Source: a phage
Strand: one strand, 5' to 3'
Assembly: GCA_025823825.1 (NCBI GenBank)
Contig: GCA_025823825.1_4720.1
DNA: 64,000 nt
Shown here: one piece after another, positions 1 through 64,000 of the stretch
Position numbering within the stretch: the first letter of the stretch is position 1
Layout: each line of letters begins with the position of its first letter
Notes under the pieces: generated by a model
What the model was told of the DNA's origin: nothing
The model's input: only the letters and a program-made list of their open reading frames with translations
Databases searched by the model: none
Position numbers and translations under genes: made by a program

Positions 1-1070
1 CCACCTGACGCATGCATACCCCAACCACGCATCCAATCTTTATCACGCAGGTAGTGGTATTCCGTTAATGATGGTTTAACCCCTTCGCTCTGACTAACCA
101 CAATCGGGAACGGTAAGCCGGTGGGTCCGTTTTTAGCGCGCATGTTAAAGACTTGAATCAACTGCAGATCGGTATCCCCGATAAGGTTGTCACCAGGCCC
201 ACGCGGATAAAGGACGCGTTTATCCGCGTTCTGAAGAATCGTCAGTTTATCGATTTTCCAGAGGTTATTCGTATAAAACGTGAAGCGTTCCGGGACGTTC
301 TTAAACTTCTCATCGCCCTTAAACCCTTTCAGTTTTCGTACCGGTTGCTGTCCCGGCATACCACCAACGTTTACACCGTCACCAAGGTGGGCGGTCATGG
401 TAATGTAGATACCCGCCGACGCTGTGAGTACTGGCATCTGTGATAGAATCTGGCTTTTCGCAGCTGCTGAACGCATCGCTTCAGCATTCAGTTTTGCGCC
501 ACCCGCGGTTTCTTTATCGAACAGTGCATCAACGGCATCGATTGGTAATCCAGAGAAACTGTCGATGAGTACAACGGTCGGCAACCACCAGGTATAGTTC
601 TCACCATGTTTATTAATAAACGGAACGGCTTTGCGTTGAGATTTATCTTTGACCTTGTCGTCACGGAATTTCTTAATCGCATCAAACCAAATGTTACCGC
701 TCATCTGAACAGCATCGGTGATAAACACACGTTCTTCTTCGAAAAGATCGACACCGGCGATATTAGACATGTTCATCGCAAGCGTTAAGATACGTGTTGT
801 CGTTAACGACATTTCTGTGTCGTAAACGCTACTATTGCTGTTTGCGTAACGATCGATAACGCGTAACAAGCGAAACATTATGAACGTGGTTTTGTTCATG
901 TTGCCGCGAGCGCCTGCGCCCTCAACAAGCATCATACCGCCGTTACAAATGCTTTCACCGTGTTTACCGACATAGTACCGACCACCAGATGTGGGAATAT
1001 CCATTAAGCAACCAATGTTGAGATTAAAACGCATCTCTTCACCAGGAGAAAGGTACTTATTAAGATTCAT
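1..1070 (-). CDS. RecA-fold (RecA/UvsX-like) protein, 3' end cut by window edge
   Basis: Minus-strand ORF from ATG at 1068-1070 (GGAG upstream) stays open to position 1; absent from the ORF track because its stop lies outside the window. Motifs ...GGMMLVEGAGARGNMNKTTF... and ...VVLIDSFSGL... resemble the RecA P-loop and Walker B regions, but the P-loop is non-canonical. Confidence 0.4.
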   Translation of the reverse strand, partial: MNLNKYLSPGEEMRFNLNIGCLMDIPTSGGRYYVGKHGESICNGGMMLVEGAGARGNMNKTTFIMFRLLRVIDRYANSNSSVYDTEMSLTTTRILTLAMNMSNIAGVDLFEEERVFITDAVQMSGNIWFDAIKKFRDDKVKDKSQRKAVPFINKHGENYTWWLPTVVLIDSFSGLPIDAVDALFDKETAGGAKLNAEAMRSAAAKSQILSQMPVLTASAGIYITMTAHLGDGVNVGGMPGQQPVRKLKGFKGDEKFKNVPERFTFYTNNLWKIDKLTILQNADKRVLYPRGPGDNLIGDTDLQLIQVFNMRAKNGPTGLPFPIVVSQSEGVKPSLTEYHYLRDKDWMRGWGMHASG

Positions 1071-1168
1071 TGGGTAAAGACTCCTTCGATTCTTCGACTA
1101 ATTCTTAGTGTTCAGAGAATAACTATTTTTAGTTAAGACTGACAACCGCTATTTCCACGAGGACAATC

Positions 1169-2011
1169 ATGCATAAATTTACCATTCCTGAAGACCCGAT
1201 TACACTGCAGACCCTTTGGGATTCACATCGTGCTTTATCAATGGAAGGCTTTGCGCAAGACTTCGCTTCACTTACCGCAGTAACGAACCTTCGTAGTATG
1301 TTTACCAACGGTAAGAAGTTTGTTACCGATTGGCTTAAGAAACGTGATGTGACGGTTTATCCTAAAGTCTTCGATGACCTCGACACCATCTTTAGCAACA
1401 ACGCTTACAGCGAGCTCATTGGGTATCGCGCTTTTATTCCGAATGGTTTAAATGCGCCGATGTCAGATTATGTTGTTGCTTTAACCCAGAGCCTGGATAG
1501 CGTGATCGGTACCATCCTACCTGATTTGGATAAGTTGACCGTAACGTGCGCTAAAGCCGTCAACGACGTTAACTTCCGTCGTAGTAGTGGTATGGCTCAA
1601 ACGCTACCTAAAAACGATCCAGAGAACGTTCTAGAGACGTTACGTGCGATGTTCAAACAAGGGACGGTAACACAGACCACTGTAGGCCGTGCATATAAGA
1701 ACGAAGACGATATTCGTCAGATCGGAAAAGATCTGGATGCTTCCCGTATCCGTGCGCTTGACGTTAATCCTAAAGACGTGAAGAAGGCAATCGAACGTTT
1801 CATGGAGGTAGCTGACCGTTTAACCGAAATCCTGGTTCAAGACTACAATGAAGGTGCGGTGAGCAACGCGATGATTCGCGATATTAGTGACGCTATCTAC
1901 CAAACAGCCAAGCAGGCTGAACTGTATGCGTTTCTCGTGAACGCTTTGGCTGAGGCGATCATCGCATATAACGACACTTGGGACGCTGTTAAAAAGAACG
2001 CGAAAAAATAA
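1169..2011 (+). CDS. hypothetical protein (280 aa)
   Basis: Track ORF; GAGGA Shine-Dalgarno 6 nt upstream of ATG; followed by hairpin terminator. Confidence 0.6.
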   Translation: MHKFTIPEDPITLQTLWDSHRALSMEGFAQDFASLTAVTNLRSMFTNGKKFVTDWLKKRDVTVYPKVFDDLDTIFSNNAYSELIGYRAFIPNGLNAPMSDYVVALTQSLDSVIGTILPDLDKLTVTCAKAVNDVNFRRSSGMAQTLPKNDPENVLETLRAMFKQGTVTQTTVGRAYKNEDDIRQIGKDLDASRIRALDVNPKDVKKAIERFMEVADRLTEILVQDYNEGAVSNAMIRDISDAIYQTAKQAELYAFLVNALAEAIIAYNDTWDAVKKNAKK

Positions 2012-2019
2012 CATAATAA

Positions 2020-2055
2020 CCCACCCTACTACCCCGTTAAGGGCGGTAGGGTGGG
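2020..2055. terminator. GC-rich hairpin between convergent genes (putative bidirectional terminator)
   Basis: CCCACCCTAC...GTAGGGTGGG inverted repeat between the stop of 1169..2011 (+) and the stop of 2063..2494 (-). Confidence 0.5.
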
Positions 2056-2062
2056 ATAAGGT

Positions 2063-2494
2063 TTATTTGCCGTATAGTTGTACCACTCGTTGTGTCGTAG
2101 GAACGCAGACTCTTACCAGAAGCTTTTTAATCTCCTGACGAATCGTTGCTTTATCATCATAATAAAGCCATGGTGGAACGCGTTGCATTATGCACTGCAC
2201 GGCTTCATCGTAGTTCGTCGTCTCATTAAGTAACGTCTCACTATCCAGATCTTTCCATGCAGTAATACCAAGTCGCGCAGCAAACATCAACGCTGAAACC
2301 GACTCAGCTATCTCCAATCGCTCATTCATATCCGCAAGACCTTTCAGCATGATGTAATTATCGTCATGCTGGTGCAGGGTACCATACAAACTTCCGAAGA
2401 GAAGTATGCGTTTAGCTTTTGCGGTTAAGAGGAATGACAGGAGAGCGTATTTCAACGGTTGTTTCTCACGTTCTACCTGTTCGACCATCACCAT
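2063..2494 (-). CDS. hypothetical protein (143 aa)
   Basis: Track ORF immediately downstream of the RNase H gene on the same strand. Confidence 0.5.
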   Translation of the reverse strand: MVMVEQVEREKQPLKYALLSFLLTAKAKRILLFGSLYGTLHQHDDNYIMLKGLADMNERLEIAESVSALMFAARLGITAWKDLDSETLLNETTNYDEAVQCIMQRVPPWLYYDDKATIRQEIKKLLVRVCVPTTQRVVQLYGK

Positions 2495-2497
2495 TGA

Positions 2498-4036
2498 TTA
2501 CTCCAACACATAACGTGGGTTACTGTATATGTTAGCCCATATACCAACGTCGTCGCCTGATTCAATAATCACAGCGAAACGAAACGCAACATCAGACTCA
2601 CGATAGGTTACCGCGTACGCTTTCGTTTCTGGCGATGCTAAATAGCTCAAGTTCAGACGTTGAGGCAGGTCTAACCCCAAGGACATGGTACAAGACGTAA
2701 CGCCCTGCTTATCGGGGTTCAGTCTGTAATTCACATCCACCTTCAGGCTTTTCGTAACCTGCGTAATCGCACTATGCACTTTGGTAACCGTTTTGCCTTT
2801 CTTATCCTTTTCTGTTTCGAAAAGAACGTCGGTAATTTCGGTTACAACCAGGCGCGGTGTGGATTCGCGGTTAGCGTCAAGCCATTCATCCAGTAACGTC
2901 TTTAAGAAGTTCAAAGAATCAATCGCGCGCCAAGCAAGGTTAGGTGGATTGCACGCTTCCATTAGAATGGCTGTGTTGGATCCACCTAGCGGAAGATGCA
3001 CGCTCTTACCGAGGCCCGTCGGACGCATCGTAAGATCGCACTCGCCCTCAAGAATATCGCGATGATATTGACGATGATGAAGGTTATCCGTGTATGCGAT
3101 ATACACTGACTCCGTTGTCCCATGCTCTAATACCCGAGATGCATGCGTACGCATAATCTCAACAGCGTCATCCGGCTTGCTTAAATAGATAACACTATAC
3201 GCACTATCGCTAATCCTTTTCCCTAACTCAAGACGTCCCTTGTTGTCTTTATCAGTGTTACCACCGAAATAGATGTAGCGGCCATCTTTCGCACGCTCTT
3301 GCTGCTGGTTGGTGGTAAAGTAGCAGCGTGAGAACGTAAAGAACGGGCTTATTTCCGGTTCGGGGCTCCAATACCCCTTAGCCGGAAGTTCGCGGCGTAT
3401 TTGGGTTCTTACAGCCCAGTCCTGGTTTTGTGACAGATATGTTCCACGCGTCGCCAGCATATCCGCACGTTCGTTACCTACATTGCCCTCATGTCCAGGA
3501 ACGTAGCGCAGCGAAATATCGATAGCGTCGCGCTTCGCATCCCTTATCGCGCTATCGAGTTTCCGCCACCGTTCCGCATTCATTAACGGTTTATTGTCGG
3601 ATTTAACCCAGTTGTTCTCTCGCCAATTAGCAAGATGGTTGGTGGCACCTACAACAACATATTGGCTGTCCGACAACAGCTGGATCCGTTTTGCCCCCTT
3701 TGCTTTTCCAAGTTCAATCGCACGTATTGCGGCATCCAACTCAGCCTGATTGTTCGTTACGTTGAAACCCAAAGCCTCTAACTCATCCACGTATTCCTTG
3801 GGTTCGACCAGCACAGCGTCTTTAGGAAAGTCGAGTTTAGGGTCAACATAACCGTATTGCGTTGGTTTGGGCTTCCCACTTTTTGAGGGTTCCAAGGTGC
3901 CTTTTATTTCTTTCACCATATCGTAGGTGTAGCCATGCACGCCGTAGCCACCATACCCACTCGATGTTGGACGGGATCCTCCATCGCAGTAGAAAACGGC
4001 ACCAAGCTCAGTATTTCCTGCCATTGTAAACCTCAT
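2498..4036 (-). CDS. rnh: ribonuclease H domain protein with ~300-aa C-terminal extension
   Basis: N-terminal ~200 aa carry RNase HI hallmarks: ...VFYCDGGSRP... (Asp), ...NNQAELDAAIRAIE... (Glu), ...LLSDSQYVV... (Asp), ...HEGNVGNERADMLA... (Asp). Probable true start is the second ATG at 4024 (GAGG 7 nt upstream). Confidence 0.85.
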   Translation of the reverse strand: MRFTMAGNTELGAVFYCDGGSRPTSSGYGGYGVHGYTYDMVKEIKGTLEPSKSGKPKPTQYGYVDPKLDFPKDAVLVEPKEYVDELEALGFNVTNNQAELDAAIRAIELGKAKGAKRIQLLSDSQYVVVGATNHLANWRENNWVKSDNKPLMNAERWRKLDSAIRDAKRDAIDISLRYVPGHEGNVGNERADMLATRGTYLSQNQDWAVRTQIRRELPAKGYWSPEPEISPFFTFSRCYFTTNQQQERAKDGRYIYFGGNTDKDNKGRLELGKRISDSAYSVIYLSKPDDAVEIMRTHASRVLEHGTTESVYIAYTDNLHHRQYHRDILEGECDLTMRPTGLGKSVHLPLGGSNTAILMEACNPPNLAWRAIDSLNFLKTLLDEWLDANRESTPRLVVTEITDVLFETEKDKKGKTVTKVHSAITQVTKSLKVDVNYRLNPDKQGVTSCTMSLGLDLPQRLNLSYLASPETKAYAVTYRESDVAFRFAVIIESGDDVGIWANIYSNPRYVLE

Positions 4037-4074
4037 TAATCATTGTCCGTATGATAGCCCAAAGTTGTACGGTA

Positions 4075-4626
4075 TTACCGATTACCGTCGGTTGACGTTG
4101 GTTGATTGCGATTGACTTTCATTGACCGCAGTTTTCCGCCGTTAATTACGCATTGATTGCGTTGTTCGACGGAGGTCAGACTATTACAAACATAATAGGT
4201 ATCGATAAAACGATCAACGCGTTCTTGAAACTTCCTCTCGTCAACTTGCTCTTTTTCAAAAGTTCGTAACGCTCGATCAACCTCACCCTGGAGAATCCGG
4301 TTCTGTTCAACCATACTGTCGATTAAACGGCCTCGTACTTCGTTCGATGTGTAGAGTTGACGAATCAGTTCTCGGTTGGTGTCTCGCGCATAACGCAATG
4401 TTGTATTTTCCTGACGTAAACTATTCACATCAGCCATCAAGGTAATGATTTTTTCGCCAGCAAATAACGTCACGATACCCAATACGATGAAAAAACCCGT
4501 AATCAAGAATATCGAGGACTGTCGAGCTCCATCTCGACGAGAACGTGTAGGCGGTCGCTTACTTCGCCGAAACAACTCGCGAAGAAAAGGGAAAAGCCAG
4601 GGCAACGCCTTGAGTGTAGTAAACAT
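4075..4626 (-). CDS. membrane-anchored coiled-coil protein (184 aa)
   Basis: Start moved to internal ATG at 4626 (AAGGA upstream), because the longer ORF would overlap the divergent gene. Basic N-terminus, one predicted TM helix (SSIFLITGFFIVLGIVTLFAG), then a heptad-rich charged region. Confidence 0.5.
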   Translation of the reverse strand: MFTTLKALPWLFPFLRELFRRSKRPPTRSRRDGARQSSIFLITGFFIVLGIVTLFAGEKIITLMADVNSLRQENTTLRYARDTNRELIRQLYTSNEVRGRLIDSMVEQNRILQGEVDRALRTFEKEQVDERKFQERVDRFIDTYYVCNSLTSVEQRNQCVINGGKLRSMKVNRNQPTSTDGNR

Positions 4627-4680
4627 GCGTGTGTCCTTGATAGTATGAAATTTCCAATACAACTTAACCGAGGACGTCGA

Positions 4681-6021
4681 ATGATTAGTATTTTTGGTTT
4701 TTATACGTACAAAGGGTACGCTAATAACCACCCAAAAACCACGGCGAAATTCGGTGAGTTCAGTCAGCACAGTGCTACGTTCAGTCGCGAGATCGGCATC
4801 TATACCAACACGGCGTACGCACGTACGACCTTATTAGTGTTGAATGCAGAAAACGAAGCTGGTGAGGCACAAACGCTGGATGACGACACCGCAGGCCGCA
4901 TTCTTCAGGTTGGTCAATGGTTGCTGGAAAAAGCCTCATCGGGCGAAATCCAGGAAGACCGAGACCAAGTTATCAGCTACCTAAAAGACGACTTCACAAC
5001 GTATCTGGATTCTATCGACATCCCAACACCCACCACCGATGGGAAAGTCTATCTACCGGCGTGGATCAGTTTCAAGATAACAGCCACCGGCGATGTTGTC
5101 AAGATTTGGTTGTCTGATAGCGTATTCCAAAGTCAATATCCAAAATACGAATATGAAGTCGTTCCTCCTGTTCCTAAGGATCAGTTAGATACCTTCTTCG
5201 AAGATCTGGCAACATTGAAGAAACTGGTTGACAGTCGAAGCAGCGAGAAACTGACCGAAGAAATCAACGAGGTGCGCGACCAATTCCCAGACACACAATT
5301 GTGGACGAAAACCTATAAAGCGTACGATTACACCGACGATTCGAAATACATTAATACCGATTGGACGGTGATTATCTACGGTGCAGCAGGTAACAACATT
5401 GATAATATCAAGGAGTTCCTGCAAAACTGGATTCTTAGCAATAGCACGCACGGACGTCCAGACTGGGAAATCGTTCTGCCGGATCTTTTTATTCCGACAG
5501 AACACATCTTCATCCCAATCTGGAACCGCCACAGTGCGCCAGAGATGACCAATCAGGCACGTATCTATAGCCCTATCTTCGATGATTCGTTGATGGATAC
5601 CTACCTGAAAAACTTTGCTGATGGTTACGGCGAAACCGCCGAAGTCCGTAAAACGCTTCAAGCGGTGCCGACGTTGTGGCGTTCGATCGGTTTCTTAAGC
5701 GTTGGTAACTCACGTAACCGTGACGGTAAACTTAAGTTCTACGATCGTTGGCCGCAATACGCGCTCATCAGCACAACCAGCATCGACATTAACCGTATCG
5801 ACGATGCGACACGTGAATTCATCACGTTCACTTACGAAATGCTGAAACTGGCAGAATCGCTCACCGAAGACGACCCGGTACCGTTGGGTTATAGTCGTGT
5901 TACGCGCGGTAGCAATAGCTTCTTAGCGAAAAGCCACAACGATGTTCAGTATCTCTTCTTAACAAAAGAAGCGTTCCTGAAGAAAATGCCGGATGAAGCC
6001 GACACGCCTGTTGGAGGTTGA
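4681..6021 (+). CDS. hypothetical protein (446 aa)
   Basis: Track ORF 4645..6021 trimmed to ATG at 4681, which has GAGGA 8 nt upstream; divergent from 4075..4626. Confidence 0.6.
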   Translation: MISIFGFYTYKGYANNHPKTTAKFGEFSQHSATFSREIGIYTNTAYARTTLLVLNAENEAGEAQTLDDDTAGRILQVGQWLLEKASSGEIQEDRDQVISYLKDDFTTYLDSIDIPTPTTDGKVYLPAWISFKITATGDVVKIWLSDSVFQSQYPKYEYEVVPPVPKDQLDTFFEDLATLKKLVDSRSSEKLTEEINEVRDQFPDTQLWTKTYKAYDYTDDSKYINTDWTVIIYGAAGNNIDNIKEFLQNWILSNSTHGRPDWEIVLPDLFIPTEHIFIPIWNRHSAPEMTNQARIYSPIFDDSLMDTYLKNFADGYGETAEVRKTLQAVPTLWRSIGFLSVGNSRNRDGKLKFYDRWPQYALISTTSIDINRIDDATREFITFTYEMLKLAESLTEDDPVPLGYSRVTRGSNSFLAKSHNDVQYLFLTKEAFLKKMPDEADTPVGG

Positions 6022-6023
6022 TT

Positions 6024-6650
6024 ATGGCTGTAACACGCATGACGCCAAGTCCCGGTGCGGTCGGGGTATTCACAGTATCAGCGCCGTTCTCCGTTGGTGC
6101 GTCAACGCTATATACTGTTACAGCGTTGCGAAGATTCAGCGAAGTCATCGGTAGTGGAATCGATCTATTTACGGAACTGTACGAACCGTTATCAATAGAC
6201 AAATCCACTTTCGAAGCGCATCTCGAAGCGAATGCTTATCTCGTCACGTTGCAACCGGATTACGGTGCACCCGTACTGGTACCTGATACGTATATCACGT
6301 CGTACCCAAAGAACGATTCCTTGCGGTATCGTCGCATTATTCTGGGTATCGATTTCGGGCCTCTTCCTCCCGGTCTTGACCTTTCGTATTTAACAACGAT
6401 ATTGAAAGGTAAGGCTAGTGATATTCTTGGTGTCGAACCTGAAGTTAAAACGATGGAAATCACTCTCGATGATACCGTTACTCAGGAACAGCATCAGATA
6501 AACGAAGCCCGTCGTCAGGCTGCGATAAAAGAGCGAGATACCATTTACGCACGCTGTGAAACGCAAGAGAAGCAGATAACGGCTTTACTTGCAACCCAAA
6601 AGCAACTTATCAAATTGCTTCAAGACGCCGGTATCAATCCGACACCTTAA
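6024..6650 (+). CDS. hypothetical protein (208 aa)
   Basis: Track ORF begins at a TTG; the ATG at 6024 has GGAGG 6 nt upstream and overlaps the stop of the upstream gene. Confidence 0.55.
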   Translation: MAVTRMTPSPGAVGVFTVSAPFSVGASTLYTVTALRRFSEVIGSGIDLFTELYEPLSIDKSTFEAHLEANAYLVTLQPDYGAPVLVPDTYITSYPKNDSLRYRRIILGIDFGPLPPGLDLSYLTTILKGKASDILGVEPEVKTMEITLDDTVTQEQHQINEARRQAAIKERDTIYARCETQEKQITALLATQKQLIKLLQDAGINPTP

Positions 6651-6656
6651 CATATT

Positions 6657-6688
6657 CCCTCCTCCTTCCCTGACGGGTTGGAGGAGGG
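6657..6688. terminator. conserved CCTCC/GGAGG hairpin element (family member 1)
   Basis: CCCTCCTCC-TTCCC-TGAC-GGGTT-GGAGGAGGG; flanked by CATAT on the 5' side and TTATG on the 3' side. Confidence 0.6.
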
Positions 6689-6702
6689 TTATGCCGTCAA
6701 GC

Positions 6703-6717
6703 AAAAAAAAAAAAAAA
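6703..6717. repeat. A15 homopolymer tract
   Basis: 15 consecutive A between the two hairpins; on the minus strand it is a U15 run, but it lies downstream of the second hairpin in minus-strand transcription, so it is not the U-tract of a canonical intrinsic terminator. Confidence 0.9.
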
Positions 6718-6722
6718 TGATA

Positions 6723-6755
6723 GTCACAGGCCCTCCAATGAAGGAGAGCCGTGAC
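6723..6755 (-). terminator. hairpin immediately after stop of 6763..7482
   Basis: GTCACAGGCCCTCC-AATGAA-GGAGAGCCGTGAC imperfect inverted repeat; the A15/T15 run is adjacent. Confidence 0.55.
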
Positions 6756-6762
6756 CGTCAGT

Positions 6763-7482
6763 TTAGGATGCGGATAATCTAGCGTACTTCTGTCGAATAT
6801 AGTTCTTACGGCGAACTTCGTCATCCTCGTCACGCCATTCGAGATAAGCAACGAAACGGCGTAACTGTGCCGCAGTCATCGTTGACGATCGGTCTTTTAC
6901 ATCTAGAACGACGTAACGAACGTCATCAACGCCGTCGCAACCAACATAACGGAATACCAAAAGACCGTTATCGTATTCAATGATGATAACTTCGAATCGT
7001 TTCTCGAACAAATAAAACAGTTCTGATTCAATGATCATCGGAACTACGCATTTATCATCATGATCGATGATTTTCATCATCACCCGTAACGCGCGAGGAG
7101 TATGACGAGCGAACTGACCGTCGAAACGTTGTTTCATCGTTTGTTCCACGTCGTCTGTTTTTGTTCCAGGCCAAGGACGCACTACAGATTTCGGTGGTGT
7201 AAGACGGCAGCGGTACGCTTGTATAAACAACAGAATATCAGCAACATTAGGAAATTCATCCTGGTCTTTGTATAGCTTACGGATAATATCCGGGATCGTA
7301 GTCAACAAATATTTCTTATCGCCTCCCACTTTCTCGAGATTAGCGATATGTCCTTCTACCACAGGCTGGTAAACAAAATTATACCAGTGGTGGTATTTTG
7401 CAACGTGTTGGTATTTCGGGATGAGATTAAGAACAGTATTTACTGCGCGTTTTAATGGGTTCATCAGAAGAATCCTTCTCAT
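6763..7482 (-). CDS. hypothetical protein (239 aa)
   Basis: Track ORF; ATG overlaps the stop of the upstream gene (ATGA); last gene of an operon behind the promoter-like motif at ~9.2 kb. Confidence 0.6.
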   Translation of the reverse strand: MRRILLMNPLKRAVNTVLNLIPKYQHVAKYHHWYNFVYQPVVEGHIANLEKVGGDKKYLLTTIPDIIRKLYKDQDEFPNVADILLFIQAYRCRLTPPKSVVRPWPGTKTDDVEQTMKQRFDGQFARHTPRALRVMMKIIDHDDKCVVPMIIESELFYLFEKRFEVIIIEYDNGLLVFRYVGCDGVDDVRYVVLDVKDRSSTMTAAQLRRFVAYLEWRDEDDEVRRKNYIRQKYARLSAS

Positions 7483-7913
7483 GTTTTAATATGCACATCG
7501 TCAATCCCCTCGGTAATCCAGCCGATGGGAAGGACAATCGTTGTTATCGTGTTATGTGTGTAAGGATTAAGAAAATGGAAATAGTAATTTGTGTTGGATT
7601 GTTCGATACGTAGGTCGAGCTGTGCGTCTTCAGGTAACCGTAACCAAGCACCGTACAGTTCATTAAACTTACGCTGAATTTTACCGGGGTTCATTGGAAC
7701 CCCACGACCACGTTGATGCAGCTGACGTAATGATTCAATCAAACACTCAGAGATACCCGTTGTCGTTCCGTTATCGCTCGTATCAACAACGATGAACTCT
7801 CGTGACCCACGACCAAGATAAAAACCAGCAACAAAAGCTGCAGCAACAAAAAATATCGTACCGATACCAATATACCAGTAGTAAGCATCCATAACGGCCT
7901 CACTTATACCCAA
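7479..7913 (-). CDS. membrane protein (144 aa)
   Basis: Track ORF; N-terminal hydrophobic helix YYWYIGIGTIFFVAAAFVAGFYLG. Confidence 0.6.
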   Translation of the reverse strand: MGISEAVMDAYYWYIGIGTIFFVAAAFVAGFYLGRGSREFIVVDTSDNGTTTGISECLIESLRQLHQRGRGVPMNPGKIQRKFNELYGAWLRLPEDAQLDLRIEQSNTNYYFHFLNPYTHNTITTIVLPIGWITEGIDDVHIKT

Positions 7914-8437
7914 TAGTCGGCAAGCGGTTTCACCTTATTAATGGGCAACTGTACTTTACCGATGTTCTCTACATCCGCATCCGCATAGAGAACAATTTTA
8001 TCATCGTCTCTTTCCCAACGAATAATGAATCGACCAGGAAGAAGATTACCCTGTTCAAGAGACGCAGTAACCTGTTGTGTTAAAACAGACAACCAAGCAG
8101 GCATCAGTGTTGCGATGTCTAAGTCATTTGACCACTCAGCGCGTTGCTCCACTGGACGTAACATACGTTCGACGGTGCGTTGAACTGTTGCGGTGATATA
8201 GCCTTTATCTTCGTCACTGATTGGATCAGGGCGAGACACAAAACGTTCAGCAGGCTTGTGGGTAATATACTCATGCAAATCGATGAGTGGTGTTGTCATA
8301 GTACTCGCTCCATCAGAATGTAATTGGGTAACCCGTAGGGTTGTCTGCATGCTATTCAGCAGCGCAAAAGCGCCATAAACAACAATGATACTAAGTACGA
8401 CCAAAACAGAAATCATTAATGTGTATTGCATTGCCAT
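7904..8437 (-). CDS. membrane protein (177 aa)
   Basis: Track ORF; N-terminal hydrophobic helix LMISVLVVLSIIVVYGAFALL. Confidence 0.6.
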   Translation of the reverse strand: MAMQYTLMISVLVVLSIIVVYGAFALLNSMQTTLRVTQLHSDGASTMTTPLIDLHEYITHKPAERFVSRPDPISDEDKGYITATVQRTVERMLRPVEQRAEWSNDLDIATLMPAWLSVLTQQVTASLEQGNLLPGRFIIRWERDDDKIVLYADADVENIGKVQLPINKVKPLADYWV

Positions 8438-8498
8438 CTCCTACTCACACGTATCTTGAAGATTAGTTAAAATCAACAAAAGAAAAAACGATATAAAG

Positions 8499-8526
8499 CA
8501 AGGTCCTCTGATATCAGAGGACCTTG
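8499..8526. terminator. perfect 28-nt palindrome (13-bp stem) inside the operon
   Basis: CAAGGTCCTCTGA-TA-TCAGAGGACCTTG between the genes 8533..9189 and 7904..8437; on the minus strand it is followed by a T-rich run (CTTTATATCGTTTTTTCTTTTG). Confidence 0.55.
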
Positions 8527-8532
8527 GATCAA

Positions 8533-9189
8533 TTAGCTTGCAGCTTCTTCATTTGTATCAGGTTTGCTTCCCCCTAACAAACCGTCAAACAGACCCGTAT
8601 GTTTCAGGTAGAAGAGAGCGATAGCACCCATTGCCGCTGCGCTCGTCGCCGTTAACGCAACCCCAGCACGATACTGCCATTTACGGTCAGGCTTTTGATC
8701 AAGCGCCATACGACGCATGTATTCAGCCTCTGCTTCATTCCGATGAATTTCGGATTCAGCCAAGCGGGCTAAGGTATCGCGGTCAAGGTTATCATAACGT
8801 ACGTTCATGGTGGTTTCCTCTTGTTTGGAAGTTGATTGCTTAGTGGATTCTTGGTCAACAGTCGTTTCAGATGGTTCAAACGGCTGGTTGTTCATTTTCT
8901 TATCTTTATCGGACATGATGGACTCCTTCGATTTTTGAGATGAAATTGATTTAAACCATCGTGGATGGCGGTATTCTGTTTTACATGTACAGTTAAGTTT
9001 CTCGTGCAGGAAAGCGTAAAAACGTTTTGCGCCTACACGTAAGGCTTTCAGCATTACCCATCCACGAGCACTCAAACGGTGTAGCTGTTGCGGTATGTCT
9101 AGTTTCCTAGCCAAGCGAAAGTATCTTTCAATCACTTCGATAGGAAACCATTGTTGTTCCACATCGGTGAGACTGAAAGTCTTATCCAT
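8533..9189 (-). CDS. C-terminally membrane-anchored protein (218 aa)
   Basis: Track ORF; C-terminal hydrophobic segment GVALTATSAAAMGAIALFYL. An in-frame internal ATG at 8916 has a strong AAGGAG upstream and could be the real start (127 aa). Confidence 0.5.
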   Translation of the reverse strand: MDKTFSLTDVEQQWFPIEVIERYFRLARKLDIPQQLHRLSARGWVMLKALRVGAKRFYAFLHEKLNCTCKTEYRHPRWFKSISSQKSKESIMSDKDKKMNNQPFEPSETTVDQESTKQSTSKQEETTMNVRYDNLDRDTLARLAESEIHRNEAEAEYMRRMALDQKPDRKWQYRAGVALTATSAAAMGAIALFYLKHTGLFDGLLGGSKPDTNEEAAS

Positions 9190-9212
9190 GAATGAAATCT
9201 CGCTGGCTTACT

Positions 9213-9237
9213 TCACCTAAGTAATATAGCCGTGAAA
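9213..9237 (-). promoter_or_regulatory. promoter-like motif, copy 1 (TATATTAC core)
   Basis: Minus-strand reading TTTCACGGCTATATTACTTAGGTGA, about 25 nt upstream of the ATG at 9189; near-identical to the copies at 21.76 kb and 58.6 kb. Confidence 0.55.
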
Positions 9238-9339
9238 AATGTTGGATTAAGTTAAATACTGCAACCGTAACTGATTTTATGGGCTTTTAGCCTAAACCAA
9301 TCATCTTCGGAATCATCATCTTTGAAACAGGAATCTATC

Positions 9340-10161
9340 ATGGAAAAAGTATTTGTTTGTAAGTTGTTTACCAACGGCAATAGCCAACCAATGTATCTGA
9401 CCGATCCTGTTCTAGGTAATCGGAACAGTACCGTATTCAAAGAAGCTTTCGAATACGCTAAAAATAAAGCCGTGAGAACACTGACGTCTGATGACTGTAT
9501 CAACGGTATCACGTGGGCAGAGTTATTCGGTGATGCTGTTAGACACTTCGTTCAGGACGCAAGAAAACAGGAAATCAGTCTCACGACTATCGTTGTGCGC
9601 GAAAACGCAGAAATTTTATCAAACGTTTTGGTTGATTTTAATGACGTTTGCGTGTTTAATCCAGAGAACACGTTTGAACAATATCTTACTGCCCTGAACA
9701 ACCAGCTCGGTAAAGATATTCATCCCGAATTCGCCAAGTTAACGTATCAAGTGCTTTTTAACGACGTCGATCCAAACACAAAGATCAACACCAGCTTATC
9801 GCCCCTGGTAAAGAAATACGGATCGGTTCTTGCTACGGCAACACCCACCACCGATGGCGGTTACGATATCGAATTGGATGGTCCATTAAAAGAACAAGAG
9901 CCTACTGGGGTTCGGGCGGTACATCACAACCTCGTCGTTAAATCTGATGGATGCGATGAACATTACGCTATGATGAACGATGAAAACAATTACCGTTTAA
10001 GTCAAGCGATTGGTGTTCTACGCTATACCGAACCCACTGTTGTAGACGATTATACATCGACAACAACACACACCACATGTTTCATTTTCATCTACCCCAA
10101 TGAAAGTGTGTACATTACTGACTGCTACGGCAACACTGTAGATAGCTTACGTCGTTACTAA
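9340..10161 (+). CDS. hypothetical protein (273 aa)
   Basis: Track ORF 9322..10161 trimmed to the first ATG (MEKVFV...); followed by a terminator. Confidence 0.6.
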   Translation: MEKVFVCKLFTNGNSQPMYLTDPVLGNRNSTVFKEAFEYAKNKAVRTLTSDDCINGITWAELFGDAVRHFVQDARKQEISLTTIVVRENAEILSNVLVDFNDVCVFNPENTFEQYLTALNNQLGKDIHPEFAKLTYQVLFNDVDPNTKINTSLSPLVKKYGSVLATATPTTDGGYDIELDGPLKEQEPTGVRAVHHNLVVKSDGCDEHYAMMNDENNYRLSQAIGVLRYTEPTVVDDYTSTTTHTTCFIFIYPNESVYITDCYGNTVDSLRRY

Positions 10162-10167
10162 TCGTCG

Positions 10168-10194
10168 AGCCTGTCCTTCGGGGCAGGCTTTTAT
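10168..10194 (+). terminator. intrinsic terminator
   Basis: AGCCTGTCC-TTCG-GGGCAGGCT followed by TTTTAT, directly after the stop at 10161. Confidence 0.7.
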
Positions 10195-10269
10195 GCTGTT
10201 AAATATCAGGAATAAGAATTAACAAAATAGGAAAATGGTGTGTATATAACACAAAGGAGGGAGATGATT

Positions 10270-10386
10270 ATGTTACTCATTCTAATGGAGAGAGCATTGC
10301 TGGCGGGTATCTGCGCATTCTCTGTTAAACACGCTGTTGCTATCATGGCTGAAGAAAGGCGTAATACGCATAATGTATTACGCTGA
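10270..10386 (+). CDS. small hydrophobic protein (38 aa), below the ORF-track size cut-off
   Basis: AAGGAGG 8 nt upstream of ATG; translation MLLILMERALLAGICAFSVKHAVAIMAEERRNTHNVLR. Confidence 0.4.
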   Translation: MLLILMERALLAGICAFSVKHAVAIMAEERRNTHNVLR

Positions 10387-10495
10387 AAACACTGTGTGCA
10401 TTAGTGTATGACGAGAAATCGTCGAGGCCCCCGTCTTCACGAGGGCCAACACCTATGCATGATTATCCATCGTCTGTTAAACAAAGGTTATAAAT

Positions 10496-10804
10496 ATGAG
10501 CAATTTGAACGTTGAATTTACTTCAACAACGCCTGTCATGAATGGTGTTGGCACTGAAACCAAAATCGTATTAGAACCCATTCCAGGGTTACGTGATCTC
10601 GGTGATTTTTATCAACTGATGCCGCGTATACGGAAGGCCTTAAACAGCATCGATCTTGATTCCAATAAAGATTTCCAACACGATACAGAAAATACTGATC
10701 ATGTATTGCTACCATCGGGGATCGCAAAATTCACCTACACGCAAACATTGAAAGCCTCCGATGGTGAAATCCGTCGTTTTATCGTTGAAGTAGAAAGCGC
10801 ATAA
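10496..10804 (+). CDS. hypothetical protein (102 aa)
   Basis: Track ORF, followed by a conserved hairpin. Confidence 0.55.
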   Translation: MSNLNVEFTSTTPVMNGVGTETKIVLEPIPGLRDLGDFYQLMPRIRKALNSIDLDSNKDFQHDTENTDHVLLPSGIAKFTYTQTLKASDGEIRRFIVEVESA

Positions 10805-10808
10805 AAAC

Positions 10809-10840
10809 CATCCTCCCAACCCGTAAGGGAAGGGAGGATG
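10809..10840. terminator. conserved CCTCC/GGAGG hairpin element (family member 2)
   Basis: CATCCTCCC-AACCC-GTAA-GGGAA-GGGAGGATG between convergent genes; flanks CATAA ... ATATG. Confidence 0.6.
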
Positions 10841-10857
10841 AAATATGCCGTTAAACG

Positions 10858-11487
10858 TTATTCAACAAACCCTGCGTTCAACAGATTGTCGTAAACACGA
10901 TTAGCGACATCAACAGGAGAATGTGTGTTACTGGTGTCTATACACAACGTTTTCGCGTCGCCGAGATAGTCCATAAAATCCATGTAACGATAACGTCGTT
11001 TATTGAATGTCGCTTCATCGATGTTATCAAACATCTGATGTTTAGCGTGACGAACACGGAACCGTCTTAAATACGTAGGATAGTCGATATCCAGATAAAC
11101 ATAGTAAGACGGCATGATAATCGACGGTAGGTTCGGCAACAATGCGTCAAACAACTTAACGTTGGCATCATTAACCTGATAAACATACGTCGAAGCAATC
11201 GAACGATCGCTAAGCACAGTCTTCCCTTCGTTAAGGGCTGGATGAATCACCTTGTTGAAGAGATGATTGCGTTGCGACATCATCGCCAATAGCTCAGTTT
11301 CTGGATCGAATCTGTTCGTTGGCGTCTGATCTTCCAGGATAAGTTTACGAATGGCTTCTCCGTAGAGTGTACCGCCGGGTTCGCGTACGACACAAACATT
11401 GTTTAAACGACTGTGTAAAGACGAGATAACCGAACTCTTTCCTGAATAATCCAGGCCTTCAATAACGATATATTTATTACGAGACAT
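10858..11487 (-). CDS. tmk: thymidylate (dTMP) kinase
   Basis: N-terminal P-loop KYIVIEGLDYSGKSS matches the Tmk signature (E. coli IVIEGLEGAGKTT); size about 210 aa; start placed at the ATG with GGAG upstream. Confidence 0.8.
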   Translation of the reverse strand: MSRNKYIVIEGLDYSGKSSVISSLHSRLNNVCVVREPGGTLYGEAIRKLILEDQTPTNRFDPETELLAMMSQRNHLFNKVIHPALNEGKTVLSDRSIASTYVYQVNDANVKLFDALLPNLPSIIMPSYYVYLDIDYPTYLRRFRVRHAKHQMFDNIDEATFNKRRYRYMDFMDYLGDAKTLCIDTSNTHSPVDVANRVYDNLLNAGFVE

Positions 11488-11503
11488 TCCCCGCTCCAAT
11501 TAA

Positions 11504-12727
11504 CTACTTCGTTTTCGCCGTTATCGGCTGCGATACTGTAATCTCGACACGATTTTCATCGGTACGTTTAACGATGATAAGGTTGCGTTCATCACCGAAC
11601 GGTTCTGAGATCTTACAAGCCTCTTTAAGATTTTCGAGAATCTTGCCATGGGGTTCAAACACCGCAAAACCGGAACTAGCGTCTATTCTTATTAGACTTA
11701 CACGCGTGCCGTTTACGGTAATAACATCTTCCGTCTTGAATTCACAACAGGAGGGTAGACGGAACTGGCCGGGAATACCGGCTACGTATGCCTCACCACC
11801 GAACATTTCTATTAATGTCACCGGTTTGAATGTTTTCTCTGGGAAAGCATTATTGAGGATATCGTTTCCATTCACAAACCAGATCGTTACTTTATCTTCA
11901 GAATACGCTAGTCGGTACGGTTGGGTTGCGGACGCTTGCGCTTTATGCTGGTTAAATAACTTTGATTTTGTCGCAATCACGGCACGACCTTCGGCGTCGA
12001 AGTACAGAACTTCATATCCAACACATCCGATAAACACGCGACGGTTATTAAGTTCCGGAATTCTGACTACTAACGCATTACCATCTTCCGTCGGTGTAAT
12101 ACCACGTAGGATGATAGATTCATTGTTCAATGTTGAGTTGCTCACGATGACGCTTCGCATTACCGCTGGCGACACTATTTTATCTGCTGCAGGTTCAAGT
12201 TGCTCCGCTGTTACAGTCATGGATCTGTCTTCGTTTTCAACTGGCCGGTTGAAAAGGATTGTTTTATTAAGACAAACAATTGGGGTAATTTCGCCGATAC
12301 TCCGTATCTTGACTGAGGGGCAATTGCACACATACGGAACAAAAACATCAATATCGTTGGTCGCTTCTTCAAGCATGCTAGCATACGCCATTGCTTCGGG
12401 ACGATCGGTGAGATGAATAACAGCATAGACGATATCGTCTTTTAACCACGCACGTTTCACTCGTCCTATAACACGATTGATGTCTACAATAACTCTCTGA
12501 GCTTTCATCTCCCATTTTACTGCATCAGTACCACCCGCAACCACGTTTGGTTTATCCGTGTTTACACGATGAAGGAAACTATTGATTATTTCCTCATTGA
12601 TCTGGATATCCTTTCTCGCAAAATTCAACAACGGAATAACGAACTCATTGTTACCGCACTTCTCTGCTCCGCGAATGATAGGAGTACACTTCTTGTTCTC
12701 ATCTGATCCCCAGATAACTTTAGTCAT
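11504..12727 (-). CDS. hypothetical protein (407 aa) in recombination cluster
   Basis: Track ORF between tmk and the RuvC-like gene; no calcineurin-type phosphoesterase or other motif recognised. Confidence 0.6.
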   Translation of the reverse strand: MTKVIWGSDENKKCTPIIRGAEKCGNNEFVIPLLNFARKDIQINEEIINSFLHRVNTDKPNVVAGGTDAVKWEMKAQRVIVDINRVIGRVKRAWLKDDIVYAVIHLTDRPEAMAYASMLEEATNDIDVFVPYVCNCPSVKIRSIGEITPIVCLNKTILFNRPVENEDRSMTVTAEQLEPAADKIVSPAVMRSVIVSNSTLNNESIILRGITPTEDGNALVVRIPELNNRRVFIGCVGYEVLYFDAEGRAVIATKSKLFNQHKAQASATQPYRLAYSEDKVTIWFVNGNDILNNAFPEKTFKPVTLIEMFGGEAYVAGIPGQFRLPSCCEFKTEDVITVNGTRVSLIRIDASSGFAVFEPHGKILENLKEACKISEPFGDERNLIIVKRTDENRVEITVSQPITAKTK

Positions 12728-12760
12728 TTTCTGTTTCCTTCTTGGGTTTTGTACATGTTG

Positions 12761-13375
12761 CTAACGGCGTTTTGTACCGACCTTCCCATTTCGATGGTCA
12801 TCAAGAATACGCCATTCTTCGAACAGGAGTTCGGCTGCGAAATAACCTACAGCGATGCTGTCTATCGCATGCTCATCAAGATTCGCTAACACAACACCGT
12901 TTCTGGGTGTGATGTTCATGAGGTTCAACACTTTCTGGCGAACATCGTCCTTACCGACACGGGACGTCATGATCCCAACAGCGCGTTTTGCGCTTCGGTT
13001 ATCAACTCCTAAGAAAGACACCGTAGGGTCAAAATCGATAACCGTTGTCTGAATCGCTGAAAACAGCTCGCTGAGCGCCATACCGCTTTGCTTGAAACGA
13101 CCGATGAACGGTGTCTCACAAGCAACCGCTTGCGGCTGGTACTCTTGTAATAACGATGTCAGCGAACGACGGTGTTCTTGGATACGTGCGGCACGATTAC
13201 CGTATCCAAGCGCAATATCGCCATCAGGATCATATCGACGCGAAGCGTGCCATGTCCCCGCATACAGCAGTTCAATATCTTCGACACGCACGTCCAAACG
13301 TAGTAACGACGCACCGAGTGTATCGGTGCCAGGGTCGATTGCCAGAATATCGTAAGCGTATTCTGGTGGGATCAT
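12761..13375 (-). CDS. RuvC-like Holliday junction resolvase
   Basis: N-terminal YDILAIDPGTDTLGASL and C-terminal LDEHAIDSIAVGYF resemble the acidic catalytic motifs of RuvC-family resolvases; ATG overlaps the stop of the upstream gene (ATGA). Confidence 0.7.
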   Translation of the reverse strand: MIPPEYAYDILAIDPGTDTLGASLLRLDVRVEDIELLYAGTWHASRRYDPDGDIALGYGNRAARIQEHRRSLTSLLQEYQPQAVACETPFIGRFKQSGMALSELFSAIQTTVIDFDPTVSFLGVDNRSAKRAVGIMTSRVGKDDVRQKVLNLMNITPRNGVVLANLDEHAIDSIAVGYFAAELLFEEWRILDDHRNGKVGTKRR

Positions 13376-14187
13376 GGTGTTACAACAGCCTCTACTGACC
13401 ATGGGAAGGTTTTCGCAACAACACCTTCCAGGAAGCGTTCAACTTCCGATTGCTCATACACCGAAAGCTTTTCGAACGGCGTTTGGTCTTCGGTTAAACC
13501 TACCGAATGAATAGGACCCAGGTCTTTAACCAGGGTAACTTCGCCTTTAACGCCTTCGCGCTTAACGATGATCGCATGATCATTAACCTTGGGATCGTAC
13601 AGCACGCGCATCATGGTTACTGCATCATCCGGTTCATAACCGAAATCGATGGCAACACGAGCATTCGTCCCTTCATCGTCCAGAAGCTTGCTTAGCGCTT
13701 TACAACGGTCTTCAATCCAATCCAACGCGACCACGGTTTCTTGGCGTAGCTGAACCTCAACCTCTTTTCCTTGTTCGTCGATACGTTTCACGGTAACAAA
13801 ATCGTGTAATAAACGGTCAGGAAGGAGAGAAGCAATAAGCTCAACGTCGGGTTCAGGTTTTTCGTTTTCCAGAATGATGGTCGCTTGTGCGTCCAGATGT
13901 TCTTTAAAACGGATATAGCGTGTTAATCGCAGAACTTCGTCTTGGGATTTTGCGTCTTCGGGAATAATCTCCGTCATGACGTTATAAATCTTTTCAGCGA
14001 ACGTCGGAATTACGGTGATTGTAATTCGTGCTGGTGTACCACGCTCCTGGTACTCATCGGCTAACTTCTTCGCCATCCCGTTAAAGTAGGTCTGGAGAAA
14101 CGGTTGCTGCGTTAAAAACATTTTCTCCAGATCGGAATAGCGATGCTTGCGTGCATGGCCTAGCTTCTTCATGGGTTTTTTCATCAA
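13372..14187 (-). CDS. hypothetical protein (271 aa)
   Basis: Track ORF directly downstream of the Rad50-like gene; no nuclease motif recognised. Confidence 0.55.
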   Translation of the reverse strand: MMKKPMKKLGHARKHRYSDLEKMFLTQQPFLQTYFNGMAKKLADEYQERGTPARITITVIPTFAEKIYNVMTEIIPEDAKSQDEVLRLTRYIRFKEHLDAQATIILENEKPEPDVELIASLLPDRLLHDFVTVKRIDEQGKEVEVQLRQETVVALDWIEDRCKALSKLLDDEGTNARVAIDFGYEPDDAVTMMRVLYDPKVNDHAIIVKREGVKGEVTLVKDLGPIHSVGLTEDQTPFEKLSVYEQSEVERFLEGVVAKTFPWSVEAVVTP

Positions 14188-14205
14188 CAGAAATCCTTAT
14201 TTGTC

Positions 14206-16662
14206 TTAAATAATCGTGACGTGTTCGTTATATGTTTCAGGGAGAATGATGTTCGTTTTATCAAGAACCATACACTCGGCTTTACGGAATGATGCATGGT
14301 TGATCACGTAGTGACTGATGAACCACACCTGGCTTACGCGGTGACCATCAACCAGACGACGAACAAAATCCATGGCATTAGATTGGTGCTGCGGATCAAA
14401 TGTTGATGCGAATTCATCTAACATCAACGGATAATCCGTAAACCCCTTGTAATGCATCATCGCGATGATGAACGCGATATTGATAATTTCCTTTTGTCCC
14501 TTACTCCCATAAACAATATCTTTTCGCGGTGTCGGATACTTCTCAGTTAAAAGCGGAAAACGATAGTTCAATCCTTGCGCGTCGATAGCACACGGGAGTA
14601 TCTGAAGTTGGTATTCCCAAATACTCGCAATGATACCATTCATGTATTCGACGAACGCGTTGATGGGACCCGCAATTGTTTCGGCAATCAGTCCGTTGGA
14701 TGGACTCAACTCATCCAGAACAAGTTGTGCGTAACTGAGCTGTTCTTCCACCTCTTTTTGTGTCGTTTCCAACTGAGCCAGAAGCTGCTGGTCGGTTTTA
14801 GCTTCCTGTAGTTGCTGTTCGACATGACTTATTCGGCGAACTGTATCAGACATCGCAGCACGTAACGATTTCGTGTAGAGGTGTTGCAGATACTCTAACC
14901 ACAGTTGCGTTAACGCTTTATCGCTGTTATCAGAACGCACCTGATCTTCCATAACCGCCGTAATGGTTTCCAATCTACCTTCCGTAGCTGTGATGGCTTG
15001 TGTTAACCGCTCAACGGTTGTTAACAACTCTGTCCTGTTCTTATAAAGCAATTCTCGACGTTGCTGTAACGGTTCAACATCAACCGCTTGTACCCGTTCG
15101 AGCATGCCTTGAAGATGCTTCCGTTCCTGTTCGGCTTGTGTGTAACGCGCAAGTTTCTCAAACGCAAGCAACCAATCGTTAATGATGCCAATGCTGCGGA
15201 ATCCTAAACCGTTTTTGCGGCCTTCTTCCAGCAGATTATCCCACATGGGTTTAATAGCGTAATAATCTTTCGTCCAACGTGTTAACTGACGATGTTGTTC
15301 CATCCAAAGCGTATAGCGCTGCACCTTCTCACTAAGCTCAGCTAACGATTTCTCCTGTTCTTCAACCCAGGCATGGCCCTTCTGAATACGTTGTTCAATA
15401 CCCGCTTTGCTGGTCTTTTCTGTCTCACCAACATGAAAGCGATAATTGCATTTTGGACAGCTGGTCTGGGGTTGATGGTTAAGGTGGTCGAGATGCGCTT
15501 CCAAATCGGCTAACGCATGTTTCGCGTTACGCAAACGCATTCTTGCCGCCTCTTCCTCCTTGATGTAAGCTTCAGCATCGTAAACATGATAGGTGTTGTC
15601 GGTATCAATCCATTCTTGGAGTAATTCCGTTAACGGAGCCTGAACTTGCGTGAGCTGTTGTAAACAAACCGCAGCGTCCAGATTCATCGTTAAAAGCTCG
15701 CCTGGATGATCTTGCTGAAGTTGTTCGTCCAAACGTGCGAGGCGGGCTTTAATCTGATCGATATCACCTTCACCAGACTGTTTCAACTGGTCAAGGATAT
15801 TATCGATACCCAACAGCTCGTCAACCTGACTTTCGAGTTTCGCATTCGCATTCGCGAGTTGCTCTCTTAGTTCAGCCAGATTCTGCTGTTCTTGTTGCGA
15901 TGTTCCTCCTTGGTAACGAACAACCGCATGAAGAAGCTCGCGATTAAAATGATGAGCACGTTGTGCGGATTCCAGAAGCTGTCGTTGATCAACATCACTA
16001 TCGAATAACGGCAATCCCATCATCGCTTCGAGCGCTGAGCGTTGCTGCTTTAACTCCGCTTCCAATCCCTGGTGGTCGGTTCCGGTGTATTTCGCTTCAA
16101 TGCGCTGTGATGTTTCAACCAACTTATTCAATGTATGCTCATTCACCGCTTTCAGTGAACGTACTTGTTGCTTAACAACCTGAAACAACTCGAGCGCATA
16201 ATCGACGTTAACCGGGCATATCTGCGTTAATCGTTCGCGACGTTTCATCGGTCCCATTTCGGTGAACTGGTAAGCTGTTTCGTAACCTAACAACAAACGA
16301 ATGGTGTCGTCATTAAGTTCGAAATGTTCTTCGATCAGTTTCCACTGGGCCGGTTGTGTGCCACCACCATTCAGGTTCTCGCTATCGTTAACGTAGAACT
16401 CATGCTTAAACCCTTTTTCTAAACGACTGATAAGACGGTATTGCTTATTACGGTGTTCGCAGCGGTACTCGTAATACCCGTCTTTATCAAAATCGGCACG
16501 CTCAGGAACGGTCGGATACAGCAAAGGCAATAGACTACTCTTACCCGAACCATTACTGCCTAAAATGAGTTGTACGGGATTATCTGGCCGGATGACCAGC
16601 TCCCGAATCATCCCGGTATCAAAACGATTGAATCCACGTAAGTGGAGATAGGTGCATCGCAT
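14206..16662 (-). CDS. Rad50/SbcC-like ATPase with zinc hook
   Basis: Walker A LILGSNGSGKSS; long central coiled coil with CPKC hook at mid-length; C-terminal signature-like GSKGQKE, Walker B LMLDEF and H-loop FISHY. Start set to the ATG at 16662 (MRCTYLHLRGF, AAGGA upstream). Confidence 0.85.
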   Translation of the reverse strand: MRCTYLHLRGFNRFDTGMIRELVIRPDNPVQLILGSNGSGKSSLLPLLYPTVPERADFDKDGYYEYRCEHRNKQYRLISRLEKGFKHEFYVNDSENLNGGGTQPAQWKLIEEHFELNDDTIRLLLGYETAYQFTEMGPMKRRERLTQICPVNVDYALELFQVVKQQVRSLKAVNEHTLNKLVETSQRIEAKYTGTDHQGLEAELKQQRSALEAMMGLPLFDSDVDQRQLLESAQRAHHFNRELLHAVVRYQGGTSQQEQQNLAELREQLANANAKLESQVDELLGIDNILDQLKQSGEGDIDQIKARLARLDEQLQQDHPGELLTMNLDAAVCLQQLTQVQAPLTELLQEWIDTDNTYHVYDAEAYIKEEEAARMRLRNAKHALADLEAHLDHLNHQPQTSCPKCNYRFHVGETEKTSKAGIEQRIQKGHAWVEEQEKSLAELSEKVQRYTLWMEQHRQLTRWTKDYYAIKPMWDNLLEEGRKNGLGFRSIGIINDWLLAFEKLARYTQAEQERKHLQGMLERVQAVDVEPLQQRRELLYKNRTELLTTVERLTQAITATEGRLETITAVMEDQVRSDNSDKALTQLWLEYLQHLYTKSLRAAMSDTVRRISHVEQQLQEAKTDQQLLAQLETTQKEVEEQLSYAQLVLDELSPSNGLIAETIAGPINAFVEYMNGIIASIWEYQLQILPCAIDAQGLNYRFPLLTEKYPTPRKDIVYGSKGQKEIINIAFIIAMMHYKGFTDYPLMLDEFASTFDPQHQSNAMDFVRRLVDGHRVSQVWFISHYVINHASFRKAECMVLDKTNIILPETYNEHVTII

Positions 16663-16776
16663 GCTATGATAATCCTTCTTCGATACCTTCTGAACCCGTG
16701 GTTCAGAATGCGAAGCTGAAGCCATACTTCAGCGTTATTTTCTATATCGTTATTTAAATCAGTAGGAGATTACAGC

Positions 16777-17865
16777 ATGAGCGATCTGGCAACAGACAAT
16801 CGCACAAAAGGGAGTCAGCTAGCTCCAGACAACAACGTAAGCGTTTTCCGTATCTTTGCCTTGGGTACTGTTGCTGCCGACTTTTCCAATAAAAGTCTGG
16901 AGGAAGATCCTAACCAAACGCTGGAGGTCTTTCTTGATGAGATGATGTCGGGCGCTGATGGGAAAGTTGAAGCGGCGGGAAGCGTTAAAGAAGTCAGTGC
17001 AACAGACGCTCAAGGGAACAGCTATACGGCGAAAGCGGCAACAACAACCAGCGTACAGTGTTACTGGTTACCCTTCGGCAGTAACCGGATGACAGCACCT
17101 AACTTGAGGAAAGGTCAGCGTGTGGTGGTCTGGCGTACCGCCGATGAAGAACAACTCTACTGGCAGCCCAAAGGAGGGGATAGCGAGCTGATGACCATGG
17201 AATCGGTTATCCTCACCGTCAGCGCACGTCCTAGCGCTAAGAAGGACCGTAAATCGATTTCAACGGAAGACTGCTATTACCTAATGGTTGATACCTTCCT
17301 CAAGAAAGCGGTTATCGGTACCAGCGCACAGCTTGGTGAAGTTACCCAAGTTTACATGGAACTTAATCTGGACGAGGGTTACCTACAGGTTGCGGACAGC
17401 GTCCATCAAAATCTGCTGTTACTCCATTTCGTTGAACATATGCTGCGTTATCAAAACCAGGACGACAGCATCATCGACGTGACAAAAAAGAACATCACAT
17501 TCCAGTGCGAGGATACGCTCAAAGCAATTGCTAAGAACGATATCCGAATGAAAGCAAAAAATATTTATACGGAATGTGAGAACTTCGAGCGTACCAGCAA
17601 AACAGAAAGCGTTACGAGTCAGAATGTTTCTTTGAAGTGTGATCGTTACACCGCGCAAGTATCAGGACAGACCACGTTTAAATGTCCGAATACGGTATTC
17701 ACTGGAGCTGTAAGCTTCACAGGTGAAGACGGAAACACGATGACGTTGAATGGGAACTTCATACACGTCGCAGGCTCTTGGCGTTCACCAACCGGAACAA
17801 ACGTATACACCCACGATCACGGTGGTGTAGATCGTGGCAGCGGTCGTACAGACCCATTCCAATAA
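16777..17865 (+). CDS. hypothetical protein (362 aa) with C-terminal HxH motif
   Basis: AGGAGA Shine-Dalgarno; C-terminus ...NVYTHDHGGVDRGSGRTDPFQ; followed by an A11 run and a conserved hairpin. Confidence 0.6.
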   Translation: MSDLATDNRTKGSQLAPDNNVSVFRIFALGTVAADFSNKSLEEDPNQTLEVFLDEMMSGADGKVEAAGSVKEVSATDAQGNSYTAKAATTTSVQCYWLPFGSNRMTAPNLRKGQRVVVWRTADEEQLYWQPKGGDSELMTMESVILTVSARPSAKKDRKSISTEDCYYLMVDTFLKKAVIGTSAQLGEVTQVYMELNLDEGYLQVADSVHQNLLLLHFVEHMLRYQNQDDSIIDVTKKNITFQCEDTLKAIAKNDIRMKAKNIYTECENFERTSKTESVTSQNVSLKCDRYTAQVSGQTTFKCPNTVFTGAVSFTGEDGNTMTLNGNFIHVAGSWRSPTGTNVYTHDHGGVDRGSGRTDPFQ

Positions 17866-17888
17866 AAAAAAAAAGAAATGCTATACAA

Positions 17889-17923
17889 CCTCCTTCCCCG
17901 GCCTTGACGGCTAGGGAAGGAGG
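17889..17923. terminator. conserved CCTCC/GGAGG hairpin element (family member 3)
   Basis: CCTCCTTCCCC...GGGAAGGAGG; on the minus strand it is followed by a T11 run, so it is an intrinsic terminator for the gene 17939..18328. Confidence 0.65.
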
Positions 17924-17938
17924 ATTATAGTTTATTTA

Positions 17939-18328
17939 TTAACGCGTTGCATTCTGGATGATTTCTTTTCCGATCTTAACCAAAGCGGGTATCTGTACAG
18001 CGGTTGCGCCTCGATGACGAAACGCGGTCGTTAACGCGGTATCGATACTCACCGCACGTCCGTGAAGACGATCGAAATAGACTTGAGTGATTGCAGCAGC
18101 ATAATCCTTTCGCTGTTTCTTGGTTTGGTTCAACAGCGTCGCACTATGACTAACGATGAAGTAAGCGATTAAGAAGAACGCCGCTGAACGCGAACCGGGT
18201 AGAAAACCTTGTCGCTTAGGAAGCATCTCACAATCGCGAACAGAATTATCGTTCGCGAGCTCTTCCATGTCAACACAGCATAATTTTGCATAGGTGTGGA
18301 GATAGTGGGTAAAAGTTGAATTTAACAT
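17939..18328 (-). CDS. hypothetical protein (129 aa)
   Basis: Track ORF; GAGGA Shine-Dalgarno. Confidence 0.55.
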   Translation of the reverse strand: MLNSTFTHYLHTYAKLCCVDMEELANDNSVRDCEMLPKRQGFLPGSRSAAFFLIAYFIVSHSATLLNQTKKQRKDYAAAITQVYFDRLHGRAVSIDTALTTAFRHRGATAVQIPALVKIGKEIIQNATR

Positions 18329-18433
18329 TTTCTTTCCTCGATTGCCATGAGTTCAATGTATAGCTTAAACGTCACAGAACGACGTATAACGGTTTGTTTT
18401 AATTTCTAAGGGGTTTCCTTATCTACGATTGAA

Positions 18434-18796
18434 TTAAAGCGTTCTGAAGAGTTCTGTAGCGTTCTCGTCACGTAGACAGGCTTCGTTCAACAATTCAGCT
18501 AACAGCTTCGACCGAACTTCAACAAATGTCCTGAGGCGATGCTCCCATTCTAAACGGATAGTGTACGTATTATCCAGGTTTTTGTAATCAACGACAGATG
18601 TAGAACAACGGGCTTCGCGTTTGTTCACAGCACTCCAAACATCACGGATAACCGTCACGCCTTTCTTGGTACACGTAAACGTTAAAATAAAGCGATTATT
18701 CGCTGCTTCTTCACGGACATGACTAAATTCACTTCGTAACGATGAGACTTTGATCAGTCGGTCAATAGCTAACGATAAACCGATACGTTGTTGCAT
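18434..18796 (-). CDS. hypothetical protein (120 aa)
   Basis: Track ORF in the operon behind the promoter-like motif at 21.76 kb. Confidence 0.5.
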   Translation of the reverse strand: MQQRIGLSLAIDRLIKVSSLRSEFSHVREEAANNRFILTFTCTKKGVTVIRDVWSAVNKREARCSTSVVDYKNLDNTYTIRLEWEHRLRTFVEVRSKLLAELLNEACLRDENATELFRTL

Positions 18797-18797
18797 A

Positions 18798-19223
18798 TCA
18801 AATTCCTTCTTTCAAAATCTCATTAAGACCGTCAGTAATCCAGTCGAACTTCGTCTTAATCATGGCTGGGTTCAATCCATATACTTCCCACACAAGCTGG
18901 GGTTTATGTGTTCCATCGTCCAAACAAAGCACATCGATTGAGAGTACCATACCACCCGTCAATTTCATGTTCTCGCAACTACGAAGATATGCGGATTCTA
19001 GCAATACTTTCCCTAACGCAGTGCAAGCAAATGTTAACCGGGAAGAGTACAGGTACGATGACGTTTTACAGTAGGTTGCTGATATCGGTTGAATATGTTT
19101 GCGGAGTTTGGCGTCTTCACGTAAAAGCAATAACGTGTGATGTAACCGCGTATGCTCGGTAACCGATGAGCTATACTCACCGATACACTCTTCGGCGACT
19201 GATTTAGGCCATTTAATTTGCAT
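18798..19223 (-). CDS. hypothetical protein (141 aa)
   Basis: Track ORF, adjacent to the stop of the upstream gene. Confidence 0.5.
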   Translation of the reverse strand: MQIKWPKSVAEECIGEYSSSVTEHTRLHHTLLLLREDAKLRKHIQPISATYCKTSSYLYSSRLTFACTALGKVLLESAYLRSCENMKLTGGMVLSIDVLCLDDGTHKPQLVWEVYGLNPAMIKTKFDWITDGLNEILKEGI

Positions 19224-19238
19224 GTTCGATTCCCCTTA

Positions 19239-19682
19239 TTAGCAGTACGTGTCGTTCAACACGCGACTCACGTCTAAATGTTCTAGTTGATGTATAATGC
19301 CATCAGCAATGCGTTGTAGATAGGCTGTCTTATCCAATACCGAATCCGATGAAATCGCCCAGTAGGCTTCTGATACCCGATATTCGCTACCTTCACCGAG
19401 ACTGACCTGATTAACCAGCTTCACATCAGCGTATCTCGTCCCACGTTCAGCGTACCAGTAGATGTTTTCCAGTACGTCCTTTCCCGTTTGTGAAAACACA
19501 AACCAAAGCTTCACGTCTAAGCCGGATACTTCGACATCAACGCAGCGAAGATGATTCTCCAAAGGCGCAAAAGAGGCTAAACGTTCCAGCGCGTTTTGCA
19601 GCGTGGGGTGATTAAGCTTTTCTAGATCTTTAGCGGGTTGTTTAGATGATAGCGCGATCGATTTACAGAATTTGGTTTCCAC
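19239..19682 (-). CDS. hypothetical protein (147 aa), GTG start
   Basis: Track ORF; GTG start with AGAGGAA 7 nt upstream. Confidence 0.5.
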   Translation of the reverse strand: METKFCKSIALSSKQPAKDLEKLNHPTLQNALERLASFAPLENHLRCVDVEVSGLDVKLWFVFSQTGKDVLENIYWYAERGTRYADVKLVNQVSLGEGSEYRVSEAYWAISSDSVLDKTAYLQRIADGIIHQLEHLDVSRVLNDTYC

Positions 19683-19712
19683 GGTAGGTTCCTCTTGATA
19701 GATGGTAGTAAC

Positions 19713-19732
19713 GGGGATACCGCGGTATCCCC
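19713..19732. promoter_or_regulatory. perfect 20-nt palindrome GGGGATACCGCGGTATCCCC
   Basis: Lies about 30 nt upstream of the start of 19239..19682; the half-site GGGATACC recurs at 33.06 kb. Confidence 0.5.
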
Positions 19733-19790
19733 TAAGTCTTTATAACACATTCCAAGCCATATTGGATACAGGCTCGTTACGTTCGATGAA

Positions 19791-20192
19791 TCACATCAGT
19801 TGTTCTTTAAGTTGGGTTAACTTATTCGCAACGATGGTCTCAACATCGATGATCTTGTTCATGTTGTCGAGGGTATCCTGCCAGATGAAAATATCCACAG
19901 AACGGGTTCCGGCTAACCCGTTCTCAGGACGATGGTCGCGGGTCACGTAGCGTGGTCTCTGCGGGCAGGTTTGTAACTCGATCCAAAGCGCATCTAACGG
20001 ACCACGGTCCGTGACACCTAAGGCGAAGAATTCACCTCGTACGACCAGAACATCATCAGCCGTCCTGACACGGGTTGATCCTTCGTACACCAATTCCATC
20101 TTTGCTCGGCAGGCTGGGTTCTCGTTCCACGCCTGGACGGCATCGGCAAGGGCTATTGACGTTGCGGTGGTGTTCGTTTGATCATGTTGCAT
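19791..20192 (-). CDS. hypothetical protein (133 aa)
   Basis: Track ORF. Confidence 0.5.
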   Translation of the reverse strand: MQHDQTNTTATSIALADAVQAWNENPACRAKMELVYEGSTRVRTADDVLVVRGEFFALGVTDRGPLDALWIELQTCPQRPRYVTRDHRPENGLAGTRSVDIFIWQDTLDNMNKIIDVETIVANKLTQLKEQLM

Positions 20193-20269
20193 TCTAAGCT
20201 CCTGTAACGCTCTCTAAGCGTCGTTTTAAGTTAAGGTATAGTTTCCCTTCTTTGGATTCGTTTATTGCG

Positions 20270-20545
20270 TTATACGGCTTTTCTGTGCGCGTAGAACGCC
20301 TTCGTTCCGTTGTTGATTGCTTCAACCACATCCCGGGTTAACACAACGGCGTTATCGCTTCGAGACGACGGTGCGTAATACCCTTCACCGTTCTCGGTAA
20401 TCAGGCGATAACGGACTAAGCCTATGCTCGGTTCAACACGTAGCACCTTTTCAAGTTTGTATTTGATGATCTTCGTCAGGCTGACTGTGTCTGACGCGTA
20501 GATTGCTTTATAAACCTTGTTCTTTGCTGTCGGTTTCATCAACAT
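20270..20545 (-). CDS. hypothetical protein (91 aa)
   Basis: Track ORF. Confidence 0.45.
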   Translation of the reverse strand: MLMKPTAKNKVYKAIYASDTVSLTKIIKYKLEKVLRVEPSIGLVRYRLITENGEGYYAPSSRSDNAVVLTRDVVEAINNGTKAFYAHRKAV

Positions 20546-20585
20546 GATTTCTGTTGTACTTTCCTTTTCGCTTGTTGGTGTTGGA

Positions 20586-20885
20586 TTAAGGTTTAGGTTC
20601 CGTTTTGTGTTGTGTGAGTAGTGTGTTGATCTGCTCCCGTTGTTCTTTTAAGTATGCGGGAAGCTGGTCTTCCCATACCGTTCCGATTTCCAACGTGATG
20701 TACCAGCGTTGTTCGGAAGCCAGCCATTGAAAACCGCTCTGTAAACGAAGGATGCTAGGATCACGTACCTTGCTTGCGCTGTAACGGTTGAACCAATCCA
20801 GGTATTCTGCTTTCCCTTCATCGTCGGCAACGTAACGCTGCACGCTGTTCTTCCCTTTGTTCTCGTATCCCGTTGCACGTATCAT
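20586..20885 (-). CDS. hypothetical protein (about 100 aa)
   Basis: Track ORF 20586..20939; the internal ATG at 20885 gives an ATGA overlap with the upstream stop; start choice is uncertain. Confidence 0.45.
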   Translation of the reverse strand: MIRATGYENKGKNSVQRYVADDEGKAEYLDWFNRYSASKVRDPSILRLQSGFQWLASEQRWYITLEIGTVWEDQLPAYLKEQREQINTLLTQHKTEPKP

Positions 20886-21664
20886 GCGAGCGTTGCTCCC
20901 GTATCGTGTTGCGTATGGCGTAGCATGGTAGCATCCCATTGTACGATCCGGCTCCGGCTTACCCGCATCATGATGGATTCGTCATCAAGCCCTGGTTGCA
21001 CAACCGGCAACCAACGTTCGTTAAGCACCTTCGCTTCAACGCGTTTCTTGCGGGGATTGTAACGCACCTCGCTAACCCAAGCGAATCCAAGTGGATGCAC
21101 AACCCGTGGATAATACATGCGGAGCAATTGATGCATCCGATCTGTCACCTCCAGGTTAACATCCACCATGTAAGGTTTCACCATGGTAAGCTTTTTGGTG
21201 TAATACGTTCCAACGGTATGGTTACGCCAGCATGGCAAGGCATGATCCCCTTCTCTCAGTTTGCTATCCGGGTTCATCGGCCAGAACTGCTGTTCACCGC
21301 CCAGCATCGCGTGCCGCCGATCAACGCAACGAACCTGATCGGCGAACAATGGATCCAGGATATCATCCACCGCGCCCTTATTGCGATAACCGTGATGTAC
21401 CACCAACCTGCTTGCGCTCATCCGTTGCGGATGCTGGCTCTTATGCGCATACAGTCCTCCATCACCGCGCGTGTCGTAAAGATAGCCGCATGCGCCACGC
21501 CATATCACCTTGCCTACGGTTCTCTCGTTTTCAAGCAGCATCGTCGGCCCATCAAGCAAATTGGTGAACCACTGCACCTTCACGCATTCCGCTTGGACAT
21601 GCTCAGGTAATGCCTGATACTCTTTTTGGGTGTATAAGGTATCAAAAATGATTTCATCGTTCAT
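20882..21664 (-). CDS. hypothetical protein (260 aa), first gene of the operon
   Basis: AGAGGA about 10 nt upstream of ATG; the promoter-like motif lies about 100 nt upstream. A 223-aa antisense ORF on the plus strand was rejected. Confidence 0.55.
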   Translation of the reverse strand: MNDEIIFDTLYTQKEYQALPEHVQAECVKVQWFTNLLDGPTMLLENERTVGKVIWRGACGYLYDTRGDGGLYAHKSQHPQRMSASRLVVHHGYRNKGAVDDILDPLFADQVRCVDRRHAMLGGEQQFWPMNPDSKLREGDHALPCWRNHTVGTYYTKKLTMVKPYMVDVNLEVTDRMHQLLRMYYPRVVHPLGFAWVSEVRYNPRKKRVEAKVLNERWLPVVQPGLDDESIMMRVSRSRIVQWDATMLRHTQHDTGATLA

Positions 21665-21754
21665 TTAAAAGATCCTCTGTTTTTCACGTTAATTAAACAA
21701 CGTATTGATTTCTATTCGATAGCAATACGAACATCGTACGTATGCATCATGAAG

Positions 21755-21771
21755 GTAATATAGCCGTGAAA
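21755..21771 (-). promoter_or_regulatory. promoter-like motif, copy 2 (TATATTAC core)
   Basis: Minus-strand reading TTTCACGGCTATATTACCTTCATGA; identical 17-nt core to copy 1. Confidence 0.55.
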
Positions 21772-22464
21772 GGATTTGTGTTACAGAAGGGTTTTGTTGT
21801 TTTTAAGAAGGGATGGATTTAGAAGAGGTGTTTCAAGGAAGGTAAACGAGGATAGGTATTTTGATTTAAGTAAGTAAGATGTTATCTGTATTTGTTAAAA
21901 GTGTATTGTTTATCTTAGGTTATGTCTTATTGTTTAATCGTTTAATATTTTTATCTACGTAGGTTTAACTCTATCTTGTTTGTATATTTAAATTAATTTA
22001 AAAGTAAGTCAATAAGCGTATCTTCAAAACAATGGATAACATGTGTTTACTACCTTAACGGTAACACATGTCATCTGTGCATTACACTCCGTTACATGCT
22101 GGTTAAATCGGATAACTCAAAAAAACATTTGTGATACTCTTCTTCACGTTGTTCATCAGAGTATCTCGTCTATACTCATTGCATTCGTATACGACATAAC
22201 CGTTATACGCTAACGCTACGCTTATAGCTTGATAACTCTAAGGATAAAAACATAAACTCGCTTCGCTCGTTTAGTTTTTCTTTTTCTTAGAGTTATCCTG
22301 TTGCTCGTCTCTAAAGGACTTCGCTCCTCCCCCGTCCCCCGAAGGGGCCGAGGTCGTGGAAATTTTACTTTCCAAATACATTTACAACATCTGTAAACTT
22401 TTACTCCAGGTACTTAATCTTATCATTAGAAATTATAAAAGAGAAGAATAAACATAAACATAAA

Positions 22465-22496
22465 CCTTCCTCCAACCCAGCAGGGAAGGAGGAAGG
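22465..22496. terminator. conserved CCTCC/GGAGG hairpin element (family member 4)
   Basis: CCTTCCTCC-AACCC-AGCA-GGGAA-GGAGGAAGG, 12 nt downstream of the stop of 22508..23401; CATAAACATAAA on the 5' flank. Confidence 0.6.
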
Positions 22497-22507
22497 GAGA
22501 GATTAAA

Positions 22508-23401
22508 TTATTCGGAAACGTTATAGCCGAATACTGCTTTACCGTAGGTGTGGGTACCGTCAGCTAACGACACCACTAACACATTGCTGTACGTAGCGTT
22601 AACACCATTGTCGGTAGAACTGGTGGTAGCACCGTTATAGACAAAGGTAGCTGTTTGCAGATTGGTTTTCAGTTCATTGATGATATCATCACTTACGCCG
22701 GTCTGCTCTTTGATCAGGGTGGTCAGGTTACCTGCTAAGCTTGCATCGATCTTGGTGTCGTTACTGGTAATAGCTTGTAAACCTGCAGTGTAGGTGCTGA
22801 AGTCTAACGGATAGGTTAACAGACGCGCTGAGGTCTTGGTACCATCGCCTTCATCAACGTAGGTTAAGTTACCCAGGTTGGTAACCTCGATGATGTTAGC
22901 CAGATCCAGCGTGGTGTTATAAACTTTAACTTGAACAGAGCCATACCACGCCAACGAATCTTCTTTGGCTTCCAGGGTGATCGTCTGGATACCAGACTGA
23001 TCGAAGGTAACCGGAGTAGCTAACGTTTCGGCTTTGATGTCTTTCGCTTTATCCAGGAACTTCTCACCGGAAGGCGTGATCATACCGTAGCGTTGAGCTA
23101 CAAGGTCAACCACATCACCGATGGTGGTGTTCGCCTCAACGTTAACACGTACGGCGATCTTCTGGAACCACTTAGCCAGATCCAGACGATGGTAGGTAAC
23201 ATCGCGGTTATTGAAGTAAGGGGTACCTTCACCAGGACTAAGTGTTAAAGTTGCTTCTGGAGCAGAAGGATTCTTTTCTTTAAGGACGTATTTAAGGTCG
23301 GTATATTTAAAGCTGGCACCAGTGTCAGCGTTAAGCTGGTTGATCTCATCAACGATAAGTTGCCAAGGTGTTTTTAAAGTAAGCGATACTTGAGCAGTCA
23401 T
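22508..23401 (-). CDS. abundant Thr/Ser/Asn-rich protein, probably structural (297 aa)
   Basis: Track ORF 22508..23677 trimmed to the ATG at 23401 (GAGGAAG upstream); codon usage is biased toward E. coli-preferred codons. Confidence 0.6.
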   Translation of the reverse strand: MTAQVSLTLKTPWQLIVDEINQLNADTGASFKYTDLKYVLKEKNPSAPEATLTLSPGEGTPYFNNRDVTYHRLDLAKWFQKIAVRVNVEANTTIGDVVDLVAQRYGMITPSGEKFLDKAKDIKAETLATPVTFDQSGIQTITLEAKEDSLAWYGSVQVKVYNTTLDLANIIEVTNLGNLTYVDEGDGTKTSARLLTYPLDFSTYTAGLQAITSNDTKIDASLAGNLTTLIKEQTGVSDDIINELKTNLQTATFVYNGATTSSTDNGVNATYSNVLVVSLADGTHTYGKAVFGYNVSE

Positions 23402-23540
23402 TTTCTTCCTCGATAGTTGGTACATCACTCTCAAAAGATGTAAGTGTTTACAGAAATTAATATATTTTATATTAAATGTGAATATTATGGAGAACGACTC
23501 CGAATCTCCTTTTCGACCATCAAAATCAGAGGACACGAAC

Positions 23541-24086
23541 ATGTCTACTTTAGACTTTAACAAAGCAGCGAAATCCCTTCTGCTTGATCTTATTAACACC
23601 AAAGCGACCCGCACATTGGCTGAAGAAGAACTGCAGTTCGGTACTCCGCAGGAATCTTCCGAACATGAAAAGAACACCGTTATTCAGCTGGACGCGGCGG
23701 CTGAAGCAGCTAACCTGCAGGGTACTCAGCAGTTCTACTACGATCGTCTGGCTCTGTCTGACGTTTTCGCTGATGTAACTGGTGATGTTACTTTCGAACT
23801 GCCGCACGGTACTGACAGCATTCAGGCTTCTGAGCTGGTAAGCAAGCTGGTCACCAAATTCGGTCTGGCTTCCCTGAATGGTGAAATCAGAGAAGAAACC
23901 TTCCAGCTGTCTGCCGGTACTGTTGGTGAGGTAATTCTGAATGCGATCGAGGGTGGCCTGGTATACACTGGTACTCTGCGAGTTGCCCTGACCTACGCAC
24001 TGGCACCAAAAGACGAACTGGCAACCGTTCTGGCGAATAACGTAGCTGAAGGTTTCGAGAAACCGACCGTTAGCGTTGTTGGCTAA
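23541..24086 (+). CDS. abundant small protein, probably structural (181 aa)
   Basis: ATG with AGAGGA 8 nt upstream; very strong codon bias (CTG, GGT, CGT, ACC, CCG); the antisense ORF 23550..24095 was rejected. Confidence 0.65.
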   Translation: MSTLDFNKAAKSLLLDLINTKATRTLAEEELQFGTPQESSEHEKNTVIQLDAAAEAANLQGTQQFYYDRLALSDVFADVTGDVTFELPHGTDSIQASELVSKLVTKFGLASLNGEIREETFQLSAGTVGEVILNAIEGGLVYTGTLRVALTYALAPKDELATVLANNVAEGFEKPTVSVVG

Positions 24087-24284
24087 TAAGCACATAGAGC
24101 AATAGTATGGGTTTTGTACAGCTCGGCTATTGATCTTCTACAATTTGGTTGTAACAATCTGCGTGGTTGCACGCTTATCTTTCTCATTGAACGCTTCGTA
24201 TGAAGCGTGGTGTTGAAAGGGTTGTGGATCTCCTCAAGCGGCCAGGGACCCAGACCAACCTGAATAAACACAAACACATGTTAA

Positions 24285-24318
24285 GCCCCTCCTCATCCGT
24301 TATTGGGTGGGGAGGGGT
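24285..24318. terminator. GC-rich hairpin between convergent genes (divergent family member)
   Basis: GCCCCTCC ... GGAGGGGT around a longer loop. Confidence 0.4.
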
Positions 24319-24380
24319 CTTATACGTCTTTATGCGTTCCGTTCGTTCTGGATCGTTTTAGGACGGTTTATGATGGTGTT

Positions 24381-25016
24381 TTACTCAACACTGAACCCGT
24401 TCAAGATGATCGCTTCATAACGCTTACGTTCACGACGTTTGCGTGCCTGCCAACCGTAGATGAATTTCTCATCTTTCTCACGACGTTCCGCTAATTCGAT
24501 GTAATAGGTGCTCTGCATATCCAGCATCGCGTCGATGAGATAATCCTTACCGGTTGCACCACGCTTAGCGATGTAAGCATCAAGAGCTGCCAGTGATTTG
24601 GGACCCATTGCACCATCAGCATCAATATCTTTCCAGTAAGTTTGACGGTTGTTCATGACGTTCAGGTAACGCTGGAGGTTCTTAACTGCGACTGATTTGC
24701 CTGCGTTGATACCCAGGTCAAAGAGACGGTCAGCTAAAAACACAGAACGTTTCATGACTTCATCAAGCTTCATCTTATCCCAGAAGTGGGTCTTGTAGAT
24801 AAAGAACGCCATTTCCGTGGTAAGGTTACGCATGTTACCGTTCCAGCCGAATTTCGTTTTCAGTGTGGTTTTGTATTGATTGGCAAGCGCTTGCGTAATG
24901 CCGTGGTTTGTGATTCCGCCCGAATCATCGGGATCGTCGACGTAACCTGCTTCGATGCTGGTTTTGTCGCGAATGATAAATTCGCACGTAAAATCTTTTT
25001 CAGTAATCTTAGCCAT
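24381..25016 (-). CDS. endolysin, GH108-type muramidase with probable peptidoglycan-binding domain
   Basis: N-terminal ...EAGYVDDPDDSGGITNHGIT... matches the GH108 signature; no signal peptide. Confidence 0.75.
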   Translation of the reverse strand: MAKITEKDFTCEFIIRDKTSIEAGYVDDPDDSGGITNHGITQALANQYKTTLKTKFGWNGNMRNLTTEMAFFIYKTHFWDKMKLDEVMKRSVFLADRLFDLGINAGKSVAVKNLQRYLNVMNNRQTYWKDIDADGAMGPKSLAALDAYIAKRGATGKDYLIDAMLDMQSTYYIELAERREKDEKFIYGWQARKRRERKRYEAIILNGFSVE

Positions 25017-25059
25017 TAGAACTCCTCGTTGGAATAACGATTTAGAGGAATAGGAAGGG

Positions 25060-25132
25060 TCTAGAACGCGATAAACGATTTAATCCAGGCAAACCCCAGG
25101 TTAAACTTTTCTAAGCGTTAGAACGCGTTCTA
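25060..25132. promoter_or_regulatory. repeated half-site TAGAACGCG, including palindrome TAGAACGCGTTCTA
   Basis: One direct copy at about 25060-25070 and a perfect 14-nt palindrome at 25119-25132, upstream of the endolysin start. Confidence 0.45.
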
Positions 25133-25142
25133 GAGCGCAATA

Positions 25143-27191
25143 TCAAATACCTTTGGTTCCCTTCACGTGATGTGCGATTTCTTCAACCATTGCACGCAGA
25201 GCACGAAGCTGTTGGTCGTGTTCGTACCAACCGCCTAACAGAACCCCGCTATACACCATGGTGTCAAGACTTAACAGTCCTTTATCTGATACGTTGATCA
25301 TTTCAGGGAACTGTTCTTGAACACGCTGTGCGATAACACCGATCTTCTCTACATCAGGATCGTAGTTGTGGCGGAAACGGGCAAGCCCGCTGCGCGCCAT
25401 TTCGCGTAAACGCTCACTAAGAGACTCTGGGTGGTCTTTCAGATAACGGATGTCGTGTTTACTGCGCTCATCCGAGCGAATGTATGCGTTAGGAACATCG
25501 ATGTTGCTGTTGAAGTACAACGCACTACCACCACCTGCAGAGTTCCCCCAATAGAAGCGTGTGATCTCACCGCCGCCATTCTCCGTGATGATGACATGTT
25601 TACCTAAACGCGTACCACCATTACCATCAACGAAGACCAGTTTGTTTCCGCTGTAAGAACCCCAGAACAAGCGTGTATCGATGATGTGTGTTGCAGCGAG
25701 ACGGGCGTTACGTGGTGTAGAATACACGGTGTTAACATCTTGCTGTGCATGCGCATCGGAAGCGATACCGTAGTTCTGTACGTTACCTAACCCAACCTGC
25801 GCTTTCGTAACAGCATGAGGGTTATCCCGACGGTTAGCGTGAGCGTTAACCAGATCGCCCGCTAATTTCTGAATTGCCCAGTTGGTAGACTGTGGTGTCA
25901 TGTAACGGTTAGTTGCAGAACCACCTTGCGCTTCAGCTTGGTTAGCGGTTGGGTAGTTCTCAACACTTCCTAACCCTACTTGTGCTTTAGACACTTGGTG
26001 TGGGTTATTCTTGTCAGCGATGTGTGCATTAAGCGGAACTAACGCAAAGGTCTCAATGGACGCTTTGGTTGTGTTCGGTGCCATTAATCGGTTAGCTGCA
26101 ACACCGGCACGCGCTTCTTCTTCAGAAGCCATTGGGTAGTCTTGCACATTCCCCAACCCAACCTGCGCTTTGGTTACCCTGTGTGGGTTGTTGTAATCGG
26201 CTTTATGCGCATTAAGTGGGATCAATGCGAACTGTTCAATCGCTGCAGCGGTGCGTAGCGGCGTCATGAAACGGTTGTTCGCTGTTCCGGCTTTCGCCTC
26301 ATCATCCGAAGCGGTCGGGAAGTTATCAACGTTCCCAAGGTTAACCTGCGCTTTCGTAACAGCATGAGGGTTATCCCGACGGTTAGCATGCGCGTCGACT
26401 AGATCGCCTGCCAGTTTAGCAATCGCCCATCCAACCGTCTGTGCCGTCATGTAACGGTCAGGTGCAGTACCGGCTTCTGCCTCCGCCTTGTTTGCGGTAG
26501 GATAGTTCTGTACGTTACCTAGTCCGACTTGGGCTTTTGTTACTTCGTGCGGGTTATCGGTACGGTTAGCGTGAGCGTAATGCAGATCGGTCAGATCTTT
26601 ATCCGCCGCTTGCATGTCTTTGCGTAGCTGATCGATTGCCGCCCAGAGACGGTTATCGGACGCAGCATCACCGATAAGTATTGCGGCCTTCAGTGAGTAG
26701 ATCGCTAAGCAAAGATGTTCGGTACCGTAAATAGCACTAACGTGGTGGATGTGTGGTTCAGGCGGATAGAGTTCCGGTTTGTTCTTGATGTCGTCCCAGT
26801 TGATCGGACGATCGTCAAGTTTGAGTTCTTCGATAGCCTGATATAACGCGTCAATAAGACTTACGTAAACACCACCGATGATACGATAGTCGTTAATTAA
26901 CGTCCCCTCGATATCATCGTTGATGATGGCGATCGCCGCACAGATTTCTTTACCTGCGTAAAGCGTCGCATCCTGATACAAGAAGATGGGTTTATAATCC
27001 ACGCCTCGTACCAGTGTCTTACCGGTAAGCTTTTCAGTGATGACCAGACTTTCGGTAAAGAACGGTCCGCCATCAAGGGCGTAACATTTATTCTCGGTTC
27101 GTGGAACGGTATGCTCTTCACCAACGATGTGGTTGCTGGCGAGTGTACCGGTCCAGTCCTCGGGGTACTTCAGGGTAATTGGTGTCGACAT
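25143..27191 (-). CDS. tail fibre protein with repeat array and C-terminal intramolecular chaperone domain
   Basis: Five repeats of about 55 aa, each with NPH.VTKAQVGLGNV.N[YF]P.A...EA.AGT; C-terminal ...SDERSKHDIRYL... resembles the autoproteolytic chaperone domain (peptidase S74-like) of tail fibres and spikes. Confidence 0.75.
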   Translation of the reverse strand: MSTPITLKYPEDWTGTLASNHIVGEEHTVPRTENKCYALDGGPFFTESLVITEKLTGKTLVRGVDYKPIFLYQDATLYAGKEICAAIAIINDDIEGTLINDYRIIGGVYVSLIDALYQAIEELKLDDRPINWDDIKNKPELYPPEPHIHHVSAIYGTEHLCLAIYSLKAAILIGDAASDNRLWAAIDQLRKDMQAADKDLTDLHYAHANRTDNPHEVTKAQVGLGNVQNYPTANKAEAEAGTAPDRYMTAQTVGWAIAKLAGDLVDAHANRRDNPHAVTKAQVNLGNVDNFPTASDDEAKAGTANNRFMTPLRTAAAIEQFALIPLNAHKADYNNPHRVTKAQVGLGNVQDYPMASEEEARAGVAANRLMAPNTTKASIETFALVPLNAHIADKNNPHQVSKAQVGLGSVENYPTANQAEAQGGSATNRYMTPQSTNWAIQKLAGDLVNAHANRRDNPHAVTKAQVGLGNVQNYGIASDAHAQQDVNTVYSTPRNARLAATHIIDTRLFWGSYSGNKLVFVDGNGGTRLGKHVIITENGGGEITRFYWGNSAGGGSALYFNSNIDVPNAYIRSDERSKHDIRYLKDHPESLSERLREMARSGLARFRHNYDPDVEKIGVIAQRVQEQFPEMINVSDKGLLSLDTMVYSGVLLGGWYEHDQQLRALRAMVEEIAHHVKGTKGI

Positions 27192-27204
27192 AACCTGGAG
27201 GTCC

Positions 27205-29802
27205 TTATAACGTGACTGTACCTAATTTGGTTGTCTTATTGAGATTAATGACAGAGATCTGGGTATCGCTGGTCGTAATCGTTCCGATATTAACGCGCTG
27301 TCCTTTATCATCTTCTTGCTTGTAGATGGTTAACTCCAGTTCTAACTGGTCGCCATTAGGAACAACGGAAACGTACCATGTTTTATTACCTGGTGAACTA
27401 TTATAGTCTTTTAGGTTATAATGGCCTTTAGGTAAGGTCATGGCCTTACCGGCAAACAAACATGAAATGTCCTCGTTGATATAAACGTCGAAACCGGAAG
27501 AAGCGATGACTGTTGAGGCCATTATTCGAGACGCGACGATACCACGATTATAGTCGTCGATTGTGGTACCTATGACATTGAATACTTGCCCCCCGTTACC
27601 CATAATGGTCGATTCGCTAGTGTTTACGTAGCCGATACCCCAAGTCGGATGAATGTTCCAGCGGTACCCACTGTTTTGTAAATACGTATACAAGTCTTCA
27701 TAGGCCGCATTCACCCAACTACCATCACTTTTTCGTCCAGCCCTAAATTGGAATGTGTTGCTATTTCCAGATGTTCCTCGGCCAAGAGGGACATGTCCCG
27801 CCACCAACCAACCATCTGTACTTTGCATATACGCGAACGAACCGTACGCTCTGTTATCGGCCCAAATATTCACGGTATCAACACGTTCAACGTAGGCGAT
27901 CACCTTTTGTACGCCGGTTATAGCGATTGAACCCTTGCGTGCCGACACATTAACTTCAGCAATTACGACACCCATTTTCCGCTGGCTGCTGTTAAATCCC
28001 AATACGACCATTAAACACGGTGCGTTTGTTGTTTCTGGAGGAATCGTTATCGATTGTTTCCAGTCGGTGATTCCGCTGAGTTTCGTTCCAGTATATGCGT
28101 TCCAGACGGTTTGTCCAGCCGATTTCAGATTCTGTTCAGAAATAGAAATGGCCTCGCCCTCAGGGATTAACGTGTCGTAATTGAGACCAATGTTGCTGGA
28201 TAGACGAAGGTCGTTTAAGTAAGATCCGCTGAGTGTGACGTTACCGTTACGATAAATTGTCAAGAATGGCGCAGCCAGGGAGTTTAATACCGTAAAGTTA
28301 CTCGATGGCATGAAACCATAGACATCGATGCCATTACCGTGGTAATGGTAGTTTGTCCAACTACCTTGATAACTTACGGTACGTGCATCGTAGTGGCCTT
28401 GTCCAAGACCGCTGCTGGATAACGTGTATATCTTGGTTGCTGATAGAAATGCGAGATATCCATGCGCTGCCAGAGCTCCAACTACCCTGTCTTTTATCTT
28501 TAACCAAGCTGAAGTATATAACGTACTGTCGGGATTCATTTTGGCTATTTCATCGTAAGCCGTGCCTGCGAAGTTTCCGATAGTGTACGTACGTATATCC
28601 GGCTGTCCGTTATTGTCGTTTTGTACAGCAATTACTTGCCCAGAATCATTGATATCGATATTACCGATACAGTTGTGAGCCCCCCACACCCAATATCCAT
28701 CTTTATAATTGGATTCTCCTTGTGTAAATGTCGACGGTCCTCGCCACGCGATGCCGTTCGATTCGGCGTAGTATGTAGCTTGTCCCGATCCTGGATTCAT
28801 GGCGTATCTGTTATTGGTCGGGTCAAAATCGATGTAAAAATGATGCATTCCTTGACGTTGACGGTTGTCCCGATCATTTGTCCACCACGACGAACCGACC
28901 AGAATTCGCGCTTTACCATTTTTTACAGTGGACCATAAACGTATTGCGGCGCGCCAGACGATTTGACCGATCCCGTTGGACGGGAAACTATTCGCACTGA
29001 TGCTGTTGCAGACAACGAGCTCGCTGCTGTTGTTTATTTGAGTCCCTTCAATTGTAACGCCGTTTATGTTAGTAATCAGTGTTGCCGATACGCTACCCCC
29101 TGTAGGGGCGATAGAGGAACGTTGAACGGTGTAAATTTTTAGTGATAATTTATAGCCGCTCCGAATAGCTATACCAATGTAAATAGTTCCGTTAATTTCC
29201 CAACAACAAACATCGGGCATTGTTTCTTTGAAATCGGATAAAGCACCGTCGATATACATCGCAACGTGTTTGCTGGCGTCGAATGTGCCGTCCGTTAACG
29301 CGATGAACATTTTGGCATTATTACCGTTGATATCAGCCGCTAATCCGAGTAGTATGTTGTTCTGATGACAGTAAATGGCTTTAGGCGCTAGATCCAACAT
29401 AGCTGGTTGGTACTGTCGGCTTGTTGGTATTACGCTAGTAACTGCGCCATTTTGATCCGTTTTACAAATAACGTAATATACACCGTGTATGATGCTGTTT
29501 GTCGCTGACCTCAGTAGGACGATCGTCCCGTCAGATTCACGACATATACCGTAATGGCGATAGTCGGTGATTAAACCGATAGCGCCATCGGCCGAACCTT
29601 CGATTGCCAGAGGAAAATAACTTTGGTCCCCAACCTGTTCGATATCGGTTACGCCAATATCGATGTATTTTTCCATCTCGGTGTTGAACTCAGCGGTACT
29701 GTAGGCACCGAGATCGCTCGCCTTTAGTCCCGTTGGGTTGTCACGACTGGCGATACGTGTAGTAACGCTACTCACCAGTTCGCTGAACTTTTTCATTGCC
29801 AT
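27205..29802 (-). CDS. large tail fibre or tail spike candidate (865 aa)
   Basis: Sits in the tail-fibre block; N-terminal ...RDNPTGLKASDLGAY... is related to the NP..VT.AQ motif of neighbouring fibre genes. Confidence 0.45.
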   Translation of the reverse strand: MAMKKFSELVSSVTTRIASRDNPTGLKASDLGAYSTAEFNTEMEKYIDIGVTDIEQVGDQSYFPLAIEGSADGAIGLITDYRHYGICRESDGTIVLLRSATNSIIHGVYYVICKTDQNGAVTSVIPTSRQYQPAMLDLAPKAIYCHQNNILLGLAADINGNNAKMFIALTDGTFDASKHVAMYIDGALSDFKETMPDVCCWEINGTIYIGIAIRSGYKLSLKIYTVQRSSIAPTGGSVSATLITNINGVTIEGTQINNSSELVVCNSISANSFPSNGIGQIVWRAAIRLWSTVKNGKARILVGSSWWTNDRDNRQRQGMHHFYIDFDPTNNRYAMNPGSGQATYYAESNGIAWRGPSTFTQGESNYKDGYWVWGAHNCIGNIDINDSGQVIAVQNDNNGQPDIRTYTIGNFAGTAYDEIAKMNPDSTLYTSAWLKIKDRVVGALAAHGYLAFLSATKIYTLSSSGLGQGHYDARTVSYQGSWTNYHYHGNGIDVYGFMPSSNFTVLNSLAAPFLTIYRNGNVTLSGSYLNDLRLSSNIGLNYDTLIPEGEAISISEQNLKSAGQTVWNAYTGTKLSGITDWKQSITIPPETTNAPCLMVVLGFNSSQRKMGVVIAEVNVSARKGSIAITGVQKVIAYVERVDTVNIWADNRAYGSFAYMQSTDGWLVAGHVPLGRGTSGNSNTFQFRAGRKSDGSWVNAAYEDLYTYLQNSGYRWNIHPTWGIGYVNTSESTIMGNGGQVFNVIGTTIDDYNRGIVASRIMASTVIASSGFDVYINEDISCLFAGKAMTLPKGHYNLKDYNSSPGNKTWYVSVVPNGDQLELELTIYKQEDDKGQRVNIGTITTSDTQISVINLNKTTKLGTVTL

Positions 29803-29814
29803 TATTCACCTCGA

Positions 29815-30300
29815 TTAAATAGGCGAGTCGGGTAGCTGACCATCATCGATCTCGATGGTGGCCACCTTACGTGTTGCAGCAAGATGTGATGTACCCTGGA
29901 TTTTGTTCCAGGTGCCGATACGCATGGCGTTTTTGTAGCTGCTATCGCTATCGTTCAGCGTGTAAACAAAACCGCTATCGGTTACGGCAAGATAGATCCA
30001 GCCTACAGACTCACTGATGCCTGACACGTCCAAAGTTGCTGCTGGCACCGTCCCTACCACCGTGTTGTATTCCGCTGTACCTTGACCAATGCTGATCCGT
30101 CCGTTGCTGTAACTGGCTGCTGGAAGCGTTTTATTTCGACTGAAGAAAAGAAACGGAAGGTAACGCTGGGTAACAAGCGGTGCAAGTTTAGGAGCCACTT
30201 CGGTCTTAACGTAGACATCTGTTTGTGCTGGCGTTACCTCGTGAGGGTTCTTTTGGGTAAGATACGTCCCCCATTCAGAAAGCAGTGTTGATAGCTTCAT
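29815..30300 (-). CDS. small tail-fibre-related protein (161 aa)
   Basis: N-terminal ...QKNPHEVTPAQTDVY... shares the fibre repeat motif. Confidence 0.5.
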   Translation of the reverse strand: MKLSTLLSEWGTYLTQKNPHEVTPAQTDVYVKTEVAPKLAPLVTQRYLPFLFFSRNKTLPAASYSNGRISIGQGTAEYNTVVGTVPAATLDVSGISESVGWIYLAVTDSGFVYTLNDSDSSYKNAMRIGTWNKIQGTSHLAATRKVATIEIDDGQLPDSPI

Positions 30301-30304
30301 GCGG

Positions 30305-30820
30305 TTACCCCATGTAACGTTTTTGGCCGAGGATGAAGACTTTGTTAAATACCACCGAAGTGATTCCTGTTGCGTTACAGCTCACCTGCCCGACGCGAAT
30401 TGCTGTTGACGTATCGACCCCAGCACTACTCTGCCAGATCCAATCGATCGATCCGTCTTTCTGACGAATGAAAAGATAACCGGTTTTGTTCGCCCAGTCG
30501 GAAGTAAGTTTTTTGATGTCTAGCGTTCCCTTCGCCAGAATATAGTCGGTACCGGCGATCATGACGGGTATTTCAGGATACGAGATTACCGTACCGCTGG
30601 CAGTAACGTTGCTGATGCGTTCGCTACGAATATCGGTACAGTCACCGAAATACGCTACGGGGAGTATCCCCTTAAGGAGCTTTTTGCCGATTCTCGTATC
30701 GATCGTGTTTTTATCGGGTGCGTCGATTTGCGCTGCGGTGACTTGGTTAGGGTTATCCTTCCTTGCGTACCATGTCGTCATGCGAGCACCCAATTCACTC
30801 ATTTTTGTGCCCATTTTCAC
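30305..30820 (-). CDS. small tail-fibre-related protein (171 aa)
   Basis: N-terminal ...RKDNPNQVTAAQIDAP... shares the fibre repeat motif. Confidence 0.5.
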   Translation of the reverse strand: MKMGTKMSELGARMTTWYARKDNPNQVTAAQIDAPDKNTIDTRIGKKLLKGILPVAYFGDCTDIRSERISNVTASGTVISYPEIPVMIAGTDYILAKGTLDIKKLTSDWANKTGYLFIRQKDGSIDWIWQSSAGVDTSTAIRVGQVSCNATGITSVVFNKVFILGQKRYMG

Positions 30821-30871
30821 ATCCTATCGAAAAATAAAAAGAAGGAAAGGTGGGTAGAACCCACCCATCCG

Positions 30872-33025
30872 TTATAACGTTTCGAAGTCGGTTGCTTTGA
30901 TAACCGCGTTGAAGTTGGCAAGGAATTCCTTAAGCAGTGCTTGGAAGACATCACGAAACGCTGTGTTCGTCTGCAAGCTGGTTAAATAATCGTTCTTAAG
31001 GTAATCGCTCAGCTTACCGATCTTCTGCATCTTCTCGCCGTCTTGGTTCTCTCCAGGTTCTTGGCTGTTGATGTTAACCCATTTGATCCCTTCGAGATCG
31101 CCATCGGCAAGGAAGTTGGCGGGTGTCTCATCGTCGTTCAGGATTTTAATCGTATCACTGGATTCAATGCCACCGTAAGCTTCCAGAAGCTGGTTGACTG
31201 TTAGCTTATTGGTGTTGATTGAACCATTGACACCATCGATACCGATGCCTGCACCTGTGATGGATGTCGCCGAAAGATCGATCGGTCCGGTTAACTTACC
31301 ACCGTTGATCGGTAACGCACCAACTTGCTCAGCGGTGTGTGTGTGGCCAGCTAACGCCGCAAACGCCACGATAGACTTATACGTCGAATACGGCGTCATA
31401 TACGCTGATTGGTTGGTGTTGTCAGCCGCTTCAGTATCGGTAGCAACATTAAAGTTCTGCACGTTGCTGAGACCGACCTGCACCTTCGTTACTTCATGCG
31501 GGTTGCTCTTATTGACAACGTGTGCTGCAAAACCATCACCAGCTAAAGCAGTGATTGCCGCTTTTGTCGCAGCCGGTGTCATATAGCGGTTGGTTGCTTC
31601 ACCCGTTTGCGCCTCTTCGTCGGAAGCAACAGGATAGTTCTCAACGCTTCCCAAACCGACCTGAGATTTTGTTACTTGGTGTGGGTTTTCGGTATTCGCA
31701 ATATGACTACTGAACCCTTGACCCGCCAGTTGCTCGATTGCGTAACGAACAAGTATTGGTGTCATGTACTTGTTGTTAACTTGACCATCGATAGCTTCTT
31801 GGGTGGTGGCAACCCCGAAGTTTTGCACGCTCCCCAACCCAACTTGCGCTTTCGTAACAGCGTGGGGGTTATTGGTGTTACCGATGTGATCGGTAACCGT
31901 TGGGGTGATTAATCCTGCGATAGCGGCTGCCGTGGTCGCAGGGGTCATGTATTTATCGTTAGCAACACCCGCAGCAGCTTCTACGTTAGATGCTACACCG
32001 TAGTTCAATACATTTCCTAACCCAACCTGAGCCTTGGTTACCCCATGTGGGTTATTGGTGTTGCCGGTATGGGTTGTCAACGTAGCGTTAACGTTATCGA
32101 TACGCGTGCTTAAGCCATCGGTGATTGCTTTGATTGCGGCTCGTACGCCCGCTGGTGTTGTGTACAGATTTGTGGCCGTACCGGTAATGGTTGTATTACT
32201 ATCAGCTACACCGTAGTTCTCAACGTTTCCGAGTCCCACCTGGGCTTTCGTTACCTTGTGTGGGTTGTTGTAGTTGCTGATGTGCGCAGCAGCACTATCA
32301 CCACTCAGGTTAGCGATCATCTTACGCGTCATCGCCAACGTCATGTACAGATTTTCACCGATGGTTTCCAGATCGCTCTCGGTCGCCGTTGTGAAGTTCT
32401 GAACATTCCCCAATCCAACTTGAGCCTTGGTTACCCCGTGGGGGTTATCGCGACGATTCTCGTGCTGCAGCAATGCGGTCATTGCTTTATTGAACCCTTC
32501 TTCAAGCGGTTCTTTCAATGATTCGATTGCCGCCACCACATCGTCCCACGTCATTGTGTCGGTTTCGACATTATGTTGGTGGTTGATTGGTGGGAATACG
32601 GAAGGAACGTCGGCAACCTTTTCCCAGAACGTAACGCGGGGATCGTAAAGGTTGTTGGCTAAAACGTTAAGAATTTGTTGTTGATCAAGTGTAAACTCAC
32701 CCCCCAGTGAATAGTAGTTCAGTTGCAACTGTCCACTGAATGCGGTGTCCAACAGCATGATGGAACCGTATAATTCCAGGCCGGTCAGCGCAGCCATGGC
32801 ACGGAAGGGGTGAGTGCATAAAAAGTCAACGCCTTCTTCCAGATACGCGTTTGTTTCATGGTTGTAGATCTTTAACCCATTACGGAAATATGGCGCGTAT
32901 TTAGGAACGAGAAAGTTAAATCCGGTCCCCGTGGAAGGACGGACAGTGACGAGTTCTTCTGGAACCCATGCGCCATCCAAATTCCCCTGCGGGTTATACG
33001 GAAGGCGTTTAATTTCATCTGTCAT
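30872..33025 (-). CDS. tail fibre protein with about 7 tandem repeats (717 aa)
   Basis: Repeats NPH[GA]VTKAQVGLGNV.NF/Y...A.AG..N.YMTP; C-terminal HTHTAEQVG. Confidence 0.7.
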   Translation of the reverse strand: MTDEIKRLPYNPQGNLDGAWVPEELVTVRPSTGTGFNFLVPKYAPYFRNGLKIYNHETNAYLEEGVDFLCTHPFRAMAALTGLELYGSIMLLDTAFSGQLQLNYYSLGGEFTLDQQQILNVLANNLYDPRVTFWEKVADVPSVFPPINHQHNVETDTMTWDDVVAAIESLKEPLEEGFNKAMTALLQHENRRDNPHGVTKAQVGLGNVQNFTTATESDLETIGENLYMTLAMTRKMIANLSGDSAAAHISNYNNPHKVTKAQVGLGNVENYGVADSNTTITGTATNLYTTPAGVRAAIKAITDGLSTRIDNVNATLTTHTGNTNNPHGVTKAQVGLGNVLNYGVASNVEAAAGVANDKYMTPATTAAAIAGLITPTVTDHIGNTNNPHAVTKAQVGLGSVQNFGVATTQEAIDGQVNNKYMTPILVRYAIEQLAGQGFSSHIANTENPHQVTKSQVGLGSVENYPVASDEEAQTGEATNRYMTPAATKAAITALAGDGFAAHVVNKSNPHEVTKVQVGLSNVQNFNVATDTEAADNTNQSAYMTPYSTYKSIVAFAALAGHTHTAEQVGALPINGGKLTGPIDLSATSITGAGIGIDGVNGSINTNKLTVNQLLEAYGGIESSDTIKILNDDETPANFLADGDLEGIKWVNINSQEPGENQDGEKMQKIGKLSDYLKNDYLTSLQTNTAFRDVFQALLKEFLANFNAVIKATDFETL

Positions 33026-33056
33026 GATGCGCCCTTTACAAGTTGTTAGTAAGTAT

Positions 33057-33075
33057 GGGATACCCTGGGGTATCC
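33057..33075. promoter_or_regulatory. palindrome GGGATACC-CTG-GGTATCC in divergent intergenic region
   Basis: Between the divergent starts 33025 (-) and 33130 (+); AAATATTACT lies 30 nt upstream of the plus-strand ATG. Confidence 0.45.
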
Positions 33076-33129
33076 TGTGTTAACAGCGGTAAAATATTAC
33101 TGTAACTATAAAATAAGGGGGCCTCTCCC

Positions 33130-34410
33130 ATGTATACATTGGTAAAAACTTACGGGTTACCCGTAGGTTCTGGCACGGCCTGGACAGCGCTTGAGGCGGG
33201 TGAAAGTGTCCTGAGTACGTTGTTCTCAACGTATCAAAAACTCAAGATCCAGGTCCACGAAAGCTATGCTGACCAGCAACAAGTTATTGATCTGTACACA
33301 TTTCAATCCGAGCTTCAAAACAGCAGCGATACGCTCAATGCGTGGTTGAAAGCGAAATCGGATGCGCATACCAACCTTCGTGGACAGCCCGGCGAGCTGT
33401 CGATTAAAACCCACAAGCTTTATTGTCACGACGCTATTACTGTAGGCTTTCTCCCTAAAGTCGGTAATAGTGGCTATCATCCGAGCAACGCGATCCCTGA
33501 GTCGGAACGCACTGATATCCTGTTGACGAAAGCGAATACGAATTACGAAAATATCGGCAAACACTGCTTGTTCACCGTAGGCGGTTATGTTCATCCTCAT
33601 GTTTACGGTAAAGACGTTGGTGTCTATATCCAGGGCGGGTTCAAGACGGCACAGCGCGGCCAAGAAAACGATATCGGCATGATTGATTTTAGCCGTATCG
33701 GGAGTTTGGAAATTCATGCTATCACAGAAGAGATGATTGCTGATTCCACGAAGCTCTTGCCGTATAAGGACGAGATGTATTTACGGCTACCGCGCAAGGT
33801 CGCCGAAGATGAAACCGTCGCGCTGGTGTTCGGGGGATATTTACATCTTCTTGACGATTGTTACACGATCGTTAGCGACACGACGGCGAAAATAAACTGC
33901 ATTAACATGTTTCTCTATGAACGATACTTCCGTTCCCGTAAATACCTTGATCTAACATCTCTTGGTATTCTGTTGAACGAAGAAGACCCACAGTCCGACA
34001 TTGTTGCCAATCGTTTATTGTCCGATAAAGCATTAAAAGCGTGGGTGACGCATCCTTGCAGTTTCTGGGTGTATATCAAAGCAACATCAATTCAGGTTAC
34101 GCAAGAACCTTTACCACGAAGTGGTGTACCAGGACAATATTTCTTAGGTAAGAAACCGGAAGGATTGATTCGAGCCGATCTTGGTGAGTTACCGGCTTAC
34201 GTGCAGACCTATGAAAAACCGTTATGGGTACTTCACTCGCGCTGGGGACTTCGTAAGAATATGTTGTTTGAAAATACGTTGTACAAACATACCCGCGTTA
34301 AGCGACTTAACGATACGCCTTATCTTCACCAGGTTTGGTTGGAAACGCATGCAACGTTGCAGACAGTACACAAGCTCGAATTGATCGATTCCAGTCAGAA
34401 AAACAAATAA
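33130..34410 (+). CDS. hypothetical protein (426 aa)
   Basis: Track ORF; AAGGGGG upstream; the only plus-strand gene in this block. Confidence 0.6.
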   Translation: MYTLVKTYGLPVGSGTAWTALEAGESVLSTLFSTYQKLKIQVHESYADQQQVIDLYTFQSELQNSSDTLNAWLKAKSDAHTNLRGQPGELSIKTHKLYCHDAITVGFLPKVGNSGYHPSNAIPESERTDILLTKANTNYENIGKHCLFTVGGYVHPHVYGKDVGVYIQGGFKTAQRGQENDIGMIDFSRIGSLEIHAITEEMIADSTKLLPYKDEMYLRLPRKVAEDETVALVFGGYLHLLDDCYTIVSDTTAKINCINMFLYERYFRSRKYLDLTSLGILLNEEDPQSDIVANRLLSDKALKAWVTHPCSFWVYIKATSIQVTQEPLPRSGVPGQYFLGKKPEGLIRADLGELPAYVQTYEKPLWVLHSRWGLRKNMLFENTLYKHTRVKRLNDTPYLHQVWLETHATLQTVHKLELIDSSQKNK

Positions 34411-34420
34411 CCAAACATAA

Positions 34421-34452
34421 CCCTCCTCCAACCCATCAGGGAAGGAGGAGGG
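34421..34452. terminator. conserved CCTCC/GGAGG hairpin element (family member 5)
   Basis: CCCTCCTCC-AACCC-ATCA-GGGAA-GGAGGAGGG; flanks CATAA ... AATATG. Confidence 0.65.
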
Positions 34453-34461
34453 AATATGCTG

Positions 34462-35367
34462 TTATGCTACATATAACGTTAGATAACCGTCGATGAGCGT
34501 ATTCATCACACTGAGTTGAAGTACGACAGCTTTACTAACATCCGTACGTACACCAAACGGGAGTGTTTTGAATTGCTCTGGATCGGCTATTACTTTCGCG
34601 TTCTGCAAGTTGAGTGGTCCAGGCATTGACGACAATACCCAGCGATCGTTGACCATAAGGCCGTCGATCTCTTCAGAGAGACCCAATTGCAGTGCGTTCA
34701 TTTCTGCGATTAGTGCCTCCGATTGCGTATCACCTGAGGTTAACGTATACCCATCGGTAAGTGACGCCAGAACACCAGCAGATACGAACCAGTTGTACGA
34801 AACAATAGCGCCTGGGAGTTTACTGCTATCTCGATCGATGATATAATTCAACCCAGCCAACATATTGTTGCGAACGAGGTTGTTGAGGTCGTTATGTCCT
34901 GAAGTTAACTCAACAAGTAATTGACCAACCCATACTTGGTTACCGGGTTTAGGTGTTATCGCAACCTGTATCGGTGACCTGGACTTATCCAGATCCGCGT
35001 CGACAATCTCGGTTTTGTTGAGAAGGATACCGTACGTCGATGCTAAGACAGGTAGGATCTCAGAGACCTTGGTTAATGCATCTAAGGTTTCGATCTCGAT
35101 GGGCCAGTGGTGCTGTCCGCCAGACCAAGTACCCAGTTTACCAAGATCGATGCGGTTATAATAGATGTCGACAGAGTTCACCAGCCCTGAACCAGGTTGG
35201 GGATGCACGGTTAACTTGCTGTTACGCTTGTACCCTGTGCTTTCAGAAGCTTCACCGATAACCAGTTTATCCAGCGTTACGCCTCGAGCATCGAAATCGC
35301 TATGCTTTCGAATCAGCCGAAAGAGGATTTCTTTCGATTCTAACCCCAGGATTTCACTGTACTCCAT
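34462..35367 (-). CDS. paralogous virion-type protein, family member A (301 aa)
   Basis: Shares STYGI, RWVL, NLQNAKV and a C-terminal L..Y motif with 36284..37135 and 37146..38081. Confidence 0.6.
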   Translation of the reverse strand: MEYSEILGLESKEILFRLIRKHSDFDARGVTLDKLVIGEASESTGYKRNSKLTVHPQPGSGLVNSVDIYYNRIDLGKLGTWSGGQHHWPIEIETLDALTKVSEILPVLASTYGILLNKTEIVDADLDKSRSPIQVAITPKPGNQVWVGQLLVELTSGHNDLNNLVRNNMLAGLNYIIDRDSSKLPGAIVSYNWFVSAGVLASLTDGYTLTSGDTQSEALIAEMNALQLGLSEEIDGLMVNDRWVLSSMPGPLNLQNAKVIADPEQFKTLPFGVRTDVSKAVVLQLSVMNTLIDGYLTLYVA

Positions 35368-35382
35368 TTAACACCTCTTAGG

Positions 35383-36267
35383 TTACGGTAGGATTTCTGC
35401 GCCCGTCGGGCCTGCCTTACGAGCTTCCAACGCACCAAGGTCGTATTTCAGTGTCAGCGTATCGTTGGTGGTATAAAGGTTGTGGTAAGTCGAAATCAGA
35501 TCGGTAACCTGCGCGCCGACGATTTCGTTCATGTCGAAGGTAGAACCTTGACCATCATCAGCACGAACGATTTTATCGCCAGCAGAGACCATCCCAATTT
35601 CAGAAATAACCGCGTACTCTTCACCACCTTCTGTGAGTTTAGCCACATTGAGATATTCGTTAATATCCCATGGCGTCCAAACCAAAGAGACTTTACAGCT
35701 GTAGTCGTAGTACTCCCCGGTCGCTACCAGAATTCCGGTTGTTGGAATATCCGGTCGGGCGGGGTTGAGGTTCGCGTCGGTTGGATGCCATTCGATGGTC
35801 TGAGCGACGCCGTCGACGTATTTGGTATAACGCATGGAGCGGACAACGTTATCGAAATCGATGCGACGACCGTAATAACAGATATACTTTTTACCGCTTT
35901 CCAGTGTCTCAATACGACGTAACCCAAATTTAGCGCGTTCGTCTGTGGTTAAGTCGTTACCAACCTCACGCATTACGAAAGGTTTGATTTTCCACGGTGA
36001 AAGATCGCTTGCTTCGTGAGCGATCGGCATCGAGGAAGGGATACCGTTAGCGTTGCGGATGAATTCGTGACCCTGGTTGCCGATACAGAAGTAACGTACA
36101 GCAGGATTACCCTCGGGGTAAACCTTTGATTGAATCTGAAGCTTTTCATTCAAGGTGCTGTGTTCTTCCCACGCATGAGGAAGACCGAGCGTAAGGTTAG
36201 TTTGTACTTGACCGCCGATAATCGTACGGACGATACGATCGGTAGCACGGATTTGTGTAGAAGCCAT
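35383..36267 (-). CDS. hypothetical protein (294 aa) in the same operon
   Basis: Track ORF; no clear similarity to its neighbours. Confidence 0.6.
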   Translation of the reverse strand: MASTQIRATDRIVRTIIGGQVQTNLTLGLPHAWEEHSTLNEKLQIQSKVYPEGNPAVRYFCIGNQGHEFIRNANGIPSSMPIAHEASDLSPWKIKPFVMREVGNDLTTDERAKFGLRRIETLESGKKYICYYGRRIDFDNVVRSMRYTKYVDGVAQTIEWHPTDANLNPARPDIPTTGILVATGEYYDYSCKVSLVWTPWDINEYLNVAKLTEGGEEYAVISEIGMVSAGDKIVRADDGQGSTFDMNEIVGAQVTDLISTYHNLYTTNDTLTLKYDLGALEARKAGPTGAEILP

Positions 36268-36283
36268 GTCTTTTCCTATTTAA

Positions 36284-37135
36284 TCAGTTATATTGCATCA
36301 ACAGGATACCGCCGTAGTTCGTGCAGTAATCTTGGCTAAGCGTAACGATAACAGCGTTAGCGAACGCGGGGTTAACAGGATAACCCTGTGCGATAAGTTC
36401 TGTTGTTTTACCGGTTGCAAGCACGGTGGCTCCGTAAAGGTTGTTTTCGTCTTCACGGCCGTTATAAACCCACGGGGTTGGTGCAACGTTGTTGAATAAG
36501 CTAACCAATGCGCTTAAGTTACCACCAACTTTTAACCCAGCAAGATCGGAACGGATCGCTGTACAGTCTATAGCGTAACTGTAGACCAGTGCCTGGATAC
36601 GATTTGCGGTGTAGTACGGGAAATTGAGACCGGTCATCACCGTGGTCTTCATCATCCCCGCAATATCGTGGGCACTATCGAGAAGATAGAACGTAACGCT
36701 CCCCGTCCAAGCCAATCCGGTTGTTTTCAATTCTACGGTGTGTGGGAACGGATATTCATCGCCTCGTACAATCGGAGAATCGACGCAGCTATCCTGATCG
36801 ATAACGATACCGTACGTTGATTGAATCAGAGGGATAAGATCGTGTGTCGTTTTAACCCCGGCATCGATAGCAAGCTTCGGTTCCATCCCCAAGAAGAAGT
36901 CTTGAATAGGGATACGATCGTACCACACGTAGCTGCTTTCACGGTATTGTGCTGGTGTTACTGTTGCCGAAGGCGATACTTTCGCGCGGGTGTTCCGTTT
37001 ATACGCATGGTTTCCGTTTTCAGCAACATCCGTGATATCAAGTGCATCGAAGTTAAAGTCGAAGTCAGGATTGGCTGCCTGAATAAGTTCAGCGACCAGT
37101 ACTTTAGGACTTTTGTTTAACAATTTCTGACTCAT
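36284..37135 (-). CDS. paralogous virion-type protein, family member B (283 aa)
   Basis: Motifs QSTYGIVID, NLYGATV and LSQDYCTNYGGILLMQYN parallel members A and C. Confidence 0.6.
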   Translation of the reverse strand: MSQKLLNKSPKVLVAELIQAANPDFDFNFDALDITDVAENGNHAYKRNTRAKVSPSATVTPAQYRESSYVWYDRIPIQDFFLGMEPKLAIDAGVKTTHDLIPLIQSTYGIVIDQDSCVDSPIVRGDEYPFPHTVELKTTGLAWTGSVTFYLLDSAHDIAGMMKTTVMTGLNFPYYTANRIQALVYSYAIDCTAIRSDLAGLKVGGNLSALVSLFNNVAPTPWVYNGREDENNLYGATVLATGKTTELIAQGYPVNPAFANAVIVTLSQDYCTNYGGILLMQYN

Positions 37136-37145
37136 TGTTTATTCC

Positions 37146-38081
37146 TTAGCCTTGTTCTTCTGGAGAACGACCCTGGAGGCTTGCGGTATGTCCGTCGACG
37201 TTGTAATAGAAAATCAATGGACCGCCAACGGCAGTACAGTAGTTTTCATCCAGACTGATCTCGATACCGTATTGGTAACCTGCTCTTGCTGGAATACGTC
37301 CGCCTAACTCACCGTTGAAAGCCACTTTAGCATTATACAGGTTATACGGTGCGACATTGTCGTCTAATACCCAACGATCGGTAGTCATTTCAGCCAGAAG
37401 ATCGGCAACCACCACATCGCTAATAACTGTACCTGTTACCAGCGAAGCCAGCAGTTCACCGTAATCAGAGGTATCACGACTGTAACTGTAAATCTCACCG
37501 CTAGCGCGTACGCCTTGACCAAAGAACTTAAGACCATCCAGCTCCTTGATCGCGATAATATCATCAAGATTCGGTACACGCGACTTCATCAAGATACGAA
37601 CGCTCCCCGTCCAAGCCAGGCAGTTAGATGCGACACGAAGCAATTGTCCGTTAACAGTATCCCAGTTAAGTTCGTCGTTGACGATTTCTTCCGCGGTAAG
37701 ACCAAGACCGAAACGTTCTTTGATGATAGGCCAGATATCACGCATCTTGGCGGCGTCTGGCGCATCGATAAGAATAGGAGCTACGTTACGCAGATACGCA
37801 CCGATGTTAATACGGTCGTAATACAGTGTCGTCGAACCTTCGTAATCGTCTAACTCGGTAAGCTTAGCGGTTGCTGTCGCCGTAATCTGGGTGTCGCGCT
37901 CATAGGCGCTTTGGTTGGTGGTTGGTGTTCCTAAAACCAATAATTCAGGGGTTAGGATATGCTCTCCGTTCTGAGGTGGGTTATCGTGGTTGATAAGACC
38001 ATACACGAGATCGGATGAGGGTAAAGAGACGTCGACCGGGTAAAGTTCGGTGTCGTCAATAGTTGTTACCGTATCACTCAC
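37146..38081 (-). CDS. paralogous virion-type protein, family member C (311 aa)
   Basis: Motifs ERFGLGL, TDRWVLDDN, NLYNAKV and LDENYCTAVGGPLIFYYN. Confidence 0.6.
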   Translation of the reverse strand: MSDTVTTIDDTELYPVDVSLPSSDLVYGLINHDNPPQNGEHILTPELLVLGTPTTNQSAYERDTQITATATAKLTELDDYEGSTTLYYDRINIGAYLRNVAPILIDAPDAAKMRDIWPIIKERFGLGLTAEEIVNDELNWDTVNGQLLRVASNCLAWTGSVRILMKSRVPNLDDIIAIKELDGLKFFGQGVRASGEIYSYSRDTSDYGELLASLVTGTVISDVVVADLLAEMTTDRWVLDDNVAPYNLYNAKVAFNGELGGRIPARAGYQYGIEISLDENYCTAVGGPLIFYYNVDGHTASLQGRSPEEQG

Positions 38082-38140
38082 GGTGACCTCCTCGCCAGGA
38101 ATTAGATAAAAAAGACTTTACGATTTGCTGCGCTATCACG

Positions 38141-40552
38141 TTAAACGTCCTCGATAGGCAAAGGTTTAACAATCAAACGATTGAGCGGATTCGATAGACG
38201 CATACTGATAGGCTTATACGCAACATGATTCGTCTCACTTAGAGCCACTGATCTGAAACGACCGTTCAACCGTTTGTAAATCGGTTCTATCCAGAGACCT
38301 CGAAGATCACGTTTACGGAAACGTTGTTCGAACGGTTTGATTGGGGTTACGGTTAACCCACGCAACGACTCTGATGGCAGACGCTCACGAAGGTCGCGTG
38401 GTGCCCGACCTGGGAACGGTGCAAGCCACAAACCATCGAGCGGATTTTTACGGAAACGCAACGAGACAGGATCGCTAATGACTTGTGCCCAATATTGCGT
38501 ACTGAATCGAACGGTTTGGGTGTTCTCGTAACCACTACAATCACACCAGGTTGGTTTCGGAGGCGCTTCCAAACTTTCAACCGCCGATTCACGCCAGTTC
38601 GTCATCGGGTTGTTATCATGTACGAATTTGATAACTTCCGTAGCCTGGTTATCCGTATCATGAACGTTTGCCTGTGCCCAGTCTTCCCACAGTTCTTCAC
38701 TACCACTTACTAAACTCGAACCGAGACGAACGGCGATTTTATTTAGTGGTTTGATTGGGTCACTGTTGATTGTCTGGATAAAATGGATGGTGTAACTGCT
38801 CAATGTCTTAAGCAGCTGCAGCATTCCGTATTGAATATCCTTAAGACTGGTGACATCTTCCAAATCCTGGCCGGTGGCCTTTGTGAAGATATCGAGAGCC
38901 AGAATACCCGCCTCTTCTTGACTGATTGCGTCAAGCTCCCAATCCATCGATAAGAACCATTCCTTGTAAAGCTGTCCAATACCGAAGTCGACACCAACAT
39001 CCATGTAGAAGTTTTCAACGATTGCTTCAGCCATGCCTCGAGCTTGATAATGTTCTTGGAGCTGATACATGAACTGATGGCGACGCCAGCCCTGGTAAAT
39101 CTCGGTAACGGCGCTCAGAAACTCTTCAGTACTGACGACAGCACGCAGCGTCACTTGCTTATCCAAACACCACCAGATCAGTTTATCGGGAATGATAGCA
39201 GGATCGGTAATGCTACGGAGATGGTCGAATGTCGGTAGCGTTAACACCCTGACGTGGTTAGCATGGATCTTAGGTACTTCAATCAGCGTCATGCCCATCG
39301 AATAGTTCAGCAAATACAAGAACAGCTTGTATGCATCTTTCATCGACATCGTCATGGTATCACCCGTCACCGGGTTGGTTGTCGTTAACCGTGACTGATA
39401 CATGCCTATCGCGCTAAGATGAATCCATTCGTTCAGCAGGAAATCATACTTAGGATACAGTTCACTGTCTGTAAGGTCTTCGGCTTCACTTTCCAACACC
39501 TTGGTCGTTAAGGTATTGTTGTCATGCATCGACATCTTCTCTATCGTGCGGTTAAGCTCGGTATAATACTCCGCTTCGTTATCCCGCGCTAGAGGGAACT
39601 GTTGCTGCATCACGGTGGTGACCTTACGTCTTACCGTGCCATTACCGACGATCTCTTGAAGGTTAAGCGGTTTACGCTCCATGTAAACTGCGGGTTTTAA
39701 CGTCTGGGGTATCTCGGAAGCGTCTTGTTTGATCGAGAACGCACCGATTGGAATTCCACGATCGGTTAATACCTTTTGAATGAGCTTATCGTAGTTTTCC
39801 GTTCTGCCCATGTTTCTTTCAACGTAAGCGATGTTACGATAGAACCAGAGCATTTGGGATTCGGTCATGTATCGCTTGAATCGATCGAGACCTTGATGGC
39901 TTGCCAGATAACTCCAGATATGGAAGCTATGGGCATAATGGGTATGACAGTTTTCCCAACGAATACCTTTTATCATCTCAGGTATTTGTGTGAATAGGAT
40001 GGCGTATAGCGCAGGCCAATGAAGCATATCGACGCTCTCATATGCCGGATGTTCCCAGCGTCTGAAGTAATCGTCGATTTCTTGCTGTAAACGTGGAATA
40101 AGATTGGCCTCGCGTGACTCAACCTCTTGTGTATCGTACCAGAGAATCTCATGATTGCGTGCCGCAATTGCTTTCTCGATATCGATGGGGTTAAGGATAC
40201 CCAAGATCAACATACGTTGTTCCGGGTACCGCGCAATTAAACGATTGAAATAATCTCCACCATACGCGTATTCCCTTGCCGTCATGCGATGCCGTAACAT
40301 GTTTTCCTTGGTGAACTCGATCTCTTCGAGCGTATCCAGGGAATTTACGGTCATCATTGTCTGACAAGGATGATACTCGCCAGCGAGATTCATGTAGTAT
40401 AACCACGTGCGTGGGTCGTCCCCGACGGCCATCTGGTAGACTTCGGAAACCTTGAGGTTTAACCGTTCTGCCGTGATGTCGCTTTTAATAATCAGGGTGT
40501 CCGTTAGACGCTGCACGCTTTCCGAATAAAGCTGATAGTCAGTGTTGGACAC
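38141..40552 (-). CDS. large hypothetical protein with C-terminal RFRK..GLW repeats
   Basis: Track ORF 38141..40621 (TTG start); GTG at 40552 has GGAGGA 6 nt upstream and avoids overlap with the divergent gene. C-terminal repeats LRFRKNPLDGLWLAPFP / RFRKRDLRGLWIEPIYK / GRFRSVALSE. Confidence 0.55.
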   Translation of the reverse strand: MSNTDYQLYSESVQRLTDTLIIKSDITAERLNLKVSEVYQMAVGDDPRTWLYYMNLAGEYHPCQTMMTVNSLDTLEEIEFTKENMLRHRMTAREYAYGGDYFNRLIARYPEQRMLILGILNPIDIEKAIAARNHEILWYDTQEVESREANLIPRLQQEIDDYFRRWEHPAYESVDMLHWPALYAILFTQIPEMIKGIRWENCHTHYAHSFHIWSYLASHQGLDRFKRYMTESQMLWFYRNIAYVERNMGRTENYDKLIQKVLTDRGIPIGAFSIKQDASEIPQTLKPAVYMERKPLNLQEIVGNGTVRRKVTTVMQQQFPLARDNEAEYYTELNRTIEKMSMHDNNTLTTKVLESEAEDLTDSELYPKYDFLLNEWIHLSAIGMYQSRLTTTNPVTGDTMTMSMKDAYKLFLYLLNYSMGMTLIEVPKIHANHVRVLTLPTFDHLRSITDPAIIPDKLIWWCLDKQVTLRAVVSTEEFLSAVTEIYQGWRRHQFMYQLQEHYQARGMAEAIVENFYMDVGVDFGIGQLYKEWFLSMDWELDAISQEEAGILALDIFTKATGQDLEDVTSLKDIQYGMLQLLKTLSSYTIHFIQTINSDPIKPLNKIAVRLGSSLVSGSEELWEDWAQANVHDTDNQATEVIKFVHDNNPMTNWRESAVESLEAPPKPTWCDCSGYENTQTVRFSTQYWAQVISDPVSLRFRKNPLDGLWLAPFPGRAPRDLRERLPSESLRGLTVTPIKPFEQRFRKRDLRGLWIEPIYKRLNGRFRSVALSETNHVAYKPISMRLSNPLNRLIVKPLPIEDV

Positions 40553-40579
40553 GATCGGTCCTCCAAGGAGCCAGTGTAA

Positions 40580-43489
40580 ATGAACGATATAAATAAAGGG
40601 CGCGTCGCCCTCGAACGTCAAATGAGCAATAATGACGTTGCGAAGGCACTCATGAACAAATTTGTCGCTCCTGCTCCGCAGTCACGTCTTTATAATACAC
40701 GTGATGCGGAAGGAGCGAACGGTCGTTTCGGGTTAGTTGTTCCCGACCAAATGACGATGAACACGGTTACGCGTGCGACCGCGACAAACATCGAGGATAA
40801 TAAAAACATCCTCGAGTTGTTCCCTGAACTTAAACGCGTGATGCAGATCTATGTTGCCGCGTTGACGAACCCTAACGATCTTAAGACGGTCGAGATGTTT
40901 ATCGACAGCGAAGATTTCCCCGGCAGAGTCGCAGAAATCGTTCAGCCGATGATCGATACCATCGACACGCATTTTAAGAATATCTATAAAATAAAGACGC
41001 TTATCCCTCGTATCATCGAAGACGTCTTCTTTATCAAGGGCAGTTATAACTTCGTTGTTCTGCCGGAAAGCACGCTCGACCGCGCCATTAATGGTAACGG
41101 TCAACTGAAACTTGAAGAATACGGATTTAAAGACAACCATTTTGCAAGTTGGGGGCTTCTAGGTAACGACAGTCGCAAACGCCACGAAAATCAATTACCT
41201 GCGACGGTTTCGATGGAAGATTATTTCTCGGGTGTTAATGAAACCATACCGTACGATCCTGTTGTTCGCATAGACAGCATCAAGTTTACCAATACCCTGC
41301 TTCGCGATAAGGACGGTAAATTCATTGAAGCGAAGATCGATATTCCGGATATGGTTACGGTTGTCGATAACCCAGACATCCTCCGCATGCCTATTCTGCA
41401 TCAACGTCGAGCAGCGACAGCAGTGCAGCGTGCGTTACGCGCAAACACGTTAGGAGGTAGTGGTTTGGTAACGCTGTCAGGCGATCCGACCCTAACCGCT
41501 AACCGACGTGAGCTGTCGCAAGAACAGGTTAACGAGATCTGGAATAAGCTCAACATCCAGCGCCACACCAAGGTATCGCCCGTTTACGCGCTGGCAACCC
41601 CAGATACGCTTGATCGTCAAAGCGTTGGCCATCCTGGCGTGATGCATGTACCACCTGAGGCATTAGAACCCGTACATGCGCCCGGTGATCCTGAGAACCA
41701 TATCGGGTATTTGGTTCAGTTGGATGAGTTTGGTTATCCAGTACGTTTGGTTGAAGATGCGGCGTATTACAAGCAGTTGGAAGGTCGGTTGTCGAAGATC
41801 ACCGCAGATATCGCAGGTACGTCAAGCAACGGCATGGCGAGCGAGATGATTGGTGCAGCCAAGAACATGATCCAAGGTACGTCATGTAATCAGGTAGACA
41901 TGTCGGCCTTCGTATCATCGTACGAATCGCTGATGCAACGTTACATTGTCGAACGTATCGTTAACGGTTATCTTGGCAGTGCGGTGGAGATCGGTGCGAC
42001 ATCGTCGTTTTATCTGTCGATGCTTGCTCGTAGCCTCGCTCACAAGCAGACCCGTGTTTTGTTTATTCCTCGAGAGATGGTGACTTACATCGCCTATGAA
42101 TACAACAAATACGGTATCGGTCGTTCGCTGCTTGAAAGTACGAAGATGATCTCATCGCAACGAGCCATGCTCATGGTTCAAGAACTGATGGCAAAAATCA
42201 AAAGTTCGTTGAACTATACGACGCTAAGCGTAATGCTTGAAGACACCGACAGAAACCCGGTCGATACCGTCGAACAAGCGCTGCATAGTTTCGCTCGTGT
42301 CTACCAGTCTGGTTTCCCGTTGGGTGAAACTAACCCGATGGATATCATCAACGCGTACGAACGAAGCTCGATTCGATTGAAGGTTGAGGGGAATAACCCA
42401 CGCTTCCCGAAATTGAATACAGACGTCAGTGTTGAGCAGCGTAACTATCAGTCTCCTGATAATGAGCTGATGGATCGTTACCGTCGTGACCATTTCATGG
42501 GCTTGGGTGTGTCTCCGGAGATTATCGATACTTCCTACCAATCTGAATTCGCAGCTTCTGTGATTACAGCTAACGCGATGCAAGAGAAACAGTTCACGGT
42601 TTGTCGTGAGGTGATCACGAATGGGTTATCGGACCACATCAAGAAATATACGGCATACAGTCCCGTGTTGTTGACGTCGTTACGAAACACGGTTCGTGCG
42701 AACATGTCTAAGCTTTCCCAGGCACAATTGAAGCAGCTTTTTGGTAGCGATTTCGAAAACGGTGTTATCCGTAACGTTAACGCCTATCAGGAGATTGACG
42801 ACCAATCAGCAACAATGGATCTGGATTACACTAAACCAGAAGTCCAGGAAGTTATTGCCGATGCTTATGTGTCCATGTTCTTAAACAGCCTGCGTGTGCG
42901 TTTACCGGATAGCAATGCTCGTCGCCTTGAAGATCAGGTACGTGAATATAATCAGTACAAGGAAGCGATTACTGCGCAACTTGATGATTATTTAACGCCC
43001 GATTACGTCATGGGTCTGGGTGGGGTTGATGAAACAACGCTGCAGATGATCCGCGCATGCATTATTGGTACCGCGATGCGTACGTGGGCAAAAGAGAACA
43101 ACTTCAATCAGGAGCTGGCTGATCTCTTCAGTCTTGACGATAAGAAGAATGCCGTGCAAGATTGGAAACGTATGTCCATGGAACATATTGAAGTCATGGG
43201 TAAATGCATGGGTGATTTTGCATTGTATATTCAGAATCTGACGAAGAAGATTGAAGAGAAGATGGGAGCTCAAGCACAGGACGGTAGCGTTTCATCTGAT
43301 GGTTCGTGGTCATCCGATTCAAGTAGCGATACCGGTTCTTCTGATGACTTCGGTGGCGGTGACGATTTCGGAGATACCGATTTCGATACCGAAACGATGG
43401 AGGAAACCTCAACAGAAGAAACAACCACATCTGAGGATACGACGACCGACACAACGTCAGAAGACGATACTTCAGGTGACATTGTCTAA
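40580..43489 (+). CDS. large hypothetical protein with acidic Ser/Thr/Asp-rich C-terminal tail (969 aa)
   Basis: AAGGAG 10 nt upstream of ATG; the last about 70 aa are ...SSDGSWSSDSSSDTGSSDDFGGGDDFGDTDFDTETMEETSTEETTTSEDTTTDTTSEDDTSGDIV. Confidence 0.6.
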   Translation: MNDINKGRVALERQMSNNDVAKALMNKFVAPAPQSRLYNTRDAEGANGRFGLVVPDQMTMNTVTRATATNIEDNKNILELFPELKRVMQIYVAALTNPNDLKTVEMFIDSEDFPGRVAEIVQPMIDTIDTHFKNIYKIKTLIPRIIEDVFFIKGSYNFVVLPESTLDRAINGNGQLKLEEYGFKDNHFASWGLLGNDSRKRHENQLPATVSMEDYFSGVNETIPYDPVVRIDSIKFTNTLLRDKDGKFIEAKIDIPDMVTVVDNPDILRMPILHQRRAATAVQRALRANTLGGSGLVTLSGDPTLTANRRELSQEQVNEIWNKLNIQRHTKVSPVYALATPDTLDRQSVGHPGVMHVPPEALEPVHAPGDPENHIGYLVQLDEFGYPVRLVEDAAYYKQLEGRLSKITADIAGTSSNGMASEMIGAAKNMIQGTSCNQVDMSAFVSSYESLMQRYIVERIVNGYLGSAVEIGATSSFYLSMLARSLAHKQTRVLFIPREMVTYIAYEYNKYGIGRSLLESTKMISSQRAMLMVQELMAKIKSSLNYTTLSVMLEDTDRNPVDTVEQALHSFARVYQSGFPLGETNPMDIINAYERSSIRLKVEGNNPRFPKLNTDVSVEQRNYQSPDNELMDRYRRDHFMGLGVSPEIIDTSYQSEFAASVITANAMQEKQFTVCREVITNGLSDHIKKYTAYSPVLLTSLRNTVRANMSKLSQAQLKQLFGSDFENGVIRNVNAYQEIDDQSATMDLDYTKPEVQEVIADAYVSMFLNSLRVRLPDSNARRLEDQVREYNQYKEAITAQLDDYLTPDYVMGLGGVDETTLQMIRACIIGTAMRTWAKENNFNQELADLFSLDDKKNAVQDWKRMSMEHIEVMGKCMGDFALYIQNLTKKIEEKMGAQAQDGSVSSDGSWSSDSSSDTGSSDDFGGGDDFGDTDFDTETMEETSTEETTTSEDTTTDTTSEDDTSGDIV

Positions 43490-43522
43490 ACGGATGTAAA
43501 AAAAAAAATAACACATAGTTAA

Positions 43523-43557
43523 CCTTCTCCCCAACCCGATGAGGGAAGGGGAGAAGG
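43523..43557. terminator. conserved CCTCC/GGAGG hairpin element (family member 6)
   Basis: CCTTCTCCCC-AACCC-GATGA-GGGAA-GGGGAGAAGG, preceded on the plus strand by an A10-12 run; flanks CATAG ... CTATG. Confidence 0.65.
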
Positions 43558-43574
43558 GCTATGCGCTATTTAAT

Positions 43575-43850
43575 TTATTTCGAGGTTAACCACGATTCAA
43601 TTATGGTGAGTTTGCTTCTCAGTACGCGCCAACTAGGGTGTGGTGGGATCACAGCGCCATTGTCGATTACGGTTAGCTGAACCTGGTACTTCTGTTGCAT
43701 ACGCGCTACCGTGTCGCTTATCGAGAGGAAAAGCTGGTAACGTTCATATGCCGTCAGTTCACTGTCCTGTTGAACTGCGTTGGCTGCTAACGTAATTTCG
43801 CGTAAGTCCTTTGCATCCACAGAGACGGTAATGAGTTTATATTGACTCAT
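43575..43850 (-). CDS. hypothetical protein (91 aa)
   Basis: Track ORF. Confidence 0.5.
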   Translation of the reverse strand: MSQYKLITVSVDAKDLREITLAANAVQQDSELTAYERYQLFLSISDTVARMQQKYQVQLTVIDNGAVIPPHPSWRVLRSKLTIIESWLTSK

Positions 43851-43869
43851 ACGGTTTCCTTATCAACTA

Positions 43870-43891
43870 GGGTATTGCAAATACAATACCC
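43870..43891. promoter_or_regulatory. palindrome GGGTATTG-CAAATA-CAATACCC
   Basis: 8-bp perfect stem between genes, about 30 nt upstream of the start at 43850. Confidence 0.4.
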
Positions 43892-43911
43892 ACCGTCGGA
43901 CGATAAGTTAA

Positions 43912-46470
43912 TTACTGCTCTTCACGTTCCAGCAGATACTCGGAAGCGGTAATACCGTTTACCGTACGTACTGCTTTCAGACGAGTATCATCGCTCAGAA
44001 TTACAGTAACAGATTGCAGACCTTTTACTTTGGTTTCGAAGGTCTTGAACACCTGATCCAGCATACGAGCAATGCTTGGGTTGGTTGCAGCCGATGCGTG
44101 AGTGTAACCGCTCTGATTCAGCTTCAGAATCTTGGCGTTGGTCGGTACGCGAACAACAACATGTGGGCGCATCGCGAATACGCTGTGATTGAACCAGTAA
44201 GCGTCGTTACTATCTTCGTCGGTAACGATGTCTGGATTAACACGCATATCCTCGACAGCCGCATCCGCCAAACGACGTTCGATTTCATCGGCGTCCAGAG
44301 AGCCATCTTTCTCCAGTTCTGCACGATACTCACTCATGGCAACCAGATGACGTTCACGATTCGCTGCAGATTTTTCGTGAGCGGCTTTCAGGTAGTCATG
44401 CATGTTGTACAGTTCAGCCATGGAAAGACGAATGTTCCACTGACCTTCGCCATCACGATTGCAGTAGAGACACTTCAGCATGTTGACCCAGGTGTAGTAG
44501 CAATTGGCGAATTCATCTTCAATGAACTTCTGGTCCATTTTAAGATCGTGAATCAGCCAACCGGACAGTTCTCCGATATCATCAACGAAGCTAGAGATGG
44601 TGGTTTCAGAGAAGTTCTTCGGTACGATACGTTTGATCAGCTTATTGACGTCTTTGGTCATGCTATCGTTCAGGAAATGCCAGATACGCAGAGGAATGAC
44701 ATCTCGATACTGTTGCATGATCTGACGATAAGCTTTGATATCGTCGCTACGACCTTTATCAATAGACAACGCATCCAGGAATTCATGGATTGCATCCAGC
44801 TCTTTGTCGGTATAGGTTCCCAGATAGGAATTGACGGTGGCCAGGAATGCTAATGCGTCGTTTTGGTTGACGTCGGTGTTGGTCTGCTGAATGATCGCCA
44901 CTGCAGCTTTAGTTTCAGCATCCTCAACGCTTGACGCTGCGATCGCGTCGGTGACGGTAAACAGTTTCATTTCGCGCTGTTCACCGACAACGATTGGCTC
45001 ACGCTGAACCGGCTTGTTAAGACTAACGCGAACAACTTCTGCTTGCGCGATACGATCCAGTTTTGCCATTTCCTGCTCTGCCATACGACGAGCGGTTGGA
45101 TCTGATTCAAGTTCGATGTATTCCACTTCTTCCTCCGTGAGGGATGTAATGTCAACAATGGTTTCATGAAGAATTCCGTTTTCGTCGATACGTGCCCGAC
45201 GAGCGAAGTGCCTGAAGTCATACAACGTCGGCCAACGACAATTAGGCGCATAGTCTTTGGCTTTCAGACGCATCTGCATAAATTCATCATGTTGAACAAC
45301 ACGACCGTAACGCTTAGCATCTTCGGTCGCATCAATTGGATTAACGGTCTTTGTTGCCGTAGCGGAACGAGCCGTACGAACCGGTTCCGGTTTCACCTGT
45401 GCCGGTTCAGGTTGAACGGGTTTCTGCTGTCCAGCCTTAACATGCCATTCTGGCTCTTCGTACTGTTCAGCAAATTGCTCAGCCGCTGCAAAGATATCGT
45501 TGATACCACCAATATCTCCTTCAGGATTTGTCGAGTAAATCCGTGGTTGCGGTGCCTCGTAACGCGGCGCTGTAGCAGCAGGTGCCTCATCAACGTTATG
45601 ATCGTCATCACCAACATCATACAAACGGTTGAACGCACAATCCTTCGAATCAATGTACGATGGTGTTTGTGGTTGGACAACCGTAGGCCGAGGTTGTGCG
45701 CCGTATCCTGGTGTTGTTGGAGCCATACCACGCATAACTGCCGGGTTAGGTTGGTATTGTGGTTGCGGGTAGGTTCCACCATACGTGGCGTACGCAGGCT
45801 GTTGCGGTTGACCGTATCCACCACCAACCATCGCACTTGCTTGCGGCCCACGATAAGTCATCCCCATCTGCATCACCTGCTGCTTCAAACCGCGTGACTT
45901 CTGAGCGATTTGCGCTAGGCTTCCGCTTTTATTCAGCTGCGTGTACTTATTCGCGGCTTCCGGGTTAATGCGTGATAATTCGATCGCGCGATAATATTCC
46001 GGGTACTGATTAGGTTCAAAGAGCCACGTTACAAGATGATACAGCGCAACTGTGCTCACAGCAGCAGAGACGATCTGGTCGTCGGACGCGTTCTGTGGCA
46101 TCGGGTTGATGTAAGAGAACACGTTCCAACAACAGTCTTCAACAAGCGATTCCATCATCATATCGTTATTGGTATAACGTGCGACGAACTCGGTTTGTAT
46201 TTTGTCTTGCTGAGCGAAGTCTTTCAGGACATTAAAGATGGCTTGACGGATTTTGACGATCGTCGCTTCTTGGGTGATGAAGTTATAGTTCTGCTGATAT
46301 GAGGGTTGTTGGTATTGTGGTGGTTGATAGGCGTTATTCGGGTATGCGCCGTACGGCGATTGCTGATACTGTTGCTGACGAACCTGTTCAGCCGCATGAT
46401 TAATCGTGCTCGTATAAGGGTTTTCGCTATAGCCCATTTGCTGATACATGTTGTTACTGCCATTATACAT
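43912..46470 (-). CDS. protein with Gln/Tyr/Pro-rich low-complexity regions (852 aa)
   Basis: AAGGA Shine-Dalgarno; N-terminus QQYQQSPYGAYPNNAYQPPQYQQPSYQQNY and a second stretch GGGYGQPQQPAYATYGGTYPQPQYQPNPAVMRGMAPTTPGYGAQPRPTVVQPQTPSY. Confidence 0.65.
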   Translation of the reverse strand: MYNGSNNMYQQMGYSENPYTSTINHAAEQVRQQQYQQSPYGAYPNNAYQPPQYQQPSYQQNYNFITQEATIVKIRQAIFNVLKDFAQQDKIQTEFVARYTNNDMMMESLVEDCCWNVFSYINPMPQNASDDQIVSAAVSTVALYHLVTWLFEPNQYPEYYRAIELSRINPEAANKYTQLNKSGSLAQIAQKSRGLKQQVMQMGMTYRGPQASAMVGGGYGQPQQPAYATYGGTYPQPQYQPNPAVMRGMAPTTPGYGAQPRPTVVQPQTPSYIDSKDCAFNRLYDVGDDDHNVDEAPAATAPRYEAPQPRIYSTNPEGDIGGINDIFAAAEQFAEQYEEPEWHVKAGQQKPVQPEPAQVKPEPVRTARSATATKTVNPIDATEDAKRYGRVVQHDEFMQMRLKAKDYAPNCRWPTLYDFRHFARRARIDENGILHETIVDITSLTEEEVEYIELESDPTARRMAEQEMAKLDRIAQAEVVRVSLNKPVQREPIVVGEQREMKLFTVTDAIAASSVEDAETKAAVAIIQQTNTDVNQNDALAFLATVNSYLGTYTDKELDAIHEFLDALSIDKGRSDDIKAYRQIMQQYRDVIPLRIWHFLNDSMTKDVNKLIKRIVPKNFSETTISSFVDDIGELSGWLIHDLKMDQKFIEDEFANCYYTWVNMLKCLYCNRDGEGQWNIRLSMAELYNMHDYLKAAHEKSAANRERHLVAMSEYRAELEKDGSLDADEIERRLADAAVEDMRVNPDIVTDEDSNDAYWFNHSVFAMRPHVVVRVPTNAKILKLNQSGYTHASAATNPSIARMLDQVFKTFETKVKGLQSVTVILSDDTRLKAVRTVNGITASEYLLEREEQ

Positions 46471-46504
46471 TTCTTACGATCCTTTTTATTTATTCGGTTA
46501 TGTG

Positions 46505-48301
46505 TCAATCGATTATGTCACGATCGTTAATTTCTACAATTTCTTCATCGAATCGACCGACGTCTTTCTTCAATCCTGCATTGGTTGCTGCAACGTCATT
46601 TGCAATTTGTGGGGTAATGATTAACCGACCACGTTCGTCGATAGGTGCGTACATACTGAACTTCTGACGTCCGGTTGGTTCGGAGTGTGGAAGATTCAGA
46701 TAGCTTGCACAGAACGGGATGGAACCACTAACCAAACGACTCTCGTCAGCCAATGCAGCACCGCCTGCGTTTTGGCTCTGGAGAACAACATGCGTGCTCA
46801 CTTTGAACAGCATGCAATCACCAGGTGACTGAATCGATGTTGCCACTTTCTCACGTTTATCACGATTGCTCTGGATATTGAGAATCGCTTCCGTTGCAAC
46901 TTGATTTCGCAACGCCTTCTGTACATCGCGATTGGTCATCTCTTTACGGTTGTTCTGTCGTTTACCACGTTCTGTGGTTTTAAGATGGAACCCCAGTTTA
47001 AAGATGCTCTTACGCACATCCTCCATGACATATTCCAACACCATCAATTCCTTACCGAACATCGTCGTGGTATCAACACGACTCATTTCGATAGTGACAT
47101 TGTCAATCAGATACGCCATAAATTCGTAGAAGTCGTCGCAAGGAATATTTTCCTGTTTGAACTTCTTCTGCTGAATCTCGTCAACGTAAAGATCGAGACT
47201 GTCGATGTGGTGGTTTACATCACGCAACAAACGTGCATCCGCGTTGTTGTTATTAAAGATAATCAAACCGAGTAATGTACGCCAATGGTCTGGCGCATTC
47301 GCGAACTCCTCAACCGGATAGTCTTCCGGAAAACGATCGTAATAACGGTCGATGAGATACAAGAATGCACCGACAAGGCCAAGAACAATACGTTCCGTGC
47401 CTCCACGTCTTACAGCAATTTGAATATCAGGATGTTTGTAACGTACAGCGCTAGCGCTACGGCTTTTACCGCTTTTGCTGATACTAAAACCTTTAGGAAT
47501 AACCCCCATGGTGCGATAGATTACCCATTGGTCACGCGGAAAATCACGTTCAGCAAGGTTCCGTCCGGTTACGGCTTCGACACCTGCAAAACGTCGGAAA
47601 CACTCACCCACACCGTACTTCGCAAAGAGATAGTGACCCAGTGTGGTTACGCTGGTGTGGTTGATGTTGTCACCGTTCACTTTACTTTGTTTGGTAAGAT
47701 GATAGATTTGTGACCAGGGTAATGACAGGTAATGACGATAATCGATACCGGTCGGTGTATCATTGCTCAGGAACTGATACGGCGTACGTTTAACCGTGAT
47801 TTTATCACGCGGAAGCATGATGAACGCCATGTCTTTCGTGTAACTGATTACGGGGTCAGCGAGTACCGCACTGAGAATGAAGTTCGCACCACGTAGACGC
47901 ATTTTACCACCCTGACCTACCGCGGGTAATAGGAGAGGATGTCGGATAATGCAGTAGTCCTTTCCTGGTTCACGACGGTCACCTGATTCCATCGCGCCGT
48001 ACCAGCGGAATTCCAGCATCACCATAAACACATCGGAAGGCGCAAGGTCGAAGGTCAGCTTACCGCTATCCTTCCCTTTGGTTTTCTTTCCTCCGCTTAA
48101 GTAGTGGAACTGTTCGCGGGCCATACAACGACGCAGGCCATGATACACCAGATCCTTAGGTAAACTATCTTTGCTGTTCCGCCAAAGACGATCAACATAG
48201 GACTCAACATCTTGCATCTTATCGACGACGATGTTGCGTGCTATCTTCTCGTTCATCTTCGGTGCAAGCTCAGCGACAGCTTTGCAGAATCTAGGATCCA
48301 T
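46505..48301 (-). CDS. hypothetical protein (598 aa)
   Basis: Track ORF starts at GTG 48304; the ATG at 48301 has AAGGAG 6 nt upstream. Confidence 0.6.
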   Translation of the reverse strand: MDPRFCKAVAELAPKMNEKIARNIVVDKMQDVESYVDRLWRNSKDSLPKDLVYHGLRRCMAREQFHYLSGGKKTKGKDSGKLTFDLAPSDVFMVMLEFRWYGAMESGDRREPGKDYCIIRHPLLLPAVGQGGKMRLRGANFILSAVLADPVISYTKDMAFIMLPRDKITVKRTPYQFLSNDTPTGIDYRHYLSLPWSQIYHLTKQSKVNGDNINHTSVTTLGHYLFAKYGVGECFRRFAGVEAVTGRNLAERDFPRDQWVIYRTMGVIPKGFSISKSGKSRSASAVRYKHPDIQIAVRRGGTERIVLGLVGAFLYLIDRYYDRFPEDYPVEEFANAPDHWRTLLGLIIFNNNNADARLLRDVNHHIDSLDLYVDEIQQKKFKQENIPCDDFYEFMAYLIDNVTIEMSRVDTTTMFGKELMVLEYVMEDVRKSIFKLGFHLKTTERGKRQNNRKEMTNRDVQKALRNQVATEAILNIQSNRDKREKVATSIQSPGDCMLFKVSTHVVLQSQNAGGAALADESRLVSGSIPFCASYLNLPHSEPTGRQKFSMYAPIDERGRLIITPQIANDVAATNAGLKKDVGRFDEEIVEINDRDIID

Positions 48302-48340
48302 CACACACTCCTTTCAGAAAGTTGCTTAAGCAGATTAAAG

Positions 48341-49777
48341 TTACTTTTTCGATGACGCCTTCTCAAGAATCTTGAAAAAGGTCATACCTATACCGACAAC
48401 AGCCGCGGTTATGCTTGCAGCGGCTTTCCAAACATCGACGTTACGTTGACGTCGCGCTTCTTCCGCTTCACGTTGTCTTTTTGCCTCTTCATCACGTCGA
48501 CGTATCTCAGCAGCAAACTCGTCGTGCTTACGTTTGGATTCTTCGTCTCGACGACGAAGTTCAGCGACGAATTCTTCATGTTTGCGTTTAGCCTCGTCAT
48601 CACGACGTTTTAAATCAGCTTGATAATCTTCATGTATTTGTCTACGTAGATCATCTTGACGTTTCATTTCGGCTTGGTGTTGTTCCATCCTACGTTTTTG
48701 TTCGTCTTTAAGCTGATCGAGTTCGGCTTTATGTTGTTCATCACGCAGCTTTGCATCAGCGCGATGCGCCTCATGCATCTGTGCGATAACTGCCTTGTGT
48801 TCATCCGCCATACGTCGCATTTCAGCCATCACCCCTTTAAGGGTTTCTTCTGATGCCTTACGTTCGTAGCTACGCTGGTCGAAATCATTTTTGTAGGCTT
48901 CTTTTTGGATGGGGTCGCGCCAATGCAATGCCGACTCACGTGTCGGAAAAACATTGTACTTCCACATCTCTTTTTCCAAATCTTCGACCGGTACGAAGAT
49001 GGAGTCATTATTCCCGAAGGTAACCAACATACCTGGCGCGCCTGCTCCATTCGTTGGTTTTATTTCGAACGCTTTCCCCAACACGTTAACCCATAAGCTA
49101 TACGGATTATGAAAGTCGGGCGGCGTCCAATGGATAGTGAGTTGTGTTCCGAGAATCCGGAAACCCTCTGTTTTTCCCGTCAAGCTCCGCGCGCACGTTG
49201 CGATGTAGGGGTGATCAATCCCTTTCGTAACGTGGTCTGCGCTTTTGTATTCTCCTTTAACTTTTACGATTGCCACGTTGATTTGCGCGACATAAGCAGG
49301 TTGATTAAAGTTCAACGTGTTGAGGTCAATTTGACATATTTCATCCAGCGTATCGTACCAGTCTTGCTGGTCTAATAGACGCGGCATTTTCTCTGTGTTA
49401 ACAATACGACGGATATGCGGTTTCCTTATCGCATAACCTGTGCCGTTTTTAACACGGAGTATATCCCGACGTCTACCCGCGTAGACGAAGTTTCTGAATG
49501 CACCATTCGCATTAGATACGTCATGGCTGTCAACTATTACAGGACTACGAAATTTTGAACGTCGTACGATCCTGAATGTATTGCCGTCCTCAACCCTACC
49601 AGGAATGTACTGGAACATATTGTCGGAGGTGATAACCAACACGGTATGGCCAGATTCGTTAATACATGCCCATCCTAATTCCAGGTCATATAACGGTTCA
49701 GCATAACCGTCAATGCGATAAGCGTGCGTACCATCCCACGGTTCGAACGCGGTATCACATATTGGCATGGAGGGCAT
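48341..49777 (-). CDS. tail-anchored protein with long Glu/Arg/Lys-rich helix (478 aa)
   Basis: ATG at 49777 with GGAGG 6 nt upstream; about 120 aa of ...RRDEEAKRKHEEFVAELRRRDEESKRKHDEF...; then a C-terminal hydrophobic segment AAASITAAVVGIGMTFF. Confidence 0.6.
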   Translation of the reverse strand: MPSMPICDTAFEPWDGTHAYRIDGYAEPLYDLELGWACINESGHTVLVITSDNMFQYIPGRVEDGNTFRIVRRSKFRSPVIVDSHDVSNANGAFRNFVYAGRRRDILRVKNGTGYAIRKPHIRRIVNTEKMPRLLDQQDWYDTLDEICQIDLNTLNFNQPAYVAQINVAIVKVKGEYKSADHVTKGIDHPYIATCARSLTGKTEGFRILGTQLTIHWTPPDFHNPYSLWVNVLGKAFEIKPTNGAGAPGMLVTFGNNDSIFVPVEDLEKEMWKYNVFPTRESALHWRDPIQKEAYKNDFDQRSYERKASEETLKGVMAEMRRMADEHKAVIAQMHEAHRADAKLRDEQHKAELDQLKDEQKRRMEQHQAEMKRQDDLRRQIHEDYQADLKRRDDEAKRKHEEFVAELRRRDEESKRKHDEFAAEIRRRDEEAKRQREAEEARRQRNVDVWKAAASITAAVVGIGMTFFKILEKASSKK

Positions 49778-49927
49778 CGTCAACCTCCATCAGATTGAAA
49801 ACTATCACGCATAATACATTTCCCTTTTTCTTGTTCTTATCAAGCCGACAGCCGACGGTTTCAGCATCGTTCCTAGCGCGAGAACGACCTTACGTGTTGT
49901 CTATGCCTTATTCATCGCAGGCGTCTG

Positions 49928-49952
49928 TCACCTAGGTAATGTAAGCGTCAAA
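49928..49952 (-). promoter_or_regulatory. degenerate copy of the promoter-like motif
   Basis: Minus-strand reading TTTGACGCTTACATTACCTAGGTGA matches the consensus at 19 of 25 positions, about 150 nt upstream of the start of 48341..49777. Confidence 0.35.
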
Positions 49953-49986
49953 TTTTTTCTATTCGCAACGATAAACGGCATAGAAA

Positions 49987-50016
49987 CCTCCCCCAACCCT
50001 TACGGGCTGAGGGAGG
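49987..50016. terminator. conserved CCTCC/GGAGG hairpin element (family member 7)
   Basis: CCTCCCCC-AACCC-TTACGGGCTGA-GGGAGG, downstream of the 740-aa gene; on the minus strand it is followed by TTTCTATGCCGTTTATCG. Confidence 0.55.
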
Positions 50017-50115
50017 CTGACTTATGTATCACGGTGCCGGATGAATGTCCGGTGCAATGAAACCATCCGCAACGTTGTCGTCAAGAATATCATCCAACGA
50101 AGCAGCTACGGTAGT

Positions 50116-52338
50116 TCAGTTAGTCTGAACCGGCAGCTTGATGTTTTCGGTGTAGACCTTACGCAGGTTCACAACGTTAATCAGACCCAGCAGCGGGCAG
50201 TTGTTAACGAAGCGGCAGCGCGGCTGAACCATGGTTTCTTTAGAAACCTGACCGTTACGGGTAACCTGAGCAACAGATACCAGTTCCGGTACATACAGGA
50301 ACATACCGAAGGTCAGCGGATCCGGAGAACCCTGGATACCACGAGACAGGGTCACGAAGATCTTATCGCGCAGCATGACGTTCGGGTTATCTACAACCAC
50401 GAAGTTGAAGCTTACACCAACGGTACGGAAATCGCCATCGGTCTGCAGGAACTGCGGGATGTAGTTGTCAGTTGCTACTACGCAACGCGGTTTCTCATCA
50501 GCGTTGGAAGACAGCAGCTGCAGAGCTGGCTGATAACCAGACTCGGAGTACATGCGGTATGCCATCTCACGAATCACGTTCATGATCGCAGCAGACACTT
50601 CAGCACGACGTTCTGCAGTGGTGGTACCCTGAACAGATTTCTCCAGGTCCAGATTGATTTCTTCGAACCACGGACGGATCAGGTAACGACCGAAACCTTC
50701 GATCTGGATGTCACCGAACTGACGGAAGCGAGAGGTCGCAACCGCTTTCAGTGCGTCTTTGTAGCTGAACAGTTTCTCAACCATCAGGTTGTCGAAACGT
50801 GCGTTAGCAGCTTGGATCAGAACGTCCAGGTCAGCAGCGTTTTCTTCCCAATCCAGCGGACGAGGAATGGAGAACGGAGCCAGCAGGCCGATTGCGTAAC
50901 GTTCTTGCTTCATGTTGAAGTCAAGGTGCTTACCGCGCTCACGACGGTTGCTGTTGTTACGGCGGATACGCAGTTCGTAACCAACCAGTTTGAAGCTCAG
51001 GTCTTCAGCCAGTTGTTTGAACTCTTCGCTCTTACGCGGTTGTTCGATGTTGTCCTGATCAACCAGGCGATACAGTTCAGCGTTAGCGCCGTTAACACGC
51101 AGACCCGCTTTCTCTACGTTGGAAGAACCGTAAACTTCGATCGCCAGCTGAGCAGCGGATTTCGCATCGATGATGTCCTGCAGCGCTTCAGCTTTCGCAC
51201 CTTTAACGTCTTTGGTGTTCTCATCAACGAAGATGGAGTGGGTGTCGAACGCCAGGGTCATTTTGCGGAAGTCGCCTTCCAGGGATTTCTGGAAACCGTT
51301 GGTGATCAGACCAGATACGTCGAACGGTACGTAAGAGGTTTTGCTGTGCTTGGTAGATTTGATTTCTACCAGGATTTTGGTCAGCGTGATCTGGGCGTCC
51401 AGCGCGTCGGTGTTGTCGCTGTAACCGTTAGCCAGAATGCTGTCGTCTTCAGCGATACCGATCATGTCGATCAGTTTATCAACAGCCAGGTAAGACGTTT
51501 TATAAGTTACGCCTTTAATTTCGATGTCGCGCGGAGCAACGATCGTTTTATCAACGAAGTACTGCGCGTTGGCATCGTCAGCACGATAGATCGGATGCAG
51601 ATCGGTCACGTCGTTGGACAGAACGTCGTTGTACATGAACGCATCCAGCAGCGGACGACGTACCCAATCAGCCGGAGTACCGTCAGCGTTACGACGCAGG
51701 TGGTTGAACACCAGCGGGCGACGGAAAGATACGTCGTAACCGATCTGGTTCGGAGCCAGAACGATGGTGTTATACAGTTCGTTACCCATGCGGCTCAGAC
51801 GAGAAGCCTTCACGTTGAACACAACGGAGTACGGCATCATGTCACGCAGTTCTTTCTGGTCGTAGGACAGCTGAACCAGTTCTTCAGATTCGCAACCGCA
51901 GGAATCAGCAGCCATCATGACGAAGTTAGAGCTGTCAACTTCACGACCTGACGGAGTGGTGCTGATGTTCATGGAACGTGCTTGTTTAGCATATTCTACC
52001 GGGTTACCATGAGCCAGCATGATCAGTGCTGCTGCACGAGCCTGCTGTGCGTTCATGGTGAACAGCTGTTCTTCAATACGCTGCTTCTCTTCCGGAGTGG
52101 TGGTTTCGAAGCCCAGCATGGACAGAACCGGTTCTTCGGCTTTACGGATGTCGCTGCTGAAGCTCTTAACATCCATTTCGTTAACCAGTTTGTCCATGGA
52201 TTTGAAATCAACCTTAGAAGCAGATTCCATAGACAGGAAGGTGTTCTCCAGACCTTTGTCTGCTGGTTTGCTACCATTAGCGGTCAGGAACTGGCGAGTG
52301 GCCGCGACCTGTTGGCTAAGAAGGGTTTTATCATTCAT
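50116..52338 (-). CDS. putative major capsid protein (740 aa)
   Basis: The strongest codon optimisation in the window (CTG, CGT, GGT, ACC, GTT, TCT, CCG); AAGGA Shine-Dalgarno; terminator downstream; size is in the range I recall for phiKZ-type major capsid proteins. Assignment is by inference, without a homology search. Confidence 0.5.
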   Translation of the reverse strand: MNDKTLLSQQVAATRQFLTANGSKPADKGLENTFLSMESASKVDFKSMDKLVNEMDVKSFSSDIRKAEEPVLSMLGFETTTPEEKQRIEEQLFTMNAQQARAAALIMLAHGNPVEYAKQARSMNISTTPSGREVDSSNFVMMAADSCGCESEELVQLSYDQKELRDMMPYSVVFNVKASRLSRMGNELYNTIVLAPNQIGYDVSFRRPLVFNHLRRNADGTPADWVRRPLLDAFMYNDVLSNDVTDLHPIYRADDANAQYFVDKTIVAPRDIEIKGVTYKTSYLAVDKLIDMIGIAEDDSILANGYSDNTDALDAQITLTKILVEIKSTKHSKTSYVPFDVSGLITNGFQKSLEGDFRKMTLAFDTHSIFVDENTKDVKGAKAEALQDIIDAKSAAQLAIEVYGSSNVEKAGLRVNGANAELYRLVDQDNIEQPRKSEEFKQLAEDLSFKLVGYELRIRRNNSNRRERGKHLDFNMKQERYAIGLLAPFSIPRPLDWEENAADLDVLIQAANARFDNLMVEKLFSYKDALKAVATSRFRQFGDIQIEGFGRYLIRPWFEEINLDLEKSVQGTTTAERRAEVSAAIMNVIREMAYRMYSESGYQPALQLLSSNADEKPRCVVATDNYIPQFLQTDGDFRTVGVSFNFVVVDNPNVMLRDKIFVTLSRGIQGSPDPLTFGMFLYVPELVSVAQVTRNGQVSKETMVQPRCRFVNNCPLLGLINVVNLRKVYTENIKLPVQTN

Positions 52339-52487
52339 TGAAAGTATCCTTTACAGAATTAACTTATATAAGTCGGTCGATAGACCATAGCGTACACGCG
52401 TGCATGCGCCACTATAGTATCAGTAAACACTTACCGTTATTGAGGTCGTGATACAACACTAAAAATGCCGCATAACTTTTCCCTACG

Positions 52488-53108
52488 TCATAAACGACGC
52501 AGGCGATAATGGATGGAACGATTGGTGCAATATGAACGGAACAGCGGCAATTGCGCAACTTCCGCAAGACTCATATTAATTCGCAGGTGTTCAATAACGG
52601 CGCTGTAGTTATCAGCAATACGATCGCTCAATAACTCTTCTGCCAATAAAGGAAGACAATCGACAACAATCGCGATCACATCCTCATTAACATAACGCAC
52701 CCGAACACTCAACGGACGTTTGTCTGGGCTGTAAGTTGGATCCGCCAAACGTCGTTCAATATCACGCGGATAGCTCGTCAGTAAATGGTAATAACCATTG
52801 TCATAACGATTGATGTACTCGCACAGCACATCAACATTCTTCTCTGGCGGCAAACCTGTTTCGTCATAGTGATACGCAAACATACCACCAAGCAGGTTGT
52901 TAAGATGAACTGCAGGGTTCGCTTGTTCGTGTTCTTTCGTGATGAAGAAAGGCACGTTTTGAGCTGCGAAATAAAAACCTACATCATTGGGCGATAGTAT
53001 GCCGAAAAGACTTTTAGGATCTAATAACACCTGTAAGTCATCACGCGCATTTCGAATGATCGCGTGTTCTACCCAATTCGGAACGACGAGATATCGGAGT
53101 TCCTTCAT
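52488..53108 (-). CDS. hypothetical protein (206 aa)
   Basis: Track ORF, divergent from 53148..54758. Confidence 0.55.
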   Translation of the reverse strand: MKELRYLVVPNWVEHAIIRNARDDLQVLLDPKSLFGILSPNDVGFYFAAQNVPFFITKEHEQANPAVHLNNLLGGMFAYHYDETGLPPEKNVDVLCEYINRYDNGYYHLLTSYPRDIERRLADPTYSPDKRPLSVRVRYVNEDVIAIVVDCLPLLAEELLSDRIADNYSAVIEHLRINMSLAEVAQLPLFRSYCTNRSIHYRLRRL

Positions 53109-53147
53109 TATGATTACCTCTTTGCAAGTATCGAAAGGATTGAGTCG

Positions 53148-54758
53148 ATGGACCCAAAACAGATAGCCATTAAGATTATTACGTTACTGTTTCGTAATGC
53201 ACAATTGAACCATCCCGATCCCAGTACGATCGAACATGTTAAATCCGTCTTAGATAAAGTCGAACCCCCGAAAAACCATCTCGCTACAGACGTAGATAGA
53301 GAGGTTTTCAGCAACCTGATGAACACCATTCATTGGATGCTGGAACAACCGTTATCGGAACCTTTCGATAAACAACAGTTGTTACAAAGGATACGTTTAG
53401 ATTGCCTTGAACAAAGCAATCTTTACGAGATTCTTGCCGACGGACTGTACGATATCGAAGACGACGCTCATATCAGTAAGGTCTGTTCGCTCTATTACAA
53501 TGAATTACGTAATCTGATTACTCGTCGTCGTGTTTTCGAAACCTTTAGAAACACGTACATGGATATCAGTAACGGGCGACTTGGGGATAAAGAATTTTTC
53601 GATGCGATGGCGAATTTGAAATTATCGCTAGACAGTATCGAAATGGATACCGAAAATCCCGAAGAGATGTCGTGTATGATTGACGGCTTTATCGCTGACA
53701 GCGAAGACGATATCGAGAAAGTTGAACGTATGTTCGTCAAAGCGATGGAACGTAACAGTCCTGAAGGTGGATTTGTAACCGGCTGGCAAGGCTTTAATAA
53801 AATGTTGGGGTCGGTCGGTGTTTTACGTCGCGGTACCTTAGGACTGATTGGTGCAATGCAGCACCGGAACAAGTCAGGTGTGTTGTTAAAACTGTTCACG
53901 CATCTGGCATTGTACAATAAACCCCATTTCTTTTTTCCGGAGCGAGCAAAGAAAGCACTACTGATTCACTTGTCAACAGAAAACGAAGTAGAAGAAAACA
54001 CGCTTCAGATATACAAGAACATGCGAGAACAGGAAACAGGCGAATATGTCGATATTCGTAAGATTGACCCTCGCGAGGCATCACGTTATGTGTTGAAGGT
54101 GTTCAACGATGCGGGTTTCTCTGTTTGTATGCGTCGTGTTGATGGGATGAGTTATAAACAACTCGCTAATCTCATCGACCATTTCGAACGCATGGGTTAT
54201 GAAGTCATGGCGTTGTTCATTGACTATCTGAAAATGTTCTCATCGGAAGGGTTGGATAGAAATGGACCGACCGGCGCATGGCTCCAAGAACTCTTCAACA
54301 AAGTACGTAACCTCTGCAGCGTTAAACGTATTTTAGGTATGACCGTACACCAGCTGTCATCTGATGCGAAGATGCGTGCGCGTGATGGCAACGATGAAGA
54401 GTTCGTTGACCAAGTCGCGGGTTTAAGTTACTGGGATGGTTGTAAAGGGATTGACCGTGAGATTGACCTCGAAGTGATTGTTGATATCGTTAAGGAACCG
54501 GGCAAACGTCAAAGCTGGCAAGTCTTTGCGTTAGGGAAAGACCGTCAACCGGATAACGGCTCAACGAAACCTGAAGACAAACACTTCGCGATGCCATTCC
54601 AAACCATCGGGATGCTTCCTGATGATTACGGTAAGAAAGCAGTGTATTGCCGCAAGGTTGGCGGACAACCTGTCTCCGAGGGAGGTAAAGGTCCGTGGAA
54701 CAAGTTCGATGAAAACGCAGCACCGAGTAATGAATTACAATTTGACTTAGAATTTTAA
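53148..54758 (+). CDS. hypothetical protein (536 aa)
   Basis: Track ORF 53064..54758 trimmed to the ATG at 53148 (AAGGA 10 nt upstream) to remove overlap with the divergent gene. Confidence 0.6.
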   Translation: MDPKQIAIKIITLLFRNAQLNHPDPSTIEHVKSVLDKVEPPKNHLATDVDREVFSNLMNTIHWMLEQPLSEPFDKQQLLQRIRLDCLEQSNLYEILADGLYDIEDDAHISKVCSLYYNELRNLITRRRVFETFRNTYMDISNGRLGDKEFFDAMANLKLSLDSIEMDTENPEEMSCMIDGFIADSEDDIEKVERMFVKAMERNSPEGGFVTGWQGFNKMLGSVGVLRRGTLGLIGAMQHRNKSGVLLKLFTHLALYNKPHFFFPERAKKALLIHLSTENEVEENTLQIYKNMREQETGEYVDIRKIDPREASRYVLKVFNDAGFSVCMRRVDGMSYKQLANLIDHFERMGYEVMALFIDYLKMFSSEGLDRNGPTGAWLQELFNKVRNLCSVKRILGMTVHQLSSDAKMRARDGNDEEFVDQVAGLSYWDGCKGIDREIDLEVIVDIVKEPGKRQSWQVFALGKDRQPDNGSTKPEDKHFAMPFQTIGMLPDDYGKKAVYCRKVGGQPVSEGGKGPWNKFDENAAPSNELQFDLEF

Positions 54759-54781
54759 ACACAAAAAAAGATTGTACGGTT

Positions 54782-54813
54782 CCCTCCTCCAACCCGTAAG
54801 GGAAGGAGGAGGG
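54782..54813. terminator. conserved CCTCC/GGAGG hairpin element (family member 8)
   Basis: CCCTCCTCC-AACCC-GTAA-GGGAA-GGAGGAGGG between convergent genes; T7 run on the minus strand; GGGGTTATG on the 3' flank. Confidence 0.65.
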
Positions 54814-54829
54814 GTTATGACCGCTTTGA

Positions 54830-55156
54830 TTAACTTATTGTCGTGAATTCATTAGGTGAAAATTTCCAGCCGTTCTCAGTGAGAAGCGTGTTGAGTTTCG
54901 CTGCAACGATAAGCCATGCATGCATGGCCGTTACATCGTATTGGCGATTCACTCGACGTTGGTTTTCGATATTGATTTGCTCCTGTTCGGTGATGTTTGG
55001 ATAAAGTGCGATAGCGCTAGGTTTACCCAGCGCGCTAGTCATCACCGCCGTACATTCACTGATAATGTTGTTTAAGTGGTAGTTATACACCGTTCCACGC
55101 ATGACGCGATGACGGCATTCGATAATAGCGTCGTAAATGATTTCTCGAGTAATCAT
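54830..55156 (-). CDS. hypothetical protein (108 aa)
   Basis: Track ORF; last gene of the operon behind the promoter-like motif at 58.6 kb. Confidence 0.5.
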   Translation of the reverse strand: MITREIIYDAIIECRHRVMRGTVYNYHLNNIISECTAVMTSALGKPSAIALYPNITEQEQINIENQRRVNRQYDVTAMHAWLIVAAKLNTLLTENGWKFSPNEFTTIS

Positions 55157-55162
55157 GATAAT

Positions 55163-55564
55163 TTAAAACATACGGTCGTTTTTAGCACGGGCGTCCATTA
55201 CCAGATCGTAGATGCCTGCGGTTCGTAAGCACTCTTCGTAGTAACGATGTGTGCCTTCCTCAGCCATCCACGATAACCCTCGGCTATCCGCAACGATAAC
55301 CAGTTTGTTATTGTTGAACGCACACACCACACGGTAGGTCGCGTTGTTATTCGGATCGCGAGTGATAAGTTCGTAAACGCCGTTAACAGGTTTACTGAAT
55401 TCACCGTTTAACGGGATGAGTTCGGTAGTACCTTCAGCAAACGTTACGTTGATCGGTGATGGATCTTTGGCGATAACAGTATATTCCACATTGTGTTCTT
55501 TACTGGTCATGATACCGAAGTAAGAACTGACAGGGGAACGCGGTACACTAAGAATATTAAACAT
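55163..55564 (-). CDS. hypothetical protein (133 aa)
   Basis: Track ORF. Confidence 0.5.
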   Translation of the reverse strand: MFNILSVPRSPVSSYFGIMTSKEHNVEYTVIAKDPSPINVTFAEGTTELIPLNGEFSKPVNGVYELITRDPNNNATYRVVCAFNNNKLVIVADSRGLSWMAEEGTHRYYEECLRTAGIYDLVMDARAKNDRMF

Positions 55565-55633
55565 AAATGTTGTCCTCTTAATTGGATTTAGATTGTTGGG
55601 TATGTGATTGGAAATGAAAACGTTGTTTCGGTT

Positions 55634-56203
55634 TTAGACGATGAGCGACCAGGTGGTAAGCACCCCGCTTGCGAATTCGAGCTTAAGACGTTTACCGATA
55701 AGTTGTTGTTGGATCATCTTCTCGGTGATGCGTCGATCTTGCTGAACCGCTTTATCAAACGCTTCTTTTGCTTCAGCTTGGTAGAAGTTCGTTTCTTCGT
55801 TTTCGTCGATCTCTTCGAGCGTATCCTCGTCGATGTCGGCAAGTTTCACTCGACCGTTTTCATCAGGTTGTTCTGCAGGTTCATTGTCATACGGCGTGTC
55901 TTTTGTTGGTGCGACACGATGTTGCAACTCGACCTGTGTTAACATGATCTCCATCTCACCATCGATAGGAATGATTTCATCGGCGCTGCCGTTTTCGGTT
56001 AGCTCTCGACTTTCCAGTAATGTCGTGGTAACAGAGAACACCTCTTCAACAGGAACCTCGTCATCGTCGATGGTGTTAACCGTGTTGCTGGTAACTTCGG
56101 CAACGACCATCAAATCAAATGCGTGAGGGTCACCTGGCATTTTGATGCCTGGAAGTTTGTTGAGGTACCAAGGATCAAGAATCATGATTTCTGGATTAAA
56201 CAT
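55634..56203 (-). CDS. highly acidic protein (189 aa)
   Basis: Runs of Asp/Glu: DDDEVPVEEV, DNEPAEQPDENG, DIDEDTLEEIDENEETN. Confidence 0.55.
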   Translation of the reverse strand: MFNPEIMILDPWYLNKLPGIKMPGDPHAFDLMVVAEVTSNTVNTIDDDEVPVEEVFSVTTTLLESRELTENGSADEIIPIDGEMEIMLTQVELQHRVAPTKDTPYDNEPAEQPDENGRVKLADIDEDTLEEIDENEETNFYQAEAKEAFDKAVQQDRRITEKMIQQQLIGKRLKLEFASGVLTTWSLIV

Positions 56204-56272
56204 CGTATTTTACCTTTCTATGTTAGGTGGATTGCGGATAGAAGAATCAATGCATAGGTTGATCGTTCTTTG

Positions 56273-56719
56273 TTAGAAATTATTGCCGAACTGGTTATGG
56301 TTATATGGTTGGTAGTGTCCGTAATTACCTGGGAAGCCACCATACGGCACAGGCTCCGGTTTAGGGATTTCCATGGTCGGATTTTTGGAATTGATTGCCA
56401 TCACGTAAATTGTTACGGGTGATACCGCGCGATTCATTTCGACGGCCACACGACGGATGTAGCCAACGTATGCTGTTATTGCAGGCATTAGCTTGTCCCC
56501 TTCGGTAGTTATAACGGTACCATCAGAAAGAATCTCGCGAACCGCGCACCATTTACCAAGATGAACGCCTTGCTGCGGCTTTATTCCAGTAGCGATAGAG
56601 AGATAGGTATCGTACGTCGTTTGATGATTCGGATGGCTATAGATAGATTCTGCTTTGGTTTCGTCTTTTCCTAAGTATTCGCCTTGCATGGGGGTAGGAG
56701 TTGATGAAGAATGTGGCAT
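56273..56719 (-). CDS. paralog-family protein, short member (148 aa)
   Basis: Shares HP..TTYD.YL.I, W..VREI..DGT and LAIDSKNP/MAINSKNP with the next two genes. Confidence 0.6.
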   Translation of the reverse strand: MPHSSSTPTPMQGEYLGKDETKAESIYSHPNHQTTYDTYLSIATGIKPQQGVHLGKWCAVREILSDGTVITTEGDKLMPAITAYVGYIRRVAVEMNRAVSPVTIYVMAINSKNPTMEIPKPEPVPYGGFPGNYGHYQPYNHNQFGNNF

Positions 56720-56830
56720 GTTCGATTCTCCTTCGAGTTGTTTGATCGATTGTTCAACTGGTACTGATTACGATTGGTTGATAACAGTAGAGCTACCGCT
56801 TAAAAACTCTACCGTTGTTTAGATACCGTA

Positions 56831-57691
56831 TTAGGATATACGGTGCATCGTCGGTGCGATTGGTCGTTGACCAAGGTAGAATGTATATCTCGGACGATTC
56901 TTCGGTGCCTGGTTTGGTTGAGGATTCTTCGAATCGATAGCTAACACATAGTACTGAAGTGTGGGGTTGAGTGTCGTCAGATAGTTTCTGATGAACTCCT
57001 TGTTTAAACTTTCAGTCGGGGTTAATACATGTCCGTTGATTGTAACGACGGTGCCGTCGGAACGTATTTCACGAACAATGCACCAGGCCCCCGCACCAAC
57101 ATCGGTAGGGATAGTCGTGCTGGGTGTGATGGTTAGATATTTATCGAAGAATTCGCAGCAAAGAGGATGCTTATAGACCGTTACGGTATCATCTCCTGGC
57201 GAGGTTCTCTCTTTTGTTACAAGATCCATTGCTGGTACGAAAGTGTTGATTTTGGCAACCTTATCGGCATCTTCGTTCGCTTCGATATAAATCTCTGCTT
57301 TACCGTACACGCTCTGAACTAAACGACGTAACTGTTCGTATGTTTTCGGTGAGGTTAGCTGCACCCGACTGAGCAGTTCATCGTACCAAGCTTCGAAGGT
57401 GCTTGTTGGTATCTTAACGTATGCCTTATTCCCGGTTTCATTTTCATCCCGGAAGATAATCGCAACGGTATCAGGCTCGTCAAGAGAGTCCAGGTAAACG
57501 ATGTGCTCGACCAACGCAGAAAATGTCTTACGTCCAATTCCCCCATAGTACGGGATTGCTGAATGAACCAGCCGCCAGTTACATGAAGTTTGGATATGAT
57601 CGAAGGCGTTGATCATGTTTTTACTATAACGAAAAATTTCAGTAAAATATTCTTTACGTTCTTTACTAAGACGTTTGTATATCTTGGTCAT
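56831..57691 (-). CDS. paralog-family protein (286 aa)
   Basis: C-terminal domain ...YKHPLCCEFFDKYLTITPS...WCIVREIRSDGTVVT...YVLAIDSKNP; N-terminus MTKIYKRL parallels MTDIYQKL in 57745..58545. Confidence 0.6.
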   Translation of the reverse strand: MTKIYKRLSKERKEYFTEIFRYSKNMINAFDHIQTSCNWRLVHSAIPYYGGIGRKTFSALVEHIVYLDSLDEPDTVAIIFRDENETGNKAYVKIPTSTFEAWYDELLSRVQLTSPKTYEQLRRLVQSVYGKAEIYIEANEDADKVAKINTFVPAMDLVTKERTSPGDDTVTVYKHPLCCEFFDKYLTITPSTTIPTDVGAGAWCIVREIRSDGTVVTINGHVLTPTESLNKEFIRNYLTTLNPTLQYYVLAIDSKNPQPNQAPKNRPRYTFYLGQRPIAPTMHRIS

Positions 57692-57744
57692 TTTTGTAGC
57701 TCCTCGATTAAAGTAAAGATGAACGCGATCATTTATTATCGCTT

Positions 57745-58545
57745 TTAGTTTTTACCATTCCCCCAGCTAGGTTCTTCGTAGAAATGATGCGGATAACCAG
57801 AGTAGGAACCCATGACACAAGAGGCCGTTTCTTTTCGTGAATCGATGACCAGCGCATAAAACTGTCTGAGGTTCGACAACATAGAGAAATAAGACGACAG
57901 CACTTTTTCGTTTAACGCATCGCACGGTAAGCAGGTGCGACCGCAAAACGTCACAATACGGCCATCAGGATAGATCTCACGAATCATTCGCCATTCACCG
58001 ATGTCGACCGGCGACGGTGTAGATGTACCGCCCGTTATTGTTAAATATCGGTCGTACGTAGTACGGCATTCAGGATGAACGTAAATCGGTTGGGCATCAA
58101 TACTATCGTTTTCTGTTTGATCTTTACTCACGTATACCTCAAGGTAGATTGTTGGTAACCCGGTTAGAACGCCAGTATCACGACGTTTTTTGGTAATCCG
58201 GGGACGGATATTATCGAGCACGCCTTCCAGTTTTTCTGCGACTTCGTCAGCCGGTAATATATACCCGTATGTTGGTTCTGGGTCATCATCGTGGCTAAAT
58301 AAGATACGACAGTCGTTTTTATTAAATTCTATATCTTCAGGTGGGAAGATGATGACGCGAACCGTATGGCGTTCTGCGATATAAAATCCTTCAGGCCCCT
58401 CAGTTTTGGTAAGTGTAAAGGACCAGGATGAATGATCTTCAAGTGACGTGCCTGCCAGGAAAAAGTCCGCCCGAATTGGTGCGTTCCATTTCGCGATCAT
58501 ATTGGCGTGACCAATAACGCCTAATTTTTGATAAATATCTGTCAT
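57745..58545 (-). CDS. paralog-family protein (266 aa), first gene of the operon
   Basis: C-terminal domain ...YVHPECRTTYDRYLTITGG...WRMIREIYPDGRIVT...YALVIDSRKE; the promoter-like motif lies about 60 nt upstream. Confidence 0.6.
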   Translation of the reverse strand: MTDIYQKLGVIGHANMIAKWNAPIRADFFLAGTSLEDHSSWSFTLTKTEGPEGFYIAERHTVRVIIFPPEDIEFNKNDCRILFSHDDDPEPTYGYILPADEVAEKLEGVLDNIRPRITKKRRDTGVLTGLPTIYLEVYVSKDQTENDSIDAQPIYVHPECRTTYDRYLTITGGTSTPSPVDIGEWRMIREIYPDGRIVTFCGRTCLPCDALNEKVLSSYFSMLSNLRQFYALVIDSRKETASCVMGSYSGYPHHFYEEPSWGNGKN

Positions 58546-58600
58546 GATTGTATCCTCGGTTATTAAGAGAAATTTACAGTGATAACAGTAACCGTTGTCA

Positions 58601-58625
58601 TCACCTTAGTAATATAGCCATGAAA
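58601..58625 (-). promoter_or_regulatory. promoter-like motif, copy 3 (TATATTAC core)
   Basis: Minus-strand reading TTTCATGGCTATATTACTAAGGTGA; differs from copy 1 at 2 of 25 positions. Confidence 0.55.
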
Positions 58626-58659
58626 TAAACTGGAGTAACGCGCTTAAGACAGCATAGAA

Positions 58660-58691
58660 CCCTCTCCCAACCCATAAGGGAAGGGAGAGGG
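58660..58691. terminator. conserved CCTCC/GGAGG hairpin element (family member 9)
   Basis: CCCTCTCCC-AACCC-ATAA-GGGAA-GGGAGAGGG just downstream of the stop of 58696..60063; CATAG on the 5' flank. Confidence 0.65.
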
Positions 58692-58695
58692 AATA

Positions 58696-60063
58696 TTAAA
58701 CGGTTGGACGAACGGTGTTGTCTTTTTCTGGTGCAAGCCATAACGTGACCGTACCATGACATGTCCACTGTGGTTCACGTACAGAAGAACCTGCCATTGT
58801 AACAGCGCAATCGGTACGCATGATAACCCCGTATGCTTCGCAGAGATTGTTATCCTGCATCCACACAACTTTAGCAGGCATGCCGGGATACAACATATCC
58901 ATGTTTGCGTACTCCCACACCAACTGCATTGTCCTGCCGCGTAATCCAGCAGTATTACTTAATTCACGCCATCGGTTATCGGTTACGCGTCCCATCCCTT
59001 TCGCCACCTTCACGTTATCGCTACGTTCTTCAGTTACGTACTCGCTAACGTTTACGGTACGACTGATTATTGTATCGCCCCCTTTTGATAATGTCATTCC
59101 CTGACTCATCTGACTTGCCGAAACAAAACGCCCACCCGCATTACCTAACAACGAAGCCGCGTTATTGATGTCGCTTACCGACGCCCCTCTCGTACAGGCG
59201 ATTTCCACGTATTTGTCACGATTGATCCAGGTCTTGTCCATACCCGGAAACATATCGGCAGGATAGTTGTAAAAGATAGCCGTACGGCGACCATCAGAGA
59301 AACGGGTTTCGTCGTAGAGAGGATAAATATACAGATACGGGGATTGATAATAACAACCGACGTCCGCTGAATAAATACCGACCTGGTTCTGGATTTTGTC
59401 TACGAGATCCATTGCGTTGGTGCCATGCGGAAGAATAAGCAACTTGAACAGGTTGTCGTTATTCGGTGCAACAATGTCTACACCCTGCATTTTGAATCCG
59501 GTGTCAGCTTCGACCGCAGAAAGTATCTTGCTGAATTCGAGTCGTAACACATCCAGAACTTTCGACCCAGTATAGTTTTCACCGGTTTCTGATTGCATGA
59601 AGCTTTCAAGAACAGGATCGAACAGTTGAAATTGAAGATCGACCATTTGTTCGTAGTCTTTCTTCGAAGAATCGGTTGCGGTACGTTCGTCGTTAGCAGA
59701 CATACGACTGTCTACGGTTGTTAAACAAACCGCTCGGTAGACGTAAGCTTGTGCAGCATCGTCTACGGTTTGGCGTTGTCCGCGCATCAGGCTGTACGCT
59801 TGCACGATGATGCGCATTTTAAGTTGTTGTTGGTACGGTAAGATGTATTTTCCGTAACTGCCTGGCGGGAACTTTACAGAGATATAAAGTTCATCTCCTG
59901 CGTTACGTTCATAGTCTCGATACGTGTGGACTTGAGTCACTAAAGGAACAGACACCGTCATTGACGGCGTGATTAATTCCGCGGTGACTTTATACGCAAC
60001 AGCAACTGCTTCCTGCGCAAATGTACCGATATACCGTCCTAACGGCGTCTGTTTGTAATCCAT
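58696..60063 (-). CDS. hypothetical protein (455 aa), last gene of a virion-type operon
   Basis: Track ORF; followed by a hairpin terminator; the upstream genes overlap it in series. Confidence 0.6.
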   Translation of the reverse strand: MDYKQTPLGRYIGTFAQEAVAVAYKVTAELITPSMTVSVPLVTQVHTYRDYERNAGDELYISVKFPPGSYGKYILPYQQQLKMRIIVQAYSLMRGQRQTVDDAAQAYVYRAVCLTTVDSRMSANDERTATDSSKKDYEQMVDLQFQLFDPVLESFMQSETGENYTGSKVLDVLRLEFSKILSAVEADTGFKMQGVDIVAPNNDNLFKLLILPHGTNAMDLVDKIQNQVGIYSADVGCYYQSPYLYIYPLYDETRFSDGRRTAIFYNYPADMFPGMDKTWINRDKYVEIACTRGASVSDINNAASLLGNAGGRFVSASQMSQGMTLSKGGDTIISRTVNVSEYVTEERSDNVKVAKGMGRVTDNRWRELSNTAGLRGRTMQLVWEYANMDMLYPGMPAKVVWMQDNNLCEAYGVIMRTDCAVTMAGSSVREPQWTCHGTVTLWLAPEKDNTVRPTV

Positions 60064-60065
60064 GT

Positions 60066-60671
60066 TTAACGACCCCGTTGCTGTTGTTGAATAATGAATT
60101 CTTCGATCTTCGTACCACGGAATTCGCTGTGACGAACCGCCTGAAGTTGCTCTTCAACGGTTGGGCCTGCATTGAGACCGCCGCGACGTGCGCGGTTGAT
60201 ACCGATTTTACGGCGCTGGCCGATTTCACGTAAACGTGAAGATAATCCGCTCATTTCGGTTGGGTCTTTAATGCGACCGCGTGCAACGTTCCACAGACCA
60301 CCCATGAACTCTTCGAGAATACGGCTGGCTTCGAGAGACGGTACGCGCGCGTTGGGATCGTTTTCAAGATTGTATTTAACGTATTCCGTGTGTTCCAGAA
60401 GAAGCATGAACATCTTCATGGCGTTCACGTCGGGATTTGCAATACGCATAGGAACACCACGAGAATGTTTTTCAGCAGCCTGCGGTACGGTAAGCTGTGC
60501 GGGCACCTCTTCGTTCATGGCCATATCGTCGATTTCTGCAACCCCTGAAGAGTAGACGCCGCTGACCTCATTGGTGTAATTGTCCACCATGAATTTACGG
60601 GGGATCCAGAATTCGAATTTACGTTCAAATAGACGTTTGGTTGGGGTATCTTTAACGTGTTGTAGACTCAT
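60066..60671 (-). CDS. hypothetical protein (201 aa)
   Basis: Track ORF; start overlaps the stop of the upstream gene. Confidence 0.55.
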   Translation of the reverse strand: MSLQHVKDTPTKRLFERKFEFWIPRKFMVDNYTNEVSGVYSSGVAEIDDMAMNEEVPAQLTVPQAAEKHSRGVPMRIANPDVNAMKMFMLLLEHTEYVKYNLENDPNARVPSLEASRILEEFMGGLWNVARGRIKDPTEMSGLSSRLREIGQRRKIGINRARRGGLNAGPTVEEQLQAVRHSEFRGTKIEEFIIQQQQRGR

Positions 60672-61984
60672 GGTTCAATAGCTCCTGCTCGTAACAGCAT
60701 AATAACGAACGGTGTGAAATAATAACGATCTAGCGGAGAAAGCAATGGTAATGCGTCAACCATCTGTTTCAGTGCTGGATGGCTGATCGCTTTCTCATCG
60801 ACCATATCACGTACCATACTCTCAATGATTGTCATTGGGGCTTGATTGCGATAGAAAGCCTCTGTGAAAACATAGTACGGATCGTCCGCTACTGATGGAA
60901 ATAACGGAACGCCGTCATACTCCATCGATGTAAGGTTGGTCACCAACGGATTTGTCGGTGGTGTGTTTTCAGGTACAGCCAACTCTTTACCTACGTCTTC
61001 ACCGAGCGACGTGGTCGCAGGCCACATACAGAATCGCGCCCCGCTAAAACGAATCCCACCTGCAGCCGGGTACTGATAGAAACGCTTTGTTGACAACAGT
61101 GTGAATTTCACCGTCAACCGCGCCTCGTCTTCCCGACGTCCGTCCATGACCCATTCAAAGACAGAAATTGCGTTCGCTTCCTGGTTGTCGTCTACGTTAA
61201 GGCGTCCGAAGTTCCATGATGGTTTTCCTTCAAGCGACGACCATAATTTCGTAAACGCATTAACACACCAGGGATCGTAGGTTGCCGCATCCTGACCAGG
61301 AACAAGTAGTGTGTTTAGTTCACGACTGTAGAATTCATGGTAATACGCATGACAAAGTCCCAGTGCACGACGGAGATAATCATACTTACGATTGTATTTC
61401 TCCGTTGCCATTACAGGATGTTTTCCGTGCTTTAACTGGTCTTGGTCGTATAGCGTATCCTCAACGATTTTCGCTTCCAGTTCGATAAGCTGTTTTTCGT
61501 CAAGAATACGTTGGAAGGAAATGTCGCATTCGTAAGCAGGTGCTAAGCTGATGTTCTTCGGCGTGATTCGGGTGATCGTGTACACCGCGATACGATGATC
61601 GAGACCGGAGATTAACAGCATGTTACCTAAAAGAGGAACCGATACCGCCGGAAGTATACACGTACCCTCGGATTGAAAACGTGCGGTCCCGTTGTCGTAC
61701 GACGGCGTCAATGACGACATTAACTTGATAGGGTAATGTCTGATACGGCGGTACTGCTGTTCAGCGATATCGCGGTTAGCTTGAAAACTGCTTTGTTCAT
61801 CGTCGCGACCGAGAATCTGTTCGTAATAATCGCATTCTACGGAATAACCGGATGCGTAATTCACCAGTCCGATTTGACTATTGTATTGCTCATCCACCAC
61901 CGCAGAACGATAAACATCGTCGCGAGCCTTCGCGGGTTGTTGGGGGTTGATGATGGGTTTCGCGGGCTTCTTAGCGAGCGCCAT
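60668..61984 (-). CDS. hypothetical protein (438 aa)
   Basis: Track ORF. Confidence 0.6.
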   Translation of the reverse strand: MALAKKPAKPIINPQQPAKARDDVYRSAVVDEQYNSQIGLVNYASGYSVECDYYEQILGRDDEQSSFQANRDIAEQQYRRIRHYPIKLMSSLTPSYDNGTARFQSEGTCILPAVSVPLLGNMLLISGLDHRIAVYTITRITPKNISLAPAYECDISFQRILDEKQLIELEAKIVEDTLYDQDQLKHGKHPVMATEKYNRKYDYLRRALGLCHAYYHEFYSRELNTLLVPGQDAATYDPWCVNAFTKLWSSLEGKPSWNFGRLNVDDNQEANAISVFEWVMDGRREDEARLTVKFTLLSTKRFYQYPAAGGIRFSGARFCMWPATTSLGEDVGKELAVPENTPPTNPLVTNLTSMEYDGVPLFPSVADDPYYVFTEAFYRNQAPMTIIESMVRDMVDEKAISHPALKQMVDALPLLSPLDRYYFTPFVIMLLRAGAIEP

Positions 61985-63536
61985 AGCGTTTCACTCCTAC
62001 GATGGTACCGACAAGAATTCTCGGTACGAATAAACTACGATGTTTGAACCATGAAGCGGTTGTTGGGATACGTTTGATGGCTTCGATAAGCCCGATTAGC
62101 GTATAGCATCCCCGACTGTTCTTCTTAGGCCAGTACTTTTTATCTAAACCTAATACCGCAAACAGTTCATCCACCAGATTGGGATAACAACACAATGCTT
62201 CAAGTGTTTCAACCTGTAACTGACTTAAATCTAACAGTATCGCCAGACGAACGTGGTAATCACTCCGTAGGTCTAATGGATCTTTCGCTTCAAGATCACC
62301 AACGTCGGTTAATGTCCACGCGTCTCTTGCGTAGCGGTATTTGCCCTTCCAAACCTCAAGGAAAAAAGGAGACTGGTAATGACATTTTGACCATTCCGGG
62401 TACTCACGGAACCACCGAACAAGATCGGGATGGAATTCACCTTCTTCGGCTAACGAGTCCAACGTCACCAACAGGTTAGGTTGTTCAGGATCGATGGCAA
62501 GCAGCGCGGTGAAAAGCGTGCTTGATGGAAGTTCGGTTTCCACACTTGATGGCGGTAGCCATTCATCCAAATCAGGATACCGATACGCTTGAATTGATGC
62601 ACCCTGTTCAGGCAAGAACGAATCACGAAGAATGTCCTGATACTGCACCACCATACCACCACGACGCGCACGGGATTTATCACGCACCGAAAGGCTCGGT
62701 TTGTAAAGGTACTCTTCGGGGAGTATCTGTTGGTGTACTTGAACAGGATACCGTGCTACGATATGTGTTGGTGTGTCGTATGTGTATCGGTAAGAGAAGG
62801 TTGCGTTGTACGAAGAACTGTTCTCATTCTTCTCGGGTTTCGGAGCGTCGGTGAAATCAAATTGACCAGAGATCTCTTCTTGCATTTCCCTGATAACCAA
62901 TTTAACGCTCTTACCGTCACCGGCAACTGTCGTCATGGTGGTTGCACGGTTGTCGAACCCGTCTCTAAGGTATTCGCTGAACTTATCCCCGTAACCCGCT
63001 ATTGCTTCTCGGTGTGTATGAATAACTTTTAACAACATGAGAAACTGTGTAGGGATCGCATAGCTGTATTCAGCACTAAGAAAGGCGGCGACATGCTGAC
63101 TTGTCAGCAAACGTTTCATGTCGTACCACCAACGTTCGGCAGTGACCTGATCTTCGAACCGTTTGGTGATCTGCATGGTTGCAACCATCGTACTGTAAAC
63201 AGGTACTAACGATACGCCAAGGTTACGGTCTTCAAATACGGGAAGACTGTTTCGTTTGTAAACGGTATCGTACATAGAGGCTTGTTCTTCGGGGACAATA
63301 TTAAGCTCAATTTGGATAAACCCATCAGCAGGCCCTTTTACATCCTGATCAACAACTTGCGGTGGTTGCTCGTTCGCAGCGCTCATTTTAGCGTGAAGCG
63401 CTTCCCCTCGAAAAAGAATGTTCTCCCGATTATAATCCCACCCGCAAAGCTCGCTGATCTGCCGTAACACCGCGATTGCAACCGGACGTGTTACCGTCGC
63501 GTATACGTCATTGATTTTTCGATCAAGTTTAGGCAT
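61971..63536 (-). CDS. hypothetical protein (521 aa)
   Basis: Track ORF 61971..63563 trimmed to the ATG at 63536 (GAGGA 8 nt upstream). Confidence 0.6.
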   Translation of the reverse strand: MPKLDRKINDVYATVTRPVAIAVLRQISELCGWDYNRENILFRGEALHAKMSAANEQPPQVVDQDVKGPADGFIQIELNIVPEEQASMYDTVYKRNSLPVFEDRNLGVSLVPVYSTMVATMQITKRFEDQVTAERWWYDMKRLLTSQHVAAFLSAEYSYAIPTQFLMLLKVIHTHREAIAGYGDKFSEYLRDGFDNRATTMTTVAGDGKSVKLVIREMQEEISGQFDFTDAPKPEKNENSSSYNATFSYRYTYDTPTHIVARYPVQVHQQILPEEYLYKPSLSVRDKSRARRGGMVVQYQDILRDSFLPEQGASIQAYRYPDLDEWLPPSSVETELPSSTLFTALLAIDPEQPNLLVTLDSLAEEGEFHPDLVRWFREYPEWSKCHYQSPFFLEVWKGKYRYARDAWTLTDVGDLEAKDPLDLRSDYHVRLAILLDLSQLQVETLEALCCYPNLVDELFAVLGLDKKYWPKKNSRGCYTLIGLIEAIKRIPTTASWFKHRSLFVPRILVGTIVGVKRYGAR

Positions 63537-63912
63537 CGGTGTCGTCCTCGCTAATTTCCTCACCTCCTTGTTGTCGATATCCGGTATAATGAATCAGACT
63601 GCTCTGTAGAAGCTCTTTAACGAGCCCTAGACGCGTTTTATCTGTTTCATTGGACGTTTCCATTAATGTTTCTATTTCGTTGTTTAAAACAGCGTATAGC
63701 GCTTCTAACGGCAATCCTTGGATGATTGGTTTGATGGTACCTTCCGGTAGTGCCGCAACAGGAATCTGCACGACGGTTTCGTGTGCGGTATGTGGGTTAA
63801 TACGGCAAATATACATACCGGGTACTGAATGTCGCGGGCACGCCGCTACCAAGCATGTCTGTTGCTGCGCACCGTTAAGTGCGAGTGAAAGAAATTTTGC
63901 TTCACGTGTCAT
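63529..63912 (-). CDS. hypothetical protein (127 aa)
   Basis: Track ORF. Confidence 0.5.
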   Translation of the reverse strand: MTREAKFLSLALNGAQQQTCLVAACPRHSVPGMYICRINPHTAHETVVQIPVAALPEGTIKPIIQGLPLEALYAVLNNEIETLMETSNETDKTRLGLVKELLQSSLIHYTGYRQQGGEEISEDDTDA

Positions 63913-63963
63913 CGCAGATTCCTGTTTGAAAGATAAGATATCACATGATGGTCGACAGCATAA

Positions 63964-63985
63964 AGCCCACCCCGAAGGGCGGGCT
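63964..63985 (-). terminator. hairpin, probably the terminator of a gene beyond the window end
   Basis: AGCCCACCCC-GAA-GGGCGGGCT; on the minus strand it is followed by CTTTATG. Confidence 0.4.
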
Positions 63986-64000
63986 GTTTATGCGTACGGA

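Follow-up and report, generated by a model that had tools for sequence, protein, structure and literature searches.

The virion of phage phiKZ carries 12 copies of the baseplate protein gp130, one per fibre site, and each of them overlies six N-domains of the gp131 type together with a six-helix bundle (PMC13250141). This hetero-hexameric fibre base is built from four N-domain proteins (three copies of gp131, plus gp133, gp134 and gp135), and the distal body of gp131 is a propeller by crystal structure, as cited in PMC13250141. For the Escherichia coli jumbo phage Goslar, a cryo-EM study left the density of the fibres and the peripheral baseplate unassigned. Its gp25 and gp29 carry the annotation “virion structural protein”, are labelled “Tail fiber” in the virion LFQ table, and were named tail fibres in a 2026 cryo-EM/MS preprint. 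Published proteomics detected all five of gp25–gp29 in purified Goslar virions, and mapping placed the receptor of this phage in the LPS outer core (GluII).

The window analysed here, a stretch of 64,000 nucleotides from a phage contig (GCA_025823825.1_4720.1), is 94.6–95% identical to Goslar at the DNA level. It holds five adjacent ORFs, A to E, all on the minus strand, where an earlier note made from the sequence alone had placed them (Table 1). They are the counterparts of Goslar gp25 (A), gp26 (B), gp27 (C), gp28 (D) and gp29 (E) (NC_048170, HOV27_gp025-029), with the same order, sizes and strand, and conservation extends to the endolysin and gp30 on the flanks. Protein identity to Goslar is 98–99% for A, C, D and E (98.9% for E against gp029), but 65.7% for B, in which the central cassette of gp26 is replaced. 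PHROG tail and virion families match the block proteins (E down to 1e-145). Together with the homology of A and E to phiKZ proteins and the presence of all five orthologues in Goslar virions, these matches bear out the note's naming of tail-fibre genes. The block is the tail-fibre cluster of a close Goslar relative.

Table 1. Features of the fibre block and its surroundings (nt, window positions; aa, protein positions).
Feature	Position	Strand	Remarks
phiKZ gp130 homologue (Goslar gp30)	33130..34410	+	transcribed divergently from the fibre block
Gene E (Goslar gp29)	30872..33025	-	717 aa; anchored fibre shaft
E, gp131-like N-domain	aa 1-~125, nt ~32651-33025	-	
E, linker after N-domain		-	W..V..VP..FPP..H.H motif
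E, 6 NPH repeats and one degenerate copy	nt 31313-32488	-	
E, C-terminal domain	nt 30875-31312	-	146 aa
GC-rich hairpin and T-run	30848..30866	-	between E stop and D start; terminator-like scan
Gene D (Goslar gp28)	30305..30820	-	no anchor domain; junction module, then shared C-terminal domain
D, junction module	aa 1-~60 (first 50 aa = nt 30671-30820)	-	junction HMM
D, shared C-terminal domain	aa 71-171, nt 30308-30610	-	C-domain HMM
Gene C (Goslar gp27)	29815..30300	-	no anchor; junction module nt 30166-30300, then diverged small C-terminal domain
Gene B (Goslar gp26)	27205..29802	-	865 aa; no anchor domain
B, junction module	nt 29623-29802	-	
B, all-beta propeller-like body	aa 82-760, nt 27523-29559	-	hypervariable cassette
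B, shared C-terminal domain	nt 27208-27522	-	
Gene A (Goslar gp25)	25143..27191	-	682 aa; self-contained anchored fibre
A, gp131-like N-domain including linker	nt 26667-27191	-	
A, 5 NPH repeats	nt 25662-26597	-	
A, short glycine-rich tip	aa 511-572, nt 25476-25661	-	
A, Peptidase_S74 chaperone domain	aa 573-682, nt 25146-25475	-	carries S573, K578

The first 260–350 residues of A and E match phiKZ gp131/133/134/135 (E 2e-8 to 1e-41). The product of the divergent flanking gene matches phiKZ gp130 (BLASTP E 3e-26), this gene is 98.8% identical in L007, and the next gene cluster matches phiKZ gp139. Because the gp130 homologue adjoins the block, and A and E carry the gp131-type anchor, we read the locus as the Goslar-type form of the peripheral-baseplate fibre module known from phiKZ. 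Both phages have a divergent gp130 gene followed by five fibre genes, and both combine the gp131-like N-domain with NPH repeats, here in A and E. In contrast to the four N-domain proteins of phiKZ, only A and E have this domain here, and it has been lost from B, C and D. The shafts also differ, with 1–2 repeats in phiKZ and 5–6 here. Six lineages (the window, L006, PCH45, SPLA10, PhiEaH1 and pEa_SNUABM_54) each have exactly two N-domain proteins.

Our preferred reading, to which we give a probability of roughly 60%, is that the block encodes the peripheral-baseplate fibres of a nucleus-forming, Goslar-like jumbo phage (a chimallivirus), made of A3 and E3 plus a low-copy B-C-D complex, and is the counterpart of phiKZ gp131–gp135 beside the gp130-type docking protein. 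A and E are the two anchored fibre proteins, each with a gp131-like N-domain, a repeat shaft and its own tip. As homotrimers, they would jointly give the six N-domains found per phiKZ fibre site.

The shafts of A and E consist of 61-aa helix-loop units, helical by prediction, with NPHxVTKAQVGLGNV in the loop. A has exactly five units (NP at aa 213, 274, 335, 396 and 457; period 61 aa or 183 nt). For E, about seven had been counted; there are six full ones (NP at aa 194, 254, 325, 386, 447 and 508) and a degenerate half-unit, HTHTAEQVGAL, at aa 561–571. Across the 49,645 residues of six-frame ORFs in the window, the pattern NP..VT.AQ occurs 10 times against 0.0014 expected from composition, and all occurrences lie in A, C, D and E. 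The motif proposed as common to the five genes is thus confined to the block within the window. That a single copy opens each of the three middle genes is true of C (NPHEVTPAQ at aa 18) and D (NPNQVTAAQ at aa 23), but B has a degenerate NPTGLKASD at aa 22, outside the pattern, and each copy is partial.

The shared module suggested by the note was recovered as an N-terminal module common to B, C and D and related to the repeat. In a profile-profile comparison (HHalign), N-termini of the B/C/D type from four phages matched the 11 repeat units with 95% probability (E 3e-8), over 23 of 61 columns only. B, C and D each open with a variant of the repeat, here called the “junction”, in which a helix leads into NPxxVTAxQ..Y.K. 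The junction HMM matches C and D, and it also matches phiKZ gp131/133/134/135 directly after the last repeat (E 9e-9 to 2e-6). In gp131/134/135 NPHxVTAxQ..Y.K is the final copy, directly ahead of the distal domain, and here it opens B, C and D.

Peptidase_S74 domains, such as those of the K1F/endoNF endosialidase (3GW6), T5 pb1, S16 gp37 (6F45) and the MyRF ICA (7DC3), are C-terminal, about 110 aa long and start with SDxRxK. A has a genuine intramolecular chaperone of this family, beginning at S573, with the GxIAQ..(x)P motif and the long terminal helix. Its C-terminus matches Pfam PF13884 with 26 bits (cutoff 22; E 1.1e-5) and aligns with the S16 gp37 chaperone domain (6f45), although the sequence matches to solved examples are weak (E 0.013–0.04). 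The AF2 model has a pLDDT of 67–86 across aa 573–681, and Foldseek pairs the domain with the MyRF ICA (7dc3) at a probability of 1.0 and a TM of 0.58–0.62. The profile match above the cutoff and this fold match substantiate the domain that the note had recognized. Its signature SDERSKHDI opens the domain at aa 573–581, 110 residues ahead of the C-terminus, and does not end the protein as the note had it. The tip of A would be folded by the chaperone and then freed by the predicted cleavage at S573, with S573 and K578 as the active pair. Compared to other members, A would have an unusually short mature tip of about 60 glycine-rich residues, which follows a predicted alpha-helical repeat shaft. 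The SDxRxK signature was not found in phiKZ gp131–135.

The body of B is the sole strongly diverged part of the block compared to Goslar (66% identity vs 98–99% in its neighbours). Against gp026, the first ~120 aa are 85–100% and the last ~65 aa 97–100% identical, while the centre falls to 42–72%, and nt 27760–28612 of the window cannot be aligned to Goslar at the DNA level. Compared to L007, B is 48% identical and gp30, E and A 93–99%; the next most diverged are C (83%) and D (89%). Classes of B alleles, with 97, 89, 80, 66, 48 and 33% identity, all keep a length of ~865 aa. The allele of the window also occurs in assemblies of E. coli O157 and Salmonella isolates, where the contigs measure ~236–248 kb. 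The middle of B was swapped, probably to change host recognition. The recombination-driven diversification proposed in the note thus holds only in part, as a cassette replacement in B; the repeats are not its substrate, because they are only 60–79% identical at the DNA level.

The AF2 model of B is confident for the body and of low confidence at the ends. Foldseek relates the body to beta-propeller sialidases and lectins, at the level of the fold and with low TM scores. A propeller distal body, predicted here and solved for gp131, is thus a further likeness to phiKZ, with no sequence-level homology shown between the two; the gp131 propeller was not among the top Foldseek matches. We infer that B is the candidate main receptor-binding protein. 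Its ~680-aa body would be an exchangeable host-recognition cassette, which probably binds LPS sugars.

C and D, in contrast, are 83–99% conserved while B falls to 48–66% (Goslar, L007). Each has ~160–170 aa, the junction module plus one small domain. The true start of D is most likely the ATG at 30814 (169 aa, as in the Goslar annotation), not the GTG at 30820. Judged by sequence, a C-terminal domain of ~100 aa is clearly common to B and D: columns 888–971 of phrog_3573 match D 83–166 and also the B C-terminus. C probably belongs to the same domain family and is probably a D paralogue. The HHalign match of C-type to B/D-type C-termini has a probability of 33% (E 4e-4), and the C-like protein of L006 matches the D-like protein of PhiEaH1 over aa 26–138.

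In Goslar virions the LFQ area per mass is 9.26 for gp25, 8.04 for gp29, 1.92 for gp30, 1.52 for gp28, 1.47 for gp27 and 1.37 for gp26. The values for B, C and D lie within 11% of one another and those for A and E within 15%; the ratio of A/E to B/C/D is 5.9, with a factor-of-2 uncertainty. Estimated copies per virion are ~11–12 for gp30 and ~6–12 each for B, C and D, the latter with wide error bars; such LFQ numbers, measured in Goslar and not in this phage, scatter ~2.15-fold for proteins whose copy number is known. Low, equal values for B, C and D could also arise if distal fibre parts were lost equally during purification.

B, C and D may form a single complex of low copy number. Its simplest form would be a 1:1:1 heterotrimer, in which the modules common to their N- and C-termini hold the three together. 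Not every lineage has the trio: the anchor-less proteins are one small and one large in PCH45, PhiEaH1 and pEa_SNUABM_54, and two such pairs in SPLA10. Therefore, a 1:1:1 heterotrimer cannot be a general rule. Like the oligomeric states, the docking place of the complex is inferred. The C-terminus of E was considered as a docking platform and ruled out, since this domain is not conserved across lineages.

The large-small-small-large order E-D-C-B mirrors T4 genes 34–37, whose long tail fibre (gp34-gp35-gp36-gp37) likewise has short motifs common to neighbouring proteins. One could thus picture a serial fibre, with E3 as proximal rod, D3 and C3 as connectors, B3 as distal receptor-binding trimer, and A as a separate short fibre. 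Equimolar B, C and D would also fit equal numbers of homotrimers, partial loss of distal parts in CsCl purification would explain their low abundance, and A has weak fibrous Foldseek matches to T4 gp12 and gp34. We nevertheless consider this arrangement unlikely. E should then be equimolar with B, C and D, yet it is ~5.5-fold higher (8.04 vs a mean of ~1.45), and the pooled ratio lies ~2.5 sd from 1 at an error factor of 2. The modules common to the N-termini of B, C and D and to the C-termini of B, D and probably C suit parallel rather than head-to-tail association. Furthermore, an A-like gene lies between E and D in L006, and the E C-terminal domain varies even among lineages keeping the small-plus-large pair. 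Unlike in T4, helices are predicted for the repeat shaft, and no sequence match to the gp34-37 families was found in the block with Pfam and PHROG.

In multi-tailspike phages, e.g., CBA120 and G7C, proteins have a common N-terminal module and differ downstream, as B, C and D do here. In line with the earlier note, which took several receptor-binding proteins to imply a broad or switchable host range, B, C and D could be three independent homotrimeric receptor-binding tips on the same adaptor, in a branched, multi-receptor fibre. The one to four anchor-less proteins of related jumbo phages would agree with this view. However, C and D are little more than the junction and a ~100-aa domain (clearly that of B in D, a weak match in C), and therefore look like truncated versions of B, not different binders. 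Their conservation beside a variable B points the same way. The ~6–12 copies of each, wide error bars included, are not the multiples of 18 or 36 needed for six-fold homotrimer arrays. Nor was an inverted-repeat, invertible-segment or other switching signature found. Three separate tips are therefore improbable, and a broad or switchable host range does not follow from two small, conserved proteins present in fixed ratios with B in Goslar virions.

The tight packing of C and D directly upstream of B, with gaps of 4 nt (D-C side) and 12 nt (C-B side), would suit assembly factors for B that have no function in the virion, like T4 gp38/gp57A or Mu/P2 Tfa. This is very improbable, as gp27 and gp28 (sequence coverage 36% and 61%) are present in CsCl-purified Goslar virions at a molar level like that of gp26. 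In addition, C and D have structural modules in common with B, and no chaperone-family matches.

The low-copy genes of our preferred module are preceded by the hairpin with T-run (RNAfold -19 kcal/mol), which is conserved in Goslar and L007 and is a candidate attenuator. A is abundant though downstream of these genes, which the hairpin idea does not account for. An analogous hairpin and T-run stands ahead of the D-like gene in PCH45, and in L006 a hairpin lies ahead of D although the upstream gene there is A-like.

The five genes of the fibre block, here called E, D, C, B and A, lie head to tail on the minus strand, exactly where the earlier note had placed them, with intergenic gaps of 51 nt (E-D), 4 nt (D-C), 12 nt (C-B) and 13 nt (B-A). 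Each has a counterpart in Goslar, a 237-kb nucleus-forming Escherichia jumbo phage. The DNA is 94.6% identical to Goslar across 82% of the block, and 95.0% identical across 91% of a 20-kb stretch. Apart from a new gp26 allele, the block is in essence the Goslar gp25-gp29 cluster already known, and the observation of a five-gene block stands with small corrections. One of these concerns the start of D: GTG 30820 opens the longest ORF, yet the true start is probably ATG 30814, as indicated by an AGGA 7 nt upstream and by the 169-aa form annotated in Goslar.

Features of the fibre block and its surroundings in the window, with Goslar counterparts
Feature	Position	Strand	ORF length (aa)	Goslar counterpart	Protein identity to Goslar	Remark
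DUF7941 protein, assumed	22508-23677	-		gp22		taken as counterpart; DUF7941-labelled in the Goslar table
DUF7941 protein, assumed	23478-24086	+		gp23		taken as counterpart; DUF7941-labelled in the Goslar table
GH108 endolysin	24381-25016					after A in block order
A	25143-27191	-	682	gp25	99.4%
B	27205-29802	-	865	gp26	65.7%
C	29815-30300	-	161	gp27	98.8%
D	30305-30820	-	171	gp28	98.2%	longest form
E	30872-33025	-	717	gp29	98.9%
phiKZ gp130 homologue	33130-34410	+		gp30		E 3e-26; divergent neighbour of the block
DUF7941 protein	34462-35367	-				direct Pfam match
phiKZ gp139 match	35383-36267	-				E 1e-49

Proteins of the DUF7941 family occur on both flanks of the block. This family is proposed to form a micron-scale "fibre cloud" at the Goslar baseplate, and gp23 of Goslar ranks with the most abundant proteins of its virion (preprint 10.64898/2026.04.21.720040, Table S4 for gp23).

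The block is a Goslar-type version of a fibre module known from phiKZ, as indicated by its gp130-like and gp139-like neighbours and by the homology of A and E to phiKZ fibre proteins. In BLASTP, A and E matched phiKZ gp131, gp133, gp134 and gp135 from about residue 1 onwards, over the first 260-350 residues (E 2e-8 to 1e-41). PhiKZ likewise has five fibre genes, gp131-135, following gp130, and its atlas describes twelve peripheral fibres docked beneath gp130 (PMC13250141). The same layout around gp130 and gp139 was also found in the phages RAY, PCH45, SPLA10, PhiEaH1, PS2 and pEa_SNUABM_54. An HMM of the gp131-like N-terminal anchor domain (N-domain) matched A (E 1e-43) and E (E 4e-44), both of which were in its training set. 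It had no match in B, C and D, which begin directly at a junction module. By this criterion, A and E belong to the gp131-type anchored family and B, C and D do not. Exactly two N-domain proteins are present in each of six lineages, namely the window, the related contig L006, PCH45, SPLA10, PhiEaH1 and pEa_SNUABM_54. The B-like and D-like modules of RAY and Aeromonas phage PS2 carry a fused N-domain of their own; in the window and the other five lineages they are anchor-less. A further case of a fibre domain split from, or fused to, an anchored shaft is given by two stand-alone proteins of ~355 aa, PCH45 442 (14748-15809 of its sequence, L003) and PhiEaH1 gp190 (15188-16282 of L010). Both are homologous (E 1e-40) to the C-terminal 300 aa of the E-like gp57 of pEa_SNUABM_54 (9323-11941 of L012).

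The fibre identity proposed for all five genes is borne out by the gp131-type homology of A and E, by matches to PHROG tail and virion families, and by the presence of the Goslar counterparts in virions. The PHROG matches are to jumbo-phage families, except for phrog_1699 ("long tail fiber distal subunit"), which matches A at aa 420-672, a span including the chaperone region. Neither Pfam nor NCBIfam searches gave a match to the T4 gp34-37 families in A-E.

The shafts of A and E are built from a repeat with a period of 61 aa (183 nt), present in five units in A and six in E, where one spacing is 60 aa and another 71 aa. Each of the 11 units matched the repeat HMM with E 1e-27 to 1e-32, a fit by construction since the HMM was built from the same units. 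The "about 7" repeats previously counted in E correspond to six full units and a degenerate half-copy, HTHTAEQVGAL (aa 561-571), which accounts for the higher number. In the AlphaFold2 monomer of A, each unit consists of a ~20-residue helix, a low-confidence loop carrying NPHxVTKAQVGLGNV, and a short helix. The unit is represented by no Pfam or NCBIfam model, both of which were searched (NCBIfam gave nothing useful), and it is contained in many PHROG tail and virion families. A word-filtered protein search with A retrieved 1843 proteins at E<=1e-10. Among the matches listed, the N-domain and repeat part of A is shared, the length and the C-terminal Pfam domains differ, and the contigs are often larger than 200 kb. 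Pairwise DNA identity between units is just 60-79%. The units are thus old and under selection that preserves the protein, and they offer homologous recombination little to act on. We therefore ruled out the repeats as recombination substrates, and the recombination-driven diversification suggested earlier finds no support in them.

A version of this repeat also opens the three anchor-less proteins. In six-frame ORFs of the window, the motif NP..VT.AQ occurs ten times (0.0014 expected), always in A, C, D or E. The claim that B, C and D each begin with one copy is therefore right for C (NPHEVTPAQ, aa 18) and D (NPNQVTAAQ, aa 23), but not for B, whose NPTGLKASD (aa 22) departs from the motif. 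A shared module was nevertheless recovered in all three. An alignment of the N-terminal ~60 residues was made for B-, C- and D-type proteins of four sources (the window, two related contigs and Serratia phage PCH45); HHalign matched it to the 11 repeat units with 95% probability and E 3e-8, across just 23 columns covering the helix end and the NP motif. Past this motif, the B-, C- and D-type proteins diverge from the repeat and follow a junction pattern, NPxxVTAxQ..Y.K. In phiKZ, a copy of this flavour is the last one before the distal domain in gp131 (aa 321), gp134 (aa 279) and gp135 (aa 274). A junction HMM trained without phiKZ sequences matched gp131, gp133, gp134 and gp135 exactly there (E 9e-9 to 2e-6). 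PhiKZ gp132 (8811-9143 of its sequence, L005; 110 aa) is essentially a single NPH unit (repeat HMM E 6e-17) with neither anchor nor distal domain; the atlas lists it merely as a paralogue and otherwise does not discuss a fibre role for it (PMC13250141).

Protein A carries a chaperone domain, predicted to be self-cleaving, as had been proposed. Pfam PF13884 (Peptidase_S74, S74) matched aa 573-631 with 26 bits (gathering cutoff 22, E 1.1e-5), over profile positions 1-56 of 58. The same family is precomputed for protein P0027, which is 99% identical to A, and for several distant A relatives (34-44% identical). In endoNF, the Ser-Lys dyad is S911/K916, with the serine at the cleavage site. By alignment, A has the corresponding serine at the predicted cleavage site and a lysine five residues on (S573/K578). 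In the chaperone of phage S16 gp37 (6f45), SDRRIK is the aligned counterpart of S573-D-E-R-S-K578, and GLIAQ..LP that of GVIAQ..FP, which lies downstream; SDxRxK is the majority consensus in a 25-sequence alignment of A relatives (A2). The AlphaFold2 model has pLDDT 67-86 over aa 573-681 and the typical long terminal helix. Foldseek matched the region to the intramolecular chaperone of MyRF (7dc3) with probability 1.0 and TM(target) 0.58-0.62, and only weakly to endoNF (3gw6, E 0.4-0.9). The motif SDERSKHDI is thus a chaperone motif, although it does not end the fibre, as 110 residues still follow S573. After the predicted cleavage, the mature tip of A would be the glycine-rich aa 511-572. For Goslar gp25, virion coverage is 58.9%, a protein-level figure (Table S4, 10.64898/2026.04.21.720040). 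The more distant contig L006 has its genes ordered E, A-like, D, C, B. Its A-like protein (5014-6948, 644 aa) retains the N-domain together with five repeats, yet it ends in another tip, for which no S74 match is recorded. The tip of A is therefore an exchangeable module, too.

Absence from virion proteomics had been named as a finding that would speak against a fibre role. In Goslar, gp25-gp29 were all detected in purified virions (label-free quantification, LFQ; Table S4, 10.64898/2026.04.21.720040), indicating that all five proteins are virion components. LFQ areas per mass are 9.26 for gp25, 8.04 for gp29, 1.92 for gp30, 1.52 for gp28, 1.47 for gp27 and 1.37 for gp26 (10.64898/2026.04.21.720040). 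Calibrated on 27 proteins of known copy number (scatter factor 2.15), these values correspond to ~54 copies of gp25, ~47 of gp29, ~11 of gp30 and 8-9 each of gp26-28. A gp30 number of ~12 agrees with the 12 gp130 per phiKZ virion. The ratio of A/E to B/C/D is 5.9, with a factor-of-2 uncertainty. Furthermore, gp25 and gp29 are equimolar, and so are gp26, gp27 and gp28, within 11% and despite a five-fold size difference.

The equimolarity of gp25 and gp29, together with the two N-domain proteins in six lineages, is compatible with a hexameric base as in phiKZ, with six N-domains and a six-helix bundle under gp130. An A homotrimer and an E homotrimer (A3 and E3) would supply the six N-domains per fibre site, at 36 copies each per virion. 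Proteins B, C and D would join in a single complex present at only 6 or 12 copies per virion, in its simplest form a 1:1:1 heterotrimer held together through the shared ends. We infer this A3/E3 base with a B-C-D complex from the copy numbers and the domain map. The low level of B, C and D may instead reflect distal parts lost in purification, the three proteins being equimolar in the virions measured. A serial, T4-like arrangement may also apply. Alternatively, B, C and D may be independent homotrimers. The boldest reading, to which we give a probability of roughly one third, is an obligate asymmetric B-C-D 1:1:1 heterotrimer, in 6-12 copies on the A3+E3 base, as a split-gene derivative of phiKZ gp131(x3)+gp133+gp134+gp135. 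The three paralogues would share a trimeric N-terminal junction and a trimeric C-terminal domain, and B alone would bear a receptor-binding double propeller. If so, swapping one internal cassette would reprogram host range.

The C-terminal domain, of ~100 aa, is common to B and D, both of which fall on phrog_3573 columns 888-971 and can be aligned to the C-terminal ends of PCH45 440/441 and of gp18/19/20 from Erwinia phage RAY. The similarity between this domain and the C-terminus of C is weak (HHalign 33%, E 4e-4, collinear across 83 columns), and at 33% we rejected C as a clear member of the family. Its membership is still probable, considering this match and that the C-like protein of L006 matches the D-like protein of PhiEaH1 past the junction. 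Judged from sequence, C and D are probably paralogues, of which C has diverged. The window has three anchor-less proteins, but this count is not constant: a small-plus-large pair is present in three other lineages and two such pairs in SPLA10. Any heterotrimer rule must consequently allow a 2:1 composition. We also rejected the idea that B, C and D dock on a conserved platform formed by the C-terminal domain of E. Between the window and L006 this domain has 37% identity, less than E on average, and it could not be detected in the E-like proteins of PCH45, SPLA10, PhiEaH1 and pEa_SNUABM_54.

Between the E stop and the D start lies a terminator-like GC-rich hairpin with a T-run (30848-30866, minus strand). 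It is kept in Goslar and in L007, a 236-kb contig of a Salmonella Enteritidis assembly, and analogues stand ahead of the D-like gene in PCH45 and also in L006, in which the gene on the upstream side is A-like. Partial termination here would be in line with D, C and B being less abundant, but leaves the high abundance of the downstream A unexplained. A sigma-70 promoter scan gave fewer matches than shuffled sequence and is uninformative for a phage using its own RNA polymerases.

The variation within the block is concentrated in B. Against Goslar gp26, its first ~120 residues are 85-100% and its last ~65 are 97-100% identical, while the centre is 42-72% identical and nt 27760-28612 cannot be aligned in DNA. 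Database relatives of B, all of ~865 aa, fall into classes at 97, 89, 80, 66, 48 and 33% identity, and their invariant columns concentrate at both ends. L007 paints a similar picture, with 93-99% identity to the window for gp30, E and A, 89% for D, 83% for C and 48% for B. In the AlphaFold2 model of B, a body predicted with confidence to be all-beta (aa 82-760) lies between low-confidence ends (1-81 and 764-865). These ends are exactly the modules that B shares with C and D, as expected if they fold just in an oligomer. Foldseek related the body to propellers of five to seven blades in proteins that bind or cleave sugars, among them Pseudomonas pseudaminidase 2w38, Photorhabdus lectins and GH43, at a modest TM(target) of 0.28-0.42. 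Direct homology to the phiKZ gp131 propeller was not seen in these searches: B matched no PDB chain by sequence, and Foldseek gave just generic propellers, phiKZ gp131 being absent from the top 50. A genome-wide screen identified the Goslar receptor as the LPS outer core, GluII (supplement of 10.64898/2026.04.02.716166). Such a receptor is compatible with a carbohydrate-binding propeller as modelled, and we infer that B is the receptor-binding protein.

The idea of several receptor-binding proteins giving a broad or switchable host range was not upheld: C and D are small, conserved paralogues of B, and the proteins of the set occur together in fixed proportions. Invertible cassettes of the Mu Gin/P1 Cin type have inverted repeats flanking alternative fibre C-termini, and a recombinase, an arrangement that the fibre block lacks: the region 24000-34600 holds one inverted pair (20 nt, 80% match), and all five genes are on one strand. 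Instead, the central cassette of B (nt ~27523-29559) is where E. coli and Salmonella Goslar-like phages differ, making it an obvious target for host-range engineering in these defence-resistant, nucleus-forming phages.

Nothing here is surprising in kind, modular and mosaic fibre clusters with S74 chaperones being common. The relevance lies in a testable domain map and parts list for a part of the chimallivirus virion still lacking a structure. Cryo-EM did not resolve the fibres and peripheral baseplate in either phiKZ or Goslar; in the latter the density could not be assigned, and gp25 and gp29 are named as likely fibre components (10.64898/2026.04.21.720040; PMC13250141). The list comprises two anchored proteins, A and E, which together would make up the six N-domains at each fibre site, the anchor-less paralogues B, C and D at one-sixth of the A/E level, and a predicted chaperone-matured tip on A.

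The window had no match among complete E. coli genomes. A draft E. coli assembly does, however, contain a 238-kb contig that encodes the exact B protein of the window (HCQ4163485.1), and members of at least 90% identity are on 236-248-kb contigs in isolate assemblies of E. coli O157, S. Typhimurium and S. Bovismorbificans. The Goslar-type B allele has 326 member sequences, with a Salmonella Enteritidis assembly as source name. Judging by these contigs, enterobacterial isolates seem to bring Goslar-like jumbo phages along, in a carrier state or through contamination. Besides B, a second local replacement was found within the counterpart of Goslar gp021, where ~347 nt (21229-21575) did not align to Goslar (blastn E 1e-10) and both flanks are 92-97% identical.

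Follow-up and report, generated by a model that had tools for sequence, protein, structure and literature searches.

In the cryo-EM atlas of phage phiKZ, a band of five gp139 dimers runs from the wedge protein gp128 to gp127, the sole solved member of the DUF7941 family, and gp130 joins the lobes of the peripheral baseplate; gp129 is the portal according to the literature. The DUF7941 family has been reported to be chimallivirus-specific. In a transposon screen of phiKZ, the DUF7941 genes tolerated insertions (gp126: 8, gp127: 21, gp143: 5), whereas gp128, gp129 and gp139 were without insertions. A recent preprint fitted a gp126-gp127 heterodimer into unexplained phiKZ baseplate density, named, modelled and quantified gp31, gp33 and gp34 of Escherichia phage Goslar among ten DUF7941 proteins, and proposed head-to-tail DUF7941 filaments that are anchored on the peripheral baseplate (bioRxiv 10.64898/2026.04.21.720040). 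AlphaFold 3 dimers were predicted to be head-to-tail and gp22 filaments were observed by negative stain, gp22 being the only DUF7941 protein for which filament formation was shown; the role of a filament cloud in host recognition is a proposal of this preprint, which is without peer review. Analysis of purified Goslar virions by LC-MS/MS gave copy numbers, rough to about ±50%, of approximately 8 for gp31, 112 for gp33, 27 for gp34, 577 for gp22 and 2144 for gp23, the most abundant DUF7941 member (bioRxiv 10.64898/2026.04.21.720040). In Goslar gp86, gp92 and gp161, DUF7941 is combined with carbohydrate-binding, glycosidase or leucine-rich-repeat domains. DUF7941 density is absent from the 7.9 Å map of the peripheral baseplate of Goslar (bioRxiv 10.64898/2026.04.21.720040), so that the baseplate location in Goslar-like phages rests on the analogy with phiKZ.

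The stretch of DNA analysed here (the window, 64,000 nt) is 97.3% identical to Goslar, which points to a Goslar-like chimallivirus, i.e. a nucleus-forming jumbo phage and relative of phiKZ, as the source. Window homologues of Goslar gene products are designated by the suffix h (gp31h, gp32h, gp33h, gp34h, gp22h and gp35h), and the features are compiled in Table 1. The first-pass annotation had called four consecutive genes of a virion-type operon, in which three were taken for tandem paralogs encoding virion proteins of a phiKZ-like phage and the fourth for an unrelated gene; all four reading frames were recovered on the minus strand.

Table 1. Features of the wedge/spoke operon, its flanking genes and further DUF7941 genes in the window.
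Feature	Coordinates	Strand	Remarks
gp22h, DUF7941, 297 aa	22508..23401	-	local profile E = 2.7e-21; Pfam DUF7941 E = 1.4e-51
Goslar gp23 homologue, DUF7941, 181 aa	23541..24086	+	local profile E = 1.1e-12; Pfam DUF7941 E = 3.1e-19
Goslar gp30 homologue, 426 aa	33130..34410	+	convergent with the operon; related to phiKZ gp130
Terminator hairpin	34421..34452	-	ends the gp35-gp31 operon; flanked by the gp30 and gp31 homologues, which are convergent
gp31h, DUF7941, 301 aa	34462..35367	-	last operon gene; most divergent of the three
gp32h, DUF7208, 294 aa, baseplate spoke filament protein	35383..36267	-	Pfam DUF7208 E = 1.1e-96
gp33h, DUF7941, 283 aa	36284..37135	-	Pfam DUF7941 E = 5e-48; 98.6% aa identity to Goslar gp33
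gp34h, DUF7941, 311 aa	37146..38081	-	follows the wedge gene as the first DUF7941 gene
gp35h, 803 aa, upper-wedge baseplate protein, phiKZ gp128 homologue	38141..40552	-	first operon gene
Goslar gp36 homologue, 969 aa	40580..43489	+	divergent from the operon; phiKZ gp129 homologue

The gene of gp35h and the four genes are tightly packed with gaps of 10-59 nt and are followed by a strong terminator hairpin, and gp31h, gp33h and gp34h are very probably co-transcribed with the wedge (gp35h) and spoke (gp32h) genes. The hairpin was missed by a simple terminator scan and recovered by RNA folding (-33.1 kcal/mol, z = -5.9, none of 200 shuffled sequences being as stable); a U-rich tail is visible, and Goslar is annotated with a terminator at the same position. 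Since phages of this type transcribe with RNA polymerases of their own, a sigma-70 promoter scan, which returned fewer sites (6) than expected from shuffled sequence (11.5), was uninformative. The start codon of gp34h is GTG, preceded by the ribosome-binding site GAGGAGG. Translation of gp35h starts at position 40552 with a GTG and not at the TTG of the mechanical reading frame at 40621, as a GGAGG ribosome-binding site lies ahead of this GTG and PDB 11lx_Bh (E = 0) aligns from residue 25 of the reading frame. Plus-strand reading frames of 61-146 aa overlap the four genes; lying antisense to genes whose family and structure assignments are strong, they were regarded as mechanical. The operon adjoins tail-fibre-like genes (gp29 and gp25 homologues).

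That the operon is of virion type was borne out, and it can be specified as a baseplate module: the adjoining gp35 and gp32 have solved baseplate structures, and the Goslar orthologues are present in virions by mass spectrometry. Homologues of phiKZ gp128, gp139 and gp127 share this one operon. Thus, gp35h matches phiKZ gp128 with E = 1.9e-110, and gp32h, which differs from the 11lx chains by 3 substitutions in 294 aa, matches the chains of PDB 11lx/11pb/36za with E = 1e-200 and phiKZ gp139 (9xpg/9xqd) with E = 1.6e-42; each spoke is described as five dimers of a gp32-type protein. Among the flanking genes, the gp30 homologue was related by BLASTP to phiKZ gp130 (E = 3.7e-26) and also to Deimos-Minion gp16 and SA002_16, and the gp36 homologue to phiKZ gp129 (E = 1e-73) and Deimos-Minion gp6 (E = 6e-91).

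The proposed paralogy was verified by pairwise BLASTP, which would have spoken against it if scores had been non-significant. The pairs gp33h/gp34h (E = 2e-20) and gp31h/gp34h (E = 7e-13) align over nearly their full length, and gp31h/gp33h (E = 2e-10) over the first ~175 residues only. All three proteins match Pfam PF25613 (DUF7941) with E = 5e-48 to 3e-63 (189.7, 164.4 and 214.2 bits at a gathering cut-off of 27 bits, profile positions ~2-275 of 276). The fourth protein is indeed unrelated to them: the best BLASTP E value of gp32h against gp34h was 0.37, and gp32h matches Pfam PF23838 (DUF7208) instead (323.6 bits, 27-bit cut-off). Two further DUF7941 members in the window (22508-23401, minus strand; 23541-24086, plus strand) had been overlooked. 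Of these, gp22h, with E = 2e-10 to 8e-9 against the three paralogs, comprises a full N-terminal domain, linker and C-terminal domain, while the gp23 homologue covers profile positions 4-174 of 276 and consists of the N-terminal domain and linker only. The statement that the function is unknown is outdated, given the family assignment, the placement of phiKZ gp127 in the peripheral baseplate and the proposed filament-forming role in host recognition.

The ordered motifs on which the tandem family had first been recognised are real, but they are not common to all three proteins. STYGI is found in gp31h and gp33h and ERFGLGL in gp34h; RWVL and NL[YQ]NAKV are present in gp31h and gp34h, where gp33h carries PWVY and NLYGATV. 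The C-terminal motif reads LDENYCTAVGGPLIFYYN in gp34h and LSQDYCTNYGGILLMQYN in gp33h and is degenerate in gp31h (LSVMNTLIDGYLTLYVA), and the expression formerly given for it (L..[ED]NYCT..GG.L[IL]..YN) had its spacing wrong by one residue. The motifs fall on the best-conserved columns of the family, i.e. G125, W237, N247, L248, A251, V253, G287, L289 and Y293 in gp34h numbering. The 'disordered' interdomain linker of DUF7941 is conserved in both sequence and length, with L172, L181, G183, L184 and Y/F186 kept at fixed length across 113 divergent members. In addition, natural proteins with tandem fused subdomains were found in the arrangements NTD-NTD, NTD-NTD-NTD and NTD-CTD-CTD.

AlphaFold2 models of gp34h comprise a globular N-terminal domain (17-166), a linker (170-189, pLDDT <50) and a globular C-terminal domain (190-297), and those of gp31h likewise an N-terminal domain (1-157), a linker (158-191) and a C-terminal domain (192-300); in gp33h, the N- and C-terminal sub-profiles match at 6-153 and 178-283, respectively. 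With a mean pLDDT of ~74 and a pTM of 0.50, the relative domain orientation in these models is not interpretable. The underlying alignments were shallow because the homologue searches returned few or mostly gp22-like sequences: a word-indexed search with gp34h alone yielded 6 proteins, and the profile query yielded mostly gp22-like sequences of Goslar-like contigs. The N-terminal domain has a fold like that of phiKZ gp127 (PDB 9xqd chain 0), whose full-length sequence is matched by the DUF7941 family profile with E = 5e-19. Single-sequence PDB searches returned nothing relevant for gp34h and gp31h and a marginal match to phiKZ gp127 for gp33h (E = 0.0015), so that the link of the paralogs to gp127 is solid only through the family profile and the fold searches, in which no lectin-like or receptor-binding-like match appeared. 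Against ten phiKZ tail proteins, the DUF7941 sub-profiles matched gp127 only. Two other families were considered and rejected for the four proteins, namely phiKZ gp131-gp135, the tandem paralogs of baseplate or tail-fibre type reported earlier for phiKZ (best BLASTP E = 0.21 to 5 with any of the four) and the inner-body family Pfam PF12699 (no match at E ≤ 0.01).

The gene order wedge, DUF7941, DUF7941, DUF7208, DUF7941 is identical in Deimos-Minion (Agricanvirus) and in Salmonella phage SA002. Identity of Deimos-Minion and SA002 to the window is about 25-37%. The counterparts of the three paralogs (gp8, gp9 and gp11 of the Agricanvirus phages RAY and Deimos-Minion, and SA002 genes 08, 09 and 11) are 26-34% identical to them, and RAY gp8, gp9 and gp11 were given as DUF7941 proteins (bioRxiv 10.64898/2026.04.21.720040). 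Orthology was judged from reciprocal best hits only, since the neighbor-joining tree is based on rough distances and carries no support values. These hits pair gp34h with gp8 and gp33h with gp9 (Deimos-Minion gp9, E = 4e-20); for the third position, gp31h and gp11, no reciprocal best hit was obtained. As the order DUF7941, DUF7941, DUF7208, DUF7941 is kept in distant chimalliviruses, at least two of the DUF7941 duplications are old. By tblastn, 124 phage records gave matches; among these, the 40 that were listed are jumbo phages of 210-305 kb (SPN3US, RAY, CR5, 2050HW, pVa-21 and phiKZ-like groups).

It is rather likely that gp31h, gp33h and gp34h are lower-copy DUF7941 members which act at the spoke tip as anchors of head-to-tail chains. 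Their most likely place of assembly is the distal tip of every gp32 spoke in the peripheral baseplate, where phiKZ gp127 is found. In head-to-tail joining, each protomer would dock through its linker and C-terminal domain onto the N-terminal domain of its neighbour. The chains would have gp31, gp33 and gp34 as their anchor, or the part nearest the baseplate, and the abundant gp22 and gp23, proposed to aid host finding, as their bulk. The sequence features, i.e. the conserved fixed-length linker and the natural tandem fusions, are consistent with head-to-tail oligomerisation, and the transposon insertions in phiKZ suggest that DUF7941 proteins are accessory. With approximately 112 copies, gp33 is at odds with a simple anchor of 6 or 12 copies. 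This number is likewise high for a fixed site on a six-fold structure, which weighs against the somewhat unlikely alternative that the three proteins constitute a fixed, ordered scaffold of the peripheral baseplate lobes and that only gp22 and gp23 polymerise. Such a scaffold would agree with phiKZ gp127 being ordered in the star-lobe density and with the fit of the gp126-gp127 heterodimer to adjacent ordered density, with gp31, gp34 and gp33 being 5- to 250-fold rarer than gp22 and gp23, with the retention of positional orthologues over large distances, and with the ~98% identity to Goslar, compared with 88-89% for gp22 and gp23, which fits constraint. However, the complete module is retained, including the conserved linker implicated in head-to-tail joining, and in phiKZ the DUF7941 genes are dispensable while the true scaffold genes gp128 and gp139 are essential. 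A static scaffold and a filament anchor are not fully exclusive, as an ordered anchor can seed a chain.

It is very improbable that the three are receptor-binding proteins which set the host range. In favour of this reading, the family has been proposed in the preprint to act in host recognition, and gp86, gp92 and gp161 carry extra domains. In gp31h, gp33h and gp34h, however, nothing beyond the DUF7941 module is present: additional domains for binding or catalysis are lacking, and no receptor-binding-like or lectin-like fold was matched. The tail-fibre-like neighbours gp29 and gp25 would suit such a function; still, the three have diverged little from Goslar (97.7-98.6% aa identity) in comparison with a likely fibre protein, the gp26 homologue (66%). 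Less probable again is an origin in the head or inner body, an idea that derives from labels: PHROG 1037, 2935 and 3589 are listed as 'head and packaging / virion structural protein', the GenBank note on phiKZ gp128 reads 'structural head protein', and old phiKZ annotations label neighbouring genes in the same way. The PHROG category is, however, a generic label tied to 'virion structural protein', cryo-EM puts gp127, gp128 and gp139 in the baseplate, and PF12699 is not matched. If the three paralogs are chain anchors at the spoke tips, they might moreover be non-interchangeable and form one ordered hetero-oligomeric primer per tip (gp34, gp33, gp31 in the order of the genes, or graded in stoichiometry, ~24 : 100 : 6), which would template and cap the gp22/gp23 chains via the conserved linker motif. 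This is a speculative extension to which little probability is given; the old positional orthologues, the unequal copy numbers and the conserved linker allow it. If true, a virion-attached polymer would have a defined system of nucleation and capping, which would have been conserved from before the split of Goslarvirus and Agricanvirus.

The analysis confirmed the three genes as true paralogs of an already described family and the fourth as a structurally solved spoke protein. As a Pfam entry exists, the 2026 preprint covers the orthologues and a deposited structure of the phiKZ baseplate contains one member, the result carries little weight as a discovery and its value is one of annotation: genes labelled 'hypothetical / virion structural' become DUF7941 peripheral-baseplate proteins and the intervening gene a baseplate spoke protein. 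Added here are an old triplication that is conserved in position and has the spoke gene interleaved, the linker motif, the tandem subdomain fusions and the dispensability of phiKZ DUF7941 genes in the transposon screen, which provide handles for testing the head-to-tail filament model of chimallivirus host finding.

In chaperone-usher pili, a flexible segment of one subunit docks on the next by donor-strand complementation. The principle proposed for DUF7941 is alike in that a conserved segment unfolded in the monomer would complete or bind the neighbour to give a polar chain, but the two systems share neither fold nor sequence similarity, and we know of no chaperone or usher for DUF7941. The docking geometry of DUF7941 is an AlphaFold prediction from the preprint. 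In phiKZ, the wedge gene is likewise followed by DUF7941 genes (gp128-gp127-gp126); there are two of them, gp126 having the N-terminal domain only, in contrast to three in the window, and the spoke gene gp139 lies ~13 kb away, whereas the spoke gene of the window is interleaved. Identity to phiKZ gp127 and gp126 is 18-23%, with no clean one-to-one orthology, since the choice of paralog depends on the criterion: the best sequence matches of phiKZ gp127 are gp22h (E = 5e-11) and gp33h (E = 2e-8), its counterpart in gene position is gp34h, and in copy number it is nearest to gp31.

The closest relatives are those of Goslar. The gp22/gp23 type shares the DUF7941 module but is encoded by a divergent pair ~11 kb away, outside the wedge/spoke operon, and its window homologues are far more diverged from Goslar (gp22h: 88.2% aa identity) than the three paralogs. 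The window represents a different Goslar-like isolate, as seen from the gp26 homologue and from a 2.2-kb insertion at 56306-58540, and gp31h, gp33h and gp34h, with 4-7 aa substitutions each, occur in the same order, in the same operon and in the same Pfam family as Goslar gp31, gp33 and gp34.

The region is 97.3% identical at the DNA level to Escherichia phage vB_EcoM_Goslar, a chimallivirus, that is, a nucleus-forming jumbo phage and a relative of phiKZ. On the basis of their positions and of 97.7-99.4% protein identity, the four genes were assigned as homologues of Goslar gp31, gp32, gp33 and gp34, which follow gp35 (here gp31h to gp35h; other homologues in the window are named likewise). 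All four open reading frames were found on the minus strand exactly where the first-pass annotation had placed them, and its interpretation of three of them as paralogous virion genes of a phiKZ-like phage was supported. Every pairwise BLASTP comparison among the three was significant: gp33h and gp34h (E = 2e-20) as well as gp31h and gp34h (E = 7e-13) matched over most of their length at 24-26% identity, and gp31h and gp33h (E = 2e-10) over the N-terminal ~175 residues only. gp32h, which had been considered unrelated, indeed gave E = 0.37 at best in BLASTP (against gp34h). The motifs said to be shared all exist, but each is exact in just two of the three proteins. STYGI occurs in gp31h and gp33h and is replaced by ERFGLGL in gp34h; RWVL and NL[YQ]NAKV occur in gp31h and gp34h, with PWVY and NLYGATV in gp33h; the C-terminal motif ...YCT..GG.L...YN, which had been written with a spacing wrong by one residue, is present in gp33h and gp34h and degenerate in gp31h. 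Since the motif positions coincide with the columns that are most conserved across the wider family, a real family signature had been captured.

Membership of gp31h, gp33h and gp34h in the DUF7941 family (Pfam PF25613) is essentially certain, with scores of 164-214 bits against a cut-off of 27 bits. All three also matched PHROG 1037 ('virion structural protein'), and a family profile of 27 sequences searched against the PDB matched full-length phiKZ gp127 (E = 5e-19). gp32h matched Pfam PF23838 (DUF7208), differs very little from chains in the PDB entries 11lx, 11pb and 36za of the Goslar virion and is related to phiKZ gp139 (E = 1.6e-42). gp35h (803 aa) matched Goslar chain 11lx_Bh and phiKZ gp128 (E = 1.9e-110). 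The feature is already known: there is a Pfam family, the structure of a relative has been deposited, and the same genes are named in a preprint; synteny, family size and architectures, linker conservation, dispensability in phiKZ and divergence from Goslar are additions to this literature.

Features of the window, with copies of the Goslar counterpart per virion (mid-estimates, Table S4 of bioRxiv 10.64898/2026.04.21.720040)
Feature	Position	Strand	Length	Copies	Remark
gp22h	22508-23401	minus		~577	profile match
gp23h	23541-24086	plus		~2144	profile match; N-terminal domain and linker only
gp26h	27208-29802	minus			
gp29 homologue	30872-33025	minus	717 aa		tail-fibre-like
Terminator hairpin	34421-34452				closes gp35h-gp31h run; -33.1 kcal/mol, z = -5.9, then U-rich tract
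gp31h	34462-35367	minus	301 aa	~8	
gp32h	35383-36267	minus	294 aa	~179	
gp33h	36284-37135	minus	283 aa	~112	
gp34h	37146-38081	minus	311 aa	~27	
Insertion ORF	56273-56719	minus	148 aa		tandem
Insertion ORF	56831-57691	minus	286 aa		tandem
Insertion ORF	57745-58545	minus	266 aa		tandem

The paralogs are linked to wedge and spoke genes in one run, with the order gp35h, gp34h, gp33h, gp32h, gp31h on the minus strand and gaps of 59, 10, 16 and 15 nt. A terminator at the position corresponding to that of the closing hairpin is annotated in the Goslar record too. The start of gp35h was set to the GTG at 40552, which is preceded by a GGAGG site and agrees with the solved Goslar chain; chain and site together ruled out the TTG at 40621 that opens the mechanically called ORF (38141-40621, minus). 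The latter would overlap the start of the upstream, divergent gp36 homologue by 42 nt; with the GTG start the two genes are separated by just 27 nt. The phiKZ relative of the gp36 homologue is gp129 (E = 1e-73), called the portal in the literature, and that of the convergent gp30 homologue downstream is gp130 (E = 4e-26), which joins the lobes of the peripheral baseplate.

A profile built from gp31h, gp33h and gp34h was used to search the window and revealed two further members, gp22h and gp23h. With a threshold of E <= 1e-3, an exhaustive profile search yielded 2,726 clusters (50% identity); with E <= 1e-10, the number was 1,222. AlphaFold2 models of gp34h (mean pLDDT 74.6) and gp31h (mean pLDDT 73.8) consist of a confident N-terminal domain (NTD), a low-confidence linker (residues 170-189 and 158-191, respectively) and a C-terminal domain (CTD). 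This NTD-CTD architecture is the majority form among 229 retrieved family proteins (181), next to NTD-NTD (15), NTD only (11), NTD-CTD-CTD (5), triple NTD (5) and long C-terminal fusions of up to 1,970 aa. Covalent concatenation of modules is a prediction of beads-on-a-string assembly. The linker, unstructured in the monomer model, has a fixed length across 113 divergent members and includes residues that rank among the better conserved in the family (L172, L181, G183, L184 and Y/F186 in gp34h numbering). Segments that become folded upon binding a partner typically show this pattern.

In the phiKZ structural atlas (PMC13250141), gp128 is a wedge protein, and a band of five gp139 dimers runs from it across the outer baseplate to gp127. 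In the Goslar virion preprint (bioRxiv 10.64898/2026.04.21.720040), gp35 is the upper wedge and gp32 the spoke filament, and the orthologues of our three proteins, which are present in virions, are listed among ten DUF7941 proteins (gp22, gp23, gp31, gp33, gp34, gp86, gp91, gp92, gp93 and gp161). The same work reported AlphaFold 3 head-to-tail dimers for DUF7941, gp22 filaments in negative stain and a phiKZ gp126-gp127 heterodimer fitted to unexplained baseplate density; in the map of the Goslar baseplate, none of the resolved density belonged to DUF7941 proteins.

On balance, we favour a model in which gp31, gp33 and gp34 would be located at the outer tips of the gp32 spokes, joined head-to-tail via linker and CTD, forming the baseplate-proximal portion or anchor of DUF7941 chains that gp22 and gp23 would extend. 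The spoke-tip position is proposed by analogy with phiKZ gp127, and polymerisation of the three proteins by analogy with gp22, each the sole demonstrated case. The ~112 copies of gp33 are a poor match to a simple six-fold anchor. The main rival, which we regard as less likely and which partly overlaps with the anchor model, is that the three proteins are a fixed scaffold of the peripheral lobes and that only gp22 and gp23 polymerise. Insertion data from a phiKZ transposon screen (PMC12676376, Supplement 2) bear on this choice: the DUF7941 genes gp126, gp127 and gp143 carried 8, 21 and 5 insertions (3,351, 2,802 and 332 reads), whereas none fell in gp128 (wedge), gp129 (portal) or gp139 (spoke). 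DUF7941 is therefore dispensable for laboratory plaque formation in phiKZ, and this is more in keeping with an accessory function in adsorption than with that of a core scaffold.

Divergence from Goslar differs between members. With just 4-7 residue changes each (~98% identity), gp31h, gp33h and gp34h are conservative and hence probably baseplate-proximal members; gp22h and gp23h, whose counterparts are the two most abundant DUF7941 proteins, are only 88-89% identical to Goslar, much more diverged than the three paralogs and most neighbours, which hints at faster evolution of exposed filament subunits. A direct receptor-binding role of the three proteins is very improbable given their low divergence and lack of an extra binding domain, and a role in the head or inner body, contradicted by the phiKZ baseplate structure, is hardly credible.

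Several other differences from Goslar were observed. gp26h shares 65.7% protein identity with Goslar gp26 (4 gaps; flanking genes 98-99%), had no match in a Pfam search and is located between two tail-fibre-like genes, the homologues of gp25 (Peptidase_S74 domain) and gp29; a host-recognition protein may thus have undergone mosaic exchange here. The gp29 homologue contains about six repeat copies with NPH.VTKAQVGLGNV.N, which account for its matches to many PHROG tail-fibre families. The first 6.6 kb (1-6663) lie ahead of the point where the Goslar record begins, and the arbitrary start of that record therefore falls inside the window. Positions 6664-23999 align to Goslar 1-17317 at 95% identity and are more divergent than the remainder; only 69% of a 24-kb query aligned, and ~0.8 kb within 6664-23999 did not. 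A segment of ~2.2 kb (56306-58540) is missing from Goslar, which has ~40 bp there instead, within the 62-aa gp047. The three ORFs of the segment, without match in Pfam or PHROG, share C-terminal motifs as judged by eye, and the 286-aa and 266-aa ORFs have a common ~100-aa module (BLASTP, E = 6e-21, 38% identity). Goslar gp047 has the look of a remnant left when such an array was deleted.

The gene order of the window (divergent portal-like gene, wedge, DUF7941, DUF7941, DUF7208, DUF7941) is conserved in Erwinia phage Deimos-Minion (Agricanvirus, RAY-like) and Salmonella phage SA002, whose proteins share only ~25-37% identity with their counterparts in the window. gp34h and Deimos-Minion gp8 (E = 2e-40) as well as gp33h and gp9 (E = 4e-20) are reciprocal best hits, and thus at least two duplications are older than the split of these genera; in the third position, gp31h and gp11 are not cleanly orthologous. 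That the copies were kept apart argues for non-redundant roles. The orthology of phiKZ gp127 is ambiguous: it is closest to gp22h and gp33h by sequence, to gp34h by gene position and to gp31 by copy number. In phiKZ the order is wedge, gp127, gp126 and the spoke gene lies ~13 kb away, unlike the interleaved gp32h. In Salmonella phage SPN3US, at least eight DUF7941 genes (gp128 to gp121; 115393-122930) are arranged head-to-tail, of which gp124, gp122 and gp121 matched the NTD profile only; this expansion is far larger than that in Goslar-like phages.

Follow-up and report, generated by a model that had tools for sequence, protein, structure and literature searches.

The 852-residue protein analysed here is the counterpart of gp38 of phage Goslar, and it is probably (at roughly 80%) the Goslar-lineage JADA, an orthologue of phiKZ gp124 and Pa36 gp316. 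The first of its two low-complexity tracts would be a lineage-specific N-terminal extension and the second the first ~70 residues of a family-wide linker. Judged by profiles and gene order, gp38 is an additional member of an already described family, which is confined to nucleus-forming Chimalliviridae phages and reaches, by position and profile, every chimallivirus lineage sampled. JADA is essential to nucleus-forming jumbo phages and is a trigger of Avs5; annotation by Pfam, PHROGs and NCBIfam misses the placement of gp38, which comes from an E. coli model phage. On compositional grounds, the JADA linker is never a bland spacer, being either Tyr/Gln-rich and prion-like or Arg-rich with mixed charge. 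Term searches of the JADA paper and a 2026 jumbo-phage review found no mention of this two-flavour feature.

In JADA, a long disordered linker joins an N-domain to a C-domain that forms dimers (Mol Cell 2026; PDB 9RP3). In the solved structure of Pa36 gp316 the C-domain, residues 270-721, forms a rigid dimer, and this domain triggers the Avs5 NADase defence. Early, abundant expression and essentiality are known for phiKZ gp124, in part from an antisense-oligomer screen, and JADA is described as newly made and abundant at 10 min; knock-down in Pseudomonas phages strongly affects phage transcription. In P. aeruginosa, Pa36 JADA is diffuse and then, upon infection, forms distinct foci at the early-infection (EPI) vesicle. 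What is said of the timing of expression, essentiality and localisation for Goslar gp38 is carried over from these Pseudomonas phages, at ~15% identity.

The gene and its probable place in the JADA family

The window, that is, the whole 64,000-nucleotide stretch analysed, comes from a Goslar-like Chimalliviridae phage (98.3% nucleotide identity). The gene (Table 1) corresponds to Goslar gp38 (Goslar_00038 / YP_009820723), with 98.3% nucleotide and 98.8% amino acid identity to Goslar positions 37235-39793. It lies on the minus strand; the first-pass annotation had given no strand. That annotation had held that the low-complexity regions are no artefact of frame choice, and both frame and start proved sound. 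A wrong frame or start is ruled out by the AAGGA motif, by an excess of synonymous over nonsynonymous codon differences from Goslar (30 versus 10), by N-terminal tract lengths that differ by a net 11 residues, in frame, in the relatives P0003 and P0004, and by 26 Goslar gp038 peptides (28% coverage) in published virion LC-MS/MS data. Tandem Repeats Finder detected no DNA tandem repeat in the gene, and the pentads of the N-terminal tail are degenerate at the DNA level.

Table 1 Coordinates of gp38, its parts and its neighbours in the window
Feature	Position	Strand	Basis
Complete CDS, 852 aa + stop, ATG start	43912..46470	-	ORF listing
N-terminal low-complexity tail, aa 1-64, lineage-specific; degenerate Tyr-x4 pentads (YQQSP YGA YPNNA YQPPQ YQQPS YQQN)	46279..46470	-	composition, Tyr spacing
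Small helical N-domain, ~aa 65-199, counterpart of JADA N-terminal domain	45874..46278	-	AF2, hhalign, family profile
LC2, aa 200-272, Q/P/G/Y-rich start of family-wide linker	45655..45873	-	composition, anchor alignment
Rest of linker, aa 273-384: acidic patch LYDVGDDD, Pro-rich stretches	45319..45654	-	hydrophobic-depleted segment
C-terminal domain, ~aa 385-852, homologous to dimeric JADA C-domain	43915..45318	-	hhalign, family profile, Foldseek
Shine-Dalgarno-like AAGGA, 9 nt 5' of ATG at 46470	46480..46484	-	read in sequence
Upstream neighbour, non-virion RNA polymerase (nvRNAP) beta-subunit fragment = Goslar gp39, phiKZ gp123 family	46505..48304	-	phrog_2943 'polymerase', E 7e-120
Downstream 91-aa ORF = Goslar gp37	43575..43850	-	ORF listing, Goslar match
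Portal gene = Goslar gp36, convergent to gp38	40580..43489	+	phrog_3004, E 5.6e-161

The gene follows gp39 co-directionally after a gap of 34 nt. By tblastn, gp39 has matches in 218 chimallivirus records, and Table S4 of the Goslar study labels it nvRNAP; gp36 is the portal in the Goslar cryo-EM work. A small ORF at the gp37 position is also present in several relatives. A marginal hairpin lies at 43888-43908, just 3' of the gp38 stop, and a promoter and terminator scan gave counts no higher than in shuffled sequence.

Gene order is conserved. An nvRNAP beta-subunit gene is followed immediately, on the same strand, by a gp38-type gene in every one of the 18 genomes or contigs compared (the window, Goslar, 201phi2-1, phiKZ, Eowyn, Deimos-Minion, PCH45, RP12, pTD1, Miami, EL, PhiEaH1, Yaphecito, RSF1, Xoo-sp14, FBKp24 and two metagenomic contigs). 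The order runs MCP, gp122-like gene, nvRNAP beta and a 656-881-aa protein (JADA), with the convergent portal further downstream where the retrieved stretch reaches that far. The JADA paper likewise describes the position next to the nvRNAP subunit gene as invariant, and this neighbour is the anchor by which JADA genes are defined.

Profile comparisons point the same way. In hhalign, the Goslar group aligned with 11 orthologues at 98.8% probability (E 6.3e-17, aa 409-667), and with 18 orthologues at 99.3% (E 3.5e-20) over 681 columns spanning aa 48-850, the N-domain included. A profile of 18 orthologues, built without phiKZ and 201phi2-1, matches 9RP3 with E 2e-30, in both the N-domain (residues 62-264, i-E 1.1e-6) and the C-domain (residues 362-719, i-E 9.9e-21); the sequence of 9RP3 is essentially that of phiKZ gp124. 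In an independent orthologue table, Goslar gp038 shares one column with RAY gp004, 201phi2-1 gp204 and PhiPA3 AEH03563, and 201phi2-1 gp204 is annotated as 'similar to phiKZ gp124'.

The link to JADA rests on profile-profile and transitive evidence together with synteny, because direct searches from the Goslar group miss JADA. Searching 1.84 billion representatives by phmmer with the gp38 C-domain returned its own cluster and P0005 only, and the Goslar-group profile ranked 9RP3 first in the PDB at a non-significant E of 1.3. Against phages, tblastn and megablast of gp38 found Goslar only. A word-indexed homologue search gave 4-6 proteins, low-complexity words probably crowding the candidate list. 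No family in Pfam, PHROGs or NCBIfam matched gp38, a Pfam Cas9_C_2 hit being dismissed as chance (18.6 bits, cutoff 27); its orthologues are split over PHROGs 15010, 11639 and 13213, none of them annotated. Membership in JADA, and the fact that the linker had already been reported as disordered, were missed in the first-pass annotation.

Structure prediction adds a model-level view. A first AF2 model of gp38 reached a mean pLDDT of 37, the all-helical N-domain being its best part (pLDDT 53-63). When the AF2 model of the C-domain, made from a shallow alignment of 7 sequences, was compared by Foldseek with 350,542 PDB chains, 9RP3 was the sole significant match (E 3.3e-6, probability 1.00), with a TM score of 0.20, an r.m.s.d. 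of 21 Å and a model mean pLDDT of 52. Because both models are poor (pLDDT 37 and 52) and the TM score is low, a 9RP3-like dimeric fold of gp38 is putative, and we set the fold geometry of the models aside.

Composition of the tracts and of the linker

The first-pass annotation described the N-terminal 60 residues and a second stretch of about 70 residues as almost entirely Q, Y, P, G, N and A. The enrichment is real: the peak fraction of these residues in gp38 is 0.93, 0.75 and 0.71 in windows of 30, 60 and 70 aa, values reached in 0 of 20,000 shuffles, and among the window's 46 ORFs with 200 aa or more, gp38 ranks first (runner-up, 0.57). The wording was too strong, with fractions of 0.73 over aa 1-60 (0.91 over aa 32-64) and 0.70 over aa 200-270 (0.79 over aa 215-262), compared with 0.38 for the whole protein. 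Residues such as M, S, T, V, R and E make up some 27-30% of both tracts, and the bias of aa 1-31 is moderate only, while aa 32-64 contain no charged and one hydrophobic residue. Over aa 1-73 the composition is Q 21%, N 12%, Y 15%, P 8%, S 7% and charged 7%; Pro rises from 8% in the N-terminal tail to ~18% in LC2 (13 of 73 residues). The remainder, previously taken as ordinary globular sequence, is so in part: aa 273-385, too, hold few hydrophobic and many Pro and acidic residues, and a hydrophobic-depletion proxy flags aa 151-410 as a single segment.

In the tracts, uncharged polar residues are enriched and charged and aliphatic residues depleted, as the compositional definition of a prion-like domain asks. 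Tyr recurs about every five residues over aa 32-64, a window picked post hoc, with a spacing CV of 0.27 against 0.71 in shuffles; its spacing is also regular in the relative P0004 (P = 0.0003). In LC2 and several orthologues, shuffle tests found Tyr spacing no more regular than chance. The likeness to eukaryotic prion-like domains that the first-pass annotation had drawn therefore stands for composition and Tyr patterning, but a Pro content of 8-13% and a maximum of 26 Q/N per 80 aa argue against an amyloid prion. The Q/N-rich label is reportedly applied from 30 Q/N per 80 residues upwards, a criterion said to come from Michelitsch and Weissman (2000). The relatives P0004, P0006 and Deimos-Minion reach 30, and Eowyn 33. 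High Pro disfavours amyloid prions and favours extended, non-aggregating chains. Such domains are uncommon, not unheard of, in phages, since the 5,040 predicted cases among 370,617 phage proteins come to about 1.4%; their description as unusual in phage proteins is kept in this weaker form.

Conservation in homologues, proposed earlier as a check, differs between the tracts. Both are kept in the close relatives P0003 and P0004, where LC2 is 83-84% identical, on a par with the folded N-domain. The N-terminal tract is absent in the nearest outgroup, P0005 (38% C-domain identity), and in most orthologues, among them phiKZ, 201phi2-1, Eowyn, P0007 and every orthologue with an arginine-rich linker, and linker composition varies.

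A hydrophobic-poor segment of 100-230 aa with net charge near zero follows the N-domain in 19 of 19 proteins surveyed; its composition, and the lack of density for it in 9RP3, lead us to infer that it is disordered. The JADA counterpart of LC2 is the linker of residues 171-269, which lacks cryo-EM density. An aligned G-[Y/R], here GGGY219, serves as the LC2 anchor and aligns across both linker types. Further along the gp38 linker, aa 323-342 form a short acidic helix, INDIFAAAEQFAEQYEEPEW, placed by AF2 secondary structure at aa 323-335; the motif is kept in P0005 and RAY-like orthologues. As a lead only, an [L/A]-Y-D-V linker motif recurs as LYDVG in Goslar, LYDVP in 201phi2-1 and AYDVP in phiKZ; it has no confident hhalign alignment, and [FY][DE] is common by chance.

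The linker comes in two flavours, uncharged and Q/Y/P/G-rich or arginine-rich with mixed charge. The latter occurs in PCH45, PhiEaH1, Yaphecito, RSF1, Xoo-sp14 and FBKp24, with 16-22% Arg, 35-51% charged residues, a net charge near zero and a high density of RD/DR, RS/SR and RG/RGG dipeptides. Flavour switches inside clades of the nvRNAP gene tree, namely {Eowyn, 201phi2-1, phiKZ, Xoo-sp14} (bootstrap 100) and {RSF1, P0007 contig} (88). Locus GC is 0.48-0.57 with arginine-rich and 0.37-0.49 with Q/Y-rich linkers, and both flavours are present at 0.47-0.49.

Possible roles of the tracts

The tracts may be passive spacers, entropic tethers that hold the N-domain off the C-domain dimer, with selection on length, flexibility and solubility and with the Q/Y/P flavour drifting under mutational bias. 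We put this at somewhat short of even odds. Flavour switching within well-supported nvRNAP clades, the higher GC of loci with arginine-rich linkers, the dispensability of the N-terminal tract in evolution and a Pro content of 11-13%, suited to extended chains, all agree with it. However, the GC ranges overlap, with both flavours in the overlap; the Tyr spacing of aa 32-64 exceeds chance regularity; in close relatives LC2 matches the folded N-domain in conservation; and near-zero net charge and the G-[Y/R] anchor are common to both flavours. Moreover, both flavours are classic cohesive grammars, unlike the Gly/Ser or Pro/Ala/Lys spacers expected of a tether. If the tracts are passive, the finding comes down to a disordered linker of the usual kind in a protein already known. 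Tentatively, and from sequence patterning, uncharged tracts with evenly spaced Tyr 'stickers' on a dimer could instead combine weak multivalent self-association with long reach; they would help gather gp38 at the infection site, and no heritable prion would form. The partial dependence of linker composition on genomic GC is also compatible with neutral drift and counts against a sticker role. Putative condensate scaffolding by the tracts is plausible, and the two linker flavours offer a testable handle on how JADA is concentrated at the infection site, in a tractable E. coli system. It is doubtful that the tracts are prion-like or phase-separating domains in the literal sense, with liquid or amyloid assembly making gp38 a condensate scaffold in infected cells. 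Composition and Tyr patterning, the relatives with 30-33 Q/N per 80 aa, the foci of the Pa36 orthologue, the precedent of ChmC and the valence added by a dimeric C-domain would suit such a scaffold; but gp38 itself stays below 30 Q/N and is high in Pro, JADA foci could just as well arise because the protein binds a structure such as the vesicle, polysomes or nascent RNA, and most orthologues need the same essential function while lacking the N-terminal tract. Broader, and in our view unlikely, is a linker that acts as a cohesive module and, with the dimeric C-domain, builds a condensate round the early-infection vesicle, gathering early phage mRNAs, ribosomes and new nvRNAP subunits before the protein nucleus forms. 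Evolution would have swapped this module repeatedly between Tyr-rich prion-like and arginine-rich mixed-charge/RGG grammars, Tyr and Arg being interchangeable at the G-[Y/R] anchor. If true, a nucleus-forming phage has a nuclear-body-like organiser, which would explain both the essentiality of JADA and the guarding of that site by Avs5.

Two further proposals concern the virion and the host. That gp38 is packaged and injected, its low-complexity N-terminus being a packaging or processing region (cut, for example, by the prohead protease), is improbable. The Goslar LC-MS/MS data correspond to ~25 gp038 copies per virion (range 17-39), near the portal estimate of 16 and ~40- to 250-fold over the nvRNAP subunits gp039 (0.14) and gp175 (0.58) and the DNA polymerase (0.1). 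The same preparation nevertheless holds the non-virion proteins ChmA (~126), PhuZ (~171) and ChmC (~78), so abundant proteins co-purify. Also against packaging, JADA is described as made afresh and already abundant 10 min into infection, the annotation of 201phi2-1 gp204 lacks the note 'identified as virion protein by mass spectrometry' that its neighbours carry, and gp38 is missing from the 28-protein Goslar virion model and from the text of that paper. Host mimicry, by which LC2 would imitate a host linker, such as the Gly/Gln/Pro-rich one of E. coli SSB, and so enter host protein hubs, seems very improbable. After 9RP3, the next PDB matches of the Goslar-group profile pair LC2 (GYGQPQQP..GG..PQ) with GGWGQPQQPQGGNQFSGGAQSRPQQ of the E. 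coli SSB linker, and an acidic DDD patch follows LC2 as in the SSB tip; phiKZ gp124 is among three proteins said, in a paper citing an affinity-purification study, to bind DnaX and FtsZ. The SSB matches are compositional and not significant (E 7-10), and the linkers of orthologues from phages of other hosts are unrelated in composition; we dropped the similarity.

Comparison with known systems

The likeness of LC2 to the SSB linker is local, GGYGQPQQP against GGWGQPQQP followed by an acidic patch (E = 7, not significant), and gp38 lacks the OB fold and the conserved C-terminal tip motif of SSB. The FUS-family low-complexity domains and the yeast Sup35 N domain, as generally described, resemble the gp38 tracts in being uncharged, rich in Q/N/Y/G/P and built of degenerate short repeats with evenly spaced Tyr. 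By contrast, the gp38 tracts span 33-70 residues rather than more than 120, hold more Pro, fall below 30 Q/N per 80 aa and are not conserved across orthologues. Eukaryotic arginine-rich mixed-charge and RGG/RS domains, reportedly of RNA processing, resemble the linkers of the six other JADA orthologues named above; this flavour is absent from gp38, and the relation is positional, the same linker with another composition.

Within the phage family, ChmC (PhiPA3 gp61, phiKZ gp67, Goslar gp176), an RNA-binding protein associated with the nuclear shell, is likewise present in Goslar and likewise has an uncharged polar disordered region. Its N/G-rich disordered tail is needed for RNA condensates in vitro, in assays with the PhiPA3 protein; by analogy, ChmC shows that disordered-region condensates are used in chimallivirus biology. 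Unlike gp38, ChmC has an unrelated Whirly fold, and it is disordered in a short tail at the C-terminus rather than in an internal linker. ChmC has demonstrated RNA binding and acts at the nucleus stage, whereas JADA acts at the early vesicle.

The closest comparison is JADA itself (phiKZ gp124 / Pa36 gp316). Relative to it, gp38 shows ~15% pairwise identity, is 131 residues longer, has an extra 64-residue Q/Y/N/P N-terminal tail and belongs to a phage of E. coli. Its linker is about twice as long and richer in Tyr, Gln and Pro; that of phiKZ is G 15%, P 12%, Q 9%, M 7% and Y 4%. The two proteins share the slot after a co-directional nvRNAP subunit gene, the three-part layout, the restriction to Chimalliviridae and, by profiles, homology of both folded domains.

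Reading frame, composition and setting of gp38

The first-pass annotation had described an 852-aa protein, here gp38, with two tracts made almost entirely of Q, Y, P, G, N and A within otherwise ordinary globular sequence. Both enriched tracts were confirmed. These six residues account for 38% of the whole protein, 73% of aa 1–60 and 70% of aa 200–270, rising to 79% in aa 215–262 and to 91% in aa 32–64, which holds no charged residue. Shuffling the protein 20,000 times never reached its peak fraction in windows of 30, 60 or 70 residues, and gp38 stood out as the most extreme when the window's 46 ORFs of 200 aa or more were compared, scoring 0.75 where the runner-up scored 0.57. ‘Almost entirely’ is too strong, and ‘ordinary globular’ does not suit aa 273–385, ~110 residues with few hydrophobic and many proline and acidic residues. 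The low-complexity codons are in frame, as had been stated: the frame and start are credible because an AAGGA motif lies 9 nt ahead of the ATG, codon differences from Goslar comprise 30 synonymous and 10 nonsynonymous changes, relatives show in-frame length changes in the N-terminal tract, and Goslar gp038 is represented by 26 peptides in published mass spectrometry. The tryptic peptides expected from aa 1–31 and 32–73 have 31 and 42 residues, a size at which they readily escape detection. No tandem repeat was found in the gene at the DNA level.

The gene is 98.3% identical to nucleotides 37235–39793 of Escherichia phage vB_EcoM_Goslar (Goslar_00038, gp38), annotated there as ‘hypothetical protein’. 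Directly 3′ of its stop codon, a hairpin of 9 pairs (3 of them G-C) is marginally terminator-like; terminator-like sites around gp38 are no commoner than in shuffles. The convergent portal gene encodes a C-terminal acidic low-complexity tail, and the crown domain in the Goslar cryo-EM portal model ends at residue 923 of 969.

Features of gp38 and its neighbourhood (window positions)
Feature	Position	Strand	Description
gp38 ORF	43912–46470	−	ATG start, 852 aa
Portal gene (gp36)	40580–43489	+	convergent with gp38; phrog_3004; cryo-EM assignment in Goslar
Portal C-terminal tail	43270–43489	+	~75 residues rich in Ser/Thr/Asp/Glu/Gly (…SSDGSWSSDSSSDTGSSDDFGGGDDFGDTDFDTETMEETSTEETTTSEDTTTDTTSEDDTSGDIV)
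gp37			91-aa ORF neighbouring gp38
nvRNAP beta-subunit fragment (gp39)	34 nt upstream of gp38	−	same strand as gp38; phrog_2943
Terminator-like hairpin	43888–43908	−	3′ of gp38 stop codon
G-Y at linker start	45814–45819	−	aa 218–219
SSB-like stretch	45739–45828	−	aa 215–244
Linker helix	45445–45504	−	aa 323–342, INDIFAAAEQFAEQYEEPEW

Assignment of gp38 to the JADA family

No family match for gp38 was found in Pfam, PHROGs or NCBIfam, and an exhaustive phmmer search with its C-terminal 478 residues against 1.84 billion representatives returned a sole outgroup, the 774-aa protein P0005 (38% identity). The published chimallivirus core-genome orthologue table places Goslar gp038 in one column with RAY gp004, a PhiPA3 protein and 201phi2-1 gp204, the last annotated as similar to phiKZ gp124, a JADA protein. 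Gene order points the same way. A protein of 656–881 aa directly follows the gene for the beta subunit of the non-virion RNA polymerase (nvRNAP) in every chimallivirus fetched (201phi2-1, phiKZ, Eowyn, Deimos-Minion, PCH45, RP12, pTD1, Miami, EL, PhiEaH1, Yaphecito, RSF1, Xoo-sp14, FBKp24 and the metagenomic contigs of P0005 and of a further relative, P0007). The conserved order is MCP, gp122-like, nvRNAP beta and the JADA-slot protein, with the convergent portal further downstream where the fetched stretch extends that far.

Profile comparison joined the Goslar group to 11 of these positional orthologues (hhalign, 98.8% probability, E = 6.3e-17) and to a set of 18 (99.3%, E = 3.5e-20, 681 columns, aa 48–850). 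A profile of 18 orthologues, built deliberately without phiKZ and 201phi2-1, matched PDB 9RP3 (E = 2e-30), the N-domain (i-E 1.1e-6) and the C-domain (i-E 9.9e-21) each being hit significantly on its own; the 9RP3 sequence is essentially that of phiKZ gp124. A low-confidence AF2 model of aa 375–852 (pLDDT 52) gave 9RP3 as its only significant PDB match (E = 3.3e-6), but at a TM score of 0.20, so a shared fold is tentative. Because the orthologue table, synteny and profiles converge, we firmly assign gp38 as the Goslar-lineage JADA, its two tracts being its own disordered tail and linker; it joins a known family as a new member that had gone unannotated. In the core-genome table, RSL2, RSF1 and FLC6 are without a RAY gp004 orthologue. 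In Ralstonia phage RSF1, the one of these examined, the JADA slot (L013, 6799–8769) is occupied by a 656-aa protein whose linker is arginine-rich, which makes it probable that the family is more universal than the published clustering showed.

N-terminal tail and linker across the family

The first tract (aa 1–64) is an N-terminal extension. It is kept in the close relatives P0001–P0004, with a net length difference of 11 residues. P0005, phiKZ, 201phi2-1, Eowyn and P0007 lack it, as does every orthologue whose linker is arginine-rich. The Q/M/P-rich tail of RAY-like phages is independent of it, and in the pTD1/Miami/EL group the tail is G/S/N/M-rich. The gp38 tail is patterned as degenerate Tyr-x4 pentads; tyrosine spacing in aa 32–64, a window picked post hoc, is more regular than in shuffles (CV 0.27 vs 0.71, P ~0.005), as it is in aa 1–85 of P0004 (P = 0.0003).

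The second tract (LC2, aa 200–272) is the first part of a family-wide linker, which in gp38 extends to ~aa 385 and includes an acidic patch. In each of the 19 proteins surveyed, the N-domain is followed by ~100–230 residues that are poor in hydrophobics and nearly neutral in net charge, with two alternative compositions (loci L002–L015, for example L005:6642–8705, L013:6799–8769 and L014:2975–5122). The uncharged, Q/N/Y/P/G/S/M-rich flavour, with GY/YG motifs, occurs in the Goslar group, P0006, P0007, Eowyn, Deimos-Minion, phiKZ and 201phi2-1; charged residues make up 2–17% of its low-complexity core, and 21% of the longer aa 151–410 segment of gp38. The arginine-rich, mixed-charge flavour (R 16–22%, charged 35–51%) occurs in PCH45, PhiEaH1, Yaphecito, RSF1, Xoo-sp14 and FBKp24, and abounds in RD/DR, RS/SR and RG/RGG (27 RD/DR in RSF1, 17 RS/SR in PCH45). 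Neither class cleanly accommodates RP12, which is G/S-rich and has some Arg, or the pTD1/Miami/EL group, which combines a low-complexity N-terminus and a mid-protein linker.

A neighbour-joining tree built from the neighbouring nvRNAP beta gene shows the two flavours interleaved, implying repeated switches: arginine-rich Xoo-sp14 lies within the Eowyn/phiKZ/201phi2-1 clade (100% bootstrap), and arginine-rich RSF1 is sister to the Q/Y-rich P0007 contig (88%). At the linker start, after the last N-domain helix, G-Y in Q/Y-rich proteins aligns with G-R or G-Y in arginine-rich ones. Tyr and Arg appear interchangeable at this position, a lead rather than a result, as alignments of disordered regions are fragile. 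Term searches found no mention of two linker compositions in the JADA paper (Mol Cell 2026).

Within the gp38 linker, a short acidic amphipathic helix is conserved as MQDLYNLAERFAVEEEDPMW in P0005 and IDFDSVMSLEEEEHEEPMF in RAY-like orthologues, and could be an embedded interaction motif. The P0003 gene is mosaic relative to window 43912–46470: its C-domain is 99% identical, its N-tail, N-domain and LC2 only 74–83%, which suggests recombination inside the gene near the linker.

Possible roles of the tracts

In the JADA paper (Mol Cell 2026), the protein comprises an N-domain (1–170), a long disordered region (171–269) and a C-domain (270–721), the last a rigid dimer of novel fold and the only part with cryo-EM density. 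A fluorescent fusion changed from diffuse to foci at the early-infection (EPI) vesicle upon infection, and the C-domain alone activated the Sir2 NADase of Avs5. The authors suggested a role in early gene expression; in an antisense-oligomer screen, phiKZ124 depletion strongly perturbed phage transcription at 30 min. By extension from these orthologues, gp38 would be early and essential, concentrate at the infection vesicle and affect phage transcription.

We prefer to read the tracts as a weakly self-associating, long-reach module, at a probability of about 0.3–0.35: low-charge chains with regularly spaced tyrosines, attached to a dimer, might help to form or hold foci. The main rival is a passive spacer, its composition drifting along with GC, which we rate a little short of an even chance. 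Linker flavour is partly explained by GC (0.48–0.57 at arginine-rich loci, 0.37–0.49 at Q/Y-rich loci), both flavours occurring at 0.47–0.49. In P0003 and P0004, conservation of LC2 is on a par with that of the folded N-domain (83–84% and 75–77% identity to gp38), so it is not free-running junk.

The tracts had also been called prion-like. That reading is supported in part: the composition fits; conservation does not, the tail being absent from P0005 and most orthologues, and nor does prion status. The threshold for a Q/N-rich domain is 30 Q/N per 80 residues. With 26 per 80, proline at 8% in the tail and ~18% in LC2, and a tract that is not conserved, gp38 is unlikely to be a true prion.

Virion mass spectrometry, proposed earlier as a check, is available for Goslar (bioRxiv 10.64898/2026.04.21.720040). 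It detected gp038 at ~25 copies per virion (range 17–39; Table S4), near the portal estimate and ~40- to 250-fold above nvRNAP subunits and DNA polymerase; the operon neighbour, nvRNAP gp039, stood at 0.14 (Table S4). Packaging of gp38, which such portal-like numbers would favour, is nonetheless improbable: non-virion ChmA, PhuZ and ChmC were likewise abundant in the same preparation (~80–170), so co-purification is possible, and gp38 is neither in the 28-protein structural model nor discussed in that paper.

The terms ‘phase separation’, ‘condensate’ and ‘low-complexity’ do not occur in the JADA paper text, and condensates and prions likewise go unmentioned in a 2026 jumbo-phage review. The two-flavour linker is an unexplored point that could be tested in E. 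coli/Goslar, a tractable system. Self-association would have a precedent in ChmC, a protein of this phage family that forms RNA condensates via an N/G-rich tail. At a level that is not significant (E = 7), gp38 aa 215–244 (GGYGQPQQPAY..GG..PQPQ) also resembles the disordered linker of the host E. coli SSB (GGWGQPQQPQGGNQFSGGAQSRPQQ; PDB 1EQQ).
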